From positions 211,815 to 275,814 of the forward strand of contig CAZBAS010000001.1 in NCBI GenBank assembly GCA_964490395.1: a stretch of DNA of 64,000 bases, given 5' to 3'. The notes under the pieces are model-generated. The model was not told where the DNA came from. It saw nothing but the letters and a program-made list of their open reading frames with translations, and made no database searches. Every line of letters begins with the position of its first letter. The first letter of the stretch is position 1. This DNA is from an uncultured Candidatus Saccharibacteria bacterium. Its GTDB lineage: Bacteria > Patescibacteriota > Doudnabacteria > UBA920. The translations under genes were made by a program, and so were the position numbers. Shown here piece by piece: positions 1 to 64,000 of this stretch.

Positions 1-324
1 ACTGTTCTTCTTGTACTTCGGTTCCGCCGAAATCTGTCACAAACTGACGGATTTGGGACGCAACACCAGGTACCTGGTCGTCGCTCACTTGGGCGGCCAG
101 GATGTAACACAGCTCGTATCGTGGCATGAAAGGTGTCCTTCCATTTCTACTGTTCTTGCTTTTGATGGCTTTTGGCGCACCAGCCGCTCACACTAGAAAA
201 TCGAGTTAAATTGTAAATCTTCGCCAGAATTTGCCTTATTTCTGGCAAGTTGTTGTAATTTTACCATAGTATTTTGGTTTTGTCACTATTTTTTATTGCT
301 GCTATAGTGTTGTATTTCGCTAAC

Positions 325-349
325 AAAAAATGGCGTTGGCGCCATTTTT
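325..349. terminator. bidirectional intrinsic terminator hairpin (aatggcgttggcgccatt) flanked by A/T runs
   Basis: Perfect palindrome with T-run; sits 6 nt downstream of DUF1003 gene stop. Confidence 0.55.
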
Positions 350-354
350 ACACT

Positions 355-912
355 CTATTTTTCTATTTCATTCCTCAACTGTGTCTCAAGCTTTTCTTCC
401 ATAATGGGCTTAAGCATTTCTTGCAGTTCTGCATCTTTGGAAATATCTATGCCATTCTTCTCCATAAGCATTATTTGCAGCTGAATAAGTTTGGTAATTT
501 CTTTTTCTGCAATCAGGTTTATTTGTAAGTGCATTTCTTCACGTAGATCGTCTATTTTCCCTGCGCGATTTTGGGAGACCAAGACTATAATTGCGAGAAT
601 AATTGCTTCTAAAGAAACAATAGTAGTAAGCAGACTAAAAGGGAATGGATCGAATGGGCCAACTATGGAAAGTTTACCCGTGTTAATTAAAATCCATACC
701 GCAAAGAATGCTGTGTTAAAAGCAAGGAATGTAAAACTACCAGATATGGTGGTAATGAAATCCGCAACACGCTCGGTGAATGTTCTTTCTGCGTTCGCTT
801 TTGCCTTGAGTGTTGTAAGTAATTTCTTTTCGCGAAGGTCCGTGGTAAATAGCTGTAGCCACGTGTGGGGGAGTAGTTTCTCCGGGAAGGAGAGTTTTGG
901 AATTAAGCTCAT
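355..912 (-). CDS. DUF1003 family membrane protein
   Basis: Motif RTFTERVADFITTISGSFTFLAFNTAFFAVWILIN plus two TM helices and charged coiled tail, typical of DUF1003. Confidence 0.55.
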   Translation of the reverse strand: MSLIPKLSFPEKLLPHTWLQLFTTDLREKKLLTTLKAKANAERTFTERVADFITTISGSFTFLAFNTAFFAVWILINTGKLSIVGPFDPFPFSLLTTIVSLEAIILAIIVLVSQNRAGKIDDLREEMHLQINLIAEKEITKLIQLQIMLMEKNGIDISKDAELQEMLKPIMEEKLETQLRNEIEK

Positions 913-996
913 AAAATTATTAGCAAACTATAGGCGCTCTGGTAAGTCTTCTGTGGTTTAATTATCCGGATCATCCCTGTAAGGTGCCGGGACTAA

Positions 997-1284
997 TTAT
1001 TTTGCTGGTTTTGTAGGCGCAACTATTGGTGCGACTAAGGGGGGTACTTGTCGTGTCGCCCGAGTACGAGACGAAAGGATGAGCTGTAAAAGAACCATAC
1101 TACCAACTAGGCACGTTGCGGCTATTGCAATTGCCACGCGAGTGTTCTTAACGGGGGAGGCAATTTGACTTCTGGTGGATGCATCGGCTTCGCTTGGTTG
1201 CACTGCTTCTGGTAACGGCTGCTGAGAATGTTCTGCAAAATTCCTAAAGTCTGGTATTTGATTATTATTTATATTTTGGTCCAT
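997..1284 (-). CDS. hypothetical small membrane-anchored protein
   Basis: 95 aa ORF with single hydrophobic helix (VAIAIAATCLVGSMVLLQLIL); no recognisable domain. Confidence 0.3.
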   Translation of the reverse strand: MDQNINNNQIPDFRNFAEHSQQPLPEAVQPSEADASTRSQIASPVKNTRVAIAIAATCLVGSMVLLQLILSSRTRATRQVPPLVAPIVAPTKPAK

Positions 1285-1340
1285 ACGATGTAATTTATAA
1301 AGCAGCTTCTAGCCTACTGCGCGCGTGTGCGTACTGCCCA

Positions 1341-1874
1341 TTACCATGAACATGCGCTAGGGGAGTATACGGCCCATGCCCAGGGGGAGGCTCCATCTAG
1401 GGTGCAGTCAATGCTACCGCCGTCACGTCTGGGATCGACTAGGCCTCTTTGTGCGAGATATTCCGCTGCAGAATTTTCAGTGGCGTTGTGCACCAAGAAC
1501 TTATAATCGGTGCCATTGGAAGCGTATGTGTAACAACTCGTGGCAGCAGTTTTGTTCATGAGTGGGTCAGATGGGAACTTGGCCATGTAATTGGGAACCA
1601 GTCCTGGAATGACTGCACTTGGTGATAGAGAACCACCGTCGCTGCATTCATTTGCCCAGGTAAGGCCGTTGTTTGGGTAGCTATTGTTGTCTAAATAATA
1701 GAGTTCGAGAGCGGATTGGATTTGGTGAATATCGGCTACACGCTTCGCGTTCCTGGCTTTTTTTCTTGCAGAATTAAGTGAGACCAATACTACACTTGAG
1801 AGCAATCCAATAATCGCCACCACTACCAGTAGCTCTATTAATGTGAACCCTTCTGAGTCCCGAGTTTGTCGCAT
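1341..1874 (-). CDS. type IV pilin-like protein (prepilin N-terminal cleavage/methylation domain)
   Basis: Leader MRQTRDSEG / FTLIELLVVVAIIGLLSSVVLVSL is the canonical prepilin class III signal; start probably the internal Met at 1874. Confidence 0.7.
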   Translation of the reverse strand: MRQTRDSEGFTLIELLVVVAIIGLLSSVVLVSLNSARKKARNAKRVADIHQIQSALELYYLDNNSYPNNGLTWANECSDGGSLSPSAVIPGLVPNYMAKFPSDPLMNKTAATSCYTYASNGTDYKFLVHNATENSAAEYLAQRGLVDPRRDGGSIDCTLDGASPWAWAVYSPSACSW

Positions 1875-2023
1875 ACATATATTGTACATGAAAAAATAAG
1901 TAGAGTGAGCGTACTCCCAGTGTATATATGCAAGATTATACGATATGCTCAGGGATATGAACTACCCATAATAAAAAAGCGTAGCACTAGTGTAGAGTCT
2001 AGTGCTACGCGCTGCAATTAGTT

Positions 2024-3133
2024 TTATGGCGCGAATCTAAAATGTACTACATCGCCGTCTTGGACAATGTACTCTTTTCCTTCTACGCGAAGCCAGCCTT
2101 TTTCTTTGGCACCTACGTAGCCATTTGCTTCAAGGAGTTTATCCCACTGAATAACTTCTGCGCGAATGAATCCTTTTTCAAAGTCAGTGTGAATCTTTCC
2201 TGCTGCTTGTGGTGCTTTGCTTCCCGCTGTACAGGTCCATGCTTTGCTTTCTTTTGGTCCTGCAGTAATGAAGGTTATAAGTCCGAGTGTTTTATACGCC
2301 GCGTGAATAATTTTATCCAGCCCGCTTTCCGGTAGTCCAAGCTCTTTTAAGTATTCGCCGCGCTCTTCATCGGACAACTCAGATAGCTCAGATTCGAGTT
2401 GGGCATCTATGGGTATGGCATCAGAAATTGAAAATTGCCCCCCCGAGGCGGGTCCGCCTTGGGCGGAGATATTGGAAATTCCAAACTGTTTTTTATCCAT
2501 ATCGTACGAGCTGTTCGCAATGTACATGAATGGCTTTAGAGTAAGCAGCTGTATATCCTTACTATTCGCTTTTTCTTCATCACTTAACTCTACGGTGTTG
2601 GCCATGTGTCCTGCTTCAAGCGCTGCTTTGTATTTTTCTAGAACAGCCTTTTTTATTACAAACTCGCGGTCACCACTTTTTGCTTGTTTGGCTACCGACT
2701 CTATGCGTTTGTCCACGGTTTGCAAGTCTGCCAGTTGGAGTTCAATGGCAATGGTTTCCATGTCACGCACCGGGTCTACATTTCCATTAACGTGAATAAT
2801 GTCATCGTTTTTAAACACGCGCACCACTTCCATAATGGCGTCGACTTCTCGAATGTGCGAAAGGAACTGGTTGCCTAGGCCCTCACCTTTGTGTGCACCA
2901 GAAACCAAACCCGCAATGTCTACAAATTCTATAGTAGTTGGAACTACCTTTTCGCTGTGTTCTAGCTGGGCTAGTTTTTCTAACCGCTCATCGGGTACGG
3001 CAACAACGCCCACGTTTGGGTCTATGGTGGCAAAGGGGTAGTTCGCTGCCTCTACTTTGCTTTTGGTAATAGCGTTAAACAGGGTGGATTTACCTACATT
3101 TGGGAGGCCAACAATTCCAATTTGAAAAGACAT
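2024..3133 (-). CDS. ychF: ribosome-binding ATPase YchF (Obg-family GTPase)
   Basis: MSFQIGIVGLPNVGKSTLFNAIT P-loop, DxxG, NxxD motifs, C-terminal TGS domain (YIVQDGDVVHFRF). Confidence 0.9.
   Translation of the reverse strand: MSFQIGIVGLPNVGKSTLFNAITKSKVEAANYPFATIDPNVGVVAVPDERLEKLAQLEHSEKVVPTTIEFVDIAGLVSGAHKGEGLGNQFLSHIREVDAIMEVVRVFKNDDIIHVNGNVDPVRDMETIAIELQLADLQTVDKRIESVAKQAKSGDREFVIKKAVLEKYKAALEAGHMANTVELSDEEKANSKDIQLLTLKPFMYIANSSYDMDKKQFGISNISAQGGPASGGQFSISDAIPIDAQLESELSELSDEERGEYLKELGLPESGLDKIIHAAYKTLGLITFITAGPKESKAWTCTAGSKAPQAAGKIHTDFEKGFIRAEVIQWDKLLEANGYVGAKEKGWLRVEGKEYIVQDGDVVHFRFAP
2424..2482. repeat. GC-hairpin composite repeat, copy 1 (inside ychF reading frame)
   Basis: gaaattgaaaattg-CCCCCCGAGGCGGGTCCGCCTTGGGCGGAG-atattggaaattcc; near-identical core at 49765-49795 and related core at 3164-3193. 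Confidence 0.7.
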
Positions 3134-3139
3134 ATATAG

Positions 3140-3208
3140 TAAGAAATTTCTAATATCTAATTTCCCCGCCCACGGCGTGTCCGCCTGGGGCGGATAATAT
3201 CTAATGTA
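3140..3208. repeat. GC-hairpin composite repeat, copy 2 (ychF/pmm divergent intergenic)
   Basis: aaatttctaatatctaatttcc-CCGCCCACGGCGTGTCCGCCTGGGGCGG-ataatatctaatgtaag. Confidence 0.6.
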
Positions 3209-3292
3209 AGAAAGATATGAGAAAGCTTTCCATATTGTAGCGGAGTCAGGGGGTTCTGGCTACCTCTAAGGGGGTGGTGTAGAATAGAGTAT

Positions 3293-4681
3293 ATGACAAC
3301 ACTCAACAAATACATGTTTCGTGAATATGATGTGCGCGGACATGAAACAGATGATGAACTCAACGTTGACTCGGTCACCCTCATTGCTAAGGCCTATGGT
3401 ACCTTCCTGCAGGGCAGGGGAATAACAAATGCGGTCGTGGGTCACGATAATAGACAGATGTCGGAGGTATTTTACCGTACAGCAATTACTGCGCTACAAA
3501 GCACCGGTATACATGTTATTGGCATAGGTATGTCGCTAACACCGCAAATGTACTGGGCGCAGTATTACTTTAAAACCGAGGGCGGTCTCGCAATTACAGC
3601 AAGTCATAACCCCGTTGGTTGGAATGGCATGAAGATGGCGCTTGGTTATTCTGCCACATTAGACCAAGAACAGATTGCTGGCCTCTACACCATTGCTGAG
3701 TCTGGTCAATTCGCGAGCGGGGAAGGAAGTTTCAGAGAAGAAAATATAATTGAAGCGTGGATGAAGGATTTACTCAGCCGCGTTACATTGCACAGGCCGC
3801 TTAAAATACTTCTCAACACTGCAAATGCTACTTCAAGTTTTTTTTCGCCCGAACTATTTCGTCGGTTTGGGTGCGAAGTTGTGGAGTACAATACAAACCC
3901 AGATCCGAGTTACCCGCACTATCCACCGAACCCTGCTAACATAGACATGATTACTGACACAGGCAAAAAGACTCACGAAGTTGGCGCGGACGTAGGGATA
4001 GGTATAGATGCCGATGGCGACAGGCTTGGTGTAACCGATGAGCAGGGGAGTGTAATTTGGCCAGATAGGTACATGATTTTACTCTCGCGCTTAGTGCTGA
4101 AGGATCATCCTGGTGCGAATATAGTGTTTGACGTAAAGGTTTCTGAAAGTTTGCCAGAGGATATAGCGGCGCATGGGGGAGTGCCAGTTATGTGTACTAC
4201 AGGCAACCCGTACATAAAACGCAAGATAAAAGAAATAGGCGCACCATTTGGAGGAGAGCAGTCCGGGCATATATTTTTTACCGATAATTTTTACGGCTTT
4301 GACGATGGCAACTTTGCGGGGTTGAAATTGCTCGAATATATTTCTAGTCTCTCGGAGCCTTTGTCTAGAATTATGGAGAGTACCCCATACTATATTTCTA
4401 CCCATGCTATGTATGCCATGGCAACCGATGCGCGCAAGTATGAAATAGTGGAAGAAATAACTAAACAGTTTAAGAGCGAAGGATATAGAGTTATAGATAT
4501 AAATGGTGGTCGCGTCTATATGCACACAGGGTGGGGCCTTATTCGTGCTACTTCTAATTTGCCCGCTGTTGAGGTACGTTTTGAAGCGAAGACGCAAGAG
4601 GATCTGGAGAAAATAAAATCCGCATTTAAAGAGAAGCTTGCTCAGTTTCCAGAAGTTTCCTCAGAGTGGGGATCGGCGTAG
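3293..4681 (+). CDS. phosphomannomutase/phosphoglucomutase (alpha-D-phosphohexomutase family)
   Basis: TASHNPVGWNGMKM active-site serine loop, GIGIDADGDR metal loop, GGEQSGHIFF sugar-binding loop. Confidence 0.85.
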   Translation: MTTLNKYMFREYDVRGHETDDELNVDSVTLIAKAYGTFLQGRGITNAVVGHDNRQMSEVFYRTAITALQSTGIHVIGIGMSLTPQMYWAQYYFKTEGGLAITASHNPVGWNGMKMALGYSATLDQEQIAGLYTIAESGQFASGEGSFREENIIEAWMKDLLSRVTLHRPLKILLNTANATSSFFSPELFRRFGCEVVEYNTNPDPSYPHYPPNPANIDMITDTGKKTHEVGADVGIGIDADGDRLGVTDEQGSVIWPDRYMILLSRLVLKDHPGANIVFDVKVSESLPEDIAAHGGVPVMCTTGNPYIKRKIKEIGAPFGGEQSGHIFFTDNFYGFDDGNFAGLKLLEYISSLSEPLSRIMESTPYYISTHAMYAMATDARKYEIVEEITKQFKSEGYRVIDINGGRVYMHTGWGLIRATSNLPAVEVRFEAKTQEDLEKIKSAFKEKLAQFPEVSSEWGSA

Positions 4682-4694
4682 TGTGCGAAGCGCA

Positions 4695-4806
4695 GAATTA
4701 TGAATTAAGAATTATAGAATTAGGAATAACGATTCACACTACCCCTTTCCCTATGGAAAGGGGTAGTTATTTCTTAGTTCATAATTCTATAATTCTTAAT
4801 TCATAC
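4695..4806. repeat. AT-rich palindromic element (GAATTATGAATTAAGAATTATAGAATTAGG ... inverted copy) enclosing a terminator-like hairpin
   Basis: Arms 4695-4731 and 4768-4806 are reverse complements; central hairpin acccctttccctatggaaaggggt; family members at 14108-14210, 14441-14472, 30637-30690, 50921-51030, 51262-51374, 62736-62826. Confidence 0.6.
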
Positions 4807-4822
4807 TTTTTTGCTTGCAAAA

Positions 4823-4852
4823 AGCTGAAGGCTGTGCTATAATATATTTAAC
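4823..4852 (+). promoter_or_regulatory. sigma70-like promoter (TTGCAA-17-TATAAT)
   Basis: ttgcaaaaagctgaaggctgtgctataat upstream of the first FN3 secreted protein gene. Confidence 0.4.
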
Positions 4853-5013
4853 GTTTTCAAATTCCGCACTGCGGAGAGAAACAAAAATAAAATTTACATC
4901 ATTTTTTCAGGTAATCTTGGTACAGTTGTGTAAAAAGCAGCTCAGATTTCAAGATTATTTAGTAAAATCACTCGCCTCTAGTATAAAAAGAGACTTGTGG
5001 CGCACATAATTAT

Positions 5014-5952
5014 ATGAAAACTCGAACCATGCAAAAGGGATGGCAGGCCTCTATGAAACGTTCTCTAAGTTTTCTTGGCGTTCTGGTAGCCGCCGCTGGG
5101 TTGGTGGGGCCAAGTTTGGTACTTGCCCAGCCTGCAATATCTAGCGTGCAAGCTTCACAGATAACAGCGTCCAGCGCCGTTATCTCGTGGCAGACAGACG
5201 TTGCTTCTGACTCTTATGTTTCCTATGTAGGCGCAGACGACACAGATGCTCAGCTTGCAACAAATGACACCTTGGTTACGAGTCATAGCGTAACCCTCAC
5301 AGGACTCAAGGCAAATACCGTGTATTCGTTTGCAGTTAACTCTGCTGACGCGCAAGGGGATAACGCAGCGCTAAACGGCACTGACTTTACTACACTTGGT
5401 GTTGGAGGCGGTACGCCACCACCTACCCCTACCCCGGTTCCAGTTCCAACTCCTACCCCAACTCCTGTGCCTCCTGCAAACCCAGGACAGGGTACGGGCC
5501 TTACGGTACCAACTGGTCTCCAGTATCAGCCCCCAGTAGTAGTTACTCCGGTCTACCCAACGGCCACTCTAGCCAGAGAAAATGGTACCATCTATTTTAT
5601 AATGGGTAAGGATGGGGTAAAAGTACCTTTTACCACTATGGGTGCATTTACTGGGCTCGGCTATAAGCTAAGCAATGTGCGAGATTTAGACCTATCATCT
5701 TTTCGTTTGCCAGTTACGTATTTCATAGAAAATAGCGTGCAACAGCACCCTTGGGGTTCTATTGTTGAAAAGAATGGCACGCTTTACTACAGCCACATAT
5801 CTGGAATGATTCCTATTCCTTCTATGAATGTGTTTAACGCCAATGGTTTTACATCGGCCATGATAGTGCGCATGAATAGCGCCGATGAAGAAGTGCTTCA
5901 AAACTATCCTGTCGCATATCCGCTTGAATCGAACGACGATCGCATTATGTAA
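5014..5952 (+). CDS. secreted protein: signal peptide, fibronectin type III-like domain, Pro/Thr-rich linker, conserved C-terminal domain of unknown function
   Basis: Signal peptide MKRSLSFLGVLVAAAGLVGPSLVLAQP; FN3-like segment ISSVQASQITASSAVISWQT...YSFAVNSADAQG; linker GTPPPTPTPVPVPTPTPTPVPP; probable start at internal Met near 5053. Confidence 0.55.
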   Translation: MKTRTMQKGWQASMKRSLSFLGVLVAAAGLVGPSLVLAQPAISSVQASQITASSAVISWQTDVASDSYVSYVGADDTDAQLATNDTLVTSHSVTLTGLKANTVYSFAVNSADAQGDNAALNGTDFTTLGVGGGTPPPTPTPVPVPTPTPTPVPPANPGQGTGLTVPTGLQYQPPVVVTPVYPTATLARENGTIYFIMGKDGVKVPFTTMGAFTGLGYKLSNVRDLDLSSFRLPVTYFIENSVQQHPWGSIVEKNGTLYYSHISGMIPIPSMNVFNANGFTSAMIVRMNSADEEVLQNYPVAYPLESNDDRIM

Positions 5953-5963
5953 GACATGAAAGT

Positions 5964-6752
5964 GTGAGGGTTATGAAGTACGCTCGTATAATATACATCG
6001 CGGCATTTGCCTGTTTGTGCGTGGCCAGTATGCCAGCGCGCACGGCGCATGCCGCTATTTCTATCTCAAATGTAACAGTGCGGCCTGTAAGTAATACAAG
6101 CGTTACTATTACCTGGGATAGCAGCAAGGCAGGGGACTCCTGGGTGGGGTATACTGCTGCAGGCTCAACAAACCAGCAGTCTAAAGTGACTGTACTTTCG
6201 GTGCAGGCGCATAGCGTAACGCTCACAGACCTGCAGCCCGGCACTGAGTATACCTACGAAGTAAATACCCAAACCCCCCAAGGTGACATAGGCTTTATAG
6301 CCGGGCTCAAATTTACCACAACGGGGCAAACTGGTACTTTGCCTCTTAGTGCCCCGTGCGGTACTCTGGCAAAGTCTGGGTCAGGTATATTTTTTCTTAC
6401 GGGTAAAGATAAAGTAAAAATTCCGTTTACATCCATGGCGGCATTTACGGGTTTGGGGTATGATCTAAAAAATGTAAAAACCATGGATGTGTCCAGCTAT
6501 AAATCTTCCGGCAGCTATTACCTAAGCAGCGCTACTCAAGAACACCCATGGTGCAGCTGGATGAAGTGGAAAGATAATACCATTTATTATAGCCATCCCA
6601 GTGGCGCCATCCCCGTGCCAAGCTGGGACGTGTTTATAAACAATGGCGGTCGCGCAGACCTTATAGTTCCCATGAATGCTGCGGATGATGCTGTGTGGGC
6701 CAAGAATCCAAACCTACCAGTACTGCAGTTGAGTGACAGCCGAATACTATAA
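5964..6752 (+). CDS. secreted protein, paralog of 5014-5952 (FN3-like domain plus same C-terminal domain, no PT linker)
   Basis: Signal peptide; ISNVTVRPVSNTSVTITWDS FN3-like; C-terminal block GKDKVKIPFTSMAAFTGLGYDLKNV...HPW...YYSHPSGAIPVPS aligns to first paralog. Confidence 0.55.
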   Translation: MRVMKYARIIYIAAFACLCVASMPARTAHAAISISNVTVRPVSNTSVTITWDSSKAGDSWVGYTAAGSTNQQSKVTVLSVQAHSVTLTDLQPGTEYTYEVNTQTPQGDIGFIAGLKFTTTGQTGTLPLSAPCGTLAKSGSGIFFLTGKDKVKIPFTSMAAFTGLGYDLKNVKTMDVSSYKSSGSYYLSSATQEHPWCSWMKWKDNTIYYSHPSGAIPVPSWDVFINNGGRADLIVPMNAADDAVWAKNPNLPVLQLSDSRIL

Positions 6753-6753
6753 C

Positions 6754-6786
6754 CAAAAAAACCGCCACCCGGCGGTTTGTTTATCC
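6754..6786 (+). terminator. intrinsic terminator
   Basis: aaaaaaaccgccacccggcggtttgtttat: GC stem plus T-run after FN3 paralog 2. Confidence 0.6.
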
Positions 6787-6802
6787 CGTTAGGGATAATC
6801 CT

Positions 6803-6840
6803 GTTCCTCTCCCCAGGCCTGGGGAGAGGCTAGGAGAGAG
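6803..6840. repeat. CTCTCCCCAGGCCTGGGGAGAGG hairpin repeat, copy 1 (3' flank of DUF559 gene)
   Basis: Perfect palindrome cctctccccaggcctggggagagg followed by ctaggagagagg; same core at 48759-48781; variant at 7195-7227. Confidence 0.65.
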
Positions 6841-7192
6841 GTCGAAATGCTTGCTGTTTGATTACTTCTAGTACTCCCGCAATGTTGCTATCTACATCAT
6901 TATTCCAGAAGTGTAATACTGCGTATCCATTCTTTTCTAAGTATGTTTGCTTATCTGCATCTTTCTGTTTCTCTATCATCTCGCTATGTTGGCCACCGTC
7001 TAGTTCTATAATTAGCTTTTTCTCGTTGCAGCAGAAGTCAGCTATGTAAGGCCCGATCGGAACTTGGCGTTTAAACTTGAAACCATAGAAACGATTGCCG
7101 CGTAGGTAGTACCATAGTTTGGTCTCCCAGGGTGTTTGAGCAGTTCGTAGCTTTTTAGCATTTTCTAGATATATATGGTGCTTACTGTACAT
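6830..7192 (-). CDS. DUF559 endonuclease domain protein (Vsr-like PD-(D/E)xK fold)
   Basis: QVPIGPYIADFCCNEKKLIIELDGGQH and YAVLHFWNNDV motifs typical of DUF559; ORF extends to 7234 but the N-terminal 14 codons are read through the hairpin repeat, so the Met at 7192 is the likelier start. Confidence 0.65.
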   Translation of the reverse strand: MYSKHHIYLENAKKLRTAQTPWETKLWYYLRGNRFYGFKFKRQVPIGPYIADFCCNEKKLIIELDGGQHSEMIEKQKDADKQTYLEKNGYAVLHFWNNDVDSNIAGVLEVIKQQAFRPLS

Positions 7193-7194
7193 AC

Positions 7195-7227
7195 ACCTCT
7201 CCCAGCCCTCTCCAGGCAGGAGAGGGG
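7195..7227. repeat. hairpin repeat variant, copy 2 (5' flank of DUF559 gene)
   Basis: cctctcccagccctctccaggcaggagagggg: imperfect palindrome related to 6806-6830. Confidence 0.5.
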
Positions 7228-7236
7228 AATACATAA

Positions 7237-7259
7237 GACCGGCCTTTGTGGCCGGTCTT
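7237..7259. terminator. hairpin downstream of trpS (agaccggcctttgtggccggtct)
   Basis: 9 bp GC stem; weak T-run, so may be a processing or terminator stem. Confidence 0.35.
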
Positions 7260-7264
7260 AAAGA

Positions 7265-8275
7265 CTAGAAATATCCTATCTTCATGGCAGTGCGGACTTC
7301 ATGCATAGTTTTCTCGGCTTCGGCACGTGCTTTCTTTGTGCCTTCCGCGAGAATGTGTACGACTTCTTCGGGTTTTGCTGCCCACTCTTCTCTTCGTTGT
7401 CGAATAGGGGTGAGTATGGTTTCGAGTGTTTCAAATAACTTATTTTTTACCGCAACGTCGCCAAGTCCGCCCTTCGTGTATGCGGCTTTAAGTTCAGCAA
7501 CTTCTGTCTTGTCTGCATGGAACATGTCCAAATAACTAAACACTACGTTGCCTTCTACTTTGCCTGGGTCTTCAACACGTACATGTCCAGGATCTGTATA
7601 CGCAGACATTACTTTCTGTTTTACTACCTCTGTTGGGTCACTGAGGAAAATAGCATTGCCTAGTGACTTGCTCATCTTTGCTGTGCCATCAAGTCCTGGT
7701 AAGCGACTCTCTAGAGGATTCTGCGGAATGAGGTGCTCTACCGTTTTAAATACTGGTCCGTAGTACGAATTAAATTTGTGAGCTATTTCATTTGTTTGTT
7801 CTATCATAGGCGCTTGATCTGCACCTACGGGCACTAGGTCTGCTTTACAGAATAATATATCTGCAGCTTGACTCACCGGATAGCAGAGGAATCCTGCTGG
7901 TATATCCCGTTCGTATCCTTTTTGTTGTATTTCGGCTTTTACTGTTGGGTTCCGTTCTAGGCGTGCAACAGTAACTAAATTCAAAAAGAATATAGTGAGC
8001 TCGGCTATTTCCGGTACGAGAGATTGTATAAATATAGTAGTCTTTTCTGGGTCTATGCCAACAGCTAAATAGTCCAGGGCGACTTCAAAAATATTGTCGC
8101 GAACTTTTTGAGGGTTGTCGGCATTATCGGTCAGAGCTTGTACGTCGGCAAGCATTACAAACTGATTGTATTCATCTTGCAGCTTTACCCGGTTGCGGAG
8201 CGAGCCAACATAGTGGCCAAGGTGTAATTTACCGGTAGGTCTGTCCCCGGTGAGAATTCTCTTTTTTTCTTCCAT
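7265..8275 (-). CDS. trpS: tryptophanyl-tRNA synthetase
   Basis: [16 protein letters not shown] (HIGH), KMSKSLGN (KMSKS), class Ic aaRS length. Confidence 0.9.
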
Positions 8276-8452
8276 ATAAGTAGTATATTAGTTACTTTAT
8301 AAAAAGCAAAACACCCCCAGGGCGGGGGTGTTTTTGCATAACGCCAAAACACGCCTACCGCCAGAGTAGGCTGCGCCACCAAATGTTAGAATGCGTTTTC
8401 AGGTGTTTCATGTGGTTTGAGTATAGTTGACTATTGAGCTGCAGGCAAGTGG
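8276..8452 (-). promoter_or_regulatory. trpS 5' leader with terminator/antiterminator-like alternative hairpins (candidate attenuator or T-box-like)
   Basis: On minus strand: ...tttGGTGGcgcagcc...ggcgtgtttt...aaaaacacccccgccctgggggtgttttgcttttt immediately before the trpS start; ggcgtgtttt can pair with the 5' arm of the terminator. Confidence 0.35.
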
Positions 8453-9637
8453 TTGCAATCAACTACGGCGTGGTATAGTAATGGTATTATGTCAGAAATG
8501 AGACGCGGCACAGACCAAGAACCAGTAAACAATACTAATAAATTAGTCTCCCGGCGTTCCTTCCTAAAAGGTGTGGCAATTGCAGGGGCTGTTACGACGG
8601 CTGAACTCGGTCTGGGGAATGGAACCATTGAGCGAATTTCAAAGCCAGAAAGAAGAACACGCGAACAAGTAATTGATGCGGGAGAGCTCGCTGGTAAACC
8701 GTGCGATCATGAATTATTTCGGTTGTATTTTGGGCTGGAGGGTAAAACAATACCGGAAAAATTTAAGGTGAATTTTGTTTTTCAACTTGCACAGTTGGAT
8801 GCGGCTAAAAATAAATGGGCAAAAAATAATCCAGTCATAAAAGAGTTGGGCGAGCGGCACGTGGAAGAGTATAGCAAGTACGAGTCTGCGCCTTCGAGCA
8901 TAGAAGAGTTTATCGCTGAAGCCGGTAGTAATGAAATAACAAAACAGATAGATTGGGAAGCGCTTGGGGAAGGGCAGGGGTTGGGCGAGTCCGATACATT
9001 GCTGGTGCGCAGACTGGCAGAGGCTGTGAGCGGCCAAGACCTAATGGCGCTTTCTATTACCGAACTTATGCCTTCAAAAAATGCAGAGACAAATGTGCAA
9101 GCCATGGAGCTGCTTTTGCAGCATGCTGGTAAAGAATTTGTATATAGAATACCGGCCATATACGATACCCAGCTTTCATTTGGCCCATATCAATTTACAC
9201 CGTACGCCCTAGGCGAGAGGCGAGGGCAGAAGGTTGGTGCTTCTGTGATAAACCCATATGTACGTGAGGACGCACGGGTAACCGAAGACCTCCGAACACT
9301 GAGTGGGGTAGAGCATCATAAAGTTGCCATACTAAATTTAGTAGAAGATTTTTGTTTACTCGTAAAAAGTCTTCGCGTCGAGCCACGGGACGCAGCAGAG
9401 CTCCTGCAGAAATTGGAAACGATGCTAGAGTCGAGTCCAAAGCAAATAGCAGTCATTGCCGGTGCGGCGCATCATGCCCCCACTCATGCGGTGGAGGCCA
9501 TCAAAACATGGTTTCGGCAGAACATGAAAAAGTCATATGCAGAGTGTTGCGCAAATGAAGACCTAGGCAAGTATGCAGCTCGTATGCAGCGTAGTGTAGA
9601 AGCATTAGACGACTATCTTACACAAAAGCACCTGTAA
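8453..9637 (+). CDS. hypothetical exported protein with twin-arginine-like signal (SRRSFLKGVAIAGAVTTA)
   Basis: RRxFLK motif followed by hydrophobic stretch; no recognised catalytic motif. Confidence 0.45.
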   Translation: MQSTTAWYSNGIMSEMRRGTDQEPVNNTNKLVSRRSFLKGVAIAGAVTTAELGLGNGTIERISKPERRTREQVIDAGELAGKPCDHELFRLYFGLEGKTIPEKFKVNFVFQLAQLDAAKNKWAKNNPVIKELGERHVEEYSKYESAPSSIEEFIAEAGSNEITKQIDWEALGEGQGLGESDTLLVRRLAEAVSGQDLMALSITELMPSKNAETNVQAMELLLQHAGKEFVYRIPAIYDTQLSFGPYQFTPYALGERRGQKVGASVINPYVREDARVTEDLRTLSGVEHHKVAILNLVEDFCLLVKSLRVEPRDAAELLQKLETMLESSPKQIAVIAGAAHHAPTHAVEAIKTWFRQNMKKSYAECCANEDLGKYAARMQRSVEALDDYLTQKHL

Positions 9638-9657
9638 GGGTGCTTTTAATATGTAGT

Positions 9658-11337
9658 CTATACTTCAACAATTACCGGCAAGACCAGTGGCCTCCGATTG
9701 GTTTTTTGAAAAAGATAATCGCCTATGTGGGTGGTTATGTGTTCGCGCATGGTGTGCTTGTCTAACTGTGGGTCGCTGCATAGTTTCTTTACTTCGTGTT
9801 GTACTTCACGAATAATGTGCTCGTTACCTTTTACGTACATGAAACCGCGAGATACTATGGTTGGTTCGGTTACGAGTTTTCCCGTTGCTGTATTAAGGCT
9901 GGCGATAATGGTCACCATGCCTCCTGTGCGCATCTGTTCTTGGTCGTGAATCGTGTTCTGCTCAAGTACTGCATGGCCTATGTCATCTACATACATACGC
10001 TCAGCGGGTGCCACGCCTTTCTCTACTGTTGCGTTTCCGTTTGGGTGGAACACCACGGCATCTCCATTGTACGGAAGGAGTGCGGGTATGCCTAAACTGT
10101 TCGCAATTTTTGCATGAGCAGCAATCATGTGTCGCTCGCCATGTATGGGAATGAGGTGCTTTGGCTTCACCAGTCCCATCATGGTTTTATGCTCCTCCCT
10201 TTTTGCGTGGCCAGAAACGTGTATGTCGAGTGTGCCATTGTACACAACCTCTACGCCTTGCCGTTGCAGGTTCGACACCATACCGTAAAGAGCTGGTTCA
10301 TTTCCGGGGATGGGGTTCGCGGATACGACTGCAGTATCGCCGGGCTTTAGACTAATGCGGGGAAAGTCCCCACGTGCCATACGGGGGAGGCCTGAGCGCT
10401 CCTCGCCCTGTGCACCTGTGGTGAGAATGACCAGTCTGTGGTCTGGGATTTTACTTCGCATTCTACTGTCTATAAGTACATCTGCATCTACTTGCAGGTA
10501 ACCAAGTTGCATAGCAGTTTCAACATTTTGCGATATAGATCTGCCAGCGGTTATAACTTTGCGGTGGTACTTTTTCGCCGTGTCGAATACTCTTTGAATG
10601 CGCGGAAAGAGCTGCGAGTTACAGGTAAATATTATTCTCCCTGCGGCCCCTTGGAATACCGTATCTATGGTTGCGCTCAGTGTTTGTTCGGACGCAGTGT
10701 ACCCGCTACTTCCTGCATTGGTAGAATCGGAAAGCAATGCGAGTACGTTTCCTACTCCTCCCCAGAGTGCTAATTTATCTATTTCTGCTGGTGCTTCGTT
10801 TACGGGCGTCCAGTCAAACTTCCAATCGCCTGTGTGAATAACGCGGCCTAGTGGCGTAGAGATGGATACACCAATGGCGTCGGGTATGTTGTGATTGACT
10901 CGGTAAAATTCCACCGTACATTTTCCGAACTTCAGAACGTCATCTGGATGAATGGTGTGAATGCGTGCCGTGTGTTCAAGTCCGAACTCTTCTAAGCGTC
11001 TCGTAAGCAGGCCTGCAGTAAGCGGCATGGTGTAGATGGGTGGGTTCCCAATGTGAGGAAGTATATACCCTAAAGCACCAATGTGGTCTAAGTGGGCATG
11101 GGTCACCAGGATAGCGCGTATGCGTTCTTTGTGCTGGGTGAGCCAAGTGTAGTTCGGTAACATGTAATGTACAGATGGCATGCTTGGGCCGGGAAAACCA
11201 AAGCCAGCATCGACCACAATAAGGTCCTCGCCATATTCGTATACAGTCATGTTAATGCCAATTTCTTCTACGCCGCCAATGGTAATAATGCGTAATGGGG
11301 TTTCTTTCATATATGCAGACGCACCTAAGCTACGCAT
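9658..11337 (-). CDS. rnj: ribonuclease J (metallo-beta-lactamase/beta-CASP RNase), paralog 1
   Basis: VTHAHLDHIGALGY motif II, beta-CASP region, RNase J C-terminal domain; probable start at MKETPLRIITIGG (11310). Confidence 0.85.
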   Translation of the reverse strand: MRSLGASAYMKETPLRIITIGGVEEIGINMTVYEYGEDLIVVDAGFGFPGPSMPSVHYMLPNYTWLTQHKERIRAILVTHAHLDHIGALGYILPHIGNPPIYTMPLTAGLLTRRLEEFGLEHTARIHTIHPDDVLKFGKCTVEFYRVNHNIPDAIGVSISTPLGRVIHTGDWKFDWTPVNEAPAEIDKLALWGGVGNVLALLSDSTNAGSSGYTASEQTLSATIDTVFQGAAGRIIFTCNSQLFPRIQRVFDTAKKYHRKVITAGRSISQNVETAMQLGYLQVDADVLIDSRMRSKIPDHRLVILTTGAQGEERSGLPRMARGDFPRISLKPGDTAVVSANPIPGNEPALYGMVSNLQRQGVEVVYNGTLDIHVSGHAKREEHKTMMGLVKPKHLIPIHGERHMIAAHAKIANSLGIPALLPYNGDAVVFHPNGNATVEKGVAPAERMYVDDIGHAVLEQNTIHDQEQMRTGGMVTIIASLNTATGKLVTEPTIVSRGFMYVKGNEHIIREVQHEVKKLCSDPQLDKHTMREHITTHIGDYLFQKTNRRPLVLPVIVEV

Positions 11338-11552
11338 GCAAAAAAGCTTTGCATAACTTGGAACGCAATCGAATTAGTTATTAGGAAGGGTTGCTGTAGT
11401 AGTGACTTGTGCAGTCGACCACTGAGAGCGGTGTCGCACGGCATGTGGGCCTGCGAAAAGTATGTTTGATAACACTGTATATGCGTGCTAGCAATCAAAT
11501 AGTAACAACATTGGGTCCCTAATATTTGACTGATAGCAACATGTTTTGGGTG

Positions 11553-11656
11553 TAAGTGACAAAAGTTAAAAAAGTGACAAAAATGACAAAAGTAAAGAGA
11601 TAGCTCCGGAATATTTTTGTCATTTTTATTTATTTTTGTTCACTTTTGTCACTTAC
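11553..11656. repeat. TGACAAAA imperfect palindromic element, copy 1 (upstream of rnj paralog 1)
   Basis: gtaagtgacaaaagttaaaaaagtgacaaaaatgacaaaag ... ttttgtcatttttatttatttttgttcacttttgtcacttac; second copy at 58259-58348. Confidence 0.65.
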
Positions 11657-11680
11657 AGGAGGCACCCTTGGTGCGTATGT

Positions 11681-13576
11681 TTACACTTCTATAACCACTG
11701 GCAAGACCATGGGACGTCTGTTTGTCTTTTCAAATAAGTATTCGCCAATTTGGTCTCGAACGGCTTGGCGAAGGTAGGCATAGTTTGGCTCTACTTTTTC
11801 GCCAGATTTGCTTTCGCAAATTTTGCGCACCTCGTGCTTTACTTCCCTGAGGATGTCTTCGTTGCCCTTCATGTAAATAAAACCACGAGAAATTATATCT
11901 GGTTCGCTTATGAGCTTGCTTGTTTTGCGGTCGAGCGAGACTATGACCACAAACATACCGTCTTGAGACATGACTTGGCGGTCGCGAAGCACTACCTCTC
12001 CGACATCGCCAACTCCAAGACCATCTACATAAATGTAGCCAGCTTGCACTTTGGTGTCGAGGCGCTTTGCCTGACCAGCAGAGTTAAACTCAAGAACTGC
12101 ACCATTGTCTAAGGCAAATGTATTGTCTTCGGGTATACCTACGCTTTGGGCAATTTTGTTGTGCGCGACTAACATATGGTGTTCGCCGTGTATCGGAACA
12201 AAATACCGAGGTTTGGTAAGACCAAACATCATTTTTAGTTCTTCTTGTTGGGCGTGGCCAGATGCGTGAATGTCCAGTGTCTTATTGTAAATTACCTCAG
12301 CGCCTTGGCGGGTAAGATTGTCGAGTACTTCTACAACCGACCGTTCGTTTCCAGGAATAGGGGAAGCAGACACAACTACGGTGTCGCCAAGTTTTATGTG
12401 AATAGTTTTGTGCTCACCGCGAGATATGCGTGCAAGCGCAGAGGATTCTTCTCCCTGAGAGCCTGTAGTCAAAACAACTACTTGGTTCTCGGAGAACTTA
12501 GCCATGTCTTCCGATTTGATGAAAATTTTTGGTTGAATATGTAAATAGCCCATAGACAATGCTATTTCTATGGCATTTACCATGGAGCGGCCGGTAACCA
12601 CTATTTTTCGATTGTGCTTTGCTGCAGCATCGCACACCGATTGGATACGTGAAATAAGCTGGGAGAATGTGGCAAAGAGTATTCTGCCTTTTGCTTCTTG
12701 AAATATGTGATCGATTTTTTTAGAAAGCTCTTGTTCTGAAACGCAGTATCCTGGTTTGAGAGCATTGGTAGAGTCGCTCATAAGGAGCAGTACGCCCTCA
12801 CCACCAAACCGAGCAATTTTTTCGAATTCCGTTGGAAGGCCATCCATAGGAGTATGATCAAATTTCCAATCAGTAGCGTACATAACGTTACCAACAGGAG
12901 TTTTGATGCGAAGACCAATACAGTCCGGAATGTTGTGGTTTAAACGGAAAAAATCAACTGTAAAACAGCCGAGTTGTATGCTGGCGTCTTTGTCTATTGC
13001 ATGCAGTCGTGTGCGAGAAGCTAAGTTAAACTCCTCAAGTCGTTTCTTTATAAGACCAGCCGAAAGCGGCATGGTATAAATAGGCGGGTCACCAAGCTTG
13101 GTGAGCACGTAGGGGATTGCCCCTATGTGATCCAGGTGAGCATGGGTTACAAAGAGCCCGCGAATTTTTTTCTTGTTTTCTTCTAGATAATTAATATCGG
13201 GAATAATATAGTCTACTCCCGGCATGGTTTCATCTGGAAATGCCAAGCCCATGTCAACGATAATAATATCGTCGCCATATTCAAAGACCGTACAGTTTAT
13301 GCCCACTTCTTCTACGCCTCCTAAAGGAATAACGCGAAGGGTAGTGCGGCTTTGCGTGTACTGGCTTGTGGCCGGTGCAAGGCTAGGTTTTGTTAAGGTT
13401 GTGCGATCCATGGGCCTGCTCTGAGCAATCCCAGGGCGACTTGGGTTGGTACTGGGTCGGCTTTGTGCTGAACTAGGGGTGTTGCGGTTAAAATTTCTGC
13501 GAGGGCCGTTTTGGCTGCCTGGCGCCCCCATGGGACGTCGTGGCATAGATCCGGACGGAATATTCTTTCTCATCAT
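11681..13576 (-). CDS. rnj: ribonuclease J paralog 2 with ~90 aa low-complexity N-terminal extension
   Basis: VTHAHLDHIGAIPY, same domain order as paralog 1; N-terminus rich in P/S/R/N/Q. Confidence 0.85.
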   Translation of the reverse strand: MMRKNIPSGSMPRRPMGAPGSQNGPRRNFNRNTPSSAQSRPSTNPSRPGIAQSRPMDRTTLTKPSLAPATSQYTQSRTTLRVIPLGGVEEVGINCTVFEYGDDIIIVDMGLAFPDETMPGVDYIIPDINYLEENKKKIRGLFVTHAHLDHIGAIPYVLTKLGDPPIYTMPLSAGLIKKRLEEFNLASRTRLHAIDKDASIQLGCFTVDFFRLNHNIPDCIGLRIKTPVGNVMYATDWKFDHTPMDGLPTEFEKIARFGGEGVLLLMSDSTNALKPGYCVSEQELSKKIDHIFQEAKGRILFATFSQLISRIQSVCDAAAKHNRKIVVTGRSMVNAIEIALSMGYLHIQPKIFIKSEDMAKFSENQVVVLTTGSQGEESSALARISRGEHKTIHIKLGDTVVVSASPIPGNERSVVEVLDNLTRQGAEVIYNKTLDIHASGHAQQEELKMMFGLTKPRYFVPIHGEHHMLVAHNKIAQSVGIPEDNTFALDNGAVLEFNSAGQAKRLDTKVQAGYIYVDGLGVGDVGEVVLRDRQVMSQDGMFVVIVSLDRKTSKLISEPDIISRGFIYMKGNEDILREVKHEVRKICESKSGEKVEPNYAYLRQAVRDQIGEYLFEKTNRRPMVLPVVIEV

Positions 13577-14107
13577 GTGAAGGTAGGGTAGTGGTCGGTT
13601 CTTGTATCTAGTTCTGACTGCTTCGTCAAAAATACATGTTCACGAGTTTCAGCAGACGCAAGAAACCGACGTACCTATTACTTATGGTTCCTACAAATTA
13701 CGAATGATTACAGATATACAAACAGTACTGTAGTAAAGTCTGTATTTCGTTGATGCCTATAAGTAATCGTGTGTATCGTAACGACAGGAAGACTTACCAA
13801 TACAGTATGCGTATATCTGTATGTATCTGTAATCTGTAGGCTCTATTGTTATCGTGCATTACAAACCAAAGGTTTGCTTTTTATGTAGATCTATCTGTGC
13901 GTGGCGTATTCGGCCGCCGCGATAGGTAATGTCCTGTCTCTAAAAAGAGGCCGGGCACAATTAACAAATCAAAAATAAAAAAGACTTTTTTAGAACTGAT
14001 TTGCCAACTGTTAGAAGTTGTTTTGATTTCTCACGAATTCAACGTACAAGCATTATAGCGCACCCCAACTTATTTGTCAAACAAAGATGGCTAAAAATGG
14101 CTTATGT

Positions 14108-14210
14108 ATAGGGAATAATGAATTACGAATTAAGAATTATGAATCGGAATCAAACACTCGATTTTATCTTGTGCATGATTCATTATTCTATATTCTTAAT
14201 TCTATTTCTG
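14108..14210. repeat. AT-rich inverted-repeat element (gaattacgaattaagaattatgaatc ... gattcattattctatattcttaattc)
   Basis: Arms are reverse complements; same family as 4695-4806. Confidence 0.55.
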
Positions 14211-14253
14211 GTGCCTAGGAGAGGACTCGAGCCTCCACGGGATTGCTCCCACC
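14209..14253 (-). pseudogene. tRNA 3' fragment (variable arm + T-arm + acceptor 3' strand + CCA) lacking a 5' half
   Basis: Minus strand tgggagcaatcccgtggaggctcgagtcctctcctaggcacca; variable arm identical to the adjacent tRNA-Leu; no matching 5' acceptor strand. Confidence 0.3.
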
Positions 14254-14285
14254 CCGATATTGTATCGGAACGTGTTGTGTATAAA

Positions 14286-14372
14286 TGGTGGGCGTAGAGA
14301 GACTCGAACTCTCACGGGATTGCTCCCATACGCACCTGAAGCGTACGTGTATACCAATTCCACCATACGCCC
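14286..14372 (-). tRNA. tRNA-Leu (anticodon CAG), long variable arm, CCA encoded
   Basis: gggcgtatggtggaattggtatacacgtacgcttCAGgtgcgtatgggagcaatcccgtgagagttcgagtctctctacgcccacca; acceptor gggcgta/tacgccc pairs; close to E. coli leuU-type pattern. Confidence 0.75.
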
Positions 14373-14440
14373 ATCATTTATACGCTACGTGCCAGCTTGC
14401 CCTGCGTGGTATGTGGGGCCACCACTGGGGCACAGGATGT

Positions 14441-14472
14441 GAATCAAGAATTATGAATTACGAATCTTGCAG
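14441..14472. repeat. AT-rich repeat unit (tgaatcaagaattatgaattacgaatcttg)
   Basis: Same family as 4695-4806 and 14108-14210; flanks the tRNA-Leu locus. Confidence 0.5.
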
Positions 14473-14579
14473 TCCGGCTCTTGATTAAGCAATTATACCG
14501 GAGCCATAACATCCTGCCAAGTGTTTTAGCCTTTTGATTGCTTGACTCTTGATTCTTACTTCTTGATTCTGCGCTGCGC

Positions 14580-16274
14580 TTACTTCCACTTCCTCGTAGT
14601 ACGGATGTAAAACCGCGAGGCTTCTGCAAGACGCCAGCTGGGGTCCACCAGGGCAGTAAGTTCATTGCTTTGTATATCGCTGCTTAAAATGTAGGTATAT
14701 AGCGACTGGTTTATGTAAATAGCGGGGACGGTAGTATTTAGTATGTCCGCGAGTTTTGTGTACTGACCTTGACGCTCTGCTGTGTTGGTTGAACTACGCG
14801 CGTTTGTAATAAGGCTATCTACTTCGCCGGAAGTGAAGTTGGATACATTTAGACCAGGGTCTTTGGTTTGGCTAGAGTGCCAGAACGCAAATGGGTCGGG
14901 GTCCGCACCAGTGCGCTGAGAGAATAGGAGCGCGTCGTATTTGCGGGGTCGTACGTAATCGCTTATAAGCGCTGTTGTGGGAACGGATTGAACCTGTACT
15001 GCAACACCCAGGCCTTGCCAGGTCTGTGCAAGGAGCTGGCTTGCTACTACAAAGCTTGCGGTGTCGCTGGTAAGTAGCTTTATGCTTAAGGTGACTGCGC
15101 CTTTGCTTCGAATACCGTTTGCTTGTTTGACCCATCCCGCCTTATCCAAAAGCGCATTTGCTTCTGAGCTGTTTATAGAAGAAAGGATTGGCTCACTGGT
15201 TACGAGGCCGAGCGGGGGAGCAGTAATGGCTCGTGCGCGTTTTCCCCATGCAGCATCGGTGAGGGCCTTGCTGTCTACCACCAGCGCGAGCGCTTTTCGC
15301 ACTTCAACTTCGCTCAGTCCTGGGCTCTTGGTGTTGAGAAACACCGCTTGGTACTGAGGCAGAGCAACGCGGAACGTGCGGACATTGGGCCCGGTAGGCT
15401 CAGATGCAACATCGTTTGTTGCAAGGCCCATGCTGGATATTTCCTGCGCTGCATATCCTTGGCGCATATCGTCTACATTTGTATAAAACACCAACGTAAT
15501 ACCGTCAAGTCGTGAACGCAGCGGGTGGCCGGCGTAGCTCGCAAGGGCCATGCGCTTGGTACTGCCGTCTGGGTTTTTTTCTATCTGCCGTATAGCAAAG
15601 GGGCCGCTGCCCAAGGGTTGCAGGTTGAGCGGGCTACTGGCGTAACTTTCCGAAGACACGTTTTTCCACGCGTGTTCAGGAAGGAGTGGGACCGTAAGAT
15701 TTTGAATAAATGGTCCGCTTACATCTTTAGTTACAAATACCACGGTAAGCGGGTCTAGTTTTTGCACGCTCGTTGAGAGCCAAAGGTTTCTGAGTGGGCT
15801 TTGGACATTCTCGTCTTGAATTTTTGAAATAGTGAACAGAACATCGTCTGCCGTAAGGGGCTTGCCATCGTGCCAGGTAAGGTTTGGTCGCAAGTGGACG
15901 GTATAGTGTTTTTCGTCATTGCCTACTTCTGGCATTGCTGTAGCAAGCTCGGGTTCTATATTCCCTGCAGTGTCATAGCGATACAAACCACTGAATACAG
16001 CATGCACTATGGTTTCATCGGTTTGCGTGGTGGCAAGTATGGGATTGATAAAATGTGGCTGTCCTACCAGACCTTCCACGAGTTGGCCGCCGTCTGCGGG
16101 TACTTCAGTAGTGTGGTGAACGTAAAAAATATTCCAGTCCCAGTAAATGCCTATGACCGTTACCACTACCAACACTGCTACCAGCCATTTTTCCCAGGCA
16201 GCTAGTAATGAAAAAACTTTCCGCAAAGCGGAAAGGTTTAGGCTCGGTTTAGTTTTTATGCTATCTGTAGTCAC
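14580..16274 (-). CDS. ABC transporter substrate-binding protein, family 5 (oligopeptide/dipeptide/nickel OppA/DppA-like), membrane-anchored
   Basis: N-terminal TM anchor; LTWHDGKPLTADDV and GSGPF motifs typical of SBP family 5; no permease/ATPase genes adjacent. Confidence 0.7.
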   Translation of the reverse strand: MTTDSIKTKPSLNLSALRKVFSLLAAWEKWLVAVLVVVTVIGIYWDWNIFYVHHTTEVPADGGQLVEGLVGQPHFINPILATTQTDETIVHAVFSGLYRYDTAGNIEPELATAMPEVGNDEKHYTVHLRPNLTWHDGKPLTADDVLFTISKIQDENVQSPLRNLWLSTSVQKLDPLTVVFVTKDVSGPFIQNLTVPLLPEHAWKNVSSESYASSPLNLQPLGSGPFAIRQIEKNPDGSTKRMALASYAGHPLRSRLDGITLVFYTNVDDMRQGYAAQEISSMGLATNDVASEPTGPNVRTFRVALPQYQAVFLNTKSPGLSEVEVRKALALVVDSKALTDAAWGKRARAITAPPLGLVTSEPILSSINSSEANALLDKAGWVKQANGIRSKGAVTLSIKLLTSDTASFVVASQLLAQTWQGLGVAVQVQSVPTTALISDYVRPRKYDALLFSQRTGADPDPFAFWHSSQTKDPGLNVSNFTSGEVDSLITNARSSTNTAERQGQYTKLADILNTTVPAIYINQSLYTYILSSDIQSNELTALVDPSWRLAEASRFYIRTTRKWK

Positions 16275-16322
16275 AAAATTGGTGCTCCGTGAGAAGTACG
16301 AGTGGAGGAGCGAATAATAGTG

Positions 16323-16556
16323 CTATCGAGTTGCGAGAATAAGACTTGTTATGCTGAGGCCAGCAAAAATGATAGAGGCGGCAATGGTTGCATAGAACAA
16401 CCACTTTTCAAACCCGCGGCGAGTTGCTACTACACCACCGCTACCACCGAATACAGTAGAAAGACCCTGGGAGCGGTTTTGAAGAGTAATAAAGATAATA
16501 ATGAGAACCATTACTATAATGTTGGCAAGTTGGAGTATTTGAGGAAGGAGTTTCAT
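16323..16556 (-). CDS. secG: preprotein translocase subunit SecG
   Basis: 77 aa, two TM helices separated by Gly-rich loop (VFGGSGG), LQNRSQGLS motif. Confidence 0.65.
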   Translation of the reverse strand: MKLLPQILQLANIIVMVLIIIFITLQNRSQGLSTVFGGSGGVVATRRGFEKWLFYATIAASIIFAGLSITSLILATR

Positions 16557-16799
16557 AAGTGTGAAATAGAAAATGTATTGATGTTATAGTCCTGTATCTG
16601 TAGGTATCCGTAGATTCGGATAAATTTGTATATCAGGATTATAAATTGCCTCTTAAGAATACGAAAAATAGGGTCATTGGTCAACTTAGAAAGCTTAGCT
16701 GTTGCCCACGGATTTGTAGTTTGGGAGTCTGGTGCACTTTTATTGTAGCAAAATACTATATTTATGCTTTATGTAAGCCACATATCAAAATGATATATA

Positions 16800-16828
16800 T
16801 TGACATATAACAATAGATATTGTATAAT
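16800..16828 (+). promoter_or_regulatory. consensus sigma70 promoter TTGACA-17-TATAAT
   Basis: ttgacatataacaatagatattgtataat, ~155 nt upstream of the 16984 ORF (long 5' UTR). Confidence 0.45.
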
Positions 16829-16983
16829 AATTGGAATGTAAAATGATGTTTGAGCGTGGGAAATGAGGTGGAAATTCTTCCTTATTTCCTACCCCCAAAA
16901 TCTTCAAGCAGGCTAGAAAAAGGTGGTGGTAGGCCTTAACTCTAGCTTTCACTAAAACAACAACCAAATATAGGAGAAACCAG

Positions 16984-17562
16984 ATGAAATCTAACTGTCC
17001 GTACATCCGTTCTACAATCTTCGTGCTTGGCATTGCGCTGATCGCGCTCACAGCAAACAGCGCTTTCGCGCAAGCTACCAATCCATGGGATCTTTTGGGT
17101 ATTGCACAGCAGGAACTCAATCCCTCCCAAACAGCTTTTGTTGGGGTAGGTCAGCAAACCAAAGTTTTTGTTAGCAACGCAGCGACCGATCGTATGGCCC
17201 GGTGGAAGATTGTTAACGATAAGAAACAGGGGTTAAAAATTAGTAAGATGGCGAATCCAGACTTGCCAGATCTGGTTCCCTTTCTTTCCTCTGATGCGAA
17301 AGACCCCAATACCGAAGTGTACGTTGTCTCCTATGAAAATAATGAAGACGCTACCCTCGGTGCGGTTCCCGAAATCCGCGTTGTGGCGTTTCGAAAATCA
17401 GGGGGTGTAGCCCAAACGCGGATCTTCCAGCAGGGGAATGCATACACTTACCAAGCCCTTCCTTTCCAGAAGAAGCCCAGTTTCTTCAAAAAGGCGCTAG
17501 ATAAAACCAAAGAAGGGGCTGTCAAAGCGAAAGAAAAAGCTGAAAAGATCCGCAAGCCCTAG
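16984..17562 (+). CDS. hypothetical secreted protein (signal peptide, Lys-rich C-terminus)
   Basis: Signal peptide MKSNCPYIRSTIFVLGIALIALTANSAFAQA; no recognisable domain. Confidence 0.45.
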   Translation: MKSNCPYIRSTIFVLGIALIALTANSAFAQATNPWDLLGIAQQELNPSQTAFVGVGQQTKVFVSNAATDRMARWKIVNDKKQGLKISKMANPDLPDLVPFLSSDAKDPNTEVYVVSYENNEDATLGAVPEIRVVAFRKSGGVAQTRIFQQGNAYTYQALPFQKKPSFFKKALDKTKEGAVKAKEKAEKIRKP

Positions 17563-17701
17563 ATCCTGTTAGGGTCCCAGTCGGGCATCATCGACAAATA
17601 ATAATCAAGCAGAGAGGGGAAATGCAAACGGGTGTGGCCCGTGAGCAATGGACTGGTTACAATGTGCCTGCGGCAATATAACCAGTCTGTTTTTATTTCT
17701 G

Positions 17702-17730
17702 TTGACAAATATTTTAAATAGTTTATACTT
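17702..17730 (+). promoter_or_regulatory. sigma70-like promoter (TTGACA-16-TATACT)
   Basis: ttgacaaatattttaaatagtttatactt upstream of the structured element and YerC-like gene. Confidence 0.4.
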
Positions 17731-17773
17731 TATCTTACTAAAGTGCTTTACTTAGATAAAGTAACAATATTCC

Positions 17774-17870
17774 TCTGTCATTGCGAGCCGGCTTTGGGGC
17801 GCGGCAATCTCACACGTAGGTAAGCATAATATTATAGATTGCCACGTCGAGGACTCCTCGCAATGACAGA
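17774..17870 (+). ncRNA. structured element (14 bp outer stem + 8 bp inner stem) in the 5' leader of the TrpR/YerC-like gene; function unknown
   Basis: tctgtcattgcgag (17774-17787) pairs with ctcgcaatgacaga (17857-17870); inner ggcaatct/agattgcc; ends 13 nt before the start codon. Confidence 0.4.
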
Positions 17871-17882
17871 TAATACATTTTT

Positions 17883-18197
17883 ATGAAATGGGAAAGTGAA
17901 AAAACTGAAGAGTTGTTCCAGGCGGTGCTGGCTTTGCGGAATGCAGATGAAGCCAAGCGGTTTTTCCGTGACTTACTTACGGAAGCAGAGCTTATAGAGT
18001 TCGGCAATCGTTGGAAAGCTGCGCAAATGTTAGACCAAAACATTCCCTACACTGCCATCGTAGAAAAAACAGGCCTGAGCTCTGCCACCATTGCCCGTAT
18101 ATCCAAGTGGCTCAAATCCGGCAAAAACGGCTACCGCCTTATGCTGGACCGCTTAAACAAGCACCATCATACCCCTTCACTTTTGAGAAAGGGTTAG
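17883..18197 (+). CDS. TrpR-related YerC/YecD family DNA-binding protein
   Basis: 104 aa; FFRDLLTEAELIEFGNRWKAAQML...YTAIVEKTGLSSATIARISKWL matches TrpR/YerC HTH architecture. Confidence 0.65.
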   Translation: MKWESEKTEELFQAVLALRNADEAKRFFRDLLTEAELIEFGNRWKAAQMLDQNIPYTAIVEKTGLSSATIARISKWLKSGKNGYRLMLDRLNKHHHTPSLLRKG

Positions 18198-18225
18198 TTT
18201 AGTAGTGCATATGTACTAATAGCTT

Positions 18226-18260
18226 AACCTCTTCTCAAAAGAAGAGGTTTTTATTTTTTT
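18226..18260 (+). terminator. intrinsic terminator
   Basis: aacctcttctcaaaagaagaggtttttattttttt. Confidence 0.65.
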
Positions 18261-18514
18261 AGAGTTTTCGGATACTGATTTCAATGTTTTGAAGCTAGTA
18301 TCCGGCGACCCTGCCCAACATCTTTTGTGCCTTTGGGCGAATGCGAAAGATTATGTTGGCGGCAAGTCGGAAAGGAGGAGTTATGCACGACTAACTCTAA
18401 AACCGAGTAAAACTCGGTAGAACGAAACAGGGGCAGTTGATACAGGATGTAGTATCAACTGCCCACTGCCTTATTTCCAAGAACGTTTGTGCATGCTATA
18501 CCTATACTACTATT

Positions 18515-19477
18515 ATGGAACTCATATATCCTAGAAAACTAAATAAGGGAGATGTTATTCGAGTTATTGCGCCCTCGTGTGCCAGGTCTACTATTGATCC
18601 GCAGGTAATACAAAAAGCAGAGGGGCAGTTTGAAAAACTTGGCCTGCACGTAACGTGGGGAGCAAGCATTGGCGAGACAGATATCTTTGAGTGCGCGCCA
18701 ATTGCTGCACGTGTAGCTGACTTACACGATGCTTTCACCGACCCAAGTGTTAAGGGGGTGTTTGCAGTGCGCGGAGGGTGGAACGCAAACCAACTTTTGC
18801 AGTACATTGACTGGAGTTTGGTACGCGCGAATCCAAAAATTTTCTGTGGTTTTTCAGACATAACCATTTTACAAAACACCATGCTATCTCAAGCGGGTGT
18901 AGTGAGCTATTCGGGGCCGAATTTTGCCTCATTTGGGCGACCGGGTTTGCTGGAGTATACACTCGAGTATGTACAAAGGTGTTTATTTGAAAACGAGGTT
19001 TTTACTGTAGCGCCAAGTAAGGAATATTTTGATGCAGATGTGTTGGTGCCCAACCCTGGTTGGAAAGTATTTTCGGAAGGTGCTGCAGAGGGGCGCATTG
19101 TAGGAGGTAATTTGTGCACGTTGAATCTTTTGCATGGTACCCGCTACATGCCACGTTTGGTAGACAGCATATTGTTTTTGGAGGAAGATAGCGAGTCTAC
19201 TTACAAAACAGTAGATCGCGACTTTCAGTCTTTGCTGCATCTTCCCGATTTTAACCAAGTAAAAGGGTTGGTGCTTGGACGGTTCCAGCCGGGGACAGGT
19301 ATGAGTTCGGACCTTTTAGCGGAAATGATTCGAAGACGTCCAGAGCTGCAGCGCATGCCGGTTATAGCCAATGTGGACTTTGGTCACACCGAACCTAAAA
19401 TTACTTTTCCCATAGGCGGCGCTGTTCGGATTCGTGCTTCAGAAGATAACGCATCCATTGAAATTGTAAAACACTAA
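18515..19477 (+). CDS. LD-carboxypeptidase (peptidase S66, LdcA-like)
   Basis: N-terminal GDVIRVIAPS nucleophile-Ser region and C-terminal DFGHTEPKITFPIGG His motif; ORF opens at 18437 but the likely start is MELIYPRKL. Confidence 0.75.
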   Translation: MELIYPRKLNKGDVIRVIAPSCARSTIDPQVIQKAEGQFEKLGLHVTWGASIGETDIFECAPIAARVADLHDAFTDPSVKGVFAVRGGWNANQLLQYIDWSLVRANPKIFCGFSDITILQNTMLSQAGVVSYSGPNFASFGRPGLLEYTLEYVQRCLFENEVFTVAPSKEYFDADVLVPNPGWKVFSEGAAEGRIVGGNLCTLNLLHGTRYMPRLVDSILFLEEDSESTYKTVDRDFQSLLHLPDFNQVKGLVLGRFQPGTGMSSDLLAEMIRRRPELQRMPVIANVDFGHTEPKITFPIGGAVRIRASEDNASIEIVKH

Positions 19478-19508
19478 CCCTGCTTAACTTATACCCACCA
19501 GTATTTGA

Positions 19509-19550
19509 AAATACAACGTTTTTCGTGGCCACGAAAAACGTTGTATTTTG
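19509..19550. terminator. bidirectional intrinsic terminator between ldcA-like and uvrC (convergent)
   Basis: aatacaacgtttttcgtggccacgaaaaacgttgtatttt: 17 bp stem with T/A runs on both strands. Confidence 0.7.
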
Positions 19551-19570
19551 CTAGAGGCAATAGTGAAAGA

Positions 19571-21808
19571 CTACAGGCTTTTTTTAATTATTTCTGCTTT
19601 GGCTTTACCAACTAACTTTTCTAATTCTTCTAACTCTACTTCCTTTATTCTTGCTACTGAGCCAAACTTTAGTTTGAGGAGTTTTTTAGTTTTCGGGCCT
19701 ATGCCGGGGATGGTGTCGAGCGCAGATTTGGTCGCTTGTTTACTGCGAAGCTGGCGGTGGAAGGTTATACCAAAGCGGTGGGCTTCATCGCGTAGGCGCT
19801 GGAGTATCTGCAAGGCAAGTTCATCGTGACTAAGAATGATTGGTTCAGGGTTGTTAGGTAAAAATATTTCCTCAATGCGTTTTGCGAGGCCAATCATGGG
19901 AATAGCTGCTAGCTTAGAGCTGTTAGCTTCTAGTTCAGAGCCGTTATTGCTTTCTGCTTTTTCTTTCGCAGCTATCACTTCTGCCTGCGCTTCCAGCGCA
20001 GCGCTAAGCTGTCCTTTGCCACCATCTATAACTATTAAGTCCGGCCGCGGCCAGAGGTTTTGCCCCCCTCCTCTTGAGGAGGGGCTAGGGGAGGTCGTAG
20101 AGCTGTTTACTTTTTTGATCCGTTTACTATTTTTATCATCTGCTGTGACCCCCTCGAGCGCCCCCTCAAGAGGGGGAGGGCTCAGGTGCGCGAGTCTGCG
20201 AGTCAGTGTTTCCCGCATCATGGCAAAATCGTCCGGAGTGTCTTTGCTGCGGATTTTGAACTTACGATATTCTGACTTTGCTGGTTTGCCATCTATAAAC
20301 ACGACCATGCTGCCGACCGGGTTTGTTCCTTGGGTATTGGACATGTCGTAGCATTCAATGCGTCTGGGAAGCTCGGGCAGGCCCAGAAGCTTTTGAAGCT
20401 TTAGTAAGGCTTCGTGTAGTTTGTCTATATCTGTGGCGTCGCTTTCGAGCTGCTTGCGCACGCATTCCTCAGCGTTTAATTGTCCCAGTTTTATGAGTTG
20501 CAATAATTTTCCACGGTGGGGAATACTAATGGGGATACTCTTTCCTTTTCTTTGTGCAAGTAATTCAGTAATAAGTGAAAGTTCGGAAAGTGGGAACTGG
20601 GTGAAAATTTTATCAGGCAGGTCTGTGGTATCAGCGTAATACGTTTCCGAGAACGTTTGAATAATACGAGATTCCGTGTCTTGCTCTCCTCCTCTTGAGG
20701 AGGAGTTGGAGGAGGTCATAGAAACTTTTGATGTATTATTATGCTCTGCTACGACCTCACCTAGCCTCTCCTCAAGAGGAGAGGAACCAGACAAGATCGC
20801 TGGTGCGCCATACACAAAGTTTTCTTTGTCGGTGAGCCTACCGTCCCGTACTTTGAAAAGGTTTATGCAATACAGCCCACTTTGAATACCAAGTGAAATA
20901 AGATCGTAATTTACTTTGGTGGGGAACTGAGCTATTTGCCGCTCGTCTAGCAGCTCCAAAGCACGGAGCTGGTCGCGGAGCCTGGCTGCAAGCTCGAACC
21001 GGGTTTGTTCAGATGCTTCTTCCATGGCGCGCTGGACCTCTTGTTTTACTTCACGAGTCTTGCCATTTAAAAAGAGTTGTATGCGCTGCAAGTTTTTTTG
21101 ATACTCTTCAATGCTTATAGCTCCCACGCATATGCCAGGGCACCGATGTAGATGATAATAGAAACAGGGACGATTGCTAATTTCCGTGTTGGCGCAGTAG
21201 GGGAATATGCGGCGCACAAAATCGAGCGTCTCACGAATTTTGCGAACTGAAGAGTATGGCCCAAAGTACTGGTTATTTTTAGTGGGCGTGTGCAGAAGGG
21301 CATCTTCTGCAGCAGCTGCCCTTCTGGTCCCTGCTGCGGTTACGATTTTGCTCTTGACTTTCGACTTTATTATTTTCCGTTGGTGCTTGCCACTTCCCCA
21401 GGCAGCAGAAGGGTTTAAAAAGACTTGTAGCTCTCTATCTTCTTCAATTTTTCGCGCATAGCCTATTTGAGGGATTTGCGTGCCGTAGTCTATAACTATG
21501 AATGCATAGTTTTTGTCGTCTTTGAGTTTAATGTTGTACTTTGGCGAGTGTTTTTTTATGAGTGTGTTTTCCAGGAACAGCGCCTCTAGCTCGGTACGCG
21601 CAACTATGTAGTCTATGTCTCGTGCATCCTCTATTAAAAACGGCAACTGTGGTCGTTTATCCTGCCCAAAATACTGGCTTACGCGTTTGCGCAAGTCTTT
21701 GGCTTTGCCCACATATAAAACTAACCCAGCTGCATCTTTAAATAGATAGCACCCAGGGCTATGGGGAAAATGAGTAATTTGTTGCTTAAGTTCTGGCATT
21801 TGTGCCAT
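19571..21808 (-). CDS. uvrC: excinuclease ABC subunit C (UvrC) carrying two in-frame repeat-derived insertions
   Basis: GIY-YIG N-terminus (CYLFKDAAGLVLYVGKAKDLRKRVSQY), UvrBC, RNase H-like and C-terminal HhH domains; 745 aa versus ~600 typical. Confidence 0.9.
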   Translation of the reverse strand: MAQMPELKQQITHFPHSPGCYLFKDAAGLVLYVGKAKDLRKRVSQYFGQDKRPQLPFLIEDARDIDYIVARTELEALFLENTLIKKHSPKYNIKLKDDKNYAFIVIDYGTQIPQIGYARKIEEDRELQVFLNPSAAWGSGKHQRKIIKSKVKSKIVTAAGTRRAAAAEDALLHTPTKNNQYFGPYSSVRKIRETLDFVRRIFPYCANTEISNRPCFYYHLHRCPGICVGAISIEEYQKNLQRIQLFLNGKTREVKQEVQRAMEEASEQTRFELAARLRDQLRALELLDERQIAQFPTKVNYDLISLGIQSGLYCINLFKVRDGRLTDKENFVYGAPAILSGSSPLEERLGEVVAEHNNTSKVSMTSSNSSSRGGEQDTESRIIQTFSETYYADTTDLPDKIFTQFPLSELSLITELLAQRKGKSIPISIPHRGKLLQLIKLGQLNAEECVRKQLESDATDIDKLHEALLKLQKLLGLPELPRRIECYDMSNTQGTNPVGSMVVFIDGKPAKSEYRKFKIRSKDTPDDFAMMRETLTRRLAHLSPPPLEGALEGVTADDKNSKRIKKVNSSTTSPSPSSRGGGQNLWPRPDLIVIDGGKGQLSAALEAQAEVIAAKEKAESNNGSELEANSSKLAAIPMIGLAKRIEEIFLPNNPEPIILSHDELALQILQRLRDEAHRFGITFHRQLRSKQATKSALDTIPGIGPKTKKLLKLKFGSVARIKEVELEELEKLVGKAKAEIIKKSL
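20063..20180. repeat. ~115 bp palindromic element inserted in frame in uvrC, copy 1
   Basis: ccccctcctcttgaggaggggctaggggaggtcgtagag ... ctgctgtgaccccctcgagcgccccctcaagagggggaggg; encodes PPPLEGALEGV...SPSPSSRGGGQ. Confidence 0.65.
20684..20786. repeat. ~105 bp palindromic element inserted in frame in uvrC, copy 2
   Basis: ctctcctcctcttgaggaggagttggaggaggtcatagaaac ... ctgctacgacctcacctagcctctcctcaagaggagagg; encodes SSPLEERLGEVV...SSRGGEQ; termini are mutual reverse complements. Confidence 0.65.
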
Positions 21809-21898
21809 AATTATAGCAAATAAAGACCACTACGCGGTGGTCGATTTTATTGGTAAAGGGGGAACTTTTAAAGTTCTTTTTGTCTCTGGAGGATAAAG

Positions 21899-22219
21899 AT
21901 GATTGCATTTAGAGTAATTGCCTTAGTGTTAACCCTTTGGGCTTACTTTCTCGGCATTGTAGTCGTGGGTACAGGTAAACTGTCATTGGATGCCGGAGTG
22001 TTCTTTGGCGAGCCGTTATGGTATCAGTTGCCTCAGGCGTGGTCAGGACCGCAGCAGTTGTACCTAATTGTGCTTGGCGGCGCAGTGGGTTTTTTGGGGT
22101 CTATGATTTTTCCCAAAATGCGAGAGAACTCTATGTACTGGGGCCCCGTCACAATGTTGGTTGGCCTATCTGGGCCAGCAACGGCGATGATTTTGGGAAA
22201 CCTATTGCGGCCGCTTTAA
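21899..22219 (+). CDS. hypothetical small membrane protein (3 TM)
   Basis: 106 aa hydrophobic ORF, no recognised motif. Confidence 0.35.
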   Translation: MIAFRVIALVLTLWAYFLGIVVVGTGKLSLDAGVFFGEPLWYQLPQAWSGPQQLYLIVLGGAVGFLGSMIFPKMRENSMYWGPVTMLVGLSGPATAMILGNLLRPL

Positions 22220-22299
22220 GCGGTTTAGAAAGGAGGTCTGAGTGACCAGTGCGCTCAGGTAGTCCCTGATGCGACAAAAGATCTTTGCACGTAAGAGGG

Positions 22300-22333
22300 G
22301 CAGTGGAACGATGGCGTTCCACTTTTTTGTTTC
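22300..22333 (+). terminator. intrinsic terminator
   Basis: cagtggaacgatggcgttccacttttttgtttc. Confidence 0.55.
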
Positions 22334-22439
22334 TCCAGATGATATATTCCTGAGTAATTTATGATTGTACACAGGACTCTTGATAGTTTGCCAAATTTGT
22401 GCTAAGGTGTACATTAGTTCAATTAATGGCGACACGAAT

Positions 22440-22530
22440 CTACGAATATACCACCCTAATGACGCGAATAAATACAGCGTGATTGGGAATTATTCGTATC
22501 ATTCGTGTGCGATTCGTATATTGGGGTCGC
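22440..22530. promoter_or_regulatory. cluster of TACGAATA / TATTCGTA inverted motifs upstream of uvrA (candidate operator)
   Basis: tacgaatata (22444), cgaataaata ... aattattcgtatcattcgtgtgcgattcgtatat (22470-22525). Confidence 0.3.
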
Positions 22531-22533
22531 TTT

Positions 22534-25392
22534 ATGAGTAAAGAAACCAAAGATTCATCCAAATTCATTTGTATACGTGGCGCACGGCAGCACAACTTAA
22601 AGGGTATAGACATAGATCTGCCGCGCAATAAGCTGGTGGTTATAACGGGACTTTCCGGAAGCGGTAAGTCTAGTTTGGCGTTCGACACTATATATGCCGA
22701 AGGCCAGCGACGCTACGTAGAGTCGCTTTCCGCATATGCCCGCCAGTTTATTGGGCTGATGGATAAGCCGGATGTGGACAAGATTGAGGGGTTATCACCG
22801 GCAATATCCATAGATCAGAAATCTGCCTCACACAATCCTCGTTCTACCGTGGGTACGGTTACTGAAATATACGACTACATGAGACTGCTGTGGGCCCGCG
22901 TGGGTACGCCGCATTGTCCAGTGTGTGGAAAGAAAATAACTGGGCAAACTATAACATCCATGACAGACCAGCTTTTGGGCCTGTCCACTGGTACGCGCAT
23001 TATGCTGCTTGCGCCTTTTGTGCGTGACCAAAAAGGGGAGCACAAGTTGGTCTTTGAAAATGTCCGCAAGGCTGGTTTTGCTCGCGTGCGTGTTGATGGT
23101 GCAGTCATGGACCTAAACGAAGCGCTTACACTGAATTTAGATAAGCAAAAAAAGCATACTATAGAAGTAGTGGTGGACCGTATTGCCATTACCCCCGAAG
23201 ATAGGGGCCGTTTGGCTGAAAGTTTGGAGAAAGCAGCCGACCTTGGCGATGGCTTGGTAGTGGTGCTTACCGTAGACGAAAAAGGGAAAACGCTTGGTGA
23301 GTCGCTCATGTCGCAGAATTTTGCGTGTCCGGAAGGTCACATACAAATGACCGAACTTGACCCACGCAACTTTAGTTTTAATAGCCCCCACGGTGCCTGT
23401 GAAGAGTGTAAGGGTTTGGGTAACAAGCTCATAGTAGAACCGGAGTTAGTTATTCCAAATACCAAACTGACTTTAGCAGAAGGGGCCATACGCCCCTGGA
23501 GTAAAACCGTAGGCAGGCAAACCTGGTACATGCGCGTGCTTCAAGCCTTGAGCAAAGAGTATGGTTTTTCTATTGAGGTGAAAGTAAAGGACTTACCGAA
23601 AAAATATTTGGATATAGTACTCTACGGAACTGGTGAAAAGAAAATAAAAATGCCTATGGACTATGGGCAGAACTCATACGAAGCAGTATTCGAAGGAGTT
23701 ATTCCAAACCTTGAGCGTCGCTACCGCGAAACAGACTCCGACTTTATGCGCGGCGAAATAGAAAACTATATGCGCGTGCGGGTGTGTCCTACCTGTGGTG
23801 GTAAACGTTTGAAGCCCGAGGTGCTTGCGGTGACAGTCGGTGGTAAAGGCATAGTAGACGTATCTGCACTTAGCATAGAAAACAGCGCGGAGTACTTTGA
23901 AAAACTTCCCAAAGAACTTTCTGCTAAAGAACTGGCTATAGCAAAGCTTATTCTTAAAGAAATAAGCGCTCGCTTGTCGTTTTTGCTGAATGTGGGTTTG
24001 TCGTACCTCACGCTGGACCGTACCGCAGACACATTGAGCGGTGGTGAGGCGCAGCGCATTCGCTTGGCCACCCAGATTGGTAGCGGGCTTACGGGTGTGT
24101 TGTATATTCTCGATGAACCATCCATTGGTCTGCACCAGCGAGACAATACTCGCTTGCTTTCTACCCTCAAAAACCTGCGTGACCTTGGTAATACCGTAAT
24201 AGTAGTAGAGCACGATGAAGAGACCATGCGCGAAGCAGACTGGTTAGTAGACATAGGTCCTGGGGCCGGGAAGCACGGGGGAGAGTTAATCGCAGAAGGT
24301 ACGCCAAAGGAAGTAGAGAAGAATCCAAAGTCTGTAACTGGACAGTACCTCTCGGGTAAAGAATTTATAGACGTTCCTAGGCGGAGGCGTGCTGGCAACG
24401 GTCGCAAGTTGTCCATCATAGGCGCGTCCGAATTTAACTTAAAAGATGTAAACATAGATATACCGCTTGGTAAATTCATATGTATTACCGGTGTATCTGG
24501 CAGCGGTAAATCAACGCTCCTGAACGACATTTTAGCAAAACACCTTGGTAACTATTTCTACGACAGCAAAGACGAACCAGGCAAGTTTAAAAAAATACTG
24601 GGCATAGACAACATAGATAAGTTCATAAACATAGACCAGAGTCCCATTGGTCGTACTCCACGCAGCAACCCTGCTACGTACACGGGCCTGTTTACGCCTA
24701 TTCGCGACTTGTTTGCAGAGACTCGGGAAGCAAAAATGAAAGGCTATTCTGCTGGTCGTTTTAGCTTTAACGTCAAAGGCGGCCGCTGCGAAAAGTGTGC
24801 TGGCGATGGTGTTATAAAAGTAGAAATGAACTTCTTACCCGACGTGTACATTACGTGTGAAGAGTGTAAAGGCAAGCGCTATAATCGCGAGGCACTGGAA
24901 ATTCACTACAAAGAGAAAACCATTTCCGATATATTGGAAATGACGGTAGACGAAGGAGCTGCGTTCTTTGCGCACATTCCATCTATTAAAAAGAAACTCG
25001 AAACTCTTTCCGAAGTGGGTCTTGGGTATATGCACTTAGGACAGAATGCTACAACGCTTTCTGGTGGTGAGGCGCAGCGTATAAAACTCGCCACAGAGCT
25101 TTCACGTGCCTCTACCGGACAGACGCTCTATATACTCGACGAGCCTACCACCGGTCTCCACTTTGCAGATGTAAAGCGTTTAATTCATGTACTGAATAAA
25201 CTGGTTGAAAAAGGAAACACGGTAGTAGTGATTGAACATAACCTCGACATGATAAAAACTGCTGACTGGCTCATAGACCTTGGTCCTGAAGGGGGAGACA
25301 AAGGCGGACAAATTGTTGCAGTTGGCACCCCAGAAGATGTGGCGAAAGTAAAAGGTAGCTACACCGGTCAGTACTTGAAAAAGATGCTGTAG
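22534..25392 (+). CDS. uvrA: excinuclease ABC subunit A (UvrA)
   Basis: Two ABC ATPase modules ([20 protein letters not shown]; LSGGEAQR signatures x2), zinc-finger CxxC pairs; start at [23 protein letters not shown]. Confidence 0.92.
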
Positions 25393-25453
25393 TATGCTAT
25401 AATGCATAAAAGTTACCAAGCTTACAGAAACAAAAAATTAACTCTACAAATAT

Positions 25454-25876
25454 ATGGCAGAAGTATGGGACGCGAGTCGAGAGGCGGAAGCTGCTGAAAT
25501 CGCCAAGGGGTCACAGCTTAAGCATTCTGAATTCATTGGCAAGTTTGATGGTGAAGATAGAAATGAGGCTCGAAAGGCGGTTTGGGCGGCGAGGGACAAG
25601 CTGCAGGCAGAGAGGGCTCAACAGGGAGCAGAGTCAGTCAAGACTGATGAAGCGTTGGCGCAAGCTAGGGAGGTGATAAATAATGGACCGGAAGCGACAT
25701 CACTGACTCAAAGATTTGGTAAGCCCGAGCGGCTTGACCTATCGGTCGGTCAAGGTGCTGGTTTGATATATCGAAGCAGTGATAAAGGCACTGATCAGCG
25801 TAGAAATGCGCCTGCACAATTGCATAAAGATAGGCCTGATGATCCAACGGGTCGGTCTGCAGAACTTTATAACTAA
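25454..25876 (+). CDS. hypothetical charged protein, locally GC-rich relative to neighbours
   Basis: 140 aa, no motif recognised; followed by terminator. Confidence 0.35.
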   Translation: MAEVWDASREAEAAEIAKGSQLKHSEFIGKFDGEDRNEARKAVWAARDKLQAERAQQGAESVKTDEALAQAREVINNGPEATSLTQRFGKPERLDLSVGQGAGLIYRSSDKGTDQRRNAPAQLHKDRPDDPTGRSAELYN

Positions 25877-25887
25877 ATCATAAAAAA

Positions 25888-25917
25888 TAAAAACTACAGG
25901 AGTAGTTTTTATTTTTT
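25888..25917 (+). terminator. intrinsic terminator
   Basis: aaaaactacaggagtagtttttattttttat. Confidence 0.6.
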
Positions 25918-25997
25918 ATGATATGGATAAGCGCGCGAACAGTAGAGATTTCCTATGTTTGCATGCTTAGATGACGAAGTGTTTATATGAATAGTCT

Positions 25998-27638
25998 CTA
26001 TCCAAACGTAAACGTATAACCTTCGAACCCAGCTTCGGGAATAGTTATTTCAAGCACATGGTCACCATAATCTTCTGTGTCGAAGAGTGTGTAGAGACTT
26101 GCATCTTGAATATTTATAACGCGAGCAGGGTAGTTATCTACACGCACGGTTATACTTTGCGCTTTTGGGCTTGCTGCGACTAAATGTACTTTGCCAGCAT
26201 TGAAATGAAGTTTTATGGTGCCGTTATTTTTAGCGAGCACTATTTTTTCTGGCTGAATGTCCCAGGTGCCGCCAAGTGCGAATTTGTTTGGGGCTAAGTA
26301 GTTGGGAATAACAAAATCTTGTACGCCAGCTTGGTCTTTACGACCATTGCTGAGGAACTCTTGGCGGGAATAGCCAAAATATGTTTCCGGTGTTTTGGCT
26401 TTTCCTGGCCCGTCCGTTTTCACCTCTGTGAGTGGGCCGTGCATGCCAAGGAGCTGCTGAATTGCTTCTTCGGTTTTGTCGTAATTGCCTTCACCAAAAT
26501 GGGTTTCTACTATGGCGCCATCTTTATTTAGTAAATAGTGGGCGGGCCAGTAGTGGTTGTTATAAGCGGTCCACGTGCCGTAGTTATTGTCCTGCGCTAC
26601 TGGGTAGTGAATGCCGAATTGTTTTATGGCCTTGGCTACATTGTCCGTTTCTTTTTCAAAGGCAAATTCTGGGGTATGCACGCCTATCACTACAAAGCCT
26701 TGGTCTTTGTAGGTGTCGTACCACTTAGTTACATAGGGGAGTGTGCGTATACAGTTAATGCAGGAGTAGGTCCAAAAATCTATAAGTACGACTTTGCCTT
26801 TTAAGTCTTGCAAGGTCAGAGGCTTGTCTGTGTTGAGCCAATTCGTAATACCGGAAAATTCGGGTGCGGGACCTAAATTTTTTAGATCTGCGTCTTCTGC
26901 TTGTTGGGTATTGTTCAGCTTGTCCTGTATGGATTGTTCAAGTTTGGTACCAATTCCAGGGATTTTGTCGAGCAGAGCGCTTTGTAGTTTGGTGTCGTAT
27001 TGAAAATAGATAGCTACCGCGAGCAGTATAAGAATTACTCCAAACACTTGCTGAAGTCTGGTCGCATATTTTGCTATGCCCCGTACGCGTGTAGTTACAG
27101 CCTGACCACCATAGGCAATGGCAAGCATGGGCAGGCCTGCGCCTACCGCGTATGCAAGGAGGAGAAGTGCAGCTTTCCCAAAATTTGCTTGTTGAGCTAT
27201 GAGCGTTAAAATAGACGCCAAAATAGGTCCAGCACACGGTGCCCAGACAATGCCTATAACTACTCCTGTAATGAAGCCGCCAAAGTTTCCTGTACCTGCC
27301 TCTTTGCTTGTTTGTGCAGCTTTATTAATGAGCCCAGTCATATGGGCTGTAAGCTTTTCAAAAGGAGTCGGCCAAATCATGAATACCGCAAACAATGCGA
27401 GTAGCACTGCCCCTGCATTATGTATAGTTGTGGCCGATACTCCCAAGTGTTGCACAATGTAGTTAATTCCAATGCCGAGGACGGCAAACGTAACCACGAA
27501 ACCCGCTGTTATAAACAATGGTCGTGTTTTACTTTTTTGTCCCACCGAAGACCCTAAGAGGATAGGAAGGGGAAGGAGTATGCATGGTGCGGCAATAGTG
27601 AGTATGCCGGCGACTAGGGCGAGAAGGATCTCAATCAT
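25998..27638 (-). CDS. fused cytochrome c biogenesis CcdA/DsbD-type membrane thiol-disulfide transporter + TlpA/ResA-like thioredoxin domain + C-terminal domain
   Basis: CcdA cysteines AAPCILLP and WAPCAGPIL in TM region; periplasmic thioredoxin fold with WTYSCINC active site. Confidence 0.7.
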   Translation of the reverse strand: MIEILLALVAGILTIAAPCILLPLPILLGSSVGQKSKTRPLFITAGFVVTFAVLGIGINYIVQHLGVSATTIHNAGAVLLALFAVFMIWPTPFEKLTAHMTGLINKAAQTSKEAGTGNFGGFITGVVIGIVWAPCAGPILASILTLIAQQANFGKAALLLLAYAVGAGLPMLAIAYGGQAVTTRVRGIAKYATRLQQVFGVILILLAVAIYFQYDTKLQSALLDKIPGIGTKLEQSIQDKLNNTQQAEDADLKNLGPAPEFSGITNWLNTDKPLTLQDLKGKVVLIDFWTYSCINCIRTLPYVTKWYDTYKDQGFVVIGVHTPEFAFEKETDNVAKAIKQFGIHYPVAQDNNYGTWTAYNNHYWPAHYLLNKDGAIVETHFGEGNYDKTEEAIQQLLGMHGPLTEVKTDGPGKAKTPETYFGYSRQEFLSNGRKDQAGVQDFVIPNYLAPNKFALGGTWDIQPEKIVLAKNNGTIKLHFNAGKVHLVAASPKAQSITVRVDNYPARVINIQDASLYTLFDTEDYGDHVLEITIPEAGFEGYTFTFG

Positions 27639-27643
27639 AGGTT

Positions 27644-27661
27644 AGAGGTTACAGGTTAGAG
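27644..27661. repeat. 18 bp inverted repeat, left arm (agaggttacaggttagag)
   Basis: Perfect reverse complement of 28043-28060. Confidence 0.7.
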
Positions 27662-27677
27662 GGTAGAGTGAAAGACT

Positions 27678-28028
27678 TTAATGATTTTTTAATTTACTAA
27701 TCATGGAATACAGCATTCTTTGGATTTCATCTAATGTTTTCTCTGCGTTAGTGCAGTCAATATTAGTGTATCGATTCTTACTAATAATGATCTGGGTTTC
27801 GAGTTCGGCTGCTGAGGCAATCGCAATGGAGAGAAATTGGATATACTCTGGCTTATGGCCTCGTCTGCTGCCTTCGGCGATATTTGAAGGAATTGAAATA
27901 GCGGCGCGCAGCATTTGGCTTACCAAAATATATAACTCATGCTTGGGGAGTTGGTCAGAGATTTTATAAATTTCATCAACTAAATTTATAGATTTCTGCC
28001 ACACTATCAAATCTTTAAATGATTGCAT
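27678..28028 (-). CDS. four-helix-bundle protein (family of 23S rRNA intervening-sequence proteins, TIGR02436-like)
   Basis: 116 aa; FKDLIVWQKSINLVDEIYKISDQLPKHELYILVSQMLRAAISIPSNIAEGSRRGHKPEYIQFLSIAIASAAELETQI is the characteristic pattern. Confidence 0.6.
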   Translation of the reverse strand: MQSFKDLIVWQKSINLVDEIYKISDQLPKHELYILVSQMLRAAISIPSNIAEGSRRGHKPEYIQFLSIAIASAAELETQIIISKNRYTNIDCTNAEKTLDEIQRMLYSMISKLKNH

Positions 28029-28042
28029 AAGTATTTCATTAC

Positions 28043-28060
28043 TCTAACCTGTAACCTCTC
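28043..28060. repeat. 18 bp inverted repeat, right arm (ctctaacctgtaacctct)
   Basis: Perfect reverse complement of 27644-27661. Confidence 0.7.
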
Positions 28061-28070
28061 TTGCTCAAAC

Positions 28071-28619
28071 CTACTTAAGGTATTTTTTTAAATTCTCTAC
28101 ATCGCCGCCGGCCCATTTACTAACCAGGTTTCCGTTTGCGTCTATCTGCACGAAAGTGTGTTGGTATGTGATTATATATTTTTTCTTGAGTGCTGACTCG
28201 GTATCGTAGTTGGTCTTAAGAACTGTTACGCCTTGGGGAATTTGATCAAGTTTTGCTTTAAATTGCTTATCTGCTTCTACACAGAACGGACACCAATCTG
28301 CATAAAAAAACAAAACCACTTTTCTTCCATTTTTGTGCGCAGCTGTTACTGCTTCTTGTGAATAATCGGCGTAAGCTCCTGCCTGACTTATGGGCGCAGT
28401 TTCGTTTTGCTGTTGCTCTGGTGGTGGTCCAAGGTTGGTAGGGGAGGAGCCTGCGTTATTTTGGTTGGGCATGTCCTTACTGAGCATGGTAGAGCCGTCT
28501 GGCATTACCATGGTTCCCATATCTTTCGTTTCTGTTTGTGGTGGGGTTTTGGCAGTACATCCTGCGCTAAGGAGGGTGGTGGCAATGCAGATTATTAGTA
28601 ATTTATAGTTGTTTTTCAT
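28071..28619 (-). CDS. thioredoxin-family lipoprotein (thiol-disulfide oxidoreductase)
   Basis: Signal/lipobox LLSAGCTA; VVLFFYADWCPFCVEADKQF CxxC thioredoxin motif. Confidence 0.7.
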   Translation of the reverse strand: MKNNYKLLIICIATTLLSAGCTAKTPPQTETKDMGTMVMPDGSTMLSKDMPNQNNAGSSPTNLGPPPEQQQNETAPISQAGAYADYSQEAVTAAHKNGRKVVLFFYADWCPFCVEADKQFKAKLDQIPQGVTVLKTNYDTESALKKKYIITYQHTFVQIDANGNLVSKWAGGDVENLKKYLK

Positions 28620-28679
28620 ATGGTCGGTTCTTTATGCGTTCAAGAAAGCCCGTTTGCCTTAGTATGTATAGTATACCAG

Positions 28680-28706
28680 TTATCACTCTACTTGACAGAG
28701 TGCTAG
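28680..28706 (+). promoter_or_regulatory. CIRCE operator (HrcA binding site)
   Basis: TTATCACTC-tacttgaca-GAGTGCTAG versus consensus TTAGCACTC-N9-GAGTGCTAA; 22 nt upstream of hrcA. Confidence 0.7.
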
Positions 28707-28728
28707 TTTTTTTATACTCTAAATACAT

Positions 28729-29481
28729 ATGGCAGATTATCCTGAAATTACGTCCCGCCAAGCTAAGATACTCGCGGCTATAGTCAAAGAAAACTGCGAC
28801 ACTGGTGTGCCTGTGGCAAGTAAAGACTTAGTAGATAAAGACTACTTTGACCTTTCTGGTGCTAGCATTCGCAATGAAATGCAGGTGTTAGAAAAGCTTG
28901 GGTACATTCAGCAGCCGCATACTTCAGCTGGGCGAGTACCAACTGACATGGGCTTTCGCTATTTTGTGAGCGAACTCATGGAACGGGTAAAGCTGTCCAT
29001 GAAAGAGCAGGACCATTTGCGTAAGGAAGTGCTAAAGCTGCAGGCTGTAAATGTTGAGATAGGCCGCAGGCTTGCAAAGCTCCTTGCAGAAAGCAGTGAG
29101 CAAGCAAGCTTTACGCTCCTGCCAGGGCAGTCCTCTGCAGTGGGTATGGCAAATATTTTAGATAACCCCGCCCTTCCTCCAGAAGACGCAAAAGAGATAG
29201 CCCGTTTCTTTGACAACATAGACGAGCATGCAGACCAGATGATTAAAGACTACGCCGATGGTAGCCCTAAAGCGGTCATTGGTAAAGAAATTCAGCTCTC
29301 GGAAAAGTCAGACTACTCTATGATAGTTTCCGGTCTCCAGCTTCCATCGGGCAAAAAAGGTGTTATTGGTCTTATAGGACCAAAGAACATGAAGTACGAG
29401 AAGAATATGGGCCTGATGGAGTATATAGCTAAGCTTATAGGCGGCGGCGCAGCAGTAATGATATTAATGCTAATTAAGTAA
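28729..29481 (+). CDS. hrcA: heat-inducible transcription repressor HrcA (short form, 250 aa)
   Basis: N-terminal winged helix (SRQAKILAAIVKE...VASKDL), SIRNEMQVLEKLGYIQQPHTSAGRVPTDMGFRYFV signature. Confidence 0.75.
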   Translation: MADYPEITSRQAKILAAIVKENCDTGVPVASKDLVDKDYFDLSGASIRNEMQVLEKLGYIQQPHTSAGRVPTDMGFRYFVSELMERVKLSMKEQDHLRKEVLKLQAVNVEIGRRLAKLLAESSEQASFTLLPGQSSAVGMANILDNPALPPEDAKEIARFFDNIDEHADQMIKDYADGSPKAVIGKEIQLSEKSDYSMIVSGLQLPSGKKGVIGLIGPKNMKYEKNMGLMEYIAKLIGGGAAVMILMLIK

Positions 29482-29566
29482 AATTTTTAATTTTTAATTT
29501 CCAATTTTCAAAATAATACAATTGAGAATTCATTAAAAATTATAAAATTAAAAATTGAAAATTATG
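29482..29566. repeat. AT-rich inverted repeat in hrcA-grpE spacer
   Basis: aaatttttaatttttaatttccaattttcaaaat ... aaaaattataaaattaaaaattgaaaatt. Confidence 0.4.
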
Positions 29567-30097
29567 GATGATCAGATATTAGACGAAACCGAATCCTCAG
29601 AGGAAGCTTCCCATATCAGTCTGCCTCTAGAGCAACAGCTTGAAGAGGCAAAGGCTGAGGCGGAAAAAAATCTAAACGGTTGGAGGCGGAGCGAAGCTGA
29701 CTTTCGGAACTATCAGACTCGGAAAGAAGCTGAGAATAAAGATTTGGTAGATTTTGCCCGCGAGGTTGCAGTTGCGAAGCTGCTGCCCAGCCTAGATACC
29801 TTATCGCAGGCGCTGGTGCATCGGCCGCAGGTAGATAGCCCGCAGTTAACAGAAGAGTATGAGAAGTGGCAAGGCGGTTTAGATGGCTTGGTTAAGCAAT
29901 TGGATAAGGCGCTGGAAGAATTGGGTGTAAAGAAAATTGAAGCCATTGGCAAAAAGTTCGACCCGAATTTTCATGAAGCAGTTCGCGAGGTTCCAGGCGA
30001 GGAAGATGGAGTGGTAGTGGAAGAATATCAAACCGGCTTTGAACTCAATGGTAAAGTTATTCGTCCAAGCCAGGTGGCAATCTCTAAAAAGCAATAA
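29555..30097 (+). CDS. grpE: nucleotide exchange factor GrpE
   Basis: Coiled-coil N-terminus then GLDGLVKQLDKALEELGVKKIEAIGKKFDPNFHEAV core. Confidence 0.85.
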   Translation: MKIMDDQILDETESSEEASHISLPLEQQLEEAKAEAEKNLNGWRRSEADFRNYQTRKEAENKDLVDFAREVAVAKLLPSLDTLSQALVHRPQVDSPQLTEEYEKWQGGLDGLVKQLDKALEELGVKKIEAIGKKFDPNFHEAVREVPGEEDGVVVEEYQTGFELNGKVIRPSQVAISKKQ

Positions 30098-30143
30098 GTA
30101 TATAAGCGCTATATTGTAGAAGTAGCAGAAAGAAATAACCGGT

Positions 30144-30437
30144 ATGCAGATTAAGGATATGTTTGAAGTGGGGGAGATAATGGAGTGGGAAGATAAAGCA
30201 AAAGACATTAAAACGCTGAGTGCCGATGACTGCGTGATAACTGGGAAGATACTAAACAAGAACAAGATTATCTTGCACATGAAGCGCGAAAGCGACGACT
30301 CAGAAGGAAATGTCTTTGTGAAATTGCGCGATGAATTTCATGACCAGTTTACTACTTCACGGAAGTTGCTAGGCAGTAAAAAAATTATTGGTCTTTCGCT
30401 TAATCAATTCTCAAAGTTAGATATTGATGAGCTCTAG
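30144..30437 (+). CDS. hypothetical protein inserted between grpE and dnaK
   Basis: 97 aa, acidic, no recognised domain. Confidence 0.4.
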   Translation: MQIKDMFEVGEIMEWEDKAKDIKTLSADDCVITGKILNKNKIILHMKRESDDSEGNVFVKLRDEFHDQFTTSRKLLGSKKIIGLSLNQFSKLDIDEL

Positions 30438-30455
30438 ACTACGGAGAACTACACA

Positions 30456-30626
30456 TGCCGTTGCCCGATCCATTTACAGAACGTGGGGTGAATATTCCAA
30501 AAGAAGTTTTGGGAGGTTCGGTTGGCCAAGAGCCTGGCCGGTTGTGGCAGAGTAAAAATTTTAAACTTGCTGCAATTATTGCAATCTTTGCAGCGTTAGC
30601 CGGAGTTATTATTGGTCTGCTGTGAT
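30456..30626 (+). CDS. hypothetical small protein with C-terminal TM helix
   Basis: 56 aa ORF (not in the 60 aa track): MPLPDPFTERGV...LAAIIAIFAALAGVIIGLL. Confidence 0.3.
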
Positions 30627-30636
30627 GTGCGGGACA

Positions 30637-30690
30637 AGAATTACGAAGTAGATAGTATTCATGGTGCTTAGTATTTACTTCGTAATTCTT
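30637..30690. repeat. AT-rich inverted repeat upstream of dnaK (agaattacgaagta ... tacttcgtaattct)
   Basis: 14 bp arms, same GAATTACGAA family. Confidence 0.5.
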
Positions 30691-30752
30691 AACCTCACAC
30701 GCAGAGAGTAATTACATACGTTTAATATATATCACTATAAGGAGAACAATAT

Positions 30753-32648
30753 ATGAGTAAAATTATAGGTATAGATTTAGGAACTTCAAACAGTGCTGCT
30801 TCTGTTATGGAAGGTGGCAAGGCAGTTATTATCCCTGCTGCAGAAGGCGCAAGCCTTGGCGGTAAGGCATTTCCTTCCTACGTTGCGTTTACTAAAGAAG
30901 GCGAGCTTCTTGTGGGTGAACCAGCACGTCGGCAGGCAGTTACGAATCCAGATGGTACAATTTTTGAAGCAAAGCGCAAGATGGGTACTTCGTTCAAATA
31001 TAGTGTGAACGGTAAGGACTATGCGCCAGAGCAGATTAGCGCATTCATCTTACAAAAGATAAAGCGCGATGCGGAAGCCTACACCGGCGATAAAGTAGAT
31101 AAGGCTGTTATTACTGTGCCAGCGTATTTTGATGATGCTCAGCGCCAAGCTACTAAGAACGCGGGTGAAATCGCCGGTCTTGAAGTTGTTCGTGTTATAA
31201 ACGAGCCTACTGCTGCTGCATTTGCATATGGCTTGGATAAAACCTCCGCAAAAGATCAGAAGATTTTAGTGTTTGACCTTGGTGGTGGTACGTTGGATGT
31301 AACCATAATGGATTTCTCCGAAGTAGATAACCAGGCAACCTTTGAGGTGCTCTCTACTTCCGGTGACACGCAGCTTGGTGGTAAAGATATGGACGCTGCA
31401 CTCATTGGCTACATAACCGATACCTTTAAGCAGGAAAATGGCATAGACATCACTGCAGACCGCATGGCTATGAACCGTGTACGTGAAGCAGCTGAAAAGA
31501 CTAAGATAGAGCTTTCTACTACCTTAGAAACTGAGATTAATTTACCGTTCATTACAGCAGACGCAAGCGGACCAAAACACTTGCAGATGAAAATTACACG
31601 CGCGAAACTCGAAGACCTTATTAAGCCTATAGTCGAGCGCATGCGCCAGCCAGTAACCCAGGCTTTGGGTGACGCAAAACTTACTCCTCCACAAATAGAT
31701 AAGATTATTCTTATTGGCGGTCCAACTCGCATGCCCATAGTGCAGAAGTTCGTAGAAGACTTCATTGGCAAGCAGGTAGAGCGTGGTGTAGACCCTATGG
31801 AAGCTGTGGCGAAAGGTGCTGCTATCCAGGCTGGTATTTTGAGTGGTGACGTGCAAGGTAAAGAAATTTTGCTTTTGGACGTTACACCGCTTACACTTGG
31901 TCTTGAAACCATGGGCGGTATTCGTACTCCTTTGATAGACCGAAACACCACTGTGCCGACATCTAAGTCTCAAGTGTTTTCTACTGCAGCAGATAACCAG
32001 ACCTCTGTAGAGATAAACGTACTTCAGGGCGAACGCGAGTTTGCAGCAGACAATAAATCCCTTGGTAAATTCATACTCGATGGTATGCCACCAGCTCCTC
32101 GCGGTGTGCCACAGGTAGAAGTTACGTTCGATATAGACGCAAATGGTATTTTGACTGTGAAAGCAAAAGATAAAGCAAGTGGCAAAGAGCAGCACATTAC
32201 CATTCAGGGCTCTTCAAATCTTTCTAAAGATGAGGTAGAGCGCATGAAGAAAGAAGCTGAAACTCATGCCTCAGACGATAAAAAGCGTCGCGAAGTGATA
32301 GACCTCCGCAACCAGGCTGACCAGCTCATAAGCGTTTCCGAGAAGACTCTGAAGGACGCTGGCGACAAAGCCAAGGCGGAAGATAAAGCCGAAGTAGAAG
32401 AAAAGGTAAAGGCCTTAAAGGAGGTAAAGGATAAGGAAGACACTACCGCTATACAAACTGCTATGCAGGCACTTTCCGATGCTATTCAGAAAGTTGGTGC
32501 TGCTATGTATGCTGAAGCAAAGCCAGAGAGTGGACAGGGTACAGGTGACAGTGAACAGACAGGAGCTGGACAGGCTGAAGGTGGTGCGGGCGCGTCATCC
32601 GGTGATGGCAATCCAACTGTAGACGCAGAGTTTAAAGAGAAGGAATAA
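30753..32648 (+). CDS. dnaK: molecular chaperone DnaK (Hsp70)
   Basis: [37 protein letters not shown] signatures; SD AAGGAG upstream. Confidence 0.95.
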
Positions 32649-32893
32649 AAAACAGAGGCGGCGCGCAAGAAAGAGTTCTTGCGGGCCGCCTTGCAGCGCT
32701 GGCTTGTTAGGCCGCATCGCTTTTGTAGTTTCCCAAATTTTCCTCTCCCCGGAAGTAAGGGGCAGGTTATTAGCCTGCGGGTTGCCGCGTTAACGGCGAA
32801 ATAGGGAACTCCTTATGGAAAGCTGCGTTGATATCCTCCCTAAAGATGGAGTAATTGTTATCAGTATACAATAAATAGAAAGATATAAAACTT

Positions 32894-33190
32894 ATGAACG
32901 AAAATCAGCCCCAGGGCCAGCAAATGCAGGTAAAAGTGAGTGATGATATGCTTAAGGGCAGCTACGCTAACATGGCGCAGGTGGCGCACACTCCCGAAGA
33001 GTTTGTGGTAGACTTTATGAACCTTTTTCCACCAACTGGTGTAGTAACCGCACGCGTTATACTGAGTCCTGCCCACATGAAACGCATAGTTGCAGCGCTT
33101 CAGGAAAATGTTAAACGCTACGAAGAACAGTTTGGTGAAATAAAAGGTGGTAGCGATGTTGCACCGCATATTGGTTTTAGGACGGAATAA
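32894..33190 (+). CDS. DUF3467-like protein
   Basis: 98 aa; VSDDMLKGSYANMAQVAHTPEEFVVDF pattern matches my recollection of DUF3467. Confidence 0.5.
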   Translation: MNENQPQGQQMQVKVSDDMLKGSYANMAQVAHTPEEFVVDFMNLFPPTGVVTARVILSPAHMKRIVAALQENVKRYEEQFGEIKGGSDVAPHIGFRTE

Positions 33191-33256
33191 ATATATAACA
33201 TAAAGCATGTAACATAGAGCATGAGATTGTGCTTTGTGTTACATGATATATGCTCC

Positions 33257-34408
33257 ATGGCTAACTATTACGACATTTTAGGGGTTTCAAAATCTGCTTC
33301 TGCAGATGAAATTAAGCGTGCCTACAGAAAAAAGGCGCACGAGTTTCATCCAGACAAGGGTAGTGGTAATGAAGCCAAGTTTAAAGAGGTGAACGAGGCG
33401 TACCAGGTGCTGTCCGACCAGGGCAAGCGCAGCCAGTATGATCGGTTCGGCGATAACTATCAGTCCGCCCAATCCGCCCAGGGCGGATGGGGCGGGCAAG
33501 CGGGCGGCGCTGGGTTTAACCCATTTGAAGGTTTCGGCGGGTTTGGTGGCCAGGGCGGAGTTGAGTTTGATTTAGGTGATATTTTTTCCGATATTTTTGG
33601 CGGGCGCGAACAACGCCAGACTCGCAGAACTCGTGGGGTGGATTTAGAAATGCCACTTACCATTAGTTTTGAAGAGGCGGTGCATGGTGTGACTAAATCT
33701 GTGACTATAGAAAAACAAGATAAGTGCCATGTCTGCCAAGGTAGTGGTGCTGCACCCGGCGCAAAAGTAGTAACGTGTCCTCAGTGTCATGGGCAGGGGC
33801 AAATTATTACACAACGTCGCACCGTGTTTGGTAATATGCAGTCTGCAAGTACGTGTGACCGGTGTGATGGAGATGGTAAAATACCCGAAACTCCATGCAG
33901 TGTATGTCATGGGGGTGGAATACTGCGACGGCCAAAGACTTTAGAAGTGAAGATTCCTGCCGGCATAGATAACGGACAGCGAGTGCGTATGCAAGGCGAG
34001 GGGGAAGTGGGGTACAGGGGGTCAAATCCAGGTGACCTATACATAACCATTCGCGTAACTCCCTCAAAAGAATTTGTTCGGGACGGCCACAACCTTCACA
34101 AAGAAGTGCCCATAAGTTTCATCCAAGCTTCTCTCGGAACAAAGCTAGACGTAAAAACAATAGACGGGAACATAGAGGTAAAAGTGCCAGCTGGTACGCA
34201 GCCCGGAACTATACTTAAAGTGACTGGCAAGGGCGTGCCAATTGTAAATTCTGGTCGGCATGGCGACTTACTCCTCACAGTGAGAGTGATTATCCCTCAC
34301 AAGCTTTCCAAGCAAGAAAAAGAACTTATAGAACAACTTGCCGCTCTGAATGGCGAATCCGTAGAAGTGAACAAAAGCTTCTGGGAAAACATAAAAGACA
34401 GCTTCTAG
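33257..34408 (+). CDS. dnaJ: molecular chaperone DnaJ
   Basis: J-domain YYDILGV...HPDK, G/F-rich region, four CxxCxGxG zinc repeats. Confidence 0.92.
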
Positions 34409-34591
34409 TGAAGCTGTCTTCTTGTTCTGCTTGAGTTTCCTTTAGTTCAAGCCCAATACCCGATCTATTAAACCAGGATGGTGCTTTTCCATATACCCGA
34501 GAATTACTAGGGCAACGATAGCAAATAAAATTGTTATCGCAAGTATGTAAAATGCGCGGTCTTTCATGCATCTCCTTTTGCTGCTTACCTT

Positions 34592-34903
34592 TTAGTTCTC
34601 AGGCTTTAGCTCGATATAGGTCCGCGGGTCATCATCGCTACCCCAAAATGACAAACCTCCCTCAACGTATGTTGCTCTAAATTTTTGACCCACGAACTTT
34701 CCGCGGGTGGCGGGAGTATCGTACTGCAAAACCAGACCGTTTGTCGCAGTGTAGGTGGGAGGGTTGAGGGACGTGAGGGTCATAATTTGACCGTCGAACT
34801 GTTTAATTGCGGCTTCGGCCTCTTTGGGCGGTACATGGGAGCATCCAGATGCCATTAGCGCCAAGAGTATTAGGGCTATTGTGAATAGAAATAAGCGTTT
34901 CAT
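34592..34903 (-). CDS. hypothetical lipoprotein
   Basis: Signal peptide with lipobox LMASGCSH. Confidence 0.45.
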   Translation of the reverse strand: MKRLFLFTIALILLALMASGCSHVPPKEAEAAIKQFDGQIMTLTSLNPPTYTATNGLVLQYDTPATRGKFVGQKFRATYVEGGLSFWGSDDDPRTYIELKPEN

Positions 34904-35067
34904 TTTTCCTCCAGTCCATGGTGTTGGTCGAAATTATTTTCGACTACCCATTCTATATAATTATTAGAAATATTCATATATATGGAACTAAGAGTTTTAT
35001 ATATATATCCTTTATATAAAGGTTATAATAATAATTAGTCATTAATATTGACTAATTATCAGACTTT

Positions 35068-35841
35068 TTGTACCATGCGTACATGGAACAATTGTCAGAA
35101 ATTTTAGAATATTTTGCTCTGTCTAAAGTTGAAGTCGGTGTCTACCTGGCCAGCTTGCAGGTGGGGCGTGGTACAGCGTATGAAATCGCAAAAAAAGCAG
35201 GTATAAAGCGACCAACAGGATATGCAGTGGCGAGTGGTTTGGTTTCGAAGGGCTTAATGACTAGCCAGGAAGAAAAGAACAAAACGTGGTACGCACCAAT
35301 CCCACCTGCTCGTCTAATTGAAATGTGGCGAGGTCGATTAGCTGTACTTGAAGCAACTGTTCCGGATTTAAATGCACTTTATAGGACTGGAACAGAGAAG
35401 CCATTTGTACAAACATTTGAAGGCAGAATTGGCGTAGACGCGGTCTATAATGAAATGATAGGTGTTCGGGGCACAAAAGGTGATTATATTCGACTTATTA
35501 CAAACATCGCCGCTGTGCGGAGAGACTTTGATTACTTAGTTGCTCCGTGGCAGAAAGCTGCAAAAGATAAACGTAACAAGGTTCATGAGTTACTAAATAA
35601 AGGGATTGGTACACTTGAATATGCAGAGAGTATACGAGCTTTGGGTAATCCAAATTATACCCTGCGTCAAACCAAGGCAGATATATTAGGACAGGGTGAT
35701 AATTATATCTATAAAAATAAAGTAGCTATTATATCCTTAAAAAAGGAAGATTTGTTTGCGACGGTCATTGAATCCGAACAAGTAGCTAAAACATATAAGG
35801 CCTTGTTTGATATGGCTTGGGAGTCAGCAGAAGAAATATAA
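35068..35841 (+). CDS. TrmB-family transcriptional regulator-like protein
   Basis: N-terminal wHTH (GVYLASLQVGRGTAYEIAKKAGIKRPTGYAVASGLVSKGLM) and TrmB-like C-terminal domain. Confidence 0.5.
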   Translation: MYHAYMEQLSEILEYFALSKVEVGVYLASLQVGRGTAYEIAKKAGIKRPTGYAVASGLVSKGLMTSQEEKNKTWYAPIPPARLIEMWRGRLAVLEATVPDLNALYRTGTEKPFVQTFEGRIGVDAVYNEMIGVRGTKGDYIRLITNIAAVRRDFDYLVAPWQKAAKDKRNKVHELLNKGIGTLEYAESIRALGNPNYTLRQTKADILGQGDNYIYKNKVAIISLKKEDLFATVIESEQVAKTYKALFDMAWESAEEI

Positions 35842-35858
35842 GTTTTGCTTTGTTTTCT

Positions 35859-36533
35859 ATGACGCAACGAAGCCAGAACAAAGAAATTTTGGATATAGAA
35901 ATCCCTGAGCAGGGGGAGTTTTTGAAGGTGATGAAACGCTTGGCATGGCAGAACAGAGTAACGGGGAATAATTTTTTAATATATAGGTATGTCCGCAAAC
36001 TCATTGCTCACAGTACGAACGTAACTGTGGCAGATGTAGGAACTGGTTTGGGGGATATACCCGTGTATATTGCACGTAAACTAAGCCGCGATGGTATAAC
36101 TGCTTCCATTACGGGCATTGATGCAAACCCAGAAGTCCTGGAATTGGCGCGGCAACAACAGTTGCCACGGGGGGTGAGTTTTAAGCAGGAGAGTGCTGGA
36201 AGTTTTGCCGATAACTACGACATTATTATTGCTTCTCAGATGTTGCACCATATAACACCAACTGAGGCCGGGGAGTTTCTGCGTACGGCATATGCTCACG
36301 CAAAGATAGGGCTGGTTATATCAGATTTAGAACGAAGTTGGTTAGTATATGGGTTTGTTAAGTTGTTTATGTATATGACATGCGCAGACCGTATAAACAG
36401 AAATGATGGGCCGCTGTCGGTACTGCGTGCGTACTCAAATGCCGAGCTTCGAGATATACTCCACCATGCCGGTATAGAACACTACCGGATACATAGCTAT
36501 ATATTTCGAAAAATAGTTATTATCTGGAAATAA
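35859..36533 (+). CDS. class I SAM-dependent methyltransferase
   Basis: VADVGTGLGDIPVYIARKL motif I, IIIASQMLHHI motif; start taken as the Met after the upstream stop. Confidence 0.65.
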   Translation: MTQRSQNKEILDIEIPEQGEFLKVMKRLAWQNRVTGNNFLIYRYVRKLIAHSTNVTVADVGTGLGDIPVYIARKLSRDGITASITGIDANPEVLELARQQQLPRGVSFKQESAGSFADNYDIIIASQMLHHITPTEAGEFLRTAYAHAKIGLVISDLERSWLVYGFVKLFMYMTCADRINRNDGPLSVLRAYSNAELRDILHHAGIEHYRIHSYIFRKIVIIWK

Positions 36534-37395
36534 CTGAAAGAGTTACTACGGCGGCGACTACCACGCAGATGCCTACCATTTGATGGGCACGAACCTTTTC
36601 TCTATTGGCATACATACCGAGTAGCACCGCAAAAGCTATATAGGCTTCGCTTATAGCTGTTGTGAGGCCAATGGGTATAAGGCTCGCGCTTTTTATAAAG
36701 CTGCTCCAGGCTATAACATCCGCTACAGACAGCGCAAGTGCGAGTTTGGGGTTAGTGCGTATGGCTTGTATAACATGCTTCATTTTGCCGGCCACGAGCA
36801 AATATATGCCCGTACACACCGCAAGTCCCATGTAGGAAAACCAATTTGCTAGAACTGGGCTGCCAATTCTGCCGCCATACGCACTCAGAAAGTTAACCCC
36901 GGCCATAAAGAATATGGAAACGAGTGCCATGCGCACGCCTCGCTCCCAGCGAATATTTTTTAATCCCCTGAACGATTGTGCAGCAACAAGAAACATGCCG
37001 CAAACAATGACTGCTATCAATAGCAACTGTGCTGTTCCCAGGGTTTCGTGAATGACTATGTATGAAAGAAAAAGAGTGAGCGGGACTTCGAGGGCGTAGA
37101 GGGGATCTATGGTTGAGAGTTTGCCAATGCGGAGCGCTTCAAAGTCTGCCAATGCAGCAATGAGTGTTACTACGACCGTACCACAGAGCACCCATAAGAG
37201 ACTGCTCGCCCCTGACCAGAGCTGAGTGCTGGATAGGGCAGGGTAGGCAAAGGGGAATAAAACAATAGTGCCAAAAACAGAAAGGCAAAACAGAGCACCC
37301 GCATCTCCCAATTTTTTTGTACTGCGCCCAATAAAAAAGTCATCAAACGCCCACGCCACCAAGGCGACAAACGCCAGTGCAATACCTGTGTTCAT
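36520..37395 (-). CDS. EamA/DMT-superfamily transporter
   Basis: 10 predicted TM helices in two 5-TM halves. Confidence 0.6.
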   Translation of the reverse strand: MNTGIALAFVALVAWAFDDFFIGRSTKKLGDAGALFCLSVFGTIVLFPFAYPALSSTQLWSGASSLLWVLCGTVVVTLIAALADFEALRIGKLSTIDPLYALEVPLTLFLSYIVIHETLGTAQLLLIAVIVCGMFLVAAQSFRGLKNIRWERGVRMALVSIFFMAGVNFLSAYGGRIGSPVLANWFSYMGLAVCTGIYLLVAGKMKHVIQAIRTNPKLALALSVADVIAWSSFIKSASLIPIGLTTAISEAYIAFAVLLGMYANREKVRAHQMVGICVVVAAVVTLSVISR

Positions 37396-37461
37396 AGTAT
37401 TTGTAGTATACCGTATTACCGAAAGATTCTACCGTGCTAGTCATGATATACTGTTTTTACT

Positions 37462-38328
37462 ATGAATGAATCAACAGAATCCTCTCCGGTCACCGAGACC
37501 GGTCCTGTTCCGTCGGTATTCCAAAAAGTTAAAGCTCGACATTTAATAGGTTGGCTCCTGGCGACCTTTCCTATATTAATCATATATACCATATATGTTA
37601 CTGCTGCATTGTGGCAGTCAGTTGGCGTATATGTATGGGTATACGGCGTGCCTGCGCTGTGGTATTTTGTGCGGGTTCGTCCTCGGGGTGTGCGGCTGCG
37701 CGCCTTTGCAGGTCATCTTCCCGAGAGTAAGAAATGGCTTACCTATGTGTTGCTCAATGTGCCCATTTTTATGTTATCTATTGGGTCCATAATAGTCATA
37801 TACAGTCTCATAGCGCGTATAGACCCCCAAACTGTAGAGAGTCTGCTTTCTAAACCTGTTTCTGAGGTTCAGGCTGCAGTTACCTATCCCTTGTGGGCCA
37901 CCCTGCTGGAGCTCCTCGGGGCCCTTATCCTCGCCCCCATAGCGGAGGAGTTTATTTTTCGCGGTTTCCTCTTGCACCGTTTTGCTGAGAAGTGGGGGGT
38001 CGTAAAGGCAATACTAGTGGTTTCTGTTATATTCGGCGTGCTGCATATAAATTTCTTTGGGGCGGCGGCATTTTCCATGGTACTCTGCGTCGTATATTTG
38101 CACACAAAAAGCATTTGGCCTTCGGTGCTGCTTCATTTTGTAAATAACGTATTTTCGAGCTGGCCTACCCACGGTTCATCCGATGGTGCACTTCGTACTG
38201 CAGATCTCCAGCAGTCATATGTTGTAGGGTGGGTGTTTACTATAGTTGCCCTACCAATTTTGATTTGGTTTATAAAAAAGCACTGGCCCAAAAAAGATGT
38301 GGTGCTCCCGTATTTTCGTTTTTTTTAA
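37462..38328 (+). CDS. CPBP-family intramembrane metalloprotease (CAAX protease/Abi)
   Basis: EEFIFRGFLLHRF (motif 1), FGVLHINF (motif 2), HFVNN (motif 3) in polytopic membrane protein. Confidence 0.7.
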   Translation: MNESTESSPVTETGPVPSVFQKVKARHLIGWLLATFPILIIYTIYVTAALWQSVGVYVWVYGVPALWYFVRVRPRGVRLRAFAGHLPESKKWLTYVLLNVPIFMLSIGSIIVIYSLIARIDPQTVESLLSKPVSEVQAAVTYPLWATLLELLGALILAPIAEEFIFRGFLLHRFAEKWGVVKAILVVSVIFGVLHINFFGAAAFSMVLCVVYLHTKSIWPSVLLHFVNNVFSSWPTHGSSDGALRTADLQQSYVVGWVFTIVALPILIWFIKKHWPKKDVVLPYFRFF

Positions 38329-38346
38329 AGCCCTGGACTAGGGCTT

Positions 38347-39168
38347 TTATTTTTTTCCGGCCTTGGCAATGGGCCAGAGTAGTTCAAATATTTGACGATG
38401 GGTGTTTGCAAATACTTGGCTTTCAATAATCATGCCAATGAGTTCTTTGTCGACTAAGGAAACCATTGCGACCTTGTTTTTATAGATGTTTATTTCTACC
38501 TGTTCCGTGAATCGATAAGGGGTAAGAGTGCGCGTTTCTCGGAGTTCAATTTTATCTCGGCCCGCTACAGCTAACCCACCAGGTGTGGCAGGGGTGATGG
38601 CACGCATATGTATACCCAGTTTTACCCTACGCTTAATGTACCAGTCTCTAAATCGAGGGATTGTCGTTTCTACAGCTTGTGCATGTCCAAGGGCAAGTAT
38701 TTCTGATCCTGTTTCAAGAAGCAGTGATTCCTCGTATACAGCAGTAATTCCAGGTTTGCCTGTGAAGAAGCGTACTGAAGGTTTGGCAGCGGCGTTGCTC
38801 GCAAGCCCTAGTAGTCCCGGAAGGGCAAATTCCAAATTTGCTATTTTGGCTTTTTCGAGTGCCAGTAGCTTCTGAGGAGAGAGTGGGTTGTAGAGCTTTT
38901 TCTTACCTGAGGCAGCTGATACAAAACCTTTCTGTTCAAGTTCGGCTAACACAAAGTAGGCAGTGGAACGGTGGATACCTGCCTCTTTTGCAATGTCCGA
39001 TACTTCCGCCTGGCCTAATATTAAGAGTGCTAAATACAACGCACTCTCTTTTTCCTCAAGTCCTAGTTGTTGTAGAGTGGTACTATATGCATTCATGTTG
39101 TCCGTAGTATAAACAGAAATATGTATATTGGTCAATATAACGCTTATATAAGATATATAAAGAGTCAT
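38347..39168 (-). CDS. TrmB-family transcriptional regulator-like protein (paralog of 35068)
   Basis: LYLALLILGQAEVSDIAKEAGIHRSTAYFVLAELEQKGFV wHTH; likely start MNAYSTT (39096). Confidence 0.5.
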   Translation of the reverse strand: MTLYISYISVILTNIHISVYTTDNMNAYSTTLQQLGLEEKESALYLALLILGQAEVSDIAKEAGIHRSTAYFVLAELEQKGFVSAASGKKKLYNPLSPQKLLALEKAKIANLEFALPGLLGLASNAAAKPSVRFFTGKPGITAVYEESLLLETGSEILALGHAQAVETTIPRFRDWYIKRRVKLGIHMRAITPATPGGLAVAGRDKIELRETRTLTPYRFTEQVEINIYKNKVAMVSLVDKELIGMIIESQVFANTHRQIFELLWPIAKAGKK

Positions 39169-39219
39169 ACAATTAATATTCCTAGCATTTTATATTATAG
39201 TTTTTCCGGAGGTGTGATA

Positions 39220-39327
39220 TGAAAATCGTTTTGATTGGAGTGGCACTATGCGTGGCCCTGGCGTATATATACGCGTATCGTCACGGCACCAAAATGGGTG
39301 GCGGTAAAAATACCGTTGGCCTGTAAA
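39220..39327 (+). CDS. small hydrophobic peptide (35 aa)
   Basis: Strong RBS ccGGAGGTGtgat-ATG; MKIVLIGVALCVALAYIYAYRHGTKMGGGKNTVGL. Confidence 0.3.
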
Positions 39328-39359
39328 CCCTGGGGGAGTAATCCCCCTTATTAATAATT

Positions 39360-40253
39360 GTGACTATGTATTCCGAAATAATTTCCGCTGAAGACTATGT
39401 ACGTATTATGAGCCAGCATGTGTACATGCAACAGGCAGACGAGCTAGTTGCAGCTACTGCAGTGTGGTGGGCGCGCAGGTTTTCGGGCGCTGCTGCAACG
39501 AGTATGCTTGATATGGGTTGTGGGCCTGGGCGCATTACCAAATTACTGTGGCAGCAGAGAGATATCGGTGTGTGTGGAATAGATATTGATGGCACTTTTT
39601 TAAGCTATGCCAGGGGAGATATGCCCGATACCATGTTTATAGAAGCAGATGCGCTAACGTACAAACACCCTTACCAGGTGCCAGTAATAGTTAGCCATGG
39701 GTTAGACCACCATATTGCGCCGGAATATTTGTCACGGGTACACTCAAATTTACAGACGGGCGGTGTGTATGTAGTGGGCGATGAGTTTTTGCCTTACTAT
39801 GAGACCAATGAAGAGCGTAAAAAGCGCGCCGTAGTGTGGTATGCGCATGTAATTAGTCATGCCACGTATCACCACCATGCATATTTGGCGCAAGAAGAGG
39901 CAAAGACATTACTAGATGATTTGGCCTACGGAAATATTACAGACAGGAAGAACGCAAAACAAATAGAGGCTGTGTTGAGTTCGGCTATAGATATTGACGA
40001 GGCGGTAAAAGCCCAGCACTGGTCCATGGTAAATGATATGGCCAATGGATTACTCCAGCGGTTGCACGCTTGTGTCAGTGAAGATGTTGAAGTAGATGCA
40101 ACCATTTCTCTGTCACGGGGTGACTACAAAGTATGCCATGCAGAATTTGCAAAAAAAGTTGAGCAATATGGTTTTAAGGTAGCGAGTGTTCAAACTATTG
40201 GCCCAGTGAATGCTGTTGGGGGTTTTGGTGTGTATGTATTACTAAAAGTGTAG
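39360..40253 (+). CDS. class I SAM-dependent methyltransferase with C-terminal extension
   Basis: MLDMGCGPGRITKLL motif I, GIDIDGTFLSYAR, FIEADALTY. Confidence 0.65.
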   Translation: MTMYSEIISAEDYVRIMSQHVYMQQADELVAATAVWWARRFSGAAATSMLDMGCGPGRITKLLWQQRDIGVCGIDIDGTFLSYARGDMPDTMFIEADALTYKHPYQVPVIVSHGLDHHIAPEYLSRVHSNLQTGGVYVVGDEFLPYYETNEERKKRAVVWYAHVISHATYHHHAYLAQEEAKTLLDDLAYGNITDRKNAKQIEAVLSSAIDIDEAVKAQHWSMVNDMANGLLQRLHACVSEDVEVDATISLSRGDYKVCHAEFAKKVEQYGFKVASVQTIGPVNAVGGFGVYVLLKV

Positions 40254-40348
40254 TTATCTGCGTACACAAAAAACTACGAACTTTACGAGTTCGTGGTTTT
40301 TTGTGGTAAAATACTAATAACTACCAAGCGAGCAGCAAGAAAACAAAC

Positions 40349-40897
40349 ATGGATAAATATATAGAATTACAGCACTTAATACGCAGTTTTAACTGGTATT
40401 CCCCAAGTTGGGACTTGTTTATAGTTTTGTTTTGGCTGGTGGCCGCAGTGTTGTATGCCTTTGCGTCGGGTCGGGGGAGAATACTCTCCATCCTTGTATC
40501 GGTATACATGGCCAAGCTATTAGTTATAGAGGCGCCCTTCTTGCAGAAGATAGTCAATGCGAAACTGAGCATTGTGACCGTATCGCTCCAACACCTAGCG
40601 TTGTTCGGCGGTCTTTTTCTGGTGTTATTCTTCTTTCTATCTAAGTATGGATTTCGAACAGCTGCTGAGGGAAAAAGCGGGGCGCATTTGGTTTTTGGGG
40701 TGCCGTTTTCAATTTTGCAGATAGGGCTACTTATAAACATTGTCCTGAGTTTTCTACCTGTACCAGTCCAAGACTCGCTCCACCCGCTTGTTCGATTTAT
40801 CTTTTTGCAGCCCGGTGCCAATTTTGTATGGCTTATTGCACCGGTCATATATTTAATTGTTTTCGGAAGATTTGTGTCGCATCGTAGCGATGCCTAA
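40349..40897 (+). CDS. CvpA-like membrane protein (putative)
   Basis: 182 aa, 4 TM helices. Confidence 0.35.
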   Translation: MDKYIELQHLIRSFNWYSPSWDLFIVLFWLVAAVLYAFASGRGRILSILVSVYMAKLLVIEAPFLQKIVNAKLSIVTVSLQHLALFGGLFLVLFFFLSKYGFRTAAEGKSGAHLVFGVPFSILQIGLLINIVLSFLPVPVQDSLHPLVRFIFLQPGANFVWLIAPVIYLIVFGRFVSHRSDA

Positions 40898-40918
40898 TGT
40901 TTTATTTATTGAACATAT

Positions 40919-41662
40919 ATGGATCAAGCGTCTTCAGTTCCCACCACTGCCACCCCTCAATTACCAGGAGTGGGCGAGCTTCTGAGTATCTCACTGCATG
41001 AAACCAAGTCACGATATGCCTCCATGCTCGGTTTGAGCGCATTGCCAACGACAGCAGTGATTGTGGCGATTTTTGTGGGTGCGCTGCTTTTTTGGTCAAC
41101 CAAGTCAACCGCGGTAGTTACGGTATTTGGTATTGTAGCGTTTGTCACGTTGCTGGTTGTGGGACTTTGTGCACAAGCGGGTAGCGTGGCAGCTGCTTTG
41201 GTCCCTGCTCATAGTAAAACCTTTATCGAGCTACTCTCGGGTGGCCGGAAACATGCAGGGAGTTTGTTCGTAGTAAGTTTTATATATAGCATTGGTGTTG
41301 CTGTAGGGTTTATGTTTTTAGTGTTTCCTGGTATTTGGCTTGCTTTGCGGTATAGTATGGCGTTTTTTATTGTGGTGGATGAAAATGTTGGCGCACGAGA
41401 AGCTTTGAAGCGCAGCGTAGTGCTCACAAAAGGCCATTTGCGAGCGTTGTTCGTGCGCTTCTTGGTGTATATATTTATCTATATTATTTTGGCAGGGATT
41501 GCAGGCTATGTCTGGCATGTAGCAAACATGAATGGGGTGTCTGCCCCCGATAATTTTAACCCGGTTTCCCTGATAAACATTTTTCTTGCCCCCTGGTATA
41601 TAGTCTATGCAGCAGTATTGTATAGAGCTCTGCAAATAACAAAGGCACAGAGAAGTTTGTAG
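40919..41662 (+). CDS. hypothetical polytopic membrane protein
   Basis: 247 aa, ~5 TM helices. Confidence 0.4.
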   Translation: MDQASSVPTTATPQLPGVGELLSISLHETKSRYASMLGLSALPTTAVIVAIFVGALLFWSTKSTAVVTVFGIVAFVTLLVVGLCAQAGSVAAALVPAHSKTFIELLSGGRKHAGSLFVVSFIYSIGVAVGFMFLVFPGIWLALRYSMAFFIVVDENVGAREALKRSVVLTKGHLRALFVRFLVYIFIYIILAGIAGYVWHVANMNGVSAPDNFNPVSLINIFLAPWYIVYAAVLYRALQITKAQRSL

Positions 41663-41695
41663 GGTTTGCGTTAGCCGATATTCATATTTTTTTAA

Positions 41696-41878
41696 GTGTG
41701 GTGTGGTATGGTAGAAGTAATTAATCGGTACACGCCCATGAACACTCACGCATATAAATTTATTTGTGACTCGTGTGGAGCAGCTTCTGCGCGATACCGT
41801 TTTTGCACAGGCTGTGGAGTGCCTATGACAATGTATAGTCGTCGCGCACATAGCCCCCACCCGGTCACGTATATATAA
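41696..41878 (+). CDS. small zinc-ribbon protein
   Basis: CDSCG ... CTGCG paired CxxC. Confidence 0.35.
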   Translation: MWCGMVEVINRYTPMNTHAYKFICDSCGAASARYRFCTGCGVPMTMYSRRAHSPHPVTYI

Positions 41879-41911
41879 AAAAATCCCGCACGAATGTGCG
41901 GGATTTTTTTA
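41878..41911. terminator. bidirectional intrinsic terminator
   Basis: aaaaaaatcccgcacgaatgtgcgggattttttt between convergent ORF 41696 and the cysteine desulfurase. Confidence 0.7.
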
Positions 41912-41916
41912 TATAC

Positions 41917-43182
41917 CTATACTAGTTGTTGAGTTGTGCTACGCAATTGTTTTACCAGATTGGTGAGCTGCTGAAGGGTGTAATTGAGCTCCGCTTTAGT
42001 CGTGTATTTTCCTAGGGTAAAACGAATACTTCCGCGCATATATGCGTCTGAAAGCCCGATTGCCTGGAGCACGTGGGATGGGTCTGTACTCTGCGAGGTG
42101 CAAGCACTACCCGTGGCCACAGCTATGTTGCATGCGTCCAGATAAATAACGAGCGCTTCTCCGTCTATGCCCGCAAACGAGACATTGATGTTGTTAGCCA
42201 AGCGGTGGGGGTGTTGTTTAAGGGCTTTGCTATCGCCAAGCTGAACGGCTGGGCCATTGAGTACGGTGTGGGGGATTACCTTTTGTACACGGGAAATGAA
42301 ATAATCGCGCAATACTTCTAGTCGCGCTACTTCTTTTTTTTGTTCTGTATGGGCAAGTGTGAGTGCTTTGGCGAAACCAACTACGCCTGGAACATTTTCA
42401 GTGCCGCTCCGTAAGTTTTTCTCTTGCCCACCACCATATATGATGGGTTCAAGATGCACTCCTTTTCGTACAAATAAACATCCGGTCTGCTTAGGACCAT
42501 AGAGTTTGCTGCCGTTGAGCGTAAGTAGGTCAACGTGAAGCTTTTGTACATCAACATCCAAATAGCCTCCTGCTTGGCAGGCGTCAGTGTGGAATAGAAT
42601 ATTGGTAGTCGGTTGTCGGTTGCCGGTAATCGGTTGCTTCGATCGCTTCGCGTTCTCCGTGCGGATAATTTTGCCAATCTCGGCAATGGGTTCTATGGTA
42701 CCAATTTCGTTGTTGGCATACATGAGACTTACCAGAAAAGTATCGGGGCGTATGGCCTTCTTAAGCTCGTCGAGCCTAAAAAAACCTTCGGAGTCCACGC
42801 CAATTTTGGTTACCGCAAAGCCTTGTTTTTCCAGTGCGTCTAGTGCATGTAGCACGGCGTGGTGCTCCATGGTAGAAGTAATAATATGCCCGCCAGACTT
42901 GTGATTATTCCGATAGCTATTCGCAGCACCTACAATAGCAAGATTAATGCTTTCGCTGCCTCCTGCAGTAAATACTATTTCATCTGGGCGGCAGTTCAGC
43001 ACAGCCGCAATGGAGCTGCGACAGCTTCTGAGAGCTTCCGCAGCGCCTAGGCCGAGCTTATACAATGCGGAAGGGTTGCCAAATTGCTTAGTCCAAAAAG
43101 GCGCCATTGCTTTAAGCACCTCAGGTCGTACTGGGGTCGTAGCAGCGTAGTCTAGGTAAATTTGTTTACGGTTCGACTTCAT
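41917..43182 (-). CDS. cysteine desulfurase (IscS/NifS family, PLP-dependent)
   Basis: YLDYAATTP, PLP-lysine region LNGSKLYGPKQTG, GSACTS active Cys; likely start MKSNRKQIYL. Confidence 0.88.
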   Translation of the reverse strand: MKSNRKQIYLDYAATTPVRPEVLKAMAPFWTKQFGNPSALYKLGLGAAEALRSCRSSIAAVLNCRPDEIVFTAGGSESINLAIVGAANSYRNNHKSGGHIITSTMEHHAVLHALDALEKQGFAVTKIGVDSEGFFRLDELKKAIRPDTFLVSLMYANNEIGTIEPIAEIGKIIRTENAKRSKQPITGNRQPTTNILFHTDACQAGGYLDVDVQKLHVDLLTLNGSKLYGPKQTGCLFVRKGVHLEPIIYGGGQEKNLRSGTENVPGVVGFAKALTLAHTEQKKEVARLEVLRDYFISRVQKVIPHTVLNGPAVQLGDSKALKQHPHRLANNINVSFAGIDGEALVIYLDACNIAVATGSACTSQSTDPSHVLQAIGLSDAYMRGSIRFTLGKYTTKAELNYTLQQLTNLVKQLRSTTQQLV

Positions 43183-43352
43183 ACTGGTTGATAATGGATA
43201 TGGAGTGTGCAAAGAGTAAGAGAAATTCCAAATCACACATAACAAGTTCCACATAAATTCCAACCCCCAAACTCATATGAGACTGTATTATCAAAAAATT
43301 GGCAATTGGATATTGGTAATTATGTATGGTATGGTGCTTGATGCTTGGGGCT

Positions 43353-44288
43353 TTATTTTTGAGCGTGCCACCGTGCTGCTATGCCCGTAGACACGAGGCG
43401 GCCATCGGTTTGTTTAAGGCAAAGTTCGCCCGCTTCAATGGAACCACCCTTTTTTAGTTTTAGATTCGATGGTAATACAGGGGAGACAATAGCATCCTCT
43501 ACCATATTTTGCAGTGCCAGAGCAGAGGAGTTGGTGGCGTAGGCGTTTATTAGTAAAAATTGTGCAGATGGTGAAAGAAGTTGCGCTATGTCTTCTAAGA
43601 GCTTTGGCAGGTCATCCGCAAATTTCCATGTTTTGCCATCGGGGGAGTGGCCAAATGCTGGCGGGTCCATGAGGATGCCGTCATACTGAGCGCCGCGCTT
43701 GAGCTCGCGCCTAACAAACTTCACTGCATCGTCTAGGATCCAACGAATAGAATCTTCGGGTAAGTTATTTAGGGCTTGGTTTTCTTTGGCCCACCCTATA
43801 GCAGGCTTGCTGGCATCTACATGCGTAACAAAGCACCCGAGTTTGGCAAGCAAAATACTCGCCCCTCCGGTATACCCAAACAAGTTCAGAATTTTCGGCC
43901 TGTCATTTGTCACTTGTAACTTGCCACTCTGCACTTGTCCGCACAGCCATTCCCAGTTTGCTGCTTGCTCGGCAAAAATACCAGTATGTTTAAAAGCAGA
44001 GAGGCGAGCGTTGAGTTTAACATCCCAATCACCAGTCTTAGTTTCGCCCCTCTGTAAAGGAAGGGGGAAACGAATGGTCCATGGCTGCTCAACAACGGTG
44101 CGAATGTGCCACCGGCCATCGAATATTGCATCCGCTTTCGTCCATTCCTCTTCTGGGAGGTGGCGTTTCCAGATGGCTTGAGGGTCTGGGCGGGCGAGTC
44201 GGTATGTGCCCCAGCGTTCCAGGCGGTACCCGCGGCCAGAGTCAAGGAGCTCGAAGTCAGGAAAGTTTTTTACAGTCTCTAAAAGCAT
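43353..44288 (-). CDS. class I SAM-dependent RNA methyltransferase (RlmI/RlmK-like catalytic domain)
   Basis: ILNLFGYTGGASILLAKLG motif I, GILMDPPAFG motif IV. Confidence 0.65.
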   Translation of the reverse strand: MLLETVKNFPDFELLDSGRGYRLERWGTYRLARPDPQAIWKRHLPEEEWTKADAIFDGRWHIRTVVEQPWTIRFPLPLQRGETKTGDWDVKLNARLSAFKHTGIFAEQAANWEWLCGQVQSGKLQVTNDRPKILNLFGYTGGASILLAKLGCFVTHVDASKPAIGWAKENQALNNLPEDSIRWILDDAVKFVRRELKRGAQYDGILMDPPAFGHSPDGKTWKFADDLPKLLEDIAQLLSPSAQFLLINAYATNSSALALQNMVEDAIVSPVLPSNLKLKKGGSIEAGELCLKQTDGRLVSTGIAARWHAQK

Positions 44289-44363
44289 GTCAGTATTGTA
44301 CCAACCTTATCCTTGAAAAGAAAGCCTTATTACTATATAATATCGAGGCATTCATACAAATAT

Positions 44364-44439
44364 GGGTCTGTAGCTCAGTTGGTAGAGCAGTGGCCTTTTA
44401 AGCCAACGGTCGCGGGTTCGACTCCCGCCGGACCCACCA
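44364..44439 (+). tRNA. tRNA-Lys (anticodon UUU), CCA encoded
   Basis: gggtctgtagctcagttggtagagcagtggcctTTTaagccaacggtcgcgggttcgactcccgccggacccacca. Confidence 0.85.
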
Positions 44440-44517
44440 AAACGCCCCCTAGGGCGTTTTTATTTAATTTCCAGTATGCTATAATGCTAATAACATAAGT
44501 ACTTGATGTGAAATAAA

Positions 44518-44997
44518 ATGAGACAAAAGAATAAAGGTTTTACCCTTATAGAACTATTGGTAGTTATTGCAATTATTGGTTTACTGAGCTCCGTTATTTT
44601 GGTGGCGGTTTACAATGCCCGCGCTAAAAGCCGCGATGCAAAGCGTGTGGGGGATATGAGTCGTATGCCTACTGCGTTTGAGCTGTTCAACTCAACTAAC
44701 AAAGGATATCCACCTGCAACCGGGACCGGTCTTCCTGACTATATGTCGCCCACGTATGTAGCCAGTCTTCCAGTAACTTCGCTTCCAGCAGATGGGGACT
44801 GCGCCACTACAAACCCGACAACTGGCCAGCCTGGAAACCAGTATTATTATGTTCCTACTGGTACTGTATCTACGGCGGTTATTAATGGATCAAATGTAAA
44901 CGTATATTCAGACTATAGCTACTATTTCTGTCTGGGTTCAAAAACAGGAGATTTGTCCGCAGGTATCCATTACCTAACACCAAAGGGTATTCGATAG
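44518..44997 (+). CDS. type IV pilin-like protein (prepilin N-terminal methylation domain)
   Basis: MRQKNKGFTLIELLVVIAIIGLLSSVILVAV. Confidence 0.7.
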   Translation: MRQKNKGFTLIELLVVIAIIGLLSSVILVAVYNARAKSRDAKRVGDMSRMPTAFELFNSTNKGYPPATGTGLPDYMSPTYVASLPVTSLPADGDCATTNPTTGQPGNQYYYVPTGTVSTAVINGSNVNVYSDYSYYFCLGSKTGDLSAGIHYLTPKGIR

Positions 44998-45063
44998 CAT
45001 TATAGATCAAGTAGTATACTGTATGGGCAGGGCTTTGAGTCTTGCCTTTTTTAATGTATTTGT

Positions 45064-45564
45064 ATGACCACTAAAGATATTTTAGACTTCATAAAGGAAT
45101 GCGATGTAACTCTTCCGCACTTTTCCGGTGGGAGAATAGATTATACTACGGCCCCTAAGTGCCCGGTGATAAACGTAATTGTGGTGTACAAGCAACGGGC
45201 GCTACTGCTGAAAAGGAGTGATAAAGTTATGGCGTACAAAGGTAAGTGGAATTGCTTGGGAGGATTTCTGGATGAAGTGGGTACTATAGAGGATAAAATA
45301 CATGAGGAGCTTCGAGAAGAGCTGTCGGTACTGCCCACATTGGTAGAACGAATTGCCTATGTTGATCCAATTGAAGTTGTGGATTCAGTTATCGGCCGCA
45401 CCTGGCTTATTCAACCTGCCGTAGTGGTGCTTAAGGAGCAGCCTATTATTACGTTGGACTGGGAACATACAGACTATGCCTGGGTCACGGAAGACGAAAT
45501 AAAAAAATATGATACGGTAGAGGGCTTGGATAAGTTAATTGAAAAAGCATTCGCTGCGCTCTAA
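45064..45564 (+). CDS. NUDIX hydrolase
   Basis: Nudix box GGFLDEVGTIEDKIHEELREELSV. Confidence 0.7.
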   Translation: MTTKDILDFIKECDVTLPHFSGGRIDYTTAPKCPVINVIVVYKQRALLLKRSDKVMAYKGKWNCLGGFLDEVGTIEDKIHEELREELSVLPTLVERIAYVDPIEVVDSVIGRTWLIQPAVVVLKEQPIITLDWEHTDYAWVTEDEIKKYDTVEGLDKLIEKAFAAL

Positions 45565-45614
45565 TACAGTTATATAGGACAGATAGGACGCATAAAATAG
45601 ATAGAATGAATGGG

Positions 45615-45650
45615 ACAAATAAAAAACCGCGGAGCTAGAGCTCGGCGGTT
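45615..45650 (-). terminator. intrinsic terminator of topA (overlaps stop codon)
   Basis: Minus strand aaccgccgagctctagctccgcggtttttt. Confidence 0.55.
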
Positions 45651-48010
45651 TCTGGTTCTGCAGATTTTTTGGTTGCTGATTTCTTTGTAGAGGATTTTTT
45701 TGTGATAGCTTTGCGTGTAAATCTTTTACTCGTTTTAGGCTTGTCCTTATTTTCGAGCCAGAGTTTGTATTGCTCTTGAAGTTGCTCTTCAGATTCTGGC
45801 TTTAGGTTTATTATGAATTCACAGTCAGGCCAGCGGGTGCAGGCAAAGAACGGTTTACCGCGGCCACGGGATTTCTTTTCAACCACATCACCCGGTTTGT
45901 CTTTTCGGCTATCGGATGCGAGGCACGATGGACACTTGAACCCGGTTTTGTTCCAAATTTTTGCTATACCTTTGCATTTTGGGTAGTCTACACAGCCTAA
46001 GAAGTAGCCGAAACGTCCGCGTTTAACTTCCATTGCTTTACCGCAAATGGGGCATATTTCACCTTTGGTCTTTTCGGTAAGTTCGGCAATCTTTGCAGCT
46101 TCTTCTGGAAGCGGCATAGTAACTTTGCTTTCTGGGTCGGGACAGGCAAGAAACTTACCCATGCGGCCAAACTTAATAAGCATCATCTTACCGCAATGAG
46201 GGCAGGGGGTAGTGGAAGTCTCTACCTGTTTTTCTACAGTCTCTTCTTTTTCTGCTAAATGTTTTTTAAATGGAGTATAAAAATTTCGAATAACCGGCAC
46301 CCATTCTTCTTCGCCTTCAGCAATTTTGTCAAAGTCGGCTTCTACTTTGGCGGTGAAGTTTATGTCTACTATTTCCGGGAAGTTTTCCACGAGCATGTCG
46401 TTCACTAAGTAGCCAACCTCAGTCGGCGCGTACTTTTTATCTTCCTTGGTAACGTAATCGCGTTCCTGGATGGTTGCTAAGGTAGGCGCATAGGTGGAAG
46501 GACGACCAATGCCGTGGGCTTCAAGTGCTTTGACTAGCGTAGCATCGGTATACCGCGCAGGTGGTTCGGTAAAATGCTGGAGAGGGAGTAGCTCGCGCAA
46601 TTTGAGTTTCTCTTCTATAGATAGCTCAGGGAGTACACCTTCTATTTCGTCCTCTGCTTTTTCATCGAGTCCTTCGGTGTAGGCACGAATAAATCCGTCG
46701 AATTTTACTACTTGTCCGTTTGCTCGGAAAACATAGCTTCTAGCTTCTAGCTTCAAGCTGCTAGCTGAGATGTCTACTGAAGTTTGGTCGAATACTGCCT
46801 GCTGCATTTGAGAGGCAATGGTACGTTTCCAAATGAGATCGTATAGTTTGCCATGGCCTTTATCTGCGGTGCCTGCTTTGAAGTCTTGGGGTAGCATGGC
46901 CAAGTTGGTCGGACGGATAGCTTCGTGTGCTTCTTGCGCGCCTTTGGATTTGTTTGTAAACGTGCGGGGAGCTGAAAGGCCGTATTGTTTTCCAAACTCG
47001 GATGCAATAACCTCTTGGGCCTGCGTGAGGGCGCTAGCGGCCAAATTTAAGCTGTCAGTACGCATGTAGGTGATGTGCCCATGCTCGTAGAGCTGTTGGG
47101 CAATCATCATGGTCTGTTTGGCAGAGAAGCCTAATTTTCGCGCTGCTTCTTGCTGGAGAGTAGAGGTGGTGAAAGGCGCTGAAGGGTTTCGTTTAACTTC
47201 CTTTTTTTGAATATCTTTAACAACGTACGATGCGCCCTCAAGGTCTGTGACAATAGTCTTGGCATCTTTTTCTGAACCTATGTCCATCTTGCTCACAGAC
47301 TTATCATTTATTTTTGAGAGCTTGCCTGTAAATGTTTGTTCGCTATCCAATTTCGAAAGTGCTGCTTCTATGCTCCAGTATTCTTCACTTTTGAAAGCTT
47401 GTATTTCTCGTTCACGCTCTACAACGAGTCGTACAGCAACACTCTGAACTCGGCCGGCAGAAAGACCGTAGCGAATTTTGCGCCACAAAAATGGGGATAG
47501 TTCATAACCAACGAGTCTGTCTAAAACCCGGCGCGCCTGCTGCGCGTCTACAAGGTTTTGATCGATAGAGCGAGGGTGGGCGAGCGCTTCTTCTATGGCT
47601 GTTTTGGTAATTTCATGAAATACAATGCGCTTCACCCTGTCCGTATCTACCTTTACCTCATCCGTTTTCGAGTCATCTGCTTTTGCCTTCTTCTTGGGTT
47701 TGCTTTCGTCCAAGTCGAGGGCTTGTACTAAGTGCCAGGCAATGGATTCACCTTCGCGGTCTTCATCACTAGCCAATATAATTTCCGGCGCATGTTTTGC
47801 CAGTGCCTTGAGTTTATCTACTGTTTCCTGTGCCTTTGGGGGAATGACATATTTAGGCTCGAAGTCGTGTTCGGTGTCTATGGATATTTTTGACTTTGGT
47901 AAGTCGCGAATATGACCAAAAGACGCCTCAACATCGTACTTTCCGGCGAGGAATTTGCTAATGGTTTTCGCCTTGGTCGGCGACTCTACTATTATTAAAG
48001 GTTTGGACAT
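45635..48010 (-). CDS. topA: DNA topoisomerase I with C-terminal zinc-ribbon repeats and Lys-rich tail
   Basis: TOPRIM N-terminus (LIIVESPTKAKTISKFL), active-site region, C4 zinc ribbons (CPHCG..CP..; CPICG..C), KKSxTKKS tail. Confidence 0.92.
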   Translation of the reverse strand: MSKPLIIVESPTKAKTISKFLAGKYDVEASFGHIRDLPKSKISIDTEHDFEPKYVIPPKAQETVDKLKALAKHAPEIILASDEDREGESIAWHLVQALDLDESKPKKKAKADDSKTDEVKVDTDRVKRIVFHEITKTAIEEALAHPRSIDQNLVDAQQARRVLDRLVGYELSPFLWRKIRYGLSAGRVQSVAVRLVVEREREIQAFKSEEYWSIEAALSKLDSEQTFTGKLSKINDKSVSKMDIGSEKDAKTIVTDLEGASYVVKDIQKKEVKRNPSAPFTTSTLQQEAARKLGFSAKQTMMIAQQLYEHGHITYMRTDSLNLAASALTQAQEVIASEFGKQYGLSAPRTFTNKSKGAQEAHEAIRPTNLAMLPQDFKAGTADKGHGKLYDLIWKRTIASQMQQAVFDQTSVDISASSLKLEARSYVFRANGQVVKFDGFIRAYTEGLDEKAEDEIEGVLPELSIEEKLKLRELLPLQHFTEPPARYTDATLVKALEAHGIGRPSTYAPTLATIQERDYVTKEDKKYAPTEVGYLVNDMLVENFPEIVDINFTAKVEADFDKIAEGEEEWVPVIRNFYTPFKKHLAEKEETVEKQVETSTTPCPHCGKMMLIKFGRMGKFLACPDPESKVTMPLPEEAAKIAELTEKTKGEICPICGKAMEVKRGRFGYFLGCVDYPKCKGIAKIWNKTGFKCPSCLASDSRKDKPGDVVEKKSRGRGKPFFACTRWPDCEFIINLKPESEEQLQEQYKLWLENKDKPKTSKRFTRKAITKKSSTKKSATKKSAEPETAEL

Positions 48011-48202
48011 AAGCTAGCTGTAAGCAGTAAGTTGTAAAGTTGTAAGCAAAAACCAGAGACACTAGATACAACTATAGTAAGTGACAATGGCAATTTTAAC
48101 CATGAAGTGTTGGTCTTGTCAAATAGTGGGGGATATTGTAGAATCATTCAGCCCATAAATGGTGCGTAATTTTCCAATAAAACGTAGACGAGGAGAAATT
48201 GT

Positions 48203-48382
48203 ATGGCAAACAATATTTCGCTTAAGTGCTGCCATTGTGGAGAGGACATAAAGCCTGAAGAGAAAACTGCGCAATGTTTTTTCTGCAGGAGAGATAGAAA
48301 AAATAATTGCACAACTCACAATGGATGCGGCCATCCCGAGGAGCCAAGGCCCGTACAGACTCAGCTAAAAAAAGCGGCATAG
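48203..48382 (+). CDS. orphan small Cys-rich zinc-ribbon-like protein (59 aa)
   Basis: RBS GAGGAGaaattgt-ATG; MANNISLKCCHCGEDIKPEEKTAQCFFCRRDRKNNCTTHNGCGHPEEP; below the 60 aa track cutoff. Confidence 0.4.
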   Translation: MANNISLKCCHCGEDIKPEEKTAQCFFCRRDRKNNCTTHNGCGHPEEPRPVQTQLKKAA

Positions 48383-48397
48383 GCTAAGTGGTTGGCA

Positions 48398-48448
48398 TAC
48401 TGTCAGGATTACTTTTAAATTGTAATCCCGATGGTATGCTTTTTTTAT
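48398..48448. terminator. hairpin + T-run (gcatactgtcagg ... ggtatgcttttttt)
   Basis: Follows the small Cys-rich ORF; also abuts the CapA gene stop on the other strand. Confidence 0.4.
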
Positions 48449-49701
48449 TTGGATGCGGATGGACAACAGTTTTCTTTTATATAAAGCGGGAGTTCTTCTA
48501 TGCTTTGGATTGTAGTGATGGGTAGCTGAACGCCGCCTGACGGCTGGAGGTCGGAAATGGTTGCGCTGTTATTAATAGACGAAGTTTTCGGTATTGCGGC
48601 GGTTGGTTTGGTAAGGGTAATTTTAAGGGCAAGGCCTTTTTTAGTTTCCGCGCTCCAGTCTTGGTCAAAGATAAAATTTCCTAGAGAATAATAGATGGGT
48701 TTGCAATTGGGATTTCGGTTTATCTCTTGTGGTGTAGATTCGTTCGACCTCTCTCCATCTCTCCCCAGGCCTGGGGAGAGGGCCGGAGCCGAGCCGTTAT
48801 ACTCGGAAATCGTACTAGTTCTTGGGCAATATATTTCTTTATTTTGGACCCAGTGCGGGTGAGCGCCTATGACTATATCTGCACCAGCGTCTATGGCTGC
48901 ATGGGCAAAGTCTATTTGATCTTGGTTTGCTTTGGGGGTGTATTCTGTTCCGGCGTGCATAGTCACGACTAGGAAGTCGATTTTAGATTTCAGATTGTAG
49001 ATTGCAGATTTAAGACGCTCGACATCTTCAATTCGAGCTACATAACTATTTATAGTTTTACCGCCATCGTTTACAGAAGAATACGAAGCACCAATGAATC
49101 CTATTTTAATGCCATTCTTTTCTATAATGGCCGGAGTCCATGCTTCGTCGAGTGTTTTGCCAGTACCCATGTGCAGTAGTCCATTATCATTGAGCACTTT
49201 TTCAGTAGTAGTAATGCCGTCTAGTCCTTGGTCAAACGCATGATTGTTTGCAAGGTTCAGTACAGCAAAATTGTATTCTTTCAGGCCAGCGACATTTGTT
49301 TTGGGCGCGTTAAACACAAGTGTGTTTTTTGCAGTAAACGCATCGGTTTTTGAGAAGGGCGACTCAAGATTGGCAAAGTTAAAGTCAGAAGACTTGAGCA
49401 AGCCCACTATATTATGGAAAGGGTACAGAGGGTCTTTTTTTGCTTGTATGGTTGCGGCAACGCTTCGAGAAAGAGAGATATCGCCAAATGCTAAAAAGGT
49501 TACGGTGCTTGGTTGTTGCTGCGTAAGATTGGTTGCTGCTGCGTTCTGGCCTTGCGTATAAAAATCTTGAAATGACTTATCTTGGTTAGCAGCAGAATTG
49601 TGGGTAAGCGGTGAGCCGTGGTTAAGTTGAAAAACACCAAGTATAGTGGCGGCTATGACGACTATTAGTATGGGAGTGAAGACAAGGACTTTACGAGTCA
49701 T
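48445..49701 (-). CDS. CapA family protein (poly-gamma-glutamate/capsule biosynthesis metallophosphatase-like), N-terminal membrane anchor
   Basis: DFNFANLESPF, LANNHAFDQG, VTMHAGTEY, GAHPHWVQ, YSLGNFIFDQ; ORF opens at 49755, likely start MTRKVLVF. Confidence 0.8.
   Translation of the reverse strand: MTRKVLVFTPILIVVIAATILGVFQLNHGSPLTHNSAANQDKSFQDFYTQGQNAAATNLTQQQPSTVTFLAFGDISLSRSVAATIQAKKDPLYPFHNIVGLLKSSDFNFANLESPFSKTDAFTAKNTLVFNAPKTNVAGLKEYNFAVLNLANNHAFDQGLDGITTTEKVLNDNGLLHMGTGKTLDEAWTPAIIEKNGIKIGFIGASYSSVNDGGKTINSYVARIEDVERLKSAIYNLKSKIDFLVVTMHAGTEYTPKANQDQIDFAHAAIDAGADIVIGAHPHWVQNKEIYCPRTSTISEYNGSAPALSPGLGRDGERSNESTPQEINRNPNCKPIYYSLGNFIFDQDWSAETKKGLALKITLTKPTAAIPKTSSINNSATISDLQPSGGVQLPITTIQSIEELPLYIKENCCPSASK
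48748..48790. repeat. CTCTCCCCAGGCCTGGGGAGAGG hairpin repeat, copy 3 (in frame inside CapA gene)
   Basis: gacctctctccatctctccccaggcctggggagagggccggagc encoding ...APALSPGLGRDGERS... Confidence 0.65.
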
Positions 49702-49751
49702 GGCTTGGTAAGAAATGTCTAATAAAAAACAAATAGCCAATTCTGGTCCGG

Positions 49752-49822
49752 GCATTAGTAATTACCCGCCCAAGGCGGGTCCGCCTTGGGCGGAGATATT
49801 GGAAATTAGACATTAGGAATTG
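49752..49822. repeat. GC-hairpin composite repeat, copy 3 (capA-dprA spacer)
   Basis: gcattagtaattaCCCGCCCAAGGCGGGTCCGCCTTGGGCGGAGatattggaaattagacattaggaattg. Confidence 0.7.
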
Positions 49823-49832
49823 TATTCGCGTG

Positions 49833-50918
49833 CTACCGCACACGAATATACTGCTGTGCGCCAACATTTTTAATAACGCCTTTCATTTCCAAAAAACTGA
49901 GTGCAGTAGACACAGCTGCTGTTTCGAGTCCGGTTTGTTTTACTAGCGCATCGCTTGAGAGGGGGCTACTTGTTAGTATACCAAGAAGTAGTGCTTCTGT
50001 GGGGGTGGTGGCCGCTAACTCTGCGTCTATGGTAAGTTCGGGGCTAATGTTTAAGTCTTGCAAAATATCTGCTGCGTCGGTAACAGGCTGTGCTCCCATC
50101 TTGAGTAAATTATTTGGCCCTTGTGACTCATGCGCATAAATTTGCCCAGGCACCGCGTATACACGTCGGTTTTGCTCCAGTGCGTACTGGGCAGTTATGA
50201 GCGAGCCACTTTTAAGACTGCATTCTATAACAAGTGTGCCCATGGAAAGCCCAGAAATGATTCTGTTTCGAGCAATGAAGTTTTGTTTATACCCTGGTGT
50301 TCCTGGCGCGTATTCGCTCATGAGACAGCCACCCGCATTGAGGATCGCGTCCGCAAGGAGTACGTGCTCTTTGGGGTAGAGTGATTTTTCATCCAGTCCC
50401 GAGCCCAGTACTGCAATGGTAGGTAGCCCTTGTTCAATTGCTTGTGTGTGCACCAGCGCATCTACGCCATACGCCATACCAGACACAATCGTAATTCCTG
50501 CACTGACTAAGGGAGAGATGATGTGGGGGACGACACTCCGGCCATAGGTAGTAATTTTGCGCGTGCCAATTGCAGCAAGCATAATTGCGTCTGCGGCTGG
50601 CAGTGCTCCGCGGTAATATAAAATAACCGGAGGGTCGGCTATCTCTGTAAGAAGTTGCGGGTAGCGTCGGTCGCCGAGTGCGAGCACATGTATGCCCAAG
50701 GTGTGCAATGTTTCTTGCTCGTTCGCCGGAGAAATGGGCGTGCGGAAAGCGCTAAACTGCTCGGCAATGTCCAAGCTTATGCCTGCGCTGCATAGTTCAC
50801 CAATGGAAGCATTGAATGCTTGCTCAAATGTTTCAAAAAATTGGCTCAATACGAGCAGTCTTTTCGGGCCAAATTTTGGAAACAGGTTGAGGCAGTGGAG
50901 ATAGATGGTGTCATTCAT
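49833..50918 (-). CDS. dprA: DNA processing protein DprA (Smf)
   Basis: Rossmann-like core IVSGMAYGVDALVHTQAIEQGLPTIAVLGSGLD and C-terminal wH. Confidence 0.85.
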   Translation of the reverse strand: MNDTIYLHCLNLFPKFGPKRLLVLSQFFETFEQAFNASIGELCSAGISLDIAEQFSAFRTPISPANEQETLHTLGIHVLALGDRRYPQLLTEIADPPVILYYRGALPAADAIMLAAIGTRKITTYGRSVVPHIISPLVSAGITIVSGMAYGVDALVHTQAIEQGLPTIAVLGSGLDEKSLYPKEHVLLADAILNAGGCLMSEYAPGTPGYKQNFIARNRIISGLSMGTLVIECSLKSGSLITAQYALEQNRRVYAVPGQIYAHESQGPNNLLKMGAQPVTDAADILQDLNISPELTIDAELAATTPTEALLLGILTSSPLSSDALVKQTGLETAAVSTALSFLEMKGVIKNVGAQQYIRVR

Positions 50919-50920
50919 AT

Positions 50921-51030
50921 GAGTGAATAACGAATCTAGAATTATGAATTAAGAATAATACTTGTTAAGGCTGCAGGCCTTAAAAAGCCAATTTTCATAA
51001 TTCTTTATTCATAATTCTATATTCTTGCTA
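50921..51030. repeat. AT-rich inverted-repeat element (gaatctagaattatgaattaagaataatac ... ttcataattctttattcataattctatattcttg)
   Basis: Same family as 4695-4806; central ggctgcaggcc palindrome. Confidence 0.55.
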
Positions 51031-51036
51031 GCTATT

Positions 51037-51065
51037 GACAAGATTGGCTGAAAGGGGTATAATGT
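51037..51065 (+). promoter_or_regulatory. consensus sigma70 promoter TTGACA-17-TATAAT
   Basis: ttgacaagattggctgaaaggggtataat. Confidence 0.55.
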
Positions 51066-51071
51066 AGAAGT

Positions 51072-51257
51072 AAGAGTTAGATTTGCTTGAGAAAGCTTTG
51101 TTTCTAGCATCCTGCTTGCAAGTGCGAACGTAGAAGTCATCCCTCCTACCTTCTGCTACTAGCATCAAGTAAAGATTTATAGGCGATTGTCTGTGATCTT
51201 TCACTTGCAGGTGGGGTAGTAGAAACAAGCAAAAATCCGCGAAAGCGGATTTTTTTA
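51072..51257 (+). ncRNA. candidate small ncRNA (~186 nt; 6S-like size) bounded by consensus promoter and intrinsic terminator
   Basis: No credible ORF; internal imperfect long stem gtttctagcatcctgcttgcaagtg / cacttgcaggtggggtagtagaaac; terminator atccgcgaaagcggattttttt. Confidence 0.45.
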
Positions 51258-51261
51258 ATGT

Positions 51262-51374
51262 CCAATTCCTAATTTCCAATTTCTAAAGACCAGATATGCG
51301 CTGCGGGTGCAGCGCTGTAATAATACTGAATTGCTATTTGCATTAGACATTAGAAATTAGACATTAGAAATTTT
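51262..51374. repeat. AT-rich tandem/inverted units (ccaattcctaatttccaatttctaaag; cattagacattagaaattagacattagaaatt)
   Basis: CATTAGAAATTAG motif family shared with 49796-49822 and 62736-62826. Confidence 0.5.
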
Positions 51375-51933
51375 AGCCCATGATGAACTGCTCCATGGTC
51401 TTTTTGACCTCTGGGAATATGGTCTCTTGCAACGAACTTAGCTCAGCACTGGAGAATGGGCTCAACACATATTCATCAGTTGGGCTTTCAAGCTTAGACT
51501 TTCTTGATTCAGCACCTATGCGAACGCGATGAAACTGTTGGGTGCCAAGCTGCTCAATAATACTTTTAACACCGTTGTGTCCTGCTGGCCTCGAGTCAAA
51601 GGCAAGTTTCCAAAACCCAAATTTCAAATCTATCTCATCGTGTATTACAAGCAAATCTTTGGTGGGGTCTACTTTATAAAATTTCACAATTTCTGCTACC
51701 GCATCACCAGAGCGATTCATGTACGTTTGTGGCTTTACAAAAAAAGTCTTTACGGGCCCACCCTTGCCATTCTGTGCGGTAAAGTGCACTTCGCACACCT
51801 GTCCCTGGAAGCGTGAGCTGCAAGAAATAGTTTCTATATCTTTTAAACAATAATCAATGGCCATAAACCCGGCATTATGCCTGGTGTGCTCATATTTTTT
51901 TCCTGGATTTCCAAGGCCAACTATTAACTTCAT
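51373..51933 (-). CDS. pth: peptidyl-tRNA hydrolase
   Basis: MKLIVGLGNPGKKYEHTRHNAGF, HNG catalytic His motif. Confidence 0.92.
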   Translation of the reverse strand: MKLIVGLGNPGKKYEHTRHNAGFMAIDYCLKDIETISCSSRFQGQVCEVHFTAQNGKGGPVKTFFVKPQTYMNRSGDAVAEIVKFYKVDPTKDLLVIHDEIDLKFGFWKLAFDSRPAGHNGVKSIIEQLGTQQFHRVRIGAESRKSKLESPTDEYVLSPFSSAELSSLQETIFPEVKKTMEQFIMG

Positions 51934-52021
51934 GTTTTTATTATAGCAGGAGTTTATATTTCAGGTGTGTGGAGTATAGTGGTATACAAGATACAGACTT
52001 AAGTTCCTGAAGGAGGGTGCG

Positions 52022-52276
52022 ATGAATTGCGAAGAAAAATATCTTAAAACTACTATCACTTGTCCGACGTGCAATGGTGCATGCCAGGTAAACCCAACTC
52101 CTTATGATTGGGGGTGGGAGACTTGTTATGACTGTACAGGGGCTGGCAGAGTGCCAAAGCGGAAGACCCGTATGATATGGCTTTGGGTGCTGATCGTAGC
52201 AGTATTGGCCTTGCTACTCTTTTGGGCCAGTAGTATTAAAACCCCGGGAACAATAGTTCTCGGGGTAACTTTTTAA
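52022..52276 (+). CDS. small zinc-ribbon protein with C-terminal TM helix
   Basis: CPTCNG ... CYDCTG then hydrophobic segment. Confidence 0.4.
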   Translation: MNCEEKYLKTTITCPTCNGACQVNPTPYDWGWETCYDCTGAGRVPKRKTRMIWLWVLIVAVLALLLFWASSIKTPGTIVLGVTF

Positions 52277-53667
52277 AGCTTTTTTACTTTGTGCACTTTA
52301 ATGGGGGTCCCCCAAAAGTCTAGGTCTTTGATGATGGCGTTTTCTATAGTTTTGCGGAAAGTTTCTTGTATGGCTGGAGTATGGTTTACGAGGATTTCAA
52401 ATTTTGGTGGGTCAGTGGCTATTTGCTTAAGACCGTAGGCCTTTGGTTCTTTTTGGTCGAGTAAGCGCTTGGGTGGGGCAATCTTCATCCACTTCTTAAA
52501 GAGCGCATCCAATTCTTCCTGGCTTACTTCTTTATGCCGTCGCTGGTAAATAGGTTTTATATTTTTAAGAGCGTCAGTAATGCCTTCTCCTGTAAGTCCT
52601 GATACGAAATACACGGGACACATCCAGAGAAAAGGGAAGTTATGGCTAATGTACGCTTGCAGGCTGCCTACCTCTGACTCGGTAATGGTAGAATCTTTGC
52701 TTTTCTTTCCAGCTCCAGCGGTACCTTTTCTTTTTGAGTCTTTGAGATAGGCATCTATCTTGGTGGCAAGAATAATGCAGCCTTTTTCTTGGTCTATAAT
52801 TTCTGCTGCAATGGCTTGGTCCTGGCTAGTTACCGGTTGGCTCGCATCTATAACAAACAAACAGACGTCGCTTCGGCGAATGGATTTATATGTTTGAAAA
52901 CCAGAGTATATGTCGGGCCGTGCCTGACGATGTTCTTTCTTCTTAAGACCAGCAGTATCTATAAAGGTGTACTCGTCTCCGTCTATGACAACCTTGCTAT
53001 CTATGGCAGTTCTGGTGGTACCGGGCACGTCTGATACTACCACGCGTTCATCATCTACAATTTGATTGAAGATGCTGGATTTGCCCACGTTTGGTTTGCC
53101 CACTATTGCAACATGAATACCGTTGTCAGTAGTCAGTTGTCGGTTGTCAGTATTGGATGCGGCTGGGGGAAGGAGGGAGACAACGTGGTCAAGGAGGTCG
53201 CCAATACCGCGGCCAGTAACGCTGGAGATGGGGAAGACCGCCTTAATACCTAGTTTGTAAAAAGGAGCAGTAATGCTTTCCAAGTCTTTAGGTGAGTCAA
53301 GTTTATTTACTGCGAGTATGACCGGTTTCTTTATTTTACGAAATGCGAGCAGTACAGAACGGTCCATGGTATCCACACCAGCTTTACCATCTACCAACAA
53401 TACAAGCACGTCTGCTTCCTTGGTAGCTATGTCTATCTGTTTTTTGACCGAGCGCTCCAGCTCGTTTTCATCTCCAAAAAATGCGAGCCCTGCGGTGTCG
53501 GTCATGTTAAAGACACTGCCATTCCAAGGTACTTCCGCATATTGTCGGTCGCGAGTAGTACCAGCAACTTCGGAGGTAACAGCGACTTGACCGCCTACTA
53601 TTTTATTAAAGAATGTGGATTTGCCCGCGTTGGGTAGTCCGACTATGGCGACTATTGGTAGAGACAT
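52273..53667 (-). CDS. der: ribosome biogenesis GTPase Der (EngA), tandem GTPase domains + KH-like domain
   Basis: GLPNAGKSTFFN and GKPNVGKSSIFN P-loops, two DTAG motifs; inter-domain linker contains the low-complexity NTDNRQLTTDNG. Confidence 0.92.
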   Translation of the reverse strand: MSLPIVAIVGLPNAGKSTFFNKIVGGQVAVTSEVAGTTRDRQYAEVPWNGSVFNMTDTAGLAFFGDENELERSVKKQIDIATKEADVLVLLVDGKAGVDTMDRSVLLAFRKIKKPVILAVNKLDSPKDLESITAPFYKLGIKAVFPISSVTGRGIGDLLDHVVSLLPPAASNTDNRQLTTDNGIHVAIVGKPNVGKSSIFNQIVDDERVVVSDVPGTTRTAIDSKVVIDGDEYTFIDTAGLKKKEHRQARPDIYSGFQTYKSIRRSDVCLFVIDASQPVTSQDQAIAAEIIDQEKGCIILATKIDAYLKDSKRKGTAGAGKKSKDSTITESEVGSLQAYISHNFPFLWMCPVYFVSGLTGEGITDALKNIKPIYQRRHKEVSQEELDALFKKWMKIAPPKRLLDQKEPKAYGLKQIATDPPKFEILVNHTPAIQETFRKTIENAIIKDLDFWGTPIKVHKVKKL

Positions 53668-53677
53668 ATGGGTACAA

Positions 53678-53752
53678 GTTAAAAGTTTATAAAGTTCTTT
53701 TAGTTTGTAAAGTAGTTCCTGACTTTATGAACTGTATAACTTTATAAACTTG
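53678..53752. repeat. AGTTTATAAAG palindromic intergenic module, copy 1 (der/LCP spacer)
   Basis: aagtttataaagttcttttagtttgtaaagtagttcctgactttatgaactgtataactttataaactt; copies at 57817, 58767, 59290. Confidence 0.65.
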
Positions 53753-53757
53753 ACGGA

Positions 53758-55263
53758 CTATTGAATTGCTTCAGGGGAAGGTGGGGTTATTGGGGGAGTT
53801 ACTTTTTGGGTTGTTGCAGGGATAGGCTTGGTGAAGCGCTCGGGTATGTTATTTCCGAGAATGAGTATGATGTCGCTTCTAGTTGCGTCTATTTTTATGT
53901 TAGGTGGTGGTACAGTGACCTCGCGCGCTCCCAAAGTGGCCTTAATGTATTCGCTGGTCGCGGGTTTTGCATTTATTTCATAAATGACGCTTTGGTCGGG
54001 CTCCACATCGTTATAGGCAATAGGCCAAACAGTAAGCCCTGCCTGCTGGAGGTCACTTTCGACACGTTTGTAAACAGACGACTTGGGGTTTGCCGTTGCA
54101 ATCCATACTACGCTTTTTTCTTTAGCGAGTTTACCAATGGCAAGAGCATTTTTGAAATAACTTTGAATGTCATCCGTAGACTTACCAGCGCAGGGAGCAA
54201 GAATGTAAGCTTTGGTTTCCTCGGTAATCTGCGGACATACCAGGCCAGTGATGGGGTCGAGACTGGTTGCGACAACACTACTTGCATCCATTTTTTGGCC
54301 AATCCGCGCTAGTCGCAATATTTGGCCAGGGGTGAAGTTCGTATGAAAGTGTGAGGCGAACGTTTGCAAGAGCGTAGCAAGCTGTCCACTGTCCGTGACG
54401 AGGTTAAGTTTTTGCACTTTTTCTCGGAACGCCTGGATAATTTTTTGCTGGCGTTGGCTTCGGGAAAAATCTGAGCCTTCGGGTCCAGCCGCGTGTCTTG
54501 ACCGTGCAAAAATGAGAGCCTGATTGCCGTTGAAATGCTGTGGTCCCGCGGTAAACGTCTGGGGTGGCAAATAGCCATTGGTGCTATTTGGGTATTGATA
54601 GTCTGTAAAAGTGCGATCCACAACCACGTCTACTCCGCCCACTTGGTCCACTGCTTGCTCGAAGCCGCTAAAATCCACTACGGCAAAGTAGGGGAGATCC
54701 AGGCCAGACAATTTACTTACTGCATCGCGTGCCCATCGTCCTGCTTCGTCCCAATCTTTGTGCTGATAGTATCCTTCCGCAAACGCCGCGTTAATTTTCC
54801 TGTACTCGCCACTTTGTAGCTTTACTTGGTAATCGCGGGGGATGCTCGTAAGCGAAACTTCATTAGTATCTAATTTAATTTGTGCCACAATAATAGTATC
54901 TGACAAGTAAGGACCATCGTGTCCTTCGCCGCCAATCCCCAGCAGGAGTATGCGTACGACGCCAGATTTTTCTCCCTCAATTGGCACTTGGCCGGTAGAC
55001 CCCTGAATAAGATCTTTAGCGCCTCCAAAAAAACCACCTTGGTTGCCTACAAAACTGAGCTTTGACCATTTGCGAGCTGCGATAAATGCGGCGGTGGTAA
55101 CACCAAGGAGGAGGCCAAGGATAATTATTGCAGTCCAAAGCAGCCAGCGTCTTTTACGCGGTGCGTGTTTTGGCTTACCATGATATACCGATATTTGTGG
55201 GGCTTTGTAAGCACTATCCAGCGAATGCTCTATATGGGGTTCATTCATATGCACCGGGGGCAA
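53758..55263 (-). CDS. LytR-CpsA-Psr (LCP) family protein with N-terminal TM anchor
   Basis: LLLGIGGEGHDGPYLSDTIIVAQIKLDTNEVSLTSIPRD signature LCP core. Confidence 0.8.
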   Translation of the reverse strand: MPPVHMNEPHIEHSLDSAYKAPQISVYHGKPKHAPRKRRWLLWTAIIILGLLLGVTTAAFIAARKWSKLSFVGNQGGFFGGAKDLIQGSTGQVPIEGEKSGVVRILLLGIGGEGHDGPYLSDTIIVAQIKLDTNEVSLTSIPRDYQVKLQSGEYRKINAAFAEGYYQHKDWDEAGRWARDAVSKLSGLDLPYFAVVDFSGFEQAVDQVGGVDVVVDRTFTDYQYPNSTNGYLPPQTFTAGPQHFNGNQALIFARSRHAAGPEGSDFSRSQRQQKIIQAFREKVQKLNLVTDSGQLATLLQTFASHFHTNFTPGQILRLARIGQKMDASSVVATSLDPITGLVCPQITEETKAYILAPCAGKSTDDIQSYFKNALAIGKLAKEKSVVWIATANPKSSVYKRVESDLQQAGLTVWPIAYNDVEPDQSVIYEINAKPATSEYIKATLGAREVTVPPPNIKIDATRSDIILILGNNIPERFTKPIPATTQKVTPPITPPSPEAIQ

Positions 55264-55449
55264 TAAAATAAGCCTTTTGCAAATCTCTCAGTGTTGCACC
55301 ATTCTATTGCTCCTCAAAGGCGCAGACGGAGACACGCAGGGCCAGGTAATTTAGCACTAATCTATGGGCGCTAGTTTTTATCAGAAAATTGCGAACCTTT
55401 GTACAGTATAGCAAATATTGCGCTTTTTGTGCGGGTTTTTGTCTTGCAT

Positions 55450-55480
55450 TGTTCTAATGCGAATGATATAGTGGGTGTAA
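55450..55480 (+). promoter_or_regulatory. sigma70-like promoter upstream of tRNA-Val (TTGCAT-17-TATAGT)
   Basis: ttgcattgttctaatgcgaatgatatagt. Confidence 0.35.
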
Positions 55481-55564
55481 CCTATTATGTGCTGAAATCC
55501 TACCTTTTATAGTGGGTTATTGTGAGAGAAGTGCAGTGAGTACTTGCCCGCACTGAGTGGTGGA

Positions 55565-55641
55565 GGATGATTAGCTCAGCTGGTTAGAGCGCTGCATTCA
55601 CATTGCAGAGGTCAGTGGTCCGAGTCCACTATCATCCACCA
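55565..55641 (+). tRNA. tRNA-Val (anticodon CAC), CCA encoded
   Basis: ggatgattagctcagctggttagagcgctgcattCACattgcagaggtcagtggtccgagtccactatcatccacca. Confidence 0.85.
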
Positions 55642-55694
55642 GTCAGTGCCGGGTTAAGGCGAGTTCGAATCCCATAGCGTCCACCGCGCTCAGC

Positions 55695-56426
55695 GTGGCG
55701 ATGAGCGCACTTGGCCCGTCCATTATATGCAACGTTAAGAACTGGTATGGGCATTTTCACTCAATTTATAATTTCCTTTCATTACATACAGTGAATACTC
55801 AAAACACATTGCCTGAAGAAAATAAAACACCAACTGAGGAAGAGGCCGAGGTAACTACGACGGTAAAGTCCATTGCTGTGTTTATTTGGGACTTGGTAAA
55901 GGTATTCTTTACTGCGTTTGTACTGGTATGGCTTATTATCCGCCCTTTTATAGCGGAGCCGTTTGTTGTGTCCGGGTCTTCTATGGTGCCCAATTTTCAC
56001 AATCGTGAATATTTGATAATTCAGAAGTTGTCCTACAGATTCCACGAACCGGAGAGGGGTGACGTTATAGTGTTTAAATATCCGGTTGACCCTGACCAGT
56101 ACTTTATTAAACGTATTATTGGTCTGCCTGGGGAGCGTGTGAGTGTACAACAAGGCAGGGTCGTAATTATAAATGCTGAACATCCAAGCGGTTTTGTCTT
56201 AGATGAACCGTATCTGCCAAATCAAAATGTTACGCTTGGGAGGCCTGACATTGTAGAACTTGGGCAAAACCAGTATTTTGTCTTAGGCGACAATCGTTTG
56301 CAAAGCAGTGATTCGCGTGTATGGGGAGCATTGCCTAAGTCAGATATTGTTGGTAAGGTTTGGCTCAGAGTGCTGCCGCTTCGATTGTTTGGAATTATCC
56401 CGCATTATTCATATTCTGCGAAATAG
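55695..56426 (+). CDS. lepB: signal peptidase I
   Basis: VSGSSMVPNF (Ser nucleophile box), GDVIVFKYP, YFIKRIIGLPGERV (Lys box), VLGDNRLQSSDSRVWG. Confidence 0.85.
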   Translation: MAMSALGPSIICNVKNWYGHFHSIYNFLSLHTVNTQNTLPEENKTPTEEEAEVTTTVKSIAVFIWDLVKVFFTAFVLVWLIIRPFIAEPFVVSGSSMVPNFHNREYLIIQKLSYRFHEPERGDVIVFKYPVDPDQYFIKRIIGLPGERVSVQQGRVVIINAEHPSGFVLDEPYLPNQNVTLGRPDIVELGQNQYFVLGDNRLQSSDSRVWGALPKSDIVGKVWLRVLPLRLFGIIPHYSYSAK

Positions 56427-56507
56427 AATATGCAACAGATTAGCAAAAGAAAGATTGCATAGGGCCTTTGCCCCCACAGCTGTGCTGTAAAACTTGTCAT
56501 TAGAATA

Positions 56508-57815
56508 GTGCAATCACTACTCATTACCATGGAGAAAAAAATAGCTACTACCCCTGCCGTTAAAAAAGCCGCGAGCCTTCCTGGCAATTTTGATATCGTG
56601 ACGAGTCAGGACGTGGTATGGCAATCGTTATTGTCTGCCTTTGATAGGTATACACATCAGTACGGGTTTACTCGAGTAGAATTACCTATTATTGAAGACC
56701 CGTCACTATACGCTCTTGTACACGGGACTGCATCTGAACGGGTGACTCAGCTGGTAGTTACAGAAGCCGCGGGAAGAAACATTGCGCTTCGTTCCAGCCT
56801 CTTGCCGTCGTTGCTCAGAGTTTTGGCTCAAACGAAACAGGGAGAACCCCAGCTAACAAAATGGGGCTATAGTGGTTCGTGCACCTGGGCCGCTCCTAAA
56901 CAGTTAGAGACAGATTATGAGTTTGGCCTGGAAGTCTGGGGGACGTTTAATCATCTCACTGAAGCCCAGGTCTTGGGGGCTGCGTGGCAACTGTTTGCCG
57001 CGCTTGGCTTAACCGATGTGGTGTTCGAGGTTAATACCTGCGGCAATAGCATAAGCCAGGAAAGCTACCAGTCAGTACTCCGCGACTTTTTAAAGAGCAA
57101 ACGGTACGAACTCTGTGACGCGTGTGCCGATAAAATTGCTGACCGGCCTTTGGAGGTATTGAGGTGTGGTAAATTGGACTGTCAGTCGGTTTTGTCAGAT
57201 GCTCCTACCATACTGGACCATTTAGATGAGGCGTCTAGAAAGGCGTTTACTAACCTCCTCGAGGCCCTTGAGGAGCTTCAAATTCCGTATCAGCTCAATC
57301 CTTTATTGGCTGGAGCGGAAGGTGCGGTGGGGACCGTTGCTTGTTTGAAACTGAAAATAGATAATCATGCGCATGTGGTTGCTGAAGCTGAAGGGCATAC
57401 GGGCCTGCTTCAACGATTGGGCGGTAAAAATATTCACGCGTTTGGACTGCATGGAAGTTTAAGACTGCTTCACCGCGCTCTCGTTGAGCGGCAATCTGCA
57501 CCCGCGCCAGCACCGGTACGAAGACCTGCTGAAGTATATTTAGTACCTCTTGGTGAGCTTGCAGCAAAAAGAAGCCTCCGATTGTTCCGAGATTTAGTAG
57601 AAGCAGGAGTCACGGTGTTCGATTATTTTGGATATGCTGGAGTGAAGAACCAACTTAAAGCTGCTCAGGAGGCGAGCAGTCCTATAGCGCTTATTCTTGG
57701 ACAAAAGGAAGCAGTGGATGAAGTGGTTATATTGCGCGATGTAAAGAGCGGCATGCAAGAGGTGTTTAGTTATGATAAAATTGTAGATGAAGTAAAGAAG
57801 CGCCTTGGGCACTAA
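56508..57815 (+). CDS. hisS: histidyl-tRNA synthetase-like class II aaRS (divergent HisS, possibly HisZ-like)
   Basis: Class II core with HisRS-type C-terminal anticodon-binding domain (VYLVPLGELAAKRSLRLFRDL...ALILGQKEAVDEVVILRD); motifs divergent. Confidence 0.65.
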   Translation: MQSLLITMEKKIATTPAVKKAASLPGNFDIVTSQDVVWQSLLSAFDRYTHQYGFTRVELPIIEDPSLYALVHGTASERVTQLVVTEAAGRNIALRSSLLPSLLRVLAQTKQGEPQLTKWGYSGSCTWAAPKQLETDYEFGLEVWGTFNHLTEAQVLGAAWQLFAALGLTDVVFEVNTCGNSISQESYQSVLRDFLKSKRYELCDACADKIADRPLEVLRCGKLDCQSVLSDAPTILDHLDEASRKAFTNLLEALEELQIPYQLNPLLAGAEGAVGTVACLKLKIDNHAHVVAEAEGHTGLLQRLGGKNIHAFGLHGSLRLLHRALVERQSAPAPAPVRRPAEVYLVPLGELAAKRSLRLFRDLVEAGVTVFDYFGYAGVKNQLKAAQEASSPIALILGQKEAVDEVVILRDVKSGMQEVFSYDKIVDEVKKRLGH

Positions 57816-57816
57816 T

Positions 57817-57893
57817 TAGTTGAAAGTTTATAAAGTTCGTAAAGTTTATAAAGTCGGACTTTAAGAACTTTCTACTTTATGAACTTTACGAAC
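57817..57893. repeat. AGTTTATAAAG palindromic intergenic module, copy 2 (ends 4 nt before HIT start)
   Basis: agttgaaagtttataaagttcgtaaagtttataaagtcggactttaagaactttctactttatgaactttacgaacc. Confidence 0.7.
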
Positions 57894-57897
57894 CCCT

Positions 57898-58239
57898 ATG
57901 GAAACAGACGATTGCGTATTTTGTAACATAGCTCAGCACAAAGTTCCTGCTAAAATTTTCTACGAGGACAAGGATCTGTTGGTTATCCAAGATATCCTCC
58001 CCAAGGCACCTGTGCACGTGCTCGTTATTAGCCAAGAGCATATCCCTTCCGTAAATGACATGACGGACGCTCATCAAAGCTTGCTTGGTAAAATGATCCT
58101 AACCGGAAAGCGTGTTGCAGATGAAAGGGGTGCTGGCCAAACAGGGTATAGGCTCTCTTTCAATGTGGGGAGAGAAGGCGGGCAAATAGTTCCCCATGTG
58201 CATTTGCATGTTATGGGTGGGAAACAGTTGCCGGAATAG
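57898..58239 (+). CDS. HIT-family (histidine triad) nucleotide hydrolase
   Basis: HVHLHVMGG histidine triad. Confidence 0.85.
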   Translation: METDDCVFCNIAQHKVPAKIFYEDKDLLVIQDILPKAPVHVLVISQEHIPSVNDMTDAHQSLLGKMILTGKRVADERGAGQTGYRLSFNVGREGGQIVPHVHLHVMGGKQLPE

Positions 58240-58258
58240 TTTTGCAAATAACAAGTGT

Positions 58259-58348
58259 TAAAAAAGTGAACAAATGACAAAAATCCAATGCTTTAACGCA
58301 TTGCACTTTTGTCATTTTTGTTCGTTTTTGATCATTTTTGTCATTTTA
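58259..58348. repeat. TGACAAAA imperfect palindromic element, copy 2 (upstream of rpsU)
   Basis: aaaaaagtgaacaaatgacaaaaatcc ... cacttttgtcatttttgttcgtttttgatcatttttgtcatttt; matches reverse complement of 11553-11656. Confidence 0.65.
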
Positions 58349-58518
58349 CCCAATGTCATGCTGAAATTATGGCTGGGCTTTGCCACTTTATTGACCAGTT
58401 TCGGCCAATTGTGGTACAGTTTATAAAGGCCGGTAACAATTATGTGCCTAAATATAGTGCTTTTCGGATTGTACTTCCAATTGTTACTATAACTCCGGTC
58501 AATATTTTAGAGAGAGAG

Positions 58519-58761
58519 GTGAGTACTTTGGTAGAAGTTAAACGTAAAGATAACGAAACATTTGAAAGTTTGCTCAGGCGTTTCAACCGTAAAATTCAAC
58601 AAAGCGGTATTTTAGTGCGTGCTCGAAAAACTCGTTTTTTTGAACCAGGTAAGAGCCGCAATTTATTGCGCGTCGCAGCACGACGCCGCTCTGAACTTCG
58701 CGAACTCCGTGAAGAACTAAAGAAAATGGGTAAGCCCGTAAAACGTCCGGGTAGACGCTAA
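58519..58761 (+). CDS. rpsU: 30S ribosomal protein S21
   Basis: VEVKRKDNETFESLLRRFNRKIQQSGILVRARKTRFFEPGKS...RRRSELR; GTG start at 58519 after AGAGAGAG; the long upstream ORF extension is non-coding. Confidence 0.75.
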   Translation: MSTLVEVKRKDNETFESLLRRFNRKIQQSGILVRARKTRFFEPGKSRNLLRVAARRRSELRELREELKKMGKPVKRPGRR

Positions 58762-58766
58762 ACTCT

Positions 58767-58845
58767 TAGTTGAAAGTTTATAAGGTTCATAAAGTTTACA
58801 AAGTCTGACTTTAAGAACTTTTTACTTTATGAACTTTATAAGCTT
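58767..58845. repeat. AGTTTATAAAG palindromic intergenic module, copy 3 (ends 6 nt before GatB/YqeY start)
   Basis: agttgaaagtttataaggttcataaagtttacaaagtctgactttaagaactttttactttatgaactttataagc; ~85% identical to copy 2. Confidence 0.7.
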
Positions 58846-58851
58846 ATATAC

Positions 58852-59289
58852 ATGACTTTAACTGAATTAGAACAAGCCTCTATTGTTGCTATGAAGGCGC
58901 GCGACAGCGTCACTTCTCGAACGTTGCGCATGCTTTTGGCTCGGCTAAAAAATGAACGCATATCTGCGGGCCACGAACTTGAAACCGGAGAAATAGAGCA
59001 CATTATACAGTCCGAATATAAACGCCGAAAAGAAGCAGCGGCGGAATTTGAAAAAGGCAATCGCCAAGAACTTGCTCAAACAGAACTAGAAGAGGCCGAT
59101 GTCCTTGCTCGCTTCTTGCCAGCTCAGGTGAGTGCAGCAGATATTGCTACAGTGGTAGATGAACTTGTAAGCACGCACGGATGGACTTCGAAAGACTTCG
59201 GAGTAGCAATGAAGTCTTTAAAAGATCGTTTTGGAGCTTCTGCAGACGGAAGTGTTCTTGCTCAAGTACTTAAAGAAAAACTAAATTAG
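58852..59289 (+). CDS. GatB/YqeY domain protein
   Basis: MTLTELEQASIVAMKARDSVTSRTLRMLLARLKNE ... characteristic YqeY helices. Confidence 0.8.
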   Translation: MTLTELEQASIVAMKARDSVTSRTLRMLLARLKNERISAGHELETGEIEHIIQSEYKRRKEAAAEFEKGNRQELAQTELEEADVLARFLPAQVSAADIATVVDELVSTHGWTSKDFGVAMKSLKDRFGASADGSVLAQVLKEKLN

Positions 59290-59365
59290 TTTATAAAGTC
59301 CATCTAGTTATAAAGTGTATAAAGTCGTGTAACTTTAAAAACTTTATGAACCTTATAAACTTTTA
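59290..59365. repeat. AGTTTATAAAG palindromic intergenic module, copy 4 (ends 7 nt before ftsA start)
   Basis: agtttataaagtccatctagttataaagtgtataaagtcgtgtaactttaaaaactttatgaaccttataaactt. Confidence 0.6.
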
Positions 59366-59372
59366 ACTTATC

Positions 59373-60617
59373 ATGGCTAAAGACCGTTACATTGCTGGAA
59401 TTGATATTGGCACTCACGCCGTTCGTGTGGTTCAGGTGAAGCTTGATCCAGAGGGCGGGGAACCGGCAGTAATTGGTGCGGTGTCCGTACCTTCAGCGGG
59501 GCTCCGTCGTGGAGTCATAGTAGACCTAGACGAGGCTGTCTCGTCTATTTCAACGGTTTTAGAAAAAGTTGAACGCATGACCGCGGTCCCCGTGGATTCT
59601 TGTTTGGTTGCAGTTGGGGGGAGTCATATTGCATCCCTTACGTCAAAGGGAGTAATTGCCGTGTCCAAAGCAGATGGAGAAGTAAGCGAAGCAGACATAG
59701 TCAGGGTTATTGATGCGGCTCAGGCCGTGTCTATACCGCCAAATAGAGAAGTGATACATGTTATTCCTAAGGCCTTTGTCCTGGATGGGCAAGAAGGCAT
59801 AAAGGATCCTCTCGGTATGACAGGTGTGCGCCTTGAGGTAGATACGACCATTGTGCACGGATCCAGTCCGCTCATAAAAAATCTGCATCGTGTGGCGAGC
59901 CAAGCAGGACTTGCAGTGGAGGAACTTGTGGTGGCGCCTTTGGCATCTGCTCAGGCGGTCTTGAGTCGTAAGCAAAAAGAGCTTGGCGTGGTAGTGGTAG
60001 ACATTGGCGCGGGTACAACGAGCGTTGCAGTATACGAAGAGAATACCCTGCTGCATACGGCAATATTGCCCATTGGCGGGCTGCATATAACCAATGATTT
60101 GGCTATAGGACTACGGACAAGCATAGAAACAGCTGAGCGTGTAAAAATTCTCTATGGGCATGCAAACAAAGATGCCGTAGACGCGCACCAGCAAATTGAT
60201 TTAGGAAAAATAGACGAGTCAGAAACCGAACAGATAGCGAGAATGGACATTGTGGACATAATTGAAGCTCGTCTGGCTGAAATATTTGAATACGTAAGCA
60301 AAGAGTTAAAAGCAATAAACAGAGATGGGAAGCTTCCGGCAGGTGTAGTGCTTGTGGGTGGCACCAGTAATCTGCCAGGCATAGTTGAGTACGCCAAGGT
60401 CGCGTTACGACTTCCTGCGAGTTTGGGGAGTTTGCAAGGCCTTAAAACTATTATTGATAAAGTGGAAGACCCTTCATTTGCTGCGGTCTGCGGTCTTATC
60501 ATGTGGTCGCGGGCCTATGCAACAGGTGGCGCGGGCGGAAGTGGTGGAGCAAACAAGCTAATGGAGCACGCAAATGTGCTTAAACTGAAGCGGTGGTTTA
60601 AATCGTTTTTGCCCTAG
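59373..60617 (+). CDS. ftsA: cell division protein FtsA (actin-like ATPase)
   Basis: IAGIDIGTHAVRVV phosphate-1, VVDIGAGTTSVAVY phosphate-2, LVGGTSNLPGI adenosine motif. Confidence 0.9.
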   Translation: MAKDRYIAGIDIGTHAVRVVQVKLDPEGGEPAVIGAVSVPSAGLRRGVIVDLDEAVSSISTVLEKVERMTAVPVDSCLVAVGGSHIASLTSKGVIAVSKADGEVSEADIVRVIDAAQAVSIPPNREVIHVIPKAFVLDGQEGIKDPLGMTGVRLEVDTTIVHGSSPLIKNLHRVASQAGLAVEELVVAPLASAQAVLSRKQKELGVVVVDIGAGTTSVAVYEENTLLHTAILPIGGLHITNDLAIGLRTSIETAERVKILYGHANKDAVDAHQQIDLGKIDESETEQIARMDIVDIIEARLAEIFEYVSKELKAINRDGKLPAGVVLVGGTSNLPGIVEYAKVALRLPASLGSLQGLKTIIDKVEDPSFAAVCGLIMWSRAYATGGAGGSGGANKLMEHANVLKLKRWFKSFLP

Positions 60618-60756
60618 TTTTGTAGGGCGATTCAACGAATATACGAAGCAATGGTTGTATTATTGGTATAATTTGTTATGATTTGTATATTCGCATACAT
60701 TCGCCAGCCTGTGCCGACGAACCGCGAGCCTGTACAGGTTATTATGATCGCGTTAC

Positions 60757-61923
60757 ATGAAGAAAACAATGGAAGTTAAGCCAAAAATTGAAACCTTTGC
60801 ACGAATTAAAGTACTGGGTGTTGGTGGTGGTGGTGGAAACGCCGTAAATCGAATGACCGAACTTGGCATTCGGGGTGTTGAATTTATCTCAATCAATACT
60901 GACGCGCAAGCACTTCACAACAATGCCGCGGATAAAAAAGTCCATATTGGTAAAAGCATTACCAAGGGTCTTGGCAGTGGCATGAACCCAGAGGTTGGTC
61001 GCCAGGCAGCAGAGGAATCTCAGGAAGAAATTGAAGAAGTGATTGCCAATGCCGACATGGTCTTCATTACCTGTGGTCTGGGAGGCGGAACAGGCAGTGG
61101 TGCTGCTCCTATAGTCGCAGAGTTGGCCAAGAGCAGGGGTATATTGACCGTGGCGGTGGTTACGAAGCCATTTACCTTTGAAGGCTTGAAACGAAAAGAA
61201 GTTGCTGAAATGGCTTATGCTAATTTGAAGGATAAAGTAGATGCCATCATCTCTATTCATAACGACCGCATACTGCAAATTATAGATAAAAAGACATCGC
61301 TTATAGACTCCTTCCGCACTGTTGATGATATTTTGCGCCAAGGTATTGCTGGTATTTCCGACCTCATAACCAGCCATGGTGTGGTAAACGCAGACTTTGC
61401 AGATGTGCGGAGTATTATGCAAGACGCGGGGACTGCGCTTATGGGTATAGGTCGTGCCAGTGGCGAAAACCGCGCTCAAGACGCTGCTCGCATGGCCGTA
61501 AACTCCCCATTGCTTGAACTGTCTATCGATGGAGCTAAGGGAGTGCTGTTTAACATTACCGGTGGTCCGTCTTTGGGTATGTTTGAGATAGATGAAGCAG
61601 CCAAGACCATTACGAAGAGCATAGATCCTGAGGCGCGGGTTAAATTTGGTGCGGTTATTGACGAAGAAATGGGCGATGAAATCCGCATTACGGTTATTGC
61701 AACGGGTTTTGACGAACATGCTCGCAGGCCAGAGCCAGTGTCTGTCCCTGCTGCAGTAGAGGAGCGACGTGCATACGTGCCCCCAGCTCCAGCACCAGTA
61801 GTGGAACAGCGCCCTGAGGTGCGCCGCCCCCAATTTACCCCCATTAGCGAAGCTCCTGCGGTAAATAGCGATACTGACGATGAAATAGATATTCCTGCAT
61901 TTATACGACGGAAAATGAAATAG
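60757..61923 (+). CDS. ftsZ: cell division GTPase FtsZ
   Basis: GVGGGGGNAVNRM, tubulin signature GGGTGSGAAP, T7 loop NxDFAD, Pro-rich C-terminal linker and conserved tail. Confidence 0.95.
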   Translation: MKKTMEVKPKIETFARIKVLGVGGGGGNAVNRMTELGIRGVEFISINTDAQALHNNAADKKVHIGKSITKGLGSGMNPEVGRQAAEESQEEIEEVIANADMVFITCGLGGGTGSGAAPIVAELAKSRGILTVAVVTKPFTFEGLKRKEVAEMAYANLKDKVDAIISIHNDRILQIIDKKTSLIDSFRTVDDILRQGIAGISDLITSHGVVNADFADVRSIMQDAGTALMGIGRASGENRAQDAARMAVNSPLLELSIDGAKGVLFNITGGPSLGMFEIDEAAKTITKSIDPEARVKFGAVIDEEMGDEIRITVIATGFDEHARRPEPVSVPAAVEERRAYVPPAPAPVVEQRPEVRRPQFTPISEAPAVNSDTDDEIDIPAFIRRKMK

Positions 61924-61956
61924 TATTCTCGGACCATTTTTCACTTTTGTATACAT

Positions 61957-61986
61957 AACCTACCAACCCTGGTAGGTTTTTATTTT
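61957..61986 (+). terminator. intrinsic terminator after ftsZ
   Basis: aacctaccaaccctggtaggtttttatttt. Confidence 0.6.
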
Positions 61987-62103
61987 GGCATTGTGGATAA
62001 CGGAATCAGCTCCGCACATACACGCCAATTTTTTTTGCGCACTGGGTGAGTAGAGTACGCTATACTAAATTTACTAGATGTAGTGGTTAGGAACATCATT
62101 GAA

Positions 62104-62119
62104 ACACAATATATAGTGT
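62104..62119. promoter_or_regulatory. NrdR-box-like palindrome
   Basis: acacaatatatagtgt versus consensus acaCwAtATaTwGtgt; ~100 nt upstream of nrdR. Confidence 0.45.
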
Positions 62120-62222
62120 ATTAAGGCATCCGAGCGGCAAGATAAAAGCGTAAAGTTTGTAAAATAAAGCCAATGTGCACATCCCGCGTTAGGCGGGATG
62201 CTTGTACTCAGAAACAAACCCT

Positions 62223-62669
62223 ATGAAATGCCCGAAATGCTTAAAAGACGAGACCAAAGTAGTTGACTCGAGGCCGGTTGAGGAAGAAGACGCTATCCGC
62301 CGCAGGCGAGAATGCGAAGCATGCGGTTTCCGCTTCTCTACGTATGAGCAGATTGAAATTCTGGACTTAACCATACTAAAACGAGATGGTCGAAGAGAGT
62401 TGTATACTCGAGAGAAAGTAGAGCGGGGGGTGCGCCAAGCGTTTTGGAAGCTTCCTCATACCGACGAAACCTTACGCAAGATAATATCGGGTATAGAGCA
62501 AGATATTCAAAAAAAATCTGTTAACTCGGAAATTAGTAGTGGTGATGTGGGTGATATTGTTATGAAGCGGCTGAAGCGGGTGAGCAAGGCAGCCTATATC
62601 CGCTTTGCGGCAGTGTATAGAGTGTTTGAGGATATAGAAGATTTTAAGGCAGAAATAAATAAGCTGTAA
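62223..62669 (+). CDS. nrdR: transcriptional repressor NrdR (zinc ribbon + ATP-cone)
   Basis: MKCPKCLKDETKVVDSRPV...RRRECEACGFRFSTYE; ORF opens at 62202 but MKCPKC is the canonical start. Confidence 0.88.
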   Translation: MKCPKCLKDETKVVDSRPVEEEDAIRRRRECEACGFRFSTYEQIEILDLTILKRDGRRELYTREKVERGVRQAFWKLPHTDETLRKIISGIEQDIQKKSVNSEISSGDVGDIVMKRLKRVSKAAYIRFAAVYRVFEDIEDFKAEINKL

Positions 62670-62735
62670 CACTTCTGTACCGCAGAATATGTTTACTAGT
62701 TTTCATTAATAATGTATTTACTTAGTAATTAATTA

Positions 62736-62826
62736 CCAATTCCTAATGCCTAATTTCTAATGAAATGCCCAAACGTGGCCCTATTGGACCTTTCATTAGA
62801 AATTAGTAATTGGATATTGGAAATTC
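62736..62826. repeat. AT-rich inverted-repeat element in the 5' region of the RNR gene
   Basis: ccaattcctaatgcctaatttctaatgaaatg ... ctttcattagaaattagtaattggatattggaaattcc. Confidence 0.55.
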
Positions 62827-62833
62827 CTTTTTT

Positions 62834-64000
62834 ATGTACACAGCATTAACTCAAGTAAAAAAACGCAGTGGTGATATAGTCGCATTTGATCCCCAGAAAA
62901 TAATGCAAGCTGTACGCGCTGCGTATTTGCAAGTATACGGCGGTCCAAACGATGTCCTCGTTCAGTCTGTTGTTGAAAAAGTGATCCAAGGGTTGGACGC
63001 TACTTTTAGCGGACGTATGCCCGGGGTGGAGGATGTGCAGAATGCTGTGGAGCGCGAGCTTATGGCGGCAGAGCAATTTGATGTTGCTAAGGCGTACATA
63101 ATTTACCGATACGAGCATACAAAAAAACGCGAAGAGCAAAAAGCAGAAGTACTTAAAAAAATTGAAAAGCAAGGATTGACCATTGTGAAGCGCTCCGGTC
63201 AGAAAGAGGCATTTTCTGCAGAAAAATTGGCGAGTAGTCTTAAGCTGCTCTTGGGCGAGCTAGCTGTAGATATAGACGTTGCCATGGTTGTGGCCCAGGT
63301 CCAACTAGAAGTGCATGAAGACATGTCTACGAGCGATATAGAGCGCGCTATCATTATGGTGCTTCGTTCGTTTATAGAACGTGATCCTGCTTACTCATAT
63401 GGCGCGGCGCGGGCTTTGTTAATGCGTCTGTACAAAGGCATTCTTGGCAAAGAGCAGGTGAAGTATGATCAGCTTGCTGAGCAGCTGCAGAGCGTATTCC
63501 CTAAGTCTATTCAGCGAGGTGTCTCTTTGGGTCGCTTGGACTCCCGCTTGCTTACGTTTGATTTGAACCGTCTTGCAGGGGAGCTCGTGGTTGAAAACGA
63601 CCATTTATTCCATTATCTTGCAGCACAGACACTCGCGGATAGATATTTGGTAAAAGATATTCAGTCGAAAGATATTCTAGAAACGCCACAGTTTTTCTGG
63701 ATGCGGGTTGCCATGGGTGTAGCGTTAAAAGAGGACAAAAAAGAAGAGCGAGCAATTGAGTTTTATCGCATGATGTCCACACTGCGGTATGTGCCTTCGA
63801 GCCCAACCCTGTTTAATTCGGGCATGATACACTCTCAGCTTTCTTCGTGCTTCCTCAACACTGTTCCCGATGACCTCCATCTTATATTTAAATCGTATAG
63901 TGATAATGCGCAGCTTCTGAAGTACACCGGAGGCTGTGGTACGGATTGGACCCCTGTTCGCGGCACCGGTGCGGTCATTAAGACTACTGCTGTTGAAAGC
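62834..64000 (+). CDS. ribonucleotide reductase large (catalytic) subunit with two N-terminal ATP-cone domains; 3' end outside window
   Basis: VKKRSGDIVAFDPQKI and VKRSGQKEAFSAEKL ATP-cones; RYVPSSPTLFNSG catalytic-domain signature; class (Ia vs II) not determinable from the partial sequence. Confidence 0.85.
   Translation, partial: MYTALTQVKKRSGDIVAFDPQKIMQAVRAAYLQVYGGPNDVLVQSVVEKVIQGLDATFSGRMPGVEDVQNAVERELMAAEQFDVAKAYIIYRYEHTKKREEQKAEVLKKIEKQGLTIVKRSGQKEAFSAEKLASSLKLLLGELAVDIDVAMVVAQVQLEVHEDMSTSDIERAIIMVLRSFIERDPAYSYGAARALLMRLYKGILGKEQVKYDQLAEQLQSVFPKSIQRGVSLGRLDSRLLTFDLNRLAGELVVENDHLFHYLAAQTLADRYLVKDIQSKDILETPQFFWMRVAMGVALKEDKKEERAIEFYRMMSTLRYVPSSPTLFNSGMIHSQLSSCFLNTVPDDLHLIFKSYSDNAQLLKYTGGCGTDWTPVRGTGAVIKTTAVES

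What the first reader, a model, noticed from the sequence alone, without database searches (positions are those of the whole stretch)
2424..2482. GC-hairpin repeat present in frame inside ychF, with two intergenic copies
The core CCCGAGGCGGGTCCGCCTTGGGCGGAG, made of two adjacent stem-loops (cccgcc/ggcggg and tccgcc/ggcgga), has AT-rich arms. It lies inside the YchF ORF, where on the coding strand it specifies ...FGISNISAQGGPASGGQFSISD... in the variable helical insert between the G-domain and the TGS domain. Near-identical cores occur at 49765-49795 and a diverged one at 3164-3193. A repeat shared between a housekeeping CDS and intergenic DNA is how Rickettsia palindromic elements behave, so this is a candidate for the same kind of in-frame insertion in this lineage.
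Basis: seen in the sequence. Interest (0 to 1): 0.65.

Follow-up and report, generated by a model that had tools for sequence, protein, structure and literature searches.

The report
Tiny palindromic insert inside ychF
A 30-base GC-rich palindrome sits in frame inside the housekeeping GTPase gene ychF of a Doudnabacteria (CPR) genome. It belongs to a small repeat family, apparently undescribed, that is spread across CPR bacteria and has entered many essential genes, almost always in the one reading frame that encodes a flexible Ser-Ala-Gly loop.

Summary
Window 2446-2480 matches 49773-49807 exactly over 35 nt (0 expected by chance), 48 nt match at 94%, and a diverged third copy lies at 3165-3194. 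In ychF (2024-3133, minus strand) the unit is exactly 30 nt (2438-2467), read as SAQGGPASGG. A near relative (L001) has the empty site ATT|CAA, with no target-site duplication. Another relative (L002-L007) has the filled site with its own stem-breaking mutation. The AT-rich "arms" in ychF are native coding sequence.

The core, YCCGCC-NNN-GGCGGR-TCCGCC-NNG-GGCGGA, occurs in many Patescibacteria/CPR phyla and in Omnitrophota. Of 200 copies from two independent scans, 92 lie inside ORFs of at least 200 aa (DnaK, SecA, AtpD, UvrA/B, DnaE, RecG and others). 85 of those 92 use one frame, [S/P]AxGG[S/P]AxGG (p = 5e-14 and 9e-20). About 90% of copies have no stop codon in any of the six frames. Flanks are TTT|core|AAA.

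Best reading: a selfish, non-autonomous palindromic mini-element that works like the Rickettsia palindromic elements (RPEs) and yeast mitochondrial GC clusters but belongs to neither family. How it moves is inferred, not shown. I found no description in the searched literature. The same YchF loop carries other, unrelated hairpin inserts in other Doudnabacteria.

The parts
2438..2467 (-). 30-nt GC-rich palindromic element inserted in frame in ychF. Coding strand: TCC GCC CAA GGC GGA CCC GCC TCG GGG GGG = S-A-Q-G-G-P-A-S-G-G. It is a decayed copy (one stem mismatch, GGC>GGG).
   Evidence: Exact 30-nt indel against the empty-site allele L001 (AAT ATT|CAA TTT); filled allele L002 carries a different stem mutation. 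35-nt exact match to 49773-49807. Fold no better than shuffled sequence.
2024..3133 (-). ychF (ribosome-binding ATPase YchF, 369 aa), the host gene. The reading frame is intact through the insert and the downstream TGS domain is conserved.
   Evidence: ORF. Homologues named YchF with PF01926/PF06071. E = 4e-120 to PDB 1jal YchF.
2468..2486 (-). Native AT-rich flank upstream of the insert in coding sense (TTT GGA ATT TCC AAT ATC). It is part of a CCAATNN heptad-like tract that forms this clade's YchF loop. 13 nt are identical to the flank of the intergenic copy.
   Evidence: Present in alleles without the core (L001, L132, L133). Identity to 49795-49807.
2415..2437 (-). Flank downstream of the insert in coding sense (CAA TTT TCA ATT TCT GAT GCC A). 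Heptad-like. It differs at 8 of 21 nt from the empty allele and is shared with the other filled allele (P>S, P>S, V>A).
49765..49794 (.). Intact intergenic copy (CCCGCC CAA GGCGGG TCCGCC TTG GGCGGA), between the start of a PGA_cap gene (48445-49755, minus strand) and the stop of dprA (49833-50918, minus strand).
   Evidence: Fold -17.1 kcal/mol, z = -6.5. Neighbouring genes.
49795..49825 (.). AT-rich heptad tract (GATATTG GAAATTAG ACATTAG GAATTG) into which the intergenic copy is set. The same tract family occurs at 43296-43321, 51347-51372 and 62800-62825, and inverted at 51255-51289 and 62729-62763.
   Evidence: D7, D11, D8, I5, I24, I25.
3165..3194 (.). Diverged intergenic copy (CCCGCC CAC GGCGTG TCCGCC TGG GGCGGA) in the divergent spacer between ychF and a phosphoglucomutase gene. 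It is set in a CTAATNT heptad tract and is absent from the same spacer in the close relative L002.
   Evidence: Fold -12.4 kcal/mol, z = -2.7.
33472..33488 (+). Possible half-element (single hairpin ATCCGCCCAGGGCGGAT) inside the Gly/Phe-rich region of dnaJ, read as Q-S-A-Q-G-G-W. It may be a remnant or a chance match in a Gly-rich region.

Best explanation
The feature is one copy of a very small (30 bp) GC-rich, nearly perfect palindrome that behaves as a selfish, non-autonomous mobile repeat.

Shown:
- In an ancestor shared by this genome and the L002 lineage, it was inserted precisely, with no target-site duplication, at ATT|CAA inside an already hypervariable surface loop of YchF.
- The family's usual site is TTT|AAA.
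- The insert is tolerated for three reasons: its length is a multiple of three, it carries no stop codon in any of the six frames, and in the frame used it adds ten small flexible residues (S-A-x-G-G-S/P-A-x-G-G, much like an engineered Gly-Ser linker).
- Selection removes copies in the other two frames (PPxADPPxAE, RxRRIRLxR). That is why more than 90% of copies inside genes across CPR bacteria use one frame.
- After insertion the hairpin is no longer maintained and decays by point mutation. The window copy has GGC>GGG, the L002 copy has GCC>ACC, and RecG copies show decayed and internally deleted forms.

Inferred, not shown:
- The element is moved in trans as a single-stranded hairpin by a host- or IS-encoded enzyme. 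An HUH/Y1 (RAYT- or IS200-like) transposase is the best guess, because those enzymes act on hairpins and leave no duplication.
- It spreads between lineages by DNA uptake and recombination.
For: - Exact 30-nt presence/absence between alleles that are 91-94% identical in DNA, with outgroups empty.
- 35-nt exact match to an intergenic copy, 0 expected by chance.
- The same core in many CPR phyla and in Omnitrophota.
- 35 of 77 copies (genome scan) and 57 of 123 copies (metagenome scan) lie inside ORFs of at least 200 aa. The genome-scan ORFs I read through are recognisable housekeeping genes: DnaG, UvrA, UvrB, DnaE, DnaK, SecA, AtpD and PGM.
- 33/35 and 52/57 of those use the [S/P]AxGG[S/P]AxGG frame, p = 5e-14 and 9e-20 against 1/3.
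- An AtpD carrying the insert aligns to PDB 2qe7_D with a clean 9-residue gap at the insert.
- 167 of 186 element instances have no stop in any of the six frames.
- Symmetric TTT|core|AAA flanks: T at 59%, 78% and 56% of positions -3, -2 and -1.
- The intact intergenic copy folds at z = -6.5, while the ychF copy is indistinguishable from shuffled sequence.
- Decayed and deleted derivatives occupy the RecG site.
- Other palindromes sit in coding sequence in the same window: UvrC with three copies, and PGA_cap with one copy that is an exact reverse-complement (palindromic) match to an intergenic copy.
Against: - No transposase of any kind lies in the 64-kb window (Pfam on 60 ORFs; tblastn with a Doudnabacteria Y1_Tnp), and no enzyme has been linked to the element. 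The mechanism is therefore a guess.
- The element lacks the GTAG/CGTC head of REP sequences mobilised by RAYT.
- Copy density here is low (3 in 64 kb).
- For this particular copy, the 13-nt flank identity with the intergenic copy, and a 3' flank haplotype shared by the two filled alleles, fit homology-driven copying as well as transposition.
- Four RecG lineages that are only 38-67% identical in protein carry intact copies at the identical site, with synonymous stem positions unchanged. A purely selfish insert-then-decay model does not predict this. It hints at targeting, allele transfer or some constraint.
- Translation through the insert is inferred from the intact frame, not observed.
Confidence: 0.8

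Rival explanations
1. This copy arose by ectopic gene conversion or template switching, with no transposase. The YchF loop of this clade is itself a CCAATNN heptad tract, like the intergenic tracts. A replication or repair strand switched to an intergenic tract that already carried the core (such as the one at 49.8 kb), copied the core and returned, using the heptad homology.
For: - 13 nt of flank (AATTTCCAATATC) are identical between the ychF and intergenic copies.
- The empty alleles already carry AATTTCCAATAT and a run of CCAATNN heptads.
- All three window copies, and those in L009 and L010, split a heptad at the same phase Y|YAATNN.
- The filled alleles differ from the empty one at 8 of 21 nt just 3' of the core.
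Against: - Elsewhere the core sits in DnaK, AtpD, SecA, UvrB and other genes with no heptad or other shared flank.
- Flanks in general are not heptad-periodic: period-7 self-match is 0.33 against a background of 0.26, and only 1 of 148 flanks is strongly periodic. The family therefore does not need flank homology.
- On the 3' side, similarity to the intergenic donor is only about 6-8 nt.
- 12 of the 13 identical flank bases are native to ychF.
Confidence: 0.2
2. The hairpin is a functional sequence kept by selection, not selfish DNA. Candidates are a protein-binding or DNA-uptake signal, or an RNA/DNA structure that modulates expression. Its presence in genes would then be a by-product of needing many copies.
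For: - Near-identical 30-mers occur across very distant phyla.
- Intact copies occupy the same RecG site in lineages 38-67% identical in protein, with synonymous stem positions conserved.
- CPR bacteria depend on DNA uptake (established knowledge).
- dprA lies next to the intergenic copy, which is probably coincidence.
Against: - The ychF copy is decaying, is absent from near relatives, and has lost its fold.
- The intergenic copy upstream of ychF is missing in L002.
- Density is about 1 per 20 kb, far below known uptake sequences (established knowledge: about 1 per kb).
- There is no T-tract 3' of the stem, as a terminator would need (flanks are T-rich 5' and A-rich 3').
- No Rfam family matches.
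- RecG copies decay and get deleted.
Confidence: 0.08
3. The segment is native, ancient YchF sequence, or a chance low-complexity match, or an assembly artefact.
For: The loop is Gly/Ser/Ala-rich and GC-rich, so weak matches could arise by chance. The data come from metagenome assemblies.
Against: - 35-nt exact match with 0 expected.
- Exact 30-nt indel against relatives, and empty outgroups.
- The filled allele is seen on 14 contigs from several samples.
- The element is found in assemblies from many unrelated studies.
- The frame bias implies selection acting on real genes.
Confidence: 0.02

Closest known systems
Rickettsia palindromic elements (RPE; Ogata et al. 2000, as summarised in PMC10969869)
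   Same: A palindromic repeat found both in intergenic DNA and in frame inside unrelated housekeeping genes. A conserved peptide is encoded and the host proteins stay intact. Insertions are lineage-specific. No transposase gene lies within the element.
   Different: RPEs are about 100-150 bp and confined to Rickettsia. This element is 30 bp, is found across many CPR phyla and Omnitrophota, and encodes only a ten-residue Gly/Ser/Ala linker. There is no sequence relationship.
Yeast mitochondrial GC clusters (in-frame inserts in var1; PMC8811140) and related mitochondrial hairpin elements (sponge RHE, PMC2800124)
   Same: Short GC-rich palindromes scattered in AT-rich spacers of a small genome. 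They are mobile, sometimes lie in frame in a protein gene (var1), have variable loops and conserved stems, and act as recombination hot spots.
   Different: Those are organellar. GC clusters usually carry AG/TAG terminal repeats that are read as target duplications, whereas here the flanks are TTT|AAA with no duplication. In Magnusiomyces the inserts are bypassed in translation, whereas here they are in frame and presumably translated.
REP / REPIN elements mobilised by RAYT (Y1 HUH) transposases (PMC3733652)
   Same: 20-40 nt imperfect GC-rich palindromes, often as inverted doublets that form a longer hairpin. They are non-autonomous, leave no target duplication, and move as single-stranded hairpins.
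   Different: REPs are by definition extragenic, carry a GTAG or CGTC head, are species-specific, and are flanked by or linked to a RAYT gene. This element is often inside genes, has no GTAG/CGTC, is nearly identical across phyla, and no RAYT was found near it.
Intragenic MITEs (ERIC, BOX, Nezha, Correia; PMC10969869)
   Same: Small non-autonomous repeats that can create in-frame fusions with host ORFs.
   Different: MITEs are 50-500 bp with terminal inverted repeats and target-site duplications derived from a parent IS. None of these features is present here.

Membership tests
Rickettsia palindromic elements (RPE) | Palindromic repeat present both in intergenic DNA and in frame within protein-coding genes | tested here: met
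   One copy in ychF and two intergenic copies in the window. 92 of 200 copies elsewhere lie inside ORFs of at least 200 aa.
Rickettsia palindromic elements (RPE) | Length about 100-150 bp, belonging to one of the RPE sequence families of Rickettsia | tested here: not met
   The unit is exactly 30 bp. The host is Doudnabacteria/CPR. Size as given in PMC10969869.
Rickettsia palindromic elements (RPE) | Encoded peptide lies at the protein surface and does not disrupt the fold | tested here: inconclusive
   Alignment to 1jal/8kie places the insert in a variable segment between two G-domain strands. The AlphaFold model was too poor to use (mean pLDDT 48.8). The AtpD insert aligns as a clean loop gap against 2qe7.
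REP/REPIN-RAYT | 20-40 nt imperfect GC-rich palindrome, often an inverted doublet forming a longer hairpin | tested here: met
   30-nt doublet of two 15-nt palindromes. Folds as a 12-bp hairpin, z = -6.5.
REP/REPIN-RAYT | Conserved GTAG or CGTC tetranucleotide at one end | tested here: not met
   Ends are YCCGCC...GGCGGA with TTT/AAA flanks. Criterion from PMC3733652 (abstract).
REP/REPIN-RAYT | Extragenic location | tested here: not met
   About 45% of copies are inside long ORFs.
REP/REPIN-RAYT | A RAYT (Y1_Tnp) gene in the same genome, typically flanked by the REPs | tested here: inconclusive
   None in the 64-kb window or in the loci held (L001-L131, which include the 8-kb loci around the genome-scan copies). 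A Y1_Tnp gene exists in another Doudnabacteria contig (L128) but is flanked by a different hairpin. The rest of this genome is not available.
MITE | Terminal inverted repeats plus target-site duplication, 50-500 bp | tested here: not met
   Filled versus empty site shows a clean 30-nt difference with no duplicated bases.
Yeast mitochondrial GC clusters | GC-rich palindromic cluster in AT-rich DNA, able to sit in frame in a coding gene | tested here: met
   Comparison with PMC8811140.
Yeast mitochondrial GC clusters | Terminal AG/TAG direct repeats (putative target duplication); mitochondrial host | tested here: not met
   Flanks are TTT|AAA without duplication. The host is bacterial.
DNA uptake sequences (USS/DUS) | Very high density (about 1 per kb) of one short motif in one taxon | tested here: not met
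   3 copies in 64 kb. The motif is shared across phyla.

The most novel reading that the evidence does not exclude
A previously undescribed mobile palindrome of only 30 bp, found across the CPR, has colonised dozens to hundreds of essential genes (replication, repair, secretion, ATP synthase, chaperones) as a natural Gly-Ser-type linker. It re-occupies identical sites in deeply diverged lineages (RecG), which implies either a site-directed or homing-like mechanism or an unknown sequence-level constraint. That would make it both a new class of minimal mobile DNA and a natural map of insertion-tolerant loops in core proteins.
Probability: 0.45. Interest if true: 0.85.

Novelty: new variant of a known kind. 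Interest (0 to 1): 0.7.

Why it matters
Repeats that enter housekeeping genes in frame are known from only a few systems, such as Rickettsia RPEs and yeast mitochondrial GC clusters. This one would be the smallest and the most widely distributed, spanning much of the Candidate Phyla Radiation.

It matters for four reasons:
- It gives a clean natural experiment on which protein loops tolerate a ten-residue linker and which reading frames are purged.
- It explains many small lineage-specific indels and "low-complexity" segments in CPR proteins that confuse alignments and annotation.
- It breaks assemblies: several copies lie at contig ends.
- It points to a mobilisation route not yet identified in organisms with tiny genomes and few recognised transposases.

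The recurrence at one RecG site in distant lineages is a concrete puzzle that can be tested with existing data.

Tried and rejected
- AlphaFold2 model of the window YchF from the 42-sequence alignment: mean pLDDT 48.8, unusable for placing the loop. I used the sequence alignment to 1jal/8kie instead.
- Search for a mobilising enzyme: tblastn with the Y1_Tnp protein of L128 found nothing in the window or in the loci held at that point, L001-L131. Pfam on 60 window ORFs found no transposase, integrase or HUH protein.
- Viral vector idea: the IMG/VR scan gave 13 hits. All but one are high-GC or unrelated coding matches, and none is a CPR-type copy.
- Known RNA families: Rfam found only three tRNAs in the window.
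- Idea that AT-rich heptad arms are part of the element everywhere: rejected. Flanks of 148 element ends are barely more period-7 than background, and only 1 is strongly periodic. The association holds only in this genome and in L009 and L010.
- Idea that the other YchF-loop inserts are demonstrable repeats: only the L131 insert has a second copy in the DNA held. The others are hairpin-forming but unproven as repeats.
- Look-up of the window's exact YchF protein: not on record, so the source sample is unknown.
- Literature: seven full-text searches, including the literal DNA and peptide strings, found no description of this element.
- High-GC hits of the pattern (Streptomyces, Nocardiopsis and others) lack the first hairpin, and several share one recurring coding context. 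I excluded loci above 56% GC from the genome-scan statistics. The metagenome statistics were not GC-filtered.

Full report
**What is in the window.** The window comes from a Candidatus Doudnabacteria (Patescibacteria/CPR) genome, judged from the names attached to its closest YchF homologues. ychF is the 369-codon ORF at 2024-3133 on the minus strand. The reported repeat is real. A 35-nt string at 2446-2480 recurs exactly at 49773-49807, with 0 matches expected in 100 shuffles. In register, 48 nt are 94% identical, and a third copy upstream of ychF is 69% identical. The exact core limits are 2438-2467, 49765-49794 and 3165-3194.

As single-stranded DNA, the intact intergenic copy is predicted to form one 12-bp hairpin (-17.1 kcal/mol, z = -6.5) rather than two short ones. 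The ychF copy folds no better than shuffled sequence (z = -1.2), and the upstream copy is intermediate (z = -2.7).

**Is it an insertion?** Yes. In an alignment of 42 close YchF proteins, only the window and P0001 carry SAQGGPASGG / SAQGGPTSGG. P0002, at about 95-97% identity, lacks exactly these ten residues, and so do P0003, P0008 and P0013.

At the DNA level:
- The window reads AAT ATC | TCC GCC CAA GGC GGA CCC GCC TCG GGG GGG | CAA TTT.
- L001 (P0002) reads AAT ATT | CAA TTT.
- L002 (P0001) reads AAT GTT | TCC GCC CAA GGC GGA CCC ACC TCG GGC GGG | CAA TTT.

So the difference is a clean 30 nt, in frame, with no duplicated target bases. Each filled allele carries its own stem-breaking substitution, which means the hairpin has been decaying since insertion. 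The filled allele occurs on 14 contigs from several sequencing runs, so it is not an assembly accident.

The three lineages form an unresolved trio. Pairwise DNA identity is 94.1% (window-L001), 91.0% (window-L002) and 91.3% (L001-L002), and shared-derived sites split 6/6/5. However, three of the six sites that unite the two filled alleles lie within 50 nt 3' of the insert. The filled alleles therefore share one local haplotype, which points to a single insertion event. Recombination, or a precise loss in L001, cannot be excluded. The outgroups (L132, L133) are empty, which favours gain.

**The "arms".** The AT-rich sequence around the ychF copy is present in the empty alleles too. In this clade the YchF loop is itself a run of CCAATNN heptads (AAAATTT CCAATAC CCAATTA CCAATTC CCAATGT in L132). 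This is the same kind of tract that fills many intergenic spacers of this genome. All three window copies, and copies in two other phyla (L009, L010), split a heptad at the same phase Y|YAAT. This does not hold for the family as a whole.

**The family.** In low-GC genomes the hits are a 30-nt unit, YCCGCC-NNN-GGCGGR-TCCGCC-NNG-GGCGGA. The hosts include Kaiser-, Portnoy-, Lipton-, Magasanik-, Sacchari-, Doudna-, Moran-, Buchanan-, Kerfeld-, Staskawicz- and Wildermuthbacteria, Microgenomates and Omnitrophota. Hits in high-GC actinobacteria lack the first hairpin, and several share one recurring coding context. I excluded loci above 56% GC from the genome-scan statistics.

- Of 77 CPR-type copies, 35 lie well inside ORFs of at least 200 aa.
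- The host ORFs I read through are recognisable housekeeping genes: DnaG, UvrA, UvrB, DnaE, two DnaK, two SecA, AtpD, Mfd, HsdR, ArsA, a P-type ATPase and PGM.
- 33 of the 35 are read as SAxGGSAxGG (p = 5e-14 against one third).
- A second, independent scan of metagenome contigs for the window's own subtype gave 123 copies. 57 are inside long ORFs, and 52 of those use the same frame (p = 9e-20).
- An AtpD carrying the insert aligns to a solved F1 beta subunit with a clean gap exactly at the insert.
- 167 of 186 element instances have no stop in any of the six frames.
- Flanks are symmetric and T-rich on the 5' side, A-rich on the 3' side (TTT|core|AAA).

**Mechanism.**

*Shown:* precise insertion without duplication, tolerance in one frame, decay afterwards, and wide distribution.

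*Inferred:* movement in trans as a hairpin. The absence of a duplication and the dependence on a hairpin fit HUH/Y1 (RAYT- or IS200-like) enzymes best. Against that, the element lacks the REP GTAG/CGTC head, no such gene lies in the window, and no co-occurrence could be tested.

For this particular copy, homology-guided copying from an intergenic heptad tract is a live alternative. The flank shares 13 identical nt with the intergenic copy, and the two filled alleles share a 3' haplotype.

A functional role (uptake signal, binding site, terminator) is unlikely. Density is low, the flank polarity is wrong for a terminator, there is no Rfam match, and the ychF copy is visibly decaying.

**An unexplained observation.** RecG proteins from four lineages that are only 38-67% identical carry intact copies at exactly the same site and in the same orientation. 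Every stem base is unchanged, including synonymous positions.

Among the 120 nearest RecG homologues of one of them, about 100 have no insert and about 13 scattered ones do, including decayed and internally deleted forms. The nearest relatives of the query lack it. All insert-bearing alleles share a distinct 3' flank, K..SK[ED]xVM instead of K..EK[DE]ETM.

This points to targeted re-insertion, to transfer of the insert plus flank by recombination, or to compensatory change. I could not decide between these.

**The YchF loop as a hot spot.** Other Doudnabacteria YchF proteins carry 10-40-residue inserts at the same loop. The four I read at DNA level are unrelated elements that form strong hairpins: a TIR-bounded 75-mer, a multi-hairpin 113-mer, two separate hairpins, and a 93-nt long hairpin. 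Only one of them has a second copy in the DNA I hold.

**Comparison and novelty.** The element works like Rickettsia RPEs (PMC10969869) and yeast mitochondrial GC clusters in var1 (PMC8811140). It fails the defining features of RPE (size, host), REP/RAYT (head motif, extragenic location), MITEs (TIR, TSD) and GC clusters (terminal repeats).

Seven full-text searches, including the literal sequence and peptide strings, found no description. The library does not cover subscription journals, so an earlier description cannot be ruled out. I rate it a new variant of a known kind.

Noticed in passing
window 19571-21808 (minus strand; uvrC), inserts at 20057-20101, 20678-20722 and 20749-20793: UvrC is 745 aa long and carries three in-frame copies (two orientations) of a different GC-rich palindrome (core CCTCCTCTTGAGGAGG). 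They are read as ...STTSPSPSSRGGGQN..., ...SMTSSNSSSRGGEQD... and ...LSGSSPLEERLGEVVA.... The two Pfam UvrC RNase-H domains are stretched by about 40-50 residues at these places.
   Followed up: partly
window 48759-48781 (inside the PGA_cap gene 48445-49755, minus strand) and 6806-6828 (intergenic): A 23-nt palindrome (CCTCTCCCCAGGCCTGGGGAGAG) at 6806-6828 (intergenic) is matched exactly, as its reverse complement, inside a coding gene at 48759-48781, where it reads ...ALSPGLGRD.... A related copy lies in the relative L002 at a different place (L002 5885-5924).
   Followed up: partly
window intergenic spacers, e.g. 4688-4816, 11551-11660, 14105-14205, 50924-51027, 51255-51372, 53676-53757, 57816-57897, 58243-58346, 58762-58851, 59290-59372, 62729-62825: Many spacers between genes hold an inverted repeat whose arms are built from 7-9-nt AT-rich units (GAATTAN, CYAATNN, AAAGTTNAT, GTGACAAAA), often around a short GC hairpin. 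Several arm families recur across the window. Their function is unknown (processing or termination sites?).
   Followed up: partly
L132 6001-7080, L133 130-1209, L001 794-1882 (ychF loop): In this Doudnabacteria clade the YchF loop itself (ISNTQLPIPNV) is encoded by four to five tandem CCAATNN heptads. That is the same unit as the intergenic arm tracts, which suggests the loop derives from an older invasion by such a tract.
   Followed up: partly
L147, L159, L249, L062 (RecG); proteins P0121-P0240: Intact copies of the 30-nt element occupy the identical RecG site (HGK[LM]|...|K..SKE.VM) in lineages 38-67% identical in protein. Most close homologues lack it, and some show decayed or internally deleted remnants. 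Insert-bearing alleles share a distinct 3' flank.
   Followed up: partly
L128 4148-4750: A 200-aa Y1_Tnp (IS200/RAYT-like) gene sits between RNase J and TrpRS in another Doudnabacteria contig, flanked by GGGGAATCC...GGATTCCCC hairpins. No equivalent gene is in the window at the syntenic place.
   Followed up: partly
L001 around 794-815 versus window 3121-3133; L002 9800-9976 versus window 3134-3292: Synteny with the closest relative breaks exactly at the ychF start, where a different upstream gene overlaps it. The ychF-PGM spacer, including the diverged element copy, is not conserved in L002, although the genes are about 91% identical. Spacers turn over much faster than genes.
   Followed up: partly
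L064, L068, L070 (Microgenomates WFRL01); L011, L047 (Omnitrophota JACPQZ01); L033: Several copies lie within a few bases of a locus end, so they may sit near contig ends. If so, the element (with neighbouring hairpins such as CCTGCCTGCCGGCAGGCAGG) is repeated often enough to break assemblies.
   Followed up: no
window 27678-28028 (minus strand); 6830-7234 (minus strand): A free-standing '23S rRNA intervening sequence protein' (PF05635) gene and a DUF559 endonuclease-like gene are present. 9658-11337 and 11681-13576 are two tandem RNase J paralogues.
   Followed up: no
window 41917-43263 (Aminotran_5), 59373-60617 (FtsA), 58309-58761 (S21): Pfam domains are split or stretched relative to their profiles. 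Aminotran_5 matches in two stretches, the FtsA domain takes 168 residues for 127 profile positions, and S21 has a 75-residue N-terminal extension. These may be further lineage-specific inserts.
   Followed up: no

Follow-up and report, generated by a model that had tools for sequence, protein, structure and literature searches.

A predicted DUF559 nuclease gene framed by inverted BoxC/PIT/TM-type repeats in a Saccharibacteria genome, and its possible REP/RAYT-like relation to gene-less copies of the repeat

The window, as the term is used here, is the whole 64-kb stretch of uncultured Candidatus Saccharibacteria DNA that was analysed, with positions counted from its first letter. Between the convergent genes trpS and an fn3-domain gene lies a small DUF559 gene bounded on both sides by inverted copies of a GC-rich repeat; further copies of the repeat, without the gene, are located in capA and uvrC. 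The features are as follows.

6806–7227, gene on the minus strand: the DUF559 module including both repeat ends.
6830–7192, minus strand: DUF559 gene (YcjD-type, Vsr-fold PD-(D/E)XK-like), 120 aa plus stop; PF04480, database call P0001, structural match 3hrl.
6806–6844, minus strand: 3′ (right) end, consisting of hairpin, CTA, third block and TCG; a triplex motif of apparent BoxC/TM type.
7196–7227, minus strand: 5′ (left) end, an inverted and diverged copy of the 3′ end, kept in the related locus L003.
6759–6778, strand unassigned: intrinsic terminator of canonical form, separating fn3 gene and module and lying outside the repeat.
48745–48781, plus strand: solo copy of the 3′ end in capA, CGACCTCTCTCC-A-TCTCTCCCCAGGCCTGGGGAGAGG; capA itself is on the minus strand.
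20684–20784, plus strand: gene-less motif pair 1 in uvrC, 101 bp, MITE-like, in frame; from a pyrimidine-stem hairpin scan.
20063–20180, minus strand: gene-less motif pair 2 in uvrC, 118 bp, in frame; fold z = −4.25.

The hairpin of the 3′ end is the perfect 24-bp palindrome CCTCTCCCCAGGCCTGGGGAGAGG (6806–6829), to which the earlier note on this DNA had drawn attention. When the palindrome search was run against 100 shuffles of the sequence, neither the palindrome nor its one-mismatch copy at 48758–48781 was matched in any of them; a relaxed pattern, run as well, added 7207–7225 and 20765–20784, with 0 expected. Past the palindrome follow the spacer CTA (6830–6832), which is the TAG stop of the gene, the third block GGAGAGAGG (6833–6841) and TCG, so that the repeat takes in the final four codons (RPLS) as well as the stop. 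Read in the orientation of the gene, this end is CGA-CCTCTCTCC-TAG-CCTCTCCCC-AGGCCT-GGGGAGAGG. The 5′ end is composed of a third block (7196–7203, the reverse complement of GGGAGAGG), a 2-nt spacer and a hairpin with 8-bp arms at 7206–7226, CCCTCTCC-AGGCA-GGAGAGGG. It stops 3 nt upstream of the ATG and reads, in gene orientation, CCCTCTCC-TGCC-TGGAGAGGG-CT-GGGAGAGG-tgt-ATG. Each end is thus a three-part motif: a hairpin with a pyrimidine stem is joined, through a short loop, by a third block of purines that mirrors the purine arm (TGGAGAGGG-CT-GGGAGAGG and GGGGAGAGG-CTA-GGAGAGAGG). Since hairpin and third block are present at both ends and are mutually inverted, the ends amount to imperfect terminal inverted repeats of ~32–39 bp. 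The module region matched no Rfam family. No target-site duplication is evident at the boundaries of the module or of the uvrC pairs, where the flanks are too diverged to fix the junctions.

The diverged 5′ copy had also been described in the earlier note, with the ORF reading through it. The copy is present, but the read-through, a 134-aa ORF, is probably not a real gene: the database call P0001 gives 120 aa starting at the ATG at 7192, homologues align from about residue 8–12, and the syntenic orthologue in L003 (81 % amino acid identity) lacks an upstream ATG and keeps both repeat ends. The 5′ repeat copy therefore sits just upstream of the 120-aa CDS.

Assignment of the gene to DUF559, already proposed, is borne out by a Pfam search in which the ORF matched PF04480 over profile positions 5–106 of 109 (E = 7e-38, 129 bits against a cut-off of 20.6). 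Its sole other match in that search was to MTES_1575, below threshold, and neither a DDE nor an HUH/Y1 (IS200-like) transposase domain was found in the ORF. The closest solved structure is that of a Vsr-fold protein, PDB 3hrl (E = 7.5e-22). Among 60 aligned DUF559 homologues D52, E63 and D65 are invariant and H69 is conserved in at least 90 %; these four are putative catalytic residues of a predicted nuclease. There is no second DUF559 copy in the 64-kb window or in the loci of relatives examined, and no methyltransferase adjoins the gene in the window.

The ORF is flanked by the stops of trpS (7265) and of the fn3-domain gene (6752). A trpS terminator at 7235–7259 is separate from the module and, together with that at 6759–6778, places the module between two convergent genes that are already terminated. 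The DUF559 unit is a discrete block of ~420 bp dropped between trpS and fn3. GC-rich stem loops at gene ends could, as the earlier note allowed, be nothing more than the usual form of intrinsic terminators in this genome. However, no T-run follows the hairpins on either strand, the only terminator-like site within 6500–7500 is that at 6759–6778, with trpS having its own, real terminators in the window look different (e.g. 18227–18248), and copies of the hairpin are in frame inside capA and uvrC. The missing T-runs and the separate canonical terminators effectively refute the terminator reading, which is now scarcely credible.

Within the 64-kb window two copies of the repeat flank DUF559, one is solitary in capA and four are in uvrC. 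The capA copy was known from the earlier note as an in-frame occurrence of the hairpin core, with one mismatch at 48758–48781. It is indeed in frame, yet it is more than the core: it is identical to the DUF559 3′ end at 37 of 39 nt and carries CGACCTCTCTCC beyond the hairpin, which makes it a copy of the entire 3′ end. It lies inside an insertion of 120 nt (40 aa; residues 312–351, window 48703–48822), set against the solved homologue 8gq9, in which residues 305 and 306 are contiguous. On this alignment the 40 aa appear to be a lineage-specific insertion.

The two motif pairs in uvrC, at 20063–20180 and 20684–20784, had been missed. Pair 1 is laid out as hairpin + GGAGGAGG ... CGA-CCTCACC-TAG-hairpin; pair 2 has the opposite orientation. 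Both follow the order hairpin, third block ... CGA, third block, TAG, hairpin, and so share the architecture and orientation logic of the DUF559 unit, minus the gene. Protein and DNA alignments show pair 1 to be missing from the closest uvrC relative (80 % identity). Pair 2 is shared with the distant relative L086 (70 % identity) and missing from the closer L085, and another relative has an independent motif pair at the pair-1 site. The pairs are insertion polymorphisms in variable surface loops. Their interiors show no similarity to the DUF559 coding sequence and no coding remnant, only end-proximal GGTCR/YGACC being shared; thus, an origin as internal-deletion derivatives cannot be shown.

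As side observations, the uvrC gene (19571–21808, minus strand) encodes 745 aa, compared with about 600 aa in more distant relatives, and UvrC has three lineage-specific insertion regions, two of which bear the motif pairs. At the same hot spots the UvrC proteins of relatives carry other short repeat peptides, e.g. SNLKPTTSNL, QFPISNEN and LQVTVDSKE. The coding region of uvrA in the relative L087 (8196–8245) contains the motif copy CCCTCCC-TAA-CCCCCCC-TCTT-GAGGGGGGG-AA-GAGGGGG, and in-frame insertion of the repeat therefore extends beyond uvrC and capA.

Short palindromic repeats of another kind, the Rickettsia palindromic elements (RPEs), were reportedly found in 2000 by Ogata et al. to lie in frame in essential genes, to which they are said to add surface peptides. 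RPEs are not known to have a cognate enzyme gene. The insertions in uvrC, in capA and in uvrA of L087 resemble RPEs in being in frame, and differ from them in their pyrimidine/purine triplex layout, which RPEs lack. The findings in UvrC suggest that several families of in-frame mini-insertions, recalling RPEs, exist in this lineage of the candidate phyla radiation.

A total of 1267 DUF559 homologues were found, many of which end, N- or C-terminally, in LSPSLSPHLGRG, PLPNSWGGVGER or PSPLRGEGKE, peptides that are translations of the same kind of repeat DNA. Examination of 80 DUF559 loci from named genomes (Saccharibacteria, Doudnabacteria, Alpha-, Beta- and Gammaproteobacteria, Nitrospirota, Bacteroidota, Melainabacteria, Binatia and others) revealed a pyrimidine-stem hairpin within 205 nt upstream of the gene in 73 of the 80 and within 230 nt downstream likewise in 73 of the 80. 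The background in the same loci is 0.164 hairpins per kb, or about 0.03 expected per flank (about 3/80), so that hairpins are enriched some 27-fold beside the gene. For those hairpins that carry a third block, the density close to the gene exceeds the background about 60-fold. That DUF559 genes elsewhere might lack the hairpins, an outcome on which the earlier note had staked its proposal, is therefore not what these loci show.

In all 69 two-sided elements the left end aligns more closely to the right end when the latter is reverse-complemented than when it is taken directly, and asymmetric loops are likewise reverse-complemented between the two ends. Loop sequences differ from locus to locus, and the distance from motif to start codon ranges from about 20 to 160 nt. 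Ends of the same element score 0.418 against each other, which 0 of 2000 permutations reached, versus 0.126 across elements. One locus, L057, holds two diverged DUF559 paralogues, each with its own motif variant. Hairpins dispersed over the rest of a locus resemble the flanks of their cognate gene (0.30) more than those of GC-matched loci (0.21; p = 0.006). The inverted, co-varying ends, the L057 paralogues and the likeness of dispersed copies to their cognate flanks indicate that gene and ends evolve together as a single unit, and the association of the DUF559 gene with the flanking repeat can be regarded as established with very little doubt.

Several variants of this arrangement occur. A minority of units (L035, L048, L049 and L071, of gut Muribaculaceae or Melainabacteria type) have the third block placed outside each hairpin, away from the gene, their ends still being inverted copies. 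L022 has two DUF559 copies 783 bp apart. Two gene calls are fused, P0241 with three DUF559 stretches in 377 aa and P0248 with two in 262 aa, and are probably tandem units read through in-frame repeats. The exact 24-mer of the window was found at only three loci in metagenome contigs: one resembles the 3′ end of a DUF559 gene at which the contig breaks off, and at the other two the hairpin stands alone, lacking a third block, in GC contexts that are unrelated.

By its layout the repeat of the module appears to be a known one, a correspondence that the earlier note had not recognised: the BoxC element, which is the same as the PIT (potential intrastrand triplex) element and the TM_ECO triplex motif (Holder et al. 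2015, PMC4666352). Earlier descriptions of BoxC and PIT are those of Bergler 1992 and Hoyne/Maher 2000, as cited in PMC4666352. Shared with BoxC/PIT/TM are the order of pyrimidine arm, loop, purine arm, short loop (TTA/CTA type) and mirror-repeat purine block, the GC-rich composition, a length of about 37–56 bp, and, within the 64 kb of this genome covered here, the occurrence of several dispersed copies, some in inverted pairs. The sequence differs, the window having the stem CCTCTCC(CC) with third block GGGAGAGG/GGAGAGAGG where BoxC has GGGTGAGGG. Two further differences concern context. The E. coli motif is reported to be always intergenic, whereas copies in the window are in frame in capA and uvrC; and no associated mobility gene is reported there, whereas here two copies frame a predicted nuclease gene.

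According to Holder et al. (2015, PMC4666352), TM_ECO has 23 copies in MG1655, among them five inverted pairs, and TM motifs occur in >260 bacterial genomes; the motif forms triplexes in vitro, PIT elements block DNA polymerase in vitro, and TM loci show raised rearrangement. No transposase, integrase or mobile-element association has ever been found for TM (PMC4666352), and ycjD, DUF559 and endonucleases are absent from the text of that paper. No paper linking DUF559 or ycjD to the BoxC/TM repeat was found in the openly searchable (non-subscription) literature. The repeat family, the protein family and the concept of a repeat with a resident enzyme are all known; no description of the BoxC/TM–DUF559 pairing seems to exist in the searchable literature. 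The pairing is in direct contradiction to the published view that the repeat has no associated gene, and the enzyme class differs from that of RAYTs.

The repeats might instead act in cis on a nuclease gene that is potentially toxic, as operators through which it regulates itself or as insulating barriers against read-through, or they might be the arms of an invertible on/off cassette, in which case the dispersed copies would be unrelated by-products. Several features fit this. Ending 3 nt short of the ATG, the third block GGGAGAGG could serve as a ribosome-binding site as well, a terminator on either side insulates the module, and the polymerase block by PIT elements would suit such a role. 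Additionally, DUF559 is enriched among predicted programmed-inversion targets, with an odds ratio of 14.3 (Milman et al. 2023). However, the spacing between motif and start codon varies across loci, from some 20 to some 160 nt, no invertase is nearby, and, as cited in Holder et al. 2015 (PMC4666352), Maher saw no promoter or terminator activity of PIT elements. The near-identical gene-less copies in capA and uvrC and the 17–23 dispersed copies in E. coli would be left unexplained, and a regulatory or cassette function is accordingly given a small probability.

The repeat and the protein family meet again in E. coli, where the DUF559 gene ycjD (b1289) sits between sapF and fabI. By tblastn YcjD is about 48 % identical to the window protein, and the two belong to the same protein subfamily as N. 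gonorrhoeae NGO0050 (PDB 3hrl). Compared with the window module, K-12 ycjD has lost the upstream BoxC copy and retains only a degenerate hairpin at its 3′ end. A full BoxC, CCCCTCGCCCC-TCT-GGGGAGAGGG-TTA-GGGTGAGGGG, is located about 200 nt downstream of the gene. This BoxC sequence is present in every one of 5426 complete E. coli genomes, at 17 places in the median genome, while ycjD, single-copy in E. coli, is found in 3378 (62 %); the remaining 38 % keep BoxC without ycjD.

The ycjD gene and the eefRABCD operon are alternative occupants of the sapF–fabI site (PMC12817139). They are mutually exclusive and measure 0.75 kb (ycjD plus BoxC) and 7.9 kb (eefRABCD); an O157 genome (L092) carries the eef+ allele with no BoxC at either junction. 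Phylogroups A, B1 and C are ycjD+, whereas B2, D and E lack ycjD and are eef+. Separately, the fabI–ycjD interval of K-12 (L084; NC_000913, 1351039–1351407) contains what is left of another ycjD 3′ end, METVLENIRQGLNRPS-like, and beyond it the full BoxC; this arrangement suggests a decayed tandem DUF559 unit.

DUF559 could also be an ordinary Vsr-like repair or structure-processing nuclease, with the repeat spread by some other activity and merely accumulating beside the gene. The DUF559 protein VsrA of Caulobacter behaves as a methylation-linked Vsr-like enzyme, functionally tied to cytosine methylation and SOS, the hairpin loops in the window contain CCWGG sites, and the persistence of BoxC in ycjD-less E. 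coli fits as well. Passive accumulation, however, predicts neither the inverted, co-varying ends of 69 of 69 elements across phyla nor the local enrichment of the hairpins. Moreover, the CCWGG sites are not general, since the loops differ between loci, and the window gene has no adjoining methyltransferase. This explanation is judged quite unlikely.

The module is instead interpreted, with a probability put at about 0.5, as one copy of a widespread gene-plus-repeat package in which a nuclease acts on the repeat that flanks its own gene, as in REP/RAYT systems. The nuclease would recognise the composite motif, either as duplex or as folded single strand, and would nick at or near it. Nicking would then generate, spread or homogenise gene-less copies, be they solo ends as in capA or pairs as in uvrC, and the gene itself would stay a single, mostly vertically inherited copy between its cognate sites. 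RAYTs with REPINs show just this combination of a resident single-copy gene and scattered repeats. The architecture of the unit, its generality, the co-variation of its ends, the dispersed cognate copies and the gene-less insertion polymorphism are observed; action of the nuclease on the motif and its part in dispersal of the repeat are what we infer from them. Arguing for the REP/RAYT-like reading are the co-varying inverted ends, the dispersed cognate-like copies, the invariant putative catalytic residues, the lack of uvrC pair 1 in the closest relative, the position of ycjD beside BoxC, and the tie of a motif without a mobility gene to local genome rearrangement (Holder et al. 2015). Against it stand the lack of recent transposition of the gene, the absence of a definable target-site duplication, the lost upstream copy of K-12 ycjD and the methylation-linked function of Caulobacter VsrA; the presence of BoxC in every E. 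coli genome, with ycjD in 62 %, argues against strict dependence of the repeat on the gene. The proposal of the earlier note, that a nuclease gene bracketed by a repeat also found gene-less recalls REP/RAYT or homing modules, is in this sense strongly supported, well beyond the window.

Mobility is favoured by the insertion polymorphisms of gene-less copies, by the tandem DUF559 units and by the alternative occupants of the trpS–fn3 and sapF–fabI sites; active transposition of the gene is disfavoured by the single-copy state of ycjD, by the syntenic orthologue of the window gene and by the contexts of identical proteins. Identical DUF559 proteins were not found in several contexts: three proteins, present on 10–15 contigs each, had one context apiece, which gives no sign of recent transposition of the gene. 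At the trpS–fn3 site of the relatives L086 (21201–21650) and L087 (19721–20089) a gene of the 23S_rRNA_IVP family (PF05635) replaces DUF559. No clean case of the same site being empty in one genome and DUF559-occupied in another was found at trpS–fn3 in the relatives or at sapF–fabI in E. coli. It was also noted that the 23S_rRNA_IVP gene is flanked in L086 and L087 by inverted purine-rich (GAAGAG...) and pyrimidine-rich (CTCTTC...) sequences, and is thus a second small gene-plus-inverted-flank unit at this site.

In a homing-type module the nuclease would cut inside empty motif pairs and the gene would be copied in through homology of the repeat ends, making the gene the invader and not the mobiliser. 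The gene-less pairs of uvrC, with the same end architecture and orientation, would be natural targets, and the tandem or multi-domain DUF559 arrays (L022, and P0241 with its three domains) and the different small gene at the trpS–fn3 site of relatives would fit as well. The DUF559/Vsr clan also includes a bona fide homing endonuclease, I-Bth0305I (PDB 3r3p), a Vsr-related enzyme of the same PD-(D/E)XK clade as DUF559 (PMC3424549). Its fold is related and it, too, is a selfish nuclease gene within its own target context; it resides, however, in a phage group I intron, whereas the window module is without intron or intein and its flanks are a genome-wide repeat. Most sampled genomes have one DUF559 copy in a fixed context, where many pairs should give many copies of the gene. 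Homology arms of 35–50 bp are short, and no empty and occupied alleles of one site were found. Homing is considered unlikely.

The REP/RAYT-like reading can be compared directly with the REP/REPIN–RAYT system (Bertels and Rainey 2011, PMC3116915). Common to both are a single-copy, largely vertical gene between inverted short palindromic repeats, dispersal of the repeat as singlets and inverted doublets, and co-variation of the repeat sequence with the gene copy. They differ in the enzyme, which here is a ~115-aa Vsr-fold DUF559 protein of predicted activity and not an HUH/Y1 transposase, and in the third block and triplex potential of the module repeat. With IS elements and MITEs the DUF559 elements share terminal inverted repeats, inverted similarity exceeding direct similarity in 69/69.

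BoxC/PIT/TM repeats have been catalogued for three decades without a known protein partner or spreading mechanism, and DUF559 is a very large family (22,867 cluster representatives) with essentially no assigned function. The co-varying, inverted framing of DUF559 genes ties these two orphans together and suggests that the DUF559 nuclease is the missing partner enzyme of the BoxC repeat; E. coli K-12 lends itself to direct study of the two together. The wider claim, that YcjD-type DUF559 proteins are the cognate enzymes of BoxC/PIT/TM repeats throughout Bacteria and constitute a second REPIN–RAYT-like system, is put forward tentatively. If true, it would describe a resident-nuclease system that is independent of REPIN–RAYT and built on a ~115-aa Vsr-fold nuclease, give a cognate gene to a repeat family that has had none since 1992, and explain the origin of the family, its inverted-pair organisation and the local genome instability. 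No smaller self-contained gene-plus-TIR unit than this module of about 420 bp would then be known. Translation of the repeats accounts for the spurious N- and C-terminal extensions of the ‘PLSPGxGRG / GEGxGVRG’ kind on DUF559 gene calls, and the inverted ends of the units account for the enrichment of DUF559 among predicted programmed-inversion targets (Milman et al. 2023).

Two minor observations concern the neighbourhood of the module. Window 4700–4830 contains a long AT-rich inverted repeat, aattatgaattaagaattatagaatta ... taattctataattcttaattcata, whose centre is the hairpin CTACCCCTTTCCC-TA-TGGAAAGGGGTAG (4739–4766), not of BoxC type. It is located upstream of the first of two tandem paralogous genes for secreted fn3 / Pur_ac_phosph_N-like proteins (5014–5952 and 5964–6752), which have their C-terminal halves in common and are conserved as a pair in the relatives L001, L003 and L087.

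Follow-up and report, generated by a model that had tools for sequence, protein, structure and literature searches.

The uvrC gene at 19571..21808 (minus strand) encodes a protein with about 140 surplus residues, and the question raised by the locus is what this surplus consists of and how it was acquired. The gene was identified from the ORF list and 7560 homologs, and its 745-aa product contains GIY-YIG, UVR, two RNase H-like and HhH domains (Pfam PF01541, PF02151, PF22920, PF08459 and PF14520). An identical 745-aa UvrC is also on record from an independent Logan assembly, and the length is therefore no assembly artefact. Judged by the relatives of this UvrC, the host appears to be a Doudnabacteria-like CPR bacterium. 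A preliminary description had assigned the whole of the excess to two palindromic segments. The length of 745 aa was given correctly, but only about 73 of the approximately 140 residues are found in these two segments, referred to here as elements A and B. The remainder lies in two more segments, C (21284..21424, minus strand; aa 129-175), which is clade-wide and has pLDDT<50 at residues 133-165, and D (19907..19972, minus strand; aa 613-634), a variable linker. Segments C and D were considered as degraded palindromes and rejected as such (fold z = -1.5 and +0.7, respectively).

Element A (20063..20181, minus strand), the 'long' variant, comprises ~117-119 nt and contributes 39 codons in frame (UvrC aa ~545-583) within the C-terminal RNase H endonuclease domain, between the helix 527-540 and the strand 591-595. 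Element B (20684..20787, minus strand), the 'short' variant, comprises ~103-104 nt, is likewise in frame (UvrC aa ~341-373) and is placed between the strand 324-333 and the helix 373-393. The uvrC ORF holds both of the peptides quoted for the segments in the preliminary description, in agreement with its statement that both are in frame. A repeat search aligned A and B at the DNA level as direct repeats (blocks of 45-46 nt, 74-82% identical) and found each of them to be an inverted repeat with arms of 35-45 nt that are 76-80% complementary. An nhmmer profile made from the two elements was run over the window (the whole 64-kb stretch of DNA analysed here) and matched solely A and B (forward E = 1e-35 and 3e-29). 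It also matched both in reverse orientation (E = 3e-14 and 5e-13) and the elements are therefore palindromic. Two palindromic copies in the same orientation had been proposed, and their coordinates and sequences were borne out by the repeat search and by nhmmer; weak inverted symmetry continues for ~6 nt past the ends originally assigned. The core motif CCTCTTGAGGAGG, allowing at most two mismatches, occurs six times in the window, in all cases inside A or B, against an expectation of 1.0, and this count was reached in 0/100 shuffles. Folding of the two elements as single-stranded DNA gave z = -3.3 and -3.8. A search of the whole 64-kb window with Rfam at gathering thresholds returned three tRNAs only and no family over A or B.

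The ends of both elements were located with a motif detector. The left end of element A on the plus strand (20065..20096) reads CCCCTCC-TCTTGA-GGAGGGG-CTAG-GGGAGGTC, that is, a C-rich stem, a loop, a G-rich stem, a spacer and the G-rich stem again. Its second terminal hairpin (20149..20176, minus strand), also recovered by helix statistics, reads CCCCCTC-TT-GAGGGGG-CGCTC-GAGGGGGTC. For element B, the left end on the plus strand (20686..20714) is CTCCTCCTC-TT-GAGGAGGAG-TT-GGAGGAGGTC and the second terminal hairpin (20755..20784, minus strand) is CCTCTCCTC-TT-GAGGAGAGG-CTAG-GTGAGGTC. The general design consists of a C-rich stem, a short loop, a G-rich stem, a spacer of ~4 nt and the repeated G-rich stem followed by GTC. 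The gap between the terminal hairpin and GGAGGTC had been put at three nucleotides and is in fact 6-7 nt. The terminal helices are 98.4% and 100% paired, with 3+1 compensatory pairs. The long palindrome formed by the left and right arms was rejected as a selected structure (81% of cells paired, with covariation below that of every shuffle), and the conserved unit is the hairpin motif at each end and not the whole palindrome. The tetranucleotides GTAG, ATAG or ACAG are confined to the inner end of the central stem, with differences among copies, and the alignment of copies has no conserved GTAG/CGTC tag at the outer hairpin end. No target-site duplication was found in the flanks of eight copies and three DUF559 units (described below), the only feature there being the weak extension of inverted symmetry. 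The substrate of E. coli Vsr is CTWGG. The CTAGG of the spacer was considered as a similar site and was not relied on, as the spacer differs among copies (GCTAGG, GTTAGG, GATGG and GCTCG).

Comparison with orthologs showed both segments to be extra. The closest UvrC relatives, P0002 and P0003, are 89-91% identical when the inserts are masked and lack both A and B, with short unrelated linkers at the two sites. A codon alignment places an insertion in P0004 (L009) at the identical codon to element A, and the two copies are 80% identical, centre included. Element B is missing in P0002, P0003 and P0004, which have linkers of 13-18 aa in its place. It is 85% identical to a copy in mnmA (L012), 82% identical to a copy in queA (L003) and only 61% identical to A. 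Because B is nearer to the mnmA and queA copies than to A, the two elements were gained independently, as had been suggested from the window alone, and the identity matrix rules out an internal duplication of A that gave rise to B. Occupation of site A is patchy: three separate lineages have the element, at the same codon, and their sisters are without it. In P0025 and P0010, other subfamilies of the same motif design have settled at sites B and C of UvrC. At least one repeat family, and probably three, has colonized the same permissive loops.

An AlphaFold (AF2) model gave pLDDT<50 at residues 337-372 (B) and at 552-557 and 563-582 (A), with confident secondary-structure elements on either side. 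Both inserts are thus predicted to be surface loops of UvrC. Their peptides are presumably tolerated by the protein, to judge from the intact gene, and the open frames suggest that translation would proceed through both.

Further copies were sought in related CPR genomes, all the CPR sequences compared being metagenome assemblies. Full-length copies were found at seven CPR loci. These are in frame in mnmA, queA, a gene for a PEP-utilising enzyme and uvrC (three in-frame uvrC copies in total) and intergenic in L008 and L010. The frame used by each host gene is free of stops in the in-gene copies, whereas every one of the six frames of the intergenic copy L008 is interrupted by stops. The stop-free frame encodes SSP.EE.LGEV ... 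TS(S/P).(S/P)SSRGG; the encoded peptide diverges while the hairpins persist at the DNA level through compensatory changes. A profile of seven element-encoded peptides gave 49 candidates (best E = 1.5) in a database of 5.8 billion proteins, a search that was uninformative because the query is too short and of low complexity.

A possible enzyme for these elements, overlooked in the preliminary description, was indicated by a related genome, L005, in which element termini enclose a 122-aa DUF559 gene (Pfam E = 3e-32). One terminus of this unit is identical over 32/32 nt to a uvrC element end of the same MAG, and its left terminus is identical over 31/32 nt to the left end of element A in the window. 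The gene takes up precisely the interval from one terminus to the other, and its stop codon falls within a terminus. No ORF other than DUF559 lies between the termini. The protein is a PD-(D/E)XK nuclease with PDB entry 3HRL as a relative (E = 4e-18), and Pfam DUF559 E values are about 1e-32 to 1e-38. Residues D58, E69, D71 and H75 are 98-100% conserved at a median identity of 47%, and the DUF559 genes are intact in 79/80 cases. In published work the family is placed together with Vsr and with I-Bth0305I, a homing endonuclease (PMC3424549). In Caulobacter, a DUF559 protein acts in the manner of a Vsr-like repair nuclease (PMC12907096), and inverted repeats around DUF559 genes have been interpreted as programmed-inversion sites (PMC9881135). 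A literature search returned no paper tying DUF559 to dispersed palindromic repeats and none on in-frame palindromes in CPR.

The association was then measured over metagenomic DUF559 loci. Flanking inverted repeats scoring at least 18 were present at 25/76 loci, against 0/69 displaced and 0/76 shuffled controls. With the motif detector, 43 of 75 loci had the motif on both sides, 29 on one side and three on neither, so that 72/75 have it on at least one side; the background was 0.033 per oriented window. The detector was built with the pattern already in view, a bias against which the displaced-window controls guard. DUF559 proteins that are more alike also have more similar motifs (rho = 0.40; 0/999 permutations), and at many loci gene-less palindromes of the same design adjoin the DUF559 genes. 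The motif spans 34-66% GC and cultured organisms of four phyla, including cyanobacteria, Deinococcus and alphaproteobacteria, with DUF559 bracketed likewise in cultured Pseudanabaena, Deinococcus, Sphingomonas and Azospirillum; the flanking motif is lacking at the E. coli DUF559 gene. Outside CPR, the genome-scan matches L001, L002, L004 and L006 look like chance matches inside coding sequence, and L011, which bears the label Prevotella, has the motif in a compact form with one hairpin. No DUF559 gene adjoins any of these five within the 8 kb fetched. It was also observed that many DUF559 ORFs and their neighbours are annotated with spurious Pro/Gly/Glu-rich extensions, which are translated repeat termini.

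The window contains a DUF559 unit of its own (6803..7229, minus strand), with a 134-aa Vsr-like PD-(D/E)XK gene at 6830..7234 (Pfam E = 7e-38) and inverted hairpin motifs of a sister subfamily at 6806-6843 (plus strand) and 7195-7226 (minus strand). The termini are of a different subfamily from those of the uvrC elements, and no DUF559 gene with termini matching the uvrC elements was found within the 64-kb window. The unit is located between two convergent genes, trpS and one with an fn3 domain. The same spacer is empty in L099/L100, where it holds a terminator only and no palindrome (comparison at 84% TrpRS identity), and contains a different cassette in L097/L098 (TrpRS 97% identical). From these alleles, the unit appears to be strain-variable cargo. 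A third in-frame insertion (48703..48822, minus strand; 40 residues, aa 312-351) is found in a PGA_cap/CapA-like gene (48445..49755), at a site where PDB entry 8GQ9 runs on without a break (residues 305/306). One hairpin motif lies inside this insertion (48750-48791), and its 23-nt hairpin and 11-nt tail match the left terminus of the window DUF559 unit at every position.

We consider it probable that A and B are independently gained hairpin-ended mobile palindromes that represent gene-less counterparts of a DUF559 unit, with DUF559 as the candidate mobiliser. The elements are best explained as short non-coding hairpin-terminated palindromic mobile DNA of Doudnabacteria-like CPR genomes, each end being one recognition-type motif and the two ends being inverted. 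Copies would land at many places, and those surviving in genes would have to comprise a whole number of codons, be in phase with the one stop-free frame of the element and fall in a permissive surface linker; such copies would be read as disordered Pro/Ser/Gly/Glu-rich loops. The steps up to this point are either shown or strongly supported. Since the same termini bracket DUF559 genes, the ~110-bp elements may be regarded as the gene-less counterparts of the ~450-bp DUF559 unit, much as a MITE relates to its parent element or REPs to a REPtron. From this association we infer a mobilizing nuclease: DUF559 would be the protein most likely to recognize the terminal hairpins and make breaks, from which host recombination or repair would copy or move the element. 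The lack of a target-site duplication and the recurrence at the same codon in separate lineages are as expected from homing-like spread. To our knowledge, a nuclease domain of 110-130 aa cannot carry out strand transfer alone, which counts against this role. The same holds for the different subfamily of termini on the window DUF559 unit, the lack of the flanking motif in E. coli, the Vsr-like repair behaviour of the Caulobacter protein and the interpretation of the repeats as programmed-inversion sites.

An unlikely alternative is that the palindromes spread by other means and that DUF559 is a free-standing homing endonuclease gene which cleaves an empty palindrome at its centre and inserts a copy of itself there, so that the uvrC elements would be unoccupied sites and not deletion derivatives. 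The exact position of the gene between two termini, the frequent gene-less palindromes beside DUF559 genes and the presence of element A at the same codon in separate lineages would all fit, and so would the shared clade of DUF559 and I-Bth0305I, a homing endonuclease of the Vsr-like kind (PMC3424549). However, the spread of the palindromes themselves is left unexplained, and the empty site of L099/L100 has a terminator and no palindrome; the latter evidence is weak because the comparison is made at 84% TrpRS identity.

It is quite improbable that the elements are ordinary REP-type repeats moved by a RAYT (an HUH tyrosine transposase) encoded elsewhere, with DUF559 either sitting at pile-ups of repeats or acting as a preferred target. 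REPs are known in frame in repair genes, including those for excinuclease ABC proteins and sometimes twice per gene (PMC3733652), GTAG is found beside the central stem in some copies and the absence of target-site duplications recalls IS200/IS605-like mechanisms. Against this, GTAG lies away from the outer 5' end of the hairpin and is replaced by ATAG or ACAG in other copies, and no RAYT was found among those ORFs of the window that were scanned. A role of DUF559 as bystander or target also sits poorly with a motif that brackets it at 72/75 loci (background 0.03 per window), with the co-divergence of protein and motif and with a gene that fits exactly between termini, its stop codon inside one of them.

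Even less can be said for a reading in which the inverted repeats around DUF559 are programmed-inversion sites, or RNA or terminator control of a Vsr-like repair nuclease, and the in-gene copies are incidental by-products unlinked to DUF559 activity. Predicted programmed-inversion targets contain an excess of DUF559 products (odds ratio 14.3; PMC9881135), the Caulobacter protein is a Vsr-like nuclease (PMC12907096) and the hairpins would also form in RNA, but this reading explains neither the near-identical termini scattered in unrelated genes and intergenic DNA of one genome nor why the entire DUF559 unit is present in some strains and missing in others. Finally, the idea that A and B are not mobile DNA, being ancient lineage-specific linker expansions or duplications within uvrC that are palindromic by chance, can be dismissed almost entirely: four variable linkers in the UvrC of this clade, with non-palindromic expansions at sites C and D, speak for it, but it is refuted by the lack of both segments in the nearest relatives and by element B, which resembles the copies in mnmA and queA of other genomes more closely than it resembles A, and compensatory DNA changes have kept the hairpins while the encoded peptide diverged.

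Returning to DUF559 as mobiliser, a broader and more tentative proposal, to which we would give somewhat less than even chances, is that DUF559, a small and widespread nuclease domain, supplies the enzyme for a superfamily of hairpin-terminated palindromes found across bacteria, as a PD-(D/E)XK counterpart of RAYT/REP, and that its gene-less derivatives spread in a homing-like manner and remodel surface loops, repeatedly the same loops of CPR UvrC. The binding and cutting of a cognate hairpin is a testable hypothesis for the function of the large DUF559 family and for the movement of the palindromes. For annotation, the consequence is that many of the Pro/Gly/Glu-rich extensions called on DUF559 ORFs and their neighbours are spurious.

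Several known systems share parts of this behaviour. As in MITEs, the terminal inverted repeats of a short non-coding element are common to a gene-carrying unit (in L005, and in the DUF559 unit and capA insert of the window); in contrast to MITEs, there is no target-site duplication and the 'parent' encodes a nuclease of ~120 aa and no recognized transposase. With the Vsr-like (EDxHD) homing endonucleases, DUF559 shares the nuclease clade (PMC3424549) and conserved catalytic residues, and the recurrence of an element at one codon (element A, three lineages) and the strain-level presence or absence of the unit form a homing-like pattern. Alleles of the trpS-fn3 spacer are occupied, empty or differently occupied. 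The DUF559 unit differs in being intergenic rather than in an intron or intein, in being bracketed by hairpin repeats and in having gene-less copies at many unrelated sites.

In-frame REPs have been noted in a few phyla, with in-gene REPs concentrated in repair genes, and a REPtron is a RAYT gene flanked by inverted REPs (PMC3733652). The present elements resemble these in a repeat unit that is a short imperfect GC-rich hairpin, dimers of which build larger palindromes, in a single small enzyme gene between inverted repeat copies, in the double occupation of an excinuclease ABC repair gene and in the lack of target-site duplications. They differ in that the gene bracketed is a PD-(D/E)XK (Vsr-like) nuclease and not an HUH/Y1 transposase, in that there is no terminal GTAG/CGTC tag and in that the G-rich half-stem is repeated after a spacer.

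Similar behaviour is also that of the Rickettsia palindromic elements (RPEs). These palindromes measure 100-150 bp, are scattered over both genes and non-coding DNA of a reduced-genome bacterium, are found in frame in essential genes, read through and exposed at the protein surface, and have no obvious target-site duplication. RPE-1 and its relatives were reportedly described by Ogata and coworkers in 2000 and 2002. Selfish palindromes inserted in frame are known from textbooks as a peculiarity of Rickettsia, and we know of no associated or candidate enzyme for RPEs. They are also referred to in the REP literature (PMC3733652). A and B are similar as palindromes of ~100-150 bp in frame in genes (uvrC, mnmA, queA and the gene for a PEP-utilising enzyme) and in intergenic DNA, with an inserted peptide that is predicted to lie at the protein surface and be tolerated. 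They differ in their CPR/Patescibacteria host, in a GC-rich, apparently unrelated sequence with a defined terminal hairpin motif and in termini that also bracket a DUF559 nuclease gene. The preliminary assignment to RPE-type selfish DNA was thus apt for the behaviour (in-frame insertion, surface loops and dispersed copies) and not for the family, as the elements probably fall outside the Rickettsia families and their conserved part is the terminal hairpin. A and B behave like RPEs and in-gene REPs and probably belong to neither, the RPE families being compared by description. In-frame palindromic selfish DNA is now seen in CPR/Patescibacteria, a group whose proteins often vary in length without explanation, and provides a concrete mechanism for part of that variation; RPE-type elements also gain a candidate enzyme, as the termini are the motif that brackets DUF559 at 72/75 loci.

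The uvrC gene (19571..21808, minus strand) encodes a protein of 745 residues with GIY-YIG, UVR, two RNase H-like and HhH domains (ORF list and Pfam) and contains two palindromic segments, element A (20063-20181) and element B (20684-20787). By repeat search the elements are direct repeats of one another, and each is an inverted repeat with arms of 35-45 nt that are 76-80% complementary. An nhmmer profile built from both copies matched only these two places in the 64 kb window, with E values of 1e-35 and 3e-29 in the forward orientation and 3e-14 and 5e-13 in the reverse orientation, the latter matches arising because the elements are palindromes. The core word occurs six times in the window (1.0 expected) and folding of the two elements as single-stranded DNA gave z = -3.3 and -3.8. 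These four results confirm the two same-orientation palindromes of the preliminary description; the spacer after the terminal hairpin, given there as three nucleotides, measures 6-7 nt. An identical 745-residue UvrC was independently assembled from a second data set, which rules out an assembly artefact. The excess length of UvrC had been assigned to these two segments; about half does lie in the palindromes, but the remainder lies in residues 129-175 (site C) and 613-634 (site D), neither of which folds as a significant palindrome. Residues 129-175 (21284-21424) form a clade-wide extra segment of ~45 residues with a conserved NPSA(S/A)WGSGK and basic repeats; it is predicted to be disordered, is spanned by a weak inverted repeat of 12-15 nt and may be a much older, decayed insertion.

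A homolog search returned UvrC relatives from Doudnabacteria-like CPR bacteria with lengths of 590 to 808 residues. In a 120-sequence alignment the extra residues of the query fall at four variable sites, A and B being those of the elements. A codon-level DNA alignment showed a linker of 13-18 residues at site B in all three nearest available relatives, compared with an element peptide of ~34 residues in the window. At site A, the window and the relative P0004 (locus L009) share the insertion codon exactly, a length of 39 codons and homologous centres; P0002 and P0003 have unrelated linkers of 22-29 residues there, which fold weakly (-23 and -25 kcal/mol, versus -63 and -66 kcal/mol in the element carriers). 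A neighbour-joining tree was calculated from 598 well-occupied columns. The window clusters with P0002 and P0003 (91 and 89% masked identity), neither of which has A or B; both segments are thus extra, and B is a recent gain in the window's lineage. Element A is also carried by P0004, the sister of which (P0007) lacks it, and by the more deeply branching P0014, a patchy distribution that needs either repeated gain at one codon or several losses. In the AlphaFold2 model of the window UvrC (mean pLDDT 79.9), pLDDT falls below 50 at residues 337-372, 552-557 and 563-582. Site B is flanked by strand 324-333 and helix 373-393, site A by helix 527-540 and strand 591-595, so that both inserts occupy low-confidence loops and are predicted to be disordered.

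Further copies, for which a search had been advised, were located with a degenerate pattern fitting all four termini, which was scanned over one genome per GTDB species. 12 loci were found, seven of them CPR genomes with full-length elements. Copies lie in frame in four long ORFs, namely uvrC (L009), mnmA (L012), queA (L003) and the gene of a PEP-utilising enzyme (L007); those of L008 and L010 are outside any long ORF, and the two termini of L005 are separated by about 400 bp. One MAG (CAZKVS01) supplies four copies, including L005, and the genome of P0003 (CAZYMS01) has an element in queA and none in uvrC. All in-gene copies use a single element frame (SSP.EE.LGEV ... TS(S/P).(S/P)SSRGG) and leave the host frame free of stops; the intergenic copy of L008 has stops in all six frames. 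A long variant comprises window A and the orthologous copy at L009 (80% identical), with L008 joining more loosely, and a short variant comprises window B and the copies in mnmA (85%) and queA (82%). Since A and B are only 61% identical and B is nearer to the mnmA and queA copies, two family variants were acquired separately, which upholds independent insertion and excludes duplication within uvrC.

Pairing and covariation were analysed using an alignment of eight element copies. Pairing reaches 98.4 and 100% in the small hairpins at the two ends, with CG<->UA changes that compensate each other at 3+1 positions; when the same columns were instead paired left arm with right arm, pairing was 81% and covariation below every shuffle. 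What is selected is therefore the hairpin motif at either end, and the element as a whole is a palindrome because its ends are inverted copies of this motif. The motif runs from a C-rich stem through a short loop, a G-rich stem, a spacer of ~4 nt (often CTAG or TTAG) and a second G-rich stem to GTC. No target-site duplication was visible around the elements. A compact single-hairpin form (GACCTCCCCTAA-CCCCTCTTGAGGAGGGG-TTAGGGGAGGTC) is present at L011 6684-6740 in a MAG labelled Prevotella (non-CPR), which could reflect horizontal spread or a binning error.

The L005 termini enclose a 122-residue ORF that fills the interval exactly, its stop codon lying within the right terminus. This ORF is a DUF559 protein (Pfam E = 2.6e-32; PDB entry 3HRL, E = 4e-18). 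The left terminus is identical at 32 of 32 positions to one end of the uvrC element of the same MAG and at 31 of 32 to the end of window element A. A 121-nt direct repeat at L005 (6761-6881 and 7242-7362; 83% identical, copies 481 nt apart) duplicates the 3' end of a 650-residue ORF, from its sequence a presumed alanyl-tRNA synthetase gene, upstream of the DUF559 unit. The copies enclose a 100-residue ORF without a Pfam match, and the region looks like a separate insertion bringing its own replacement gene end.

A DUF559 gene is also present in the window (6830..7234, minus strand; Pfam E = 7e-38), and the motifs on either side of it belong to a sister subfamily. Public sources give this ORF two lengths, 134 and 120 residues, the longer form beginning inside the right-hand terminal motif (MYSPLLPGEGWER…); repeat termini can thus yield spurious N-terminal extensions in gene calls. 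The third in-frame insertion of the window comprises 40 extra residues (48703-48822) in a PGA_cap/CapA-like protein (48445..49755, minus strand), PDB entry 8GQ9 being contiguous at the junction. It holds a single hairpin motif (48750-48791), the 23-nt hairpin and 11-nt tail of which are identical to the left terminus of the window's DUF559 unit.

Relatives of the L005 DUF559 protein (43-69% identical) were examined at 80 metagenomic loci. Flanking inverted repeats scoring at least 18 were found at 25 of 76 loci, compared with none of the 69 displaced windows and none of the 76 shuffles. The motif detector (background expectation 0.033 per oriented window) was positive on both sides at 43 of 75 loci, on one side at 29 and on neither at three. 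The motif sequence varies by lineage while its design is constant, and loci with more similar proteins tend to have more similar motifs (Mantel rho = 0.40, 0/999 permutations as high). The genes are intact in 79 of 80 cases, and conservation is 98-100% at Asp58, Glu69, Asp71 and His75, set against a median pairwise identity of 47%. Gene-less palindromes of the same design (70-112 nt) adjoin them at many loci. The loci range over 34-66% GC. Among annotated records, those of Pseudanabaena, Deinococcus proteolyticus, Sphingomonas and Azospirillum show the bracketing; Picosynechococcus PCC 7002 shows it weakly and E. coli lacks it.

The window DUF559 unit is located between convergent trpS and fn3-domain genes. 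In relatives with 84% identical TrpRS this spacer is 61 nt long, with a single terminator and no palindrome. In those with 97% identical TrpRS, homology to the window reaches both stop codons and the ~520 nt between them hold another cassette, in which a 23S_rRNA_IVP-family gene is accompanied by 38-nt purine-rich inverted repeats of its own (L097 3522-4031). These differences mark the DUF559 unit as strain-level accessory DNA. The IVP cassette is a second type of small gene plus inverted repeats; the window copy (27644-28059) contains a 121-residue gene (27678..28043; Pfam E = 1e-34) between the arms of a perfect 18-nt inverted repeat (AGAGGTTACAGGTTAGAG). The site A insert in the uvrC of P0002, the closest UvrC relative (L093; …CAGGTTACAG…CTCTAACCTCAAACCTGCAACCTCTAACC…) resembles this repeat (27644-27661), suggesting that IVP-type repeats may also turn into in-frame inserts at the same loop. 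In the UvrC of P0025, site B has a ~105-nt palindrome of another same-design subfamily and site C a pair of motifs; in that of P0010, two hairpin motifs occupy site B. The window also contains many AT-rich intergenic palindromes of GAATTATGAATTAAGAATTA and AATTTCCAATTTCTAA types (4688-4816, 13690-13840, 14441-14569, 29482-29563, 50925-51024, 51264-51372, 58759-58860, 59288-59361 and 62731-62825), translations of which (ELRI.., QFPISNEN) match peptides at UvrC sites A and D of related genomes. QFPISNEN and QVT...SNL at these sites look like translated AT-rich palindromes and an IVP-type repeat, and the AT-rich palindromes may be a further family entering protein loops. With several repeat families at its sites, UvrC appears to have had its loops colonised repeatedly.

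The evidence shows or strongly supports elements that are dispersed, variable in presence and independently acquired, whose terminal hairpins are maintained as DNA and which genes tolerate only in a single open frame and where the protein forms a disordered loop. The DUF559 nuclease would recognise the terminal hairpin motif and make breaks leading to copying or movement. It could be the trans-acting partner of gene-less derivatives, as RAYT is of REPs or a transposon of MITEs; alternatively, it could act as a homing nuclease. A recombination or homing route would fit better than cut-and-paste transposition, given the lack of target-site duplication and the presence of A at one codon in three lineages. 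Against a role for DUF559, none with termini matching the uvrC elements was found in the 64 kb window, and we know of no lone nuclease domain that performs strand transfer. DUF559 has been placed in one class with the homing endonuclease I-Bth0305I and with Vsr (PMC3424549). One DUF559 protein of Caulobacter acts as a Vsr-like repair enzyme (PMC12907096), which counts against a mobilising role, as does the scoring of inverted repeats around DUF559 as programmed-inversion sites (PMC9881135).

The Rickettsia palindromic elements (RPEs) were reportedly described by Ogata et al. in 2000 and 2002. Elements A and B are like RPEs and in-gene REPs in behaviour, and the reading of the uvrC inserts as RPE-type selfish DNA is supported in the sense of RPE/REP-like in-frame palindromes. 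REPs are reported to concentrate in replication and repair genes including those of excinuclease ABC proteins, sometimes twice per gene (PMC3733652). Membership of the REP/REPtron system is rejected, as the uvrC elements lack a GTAG or CGTC tag and the gene between the motifs does not encode a RAYT. They are not classical MITEs, having neither target-site duplication nor transposase. A literature search found no account of hairpin repeats around DUF559 genes forming a dispersed family of elements or of in-frame palindromes in CPR, the nearest published trace being a table entry (PMC9881135). The association of RPE/REP-like palindromes with DUF559 is new and testable.
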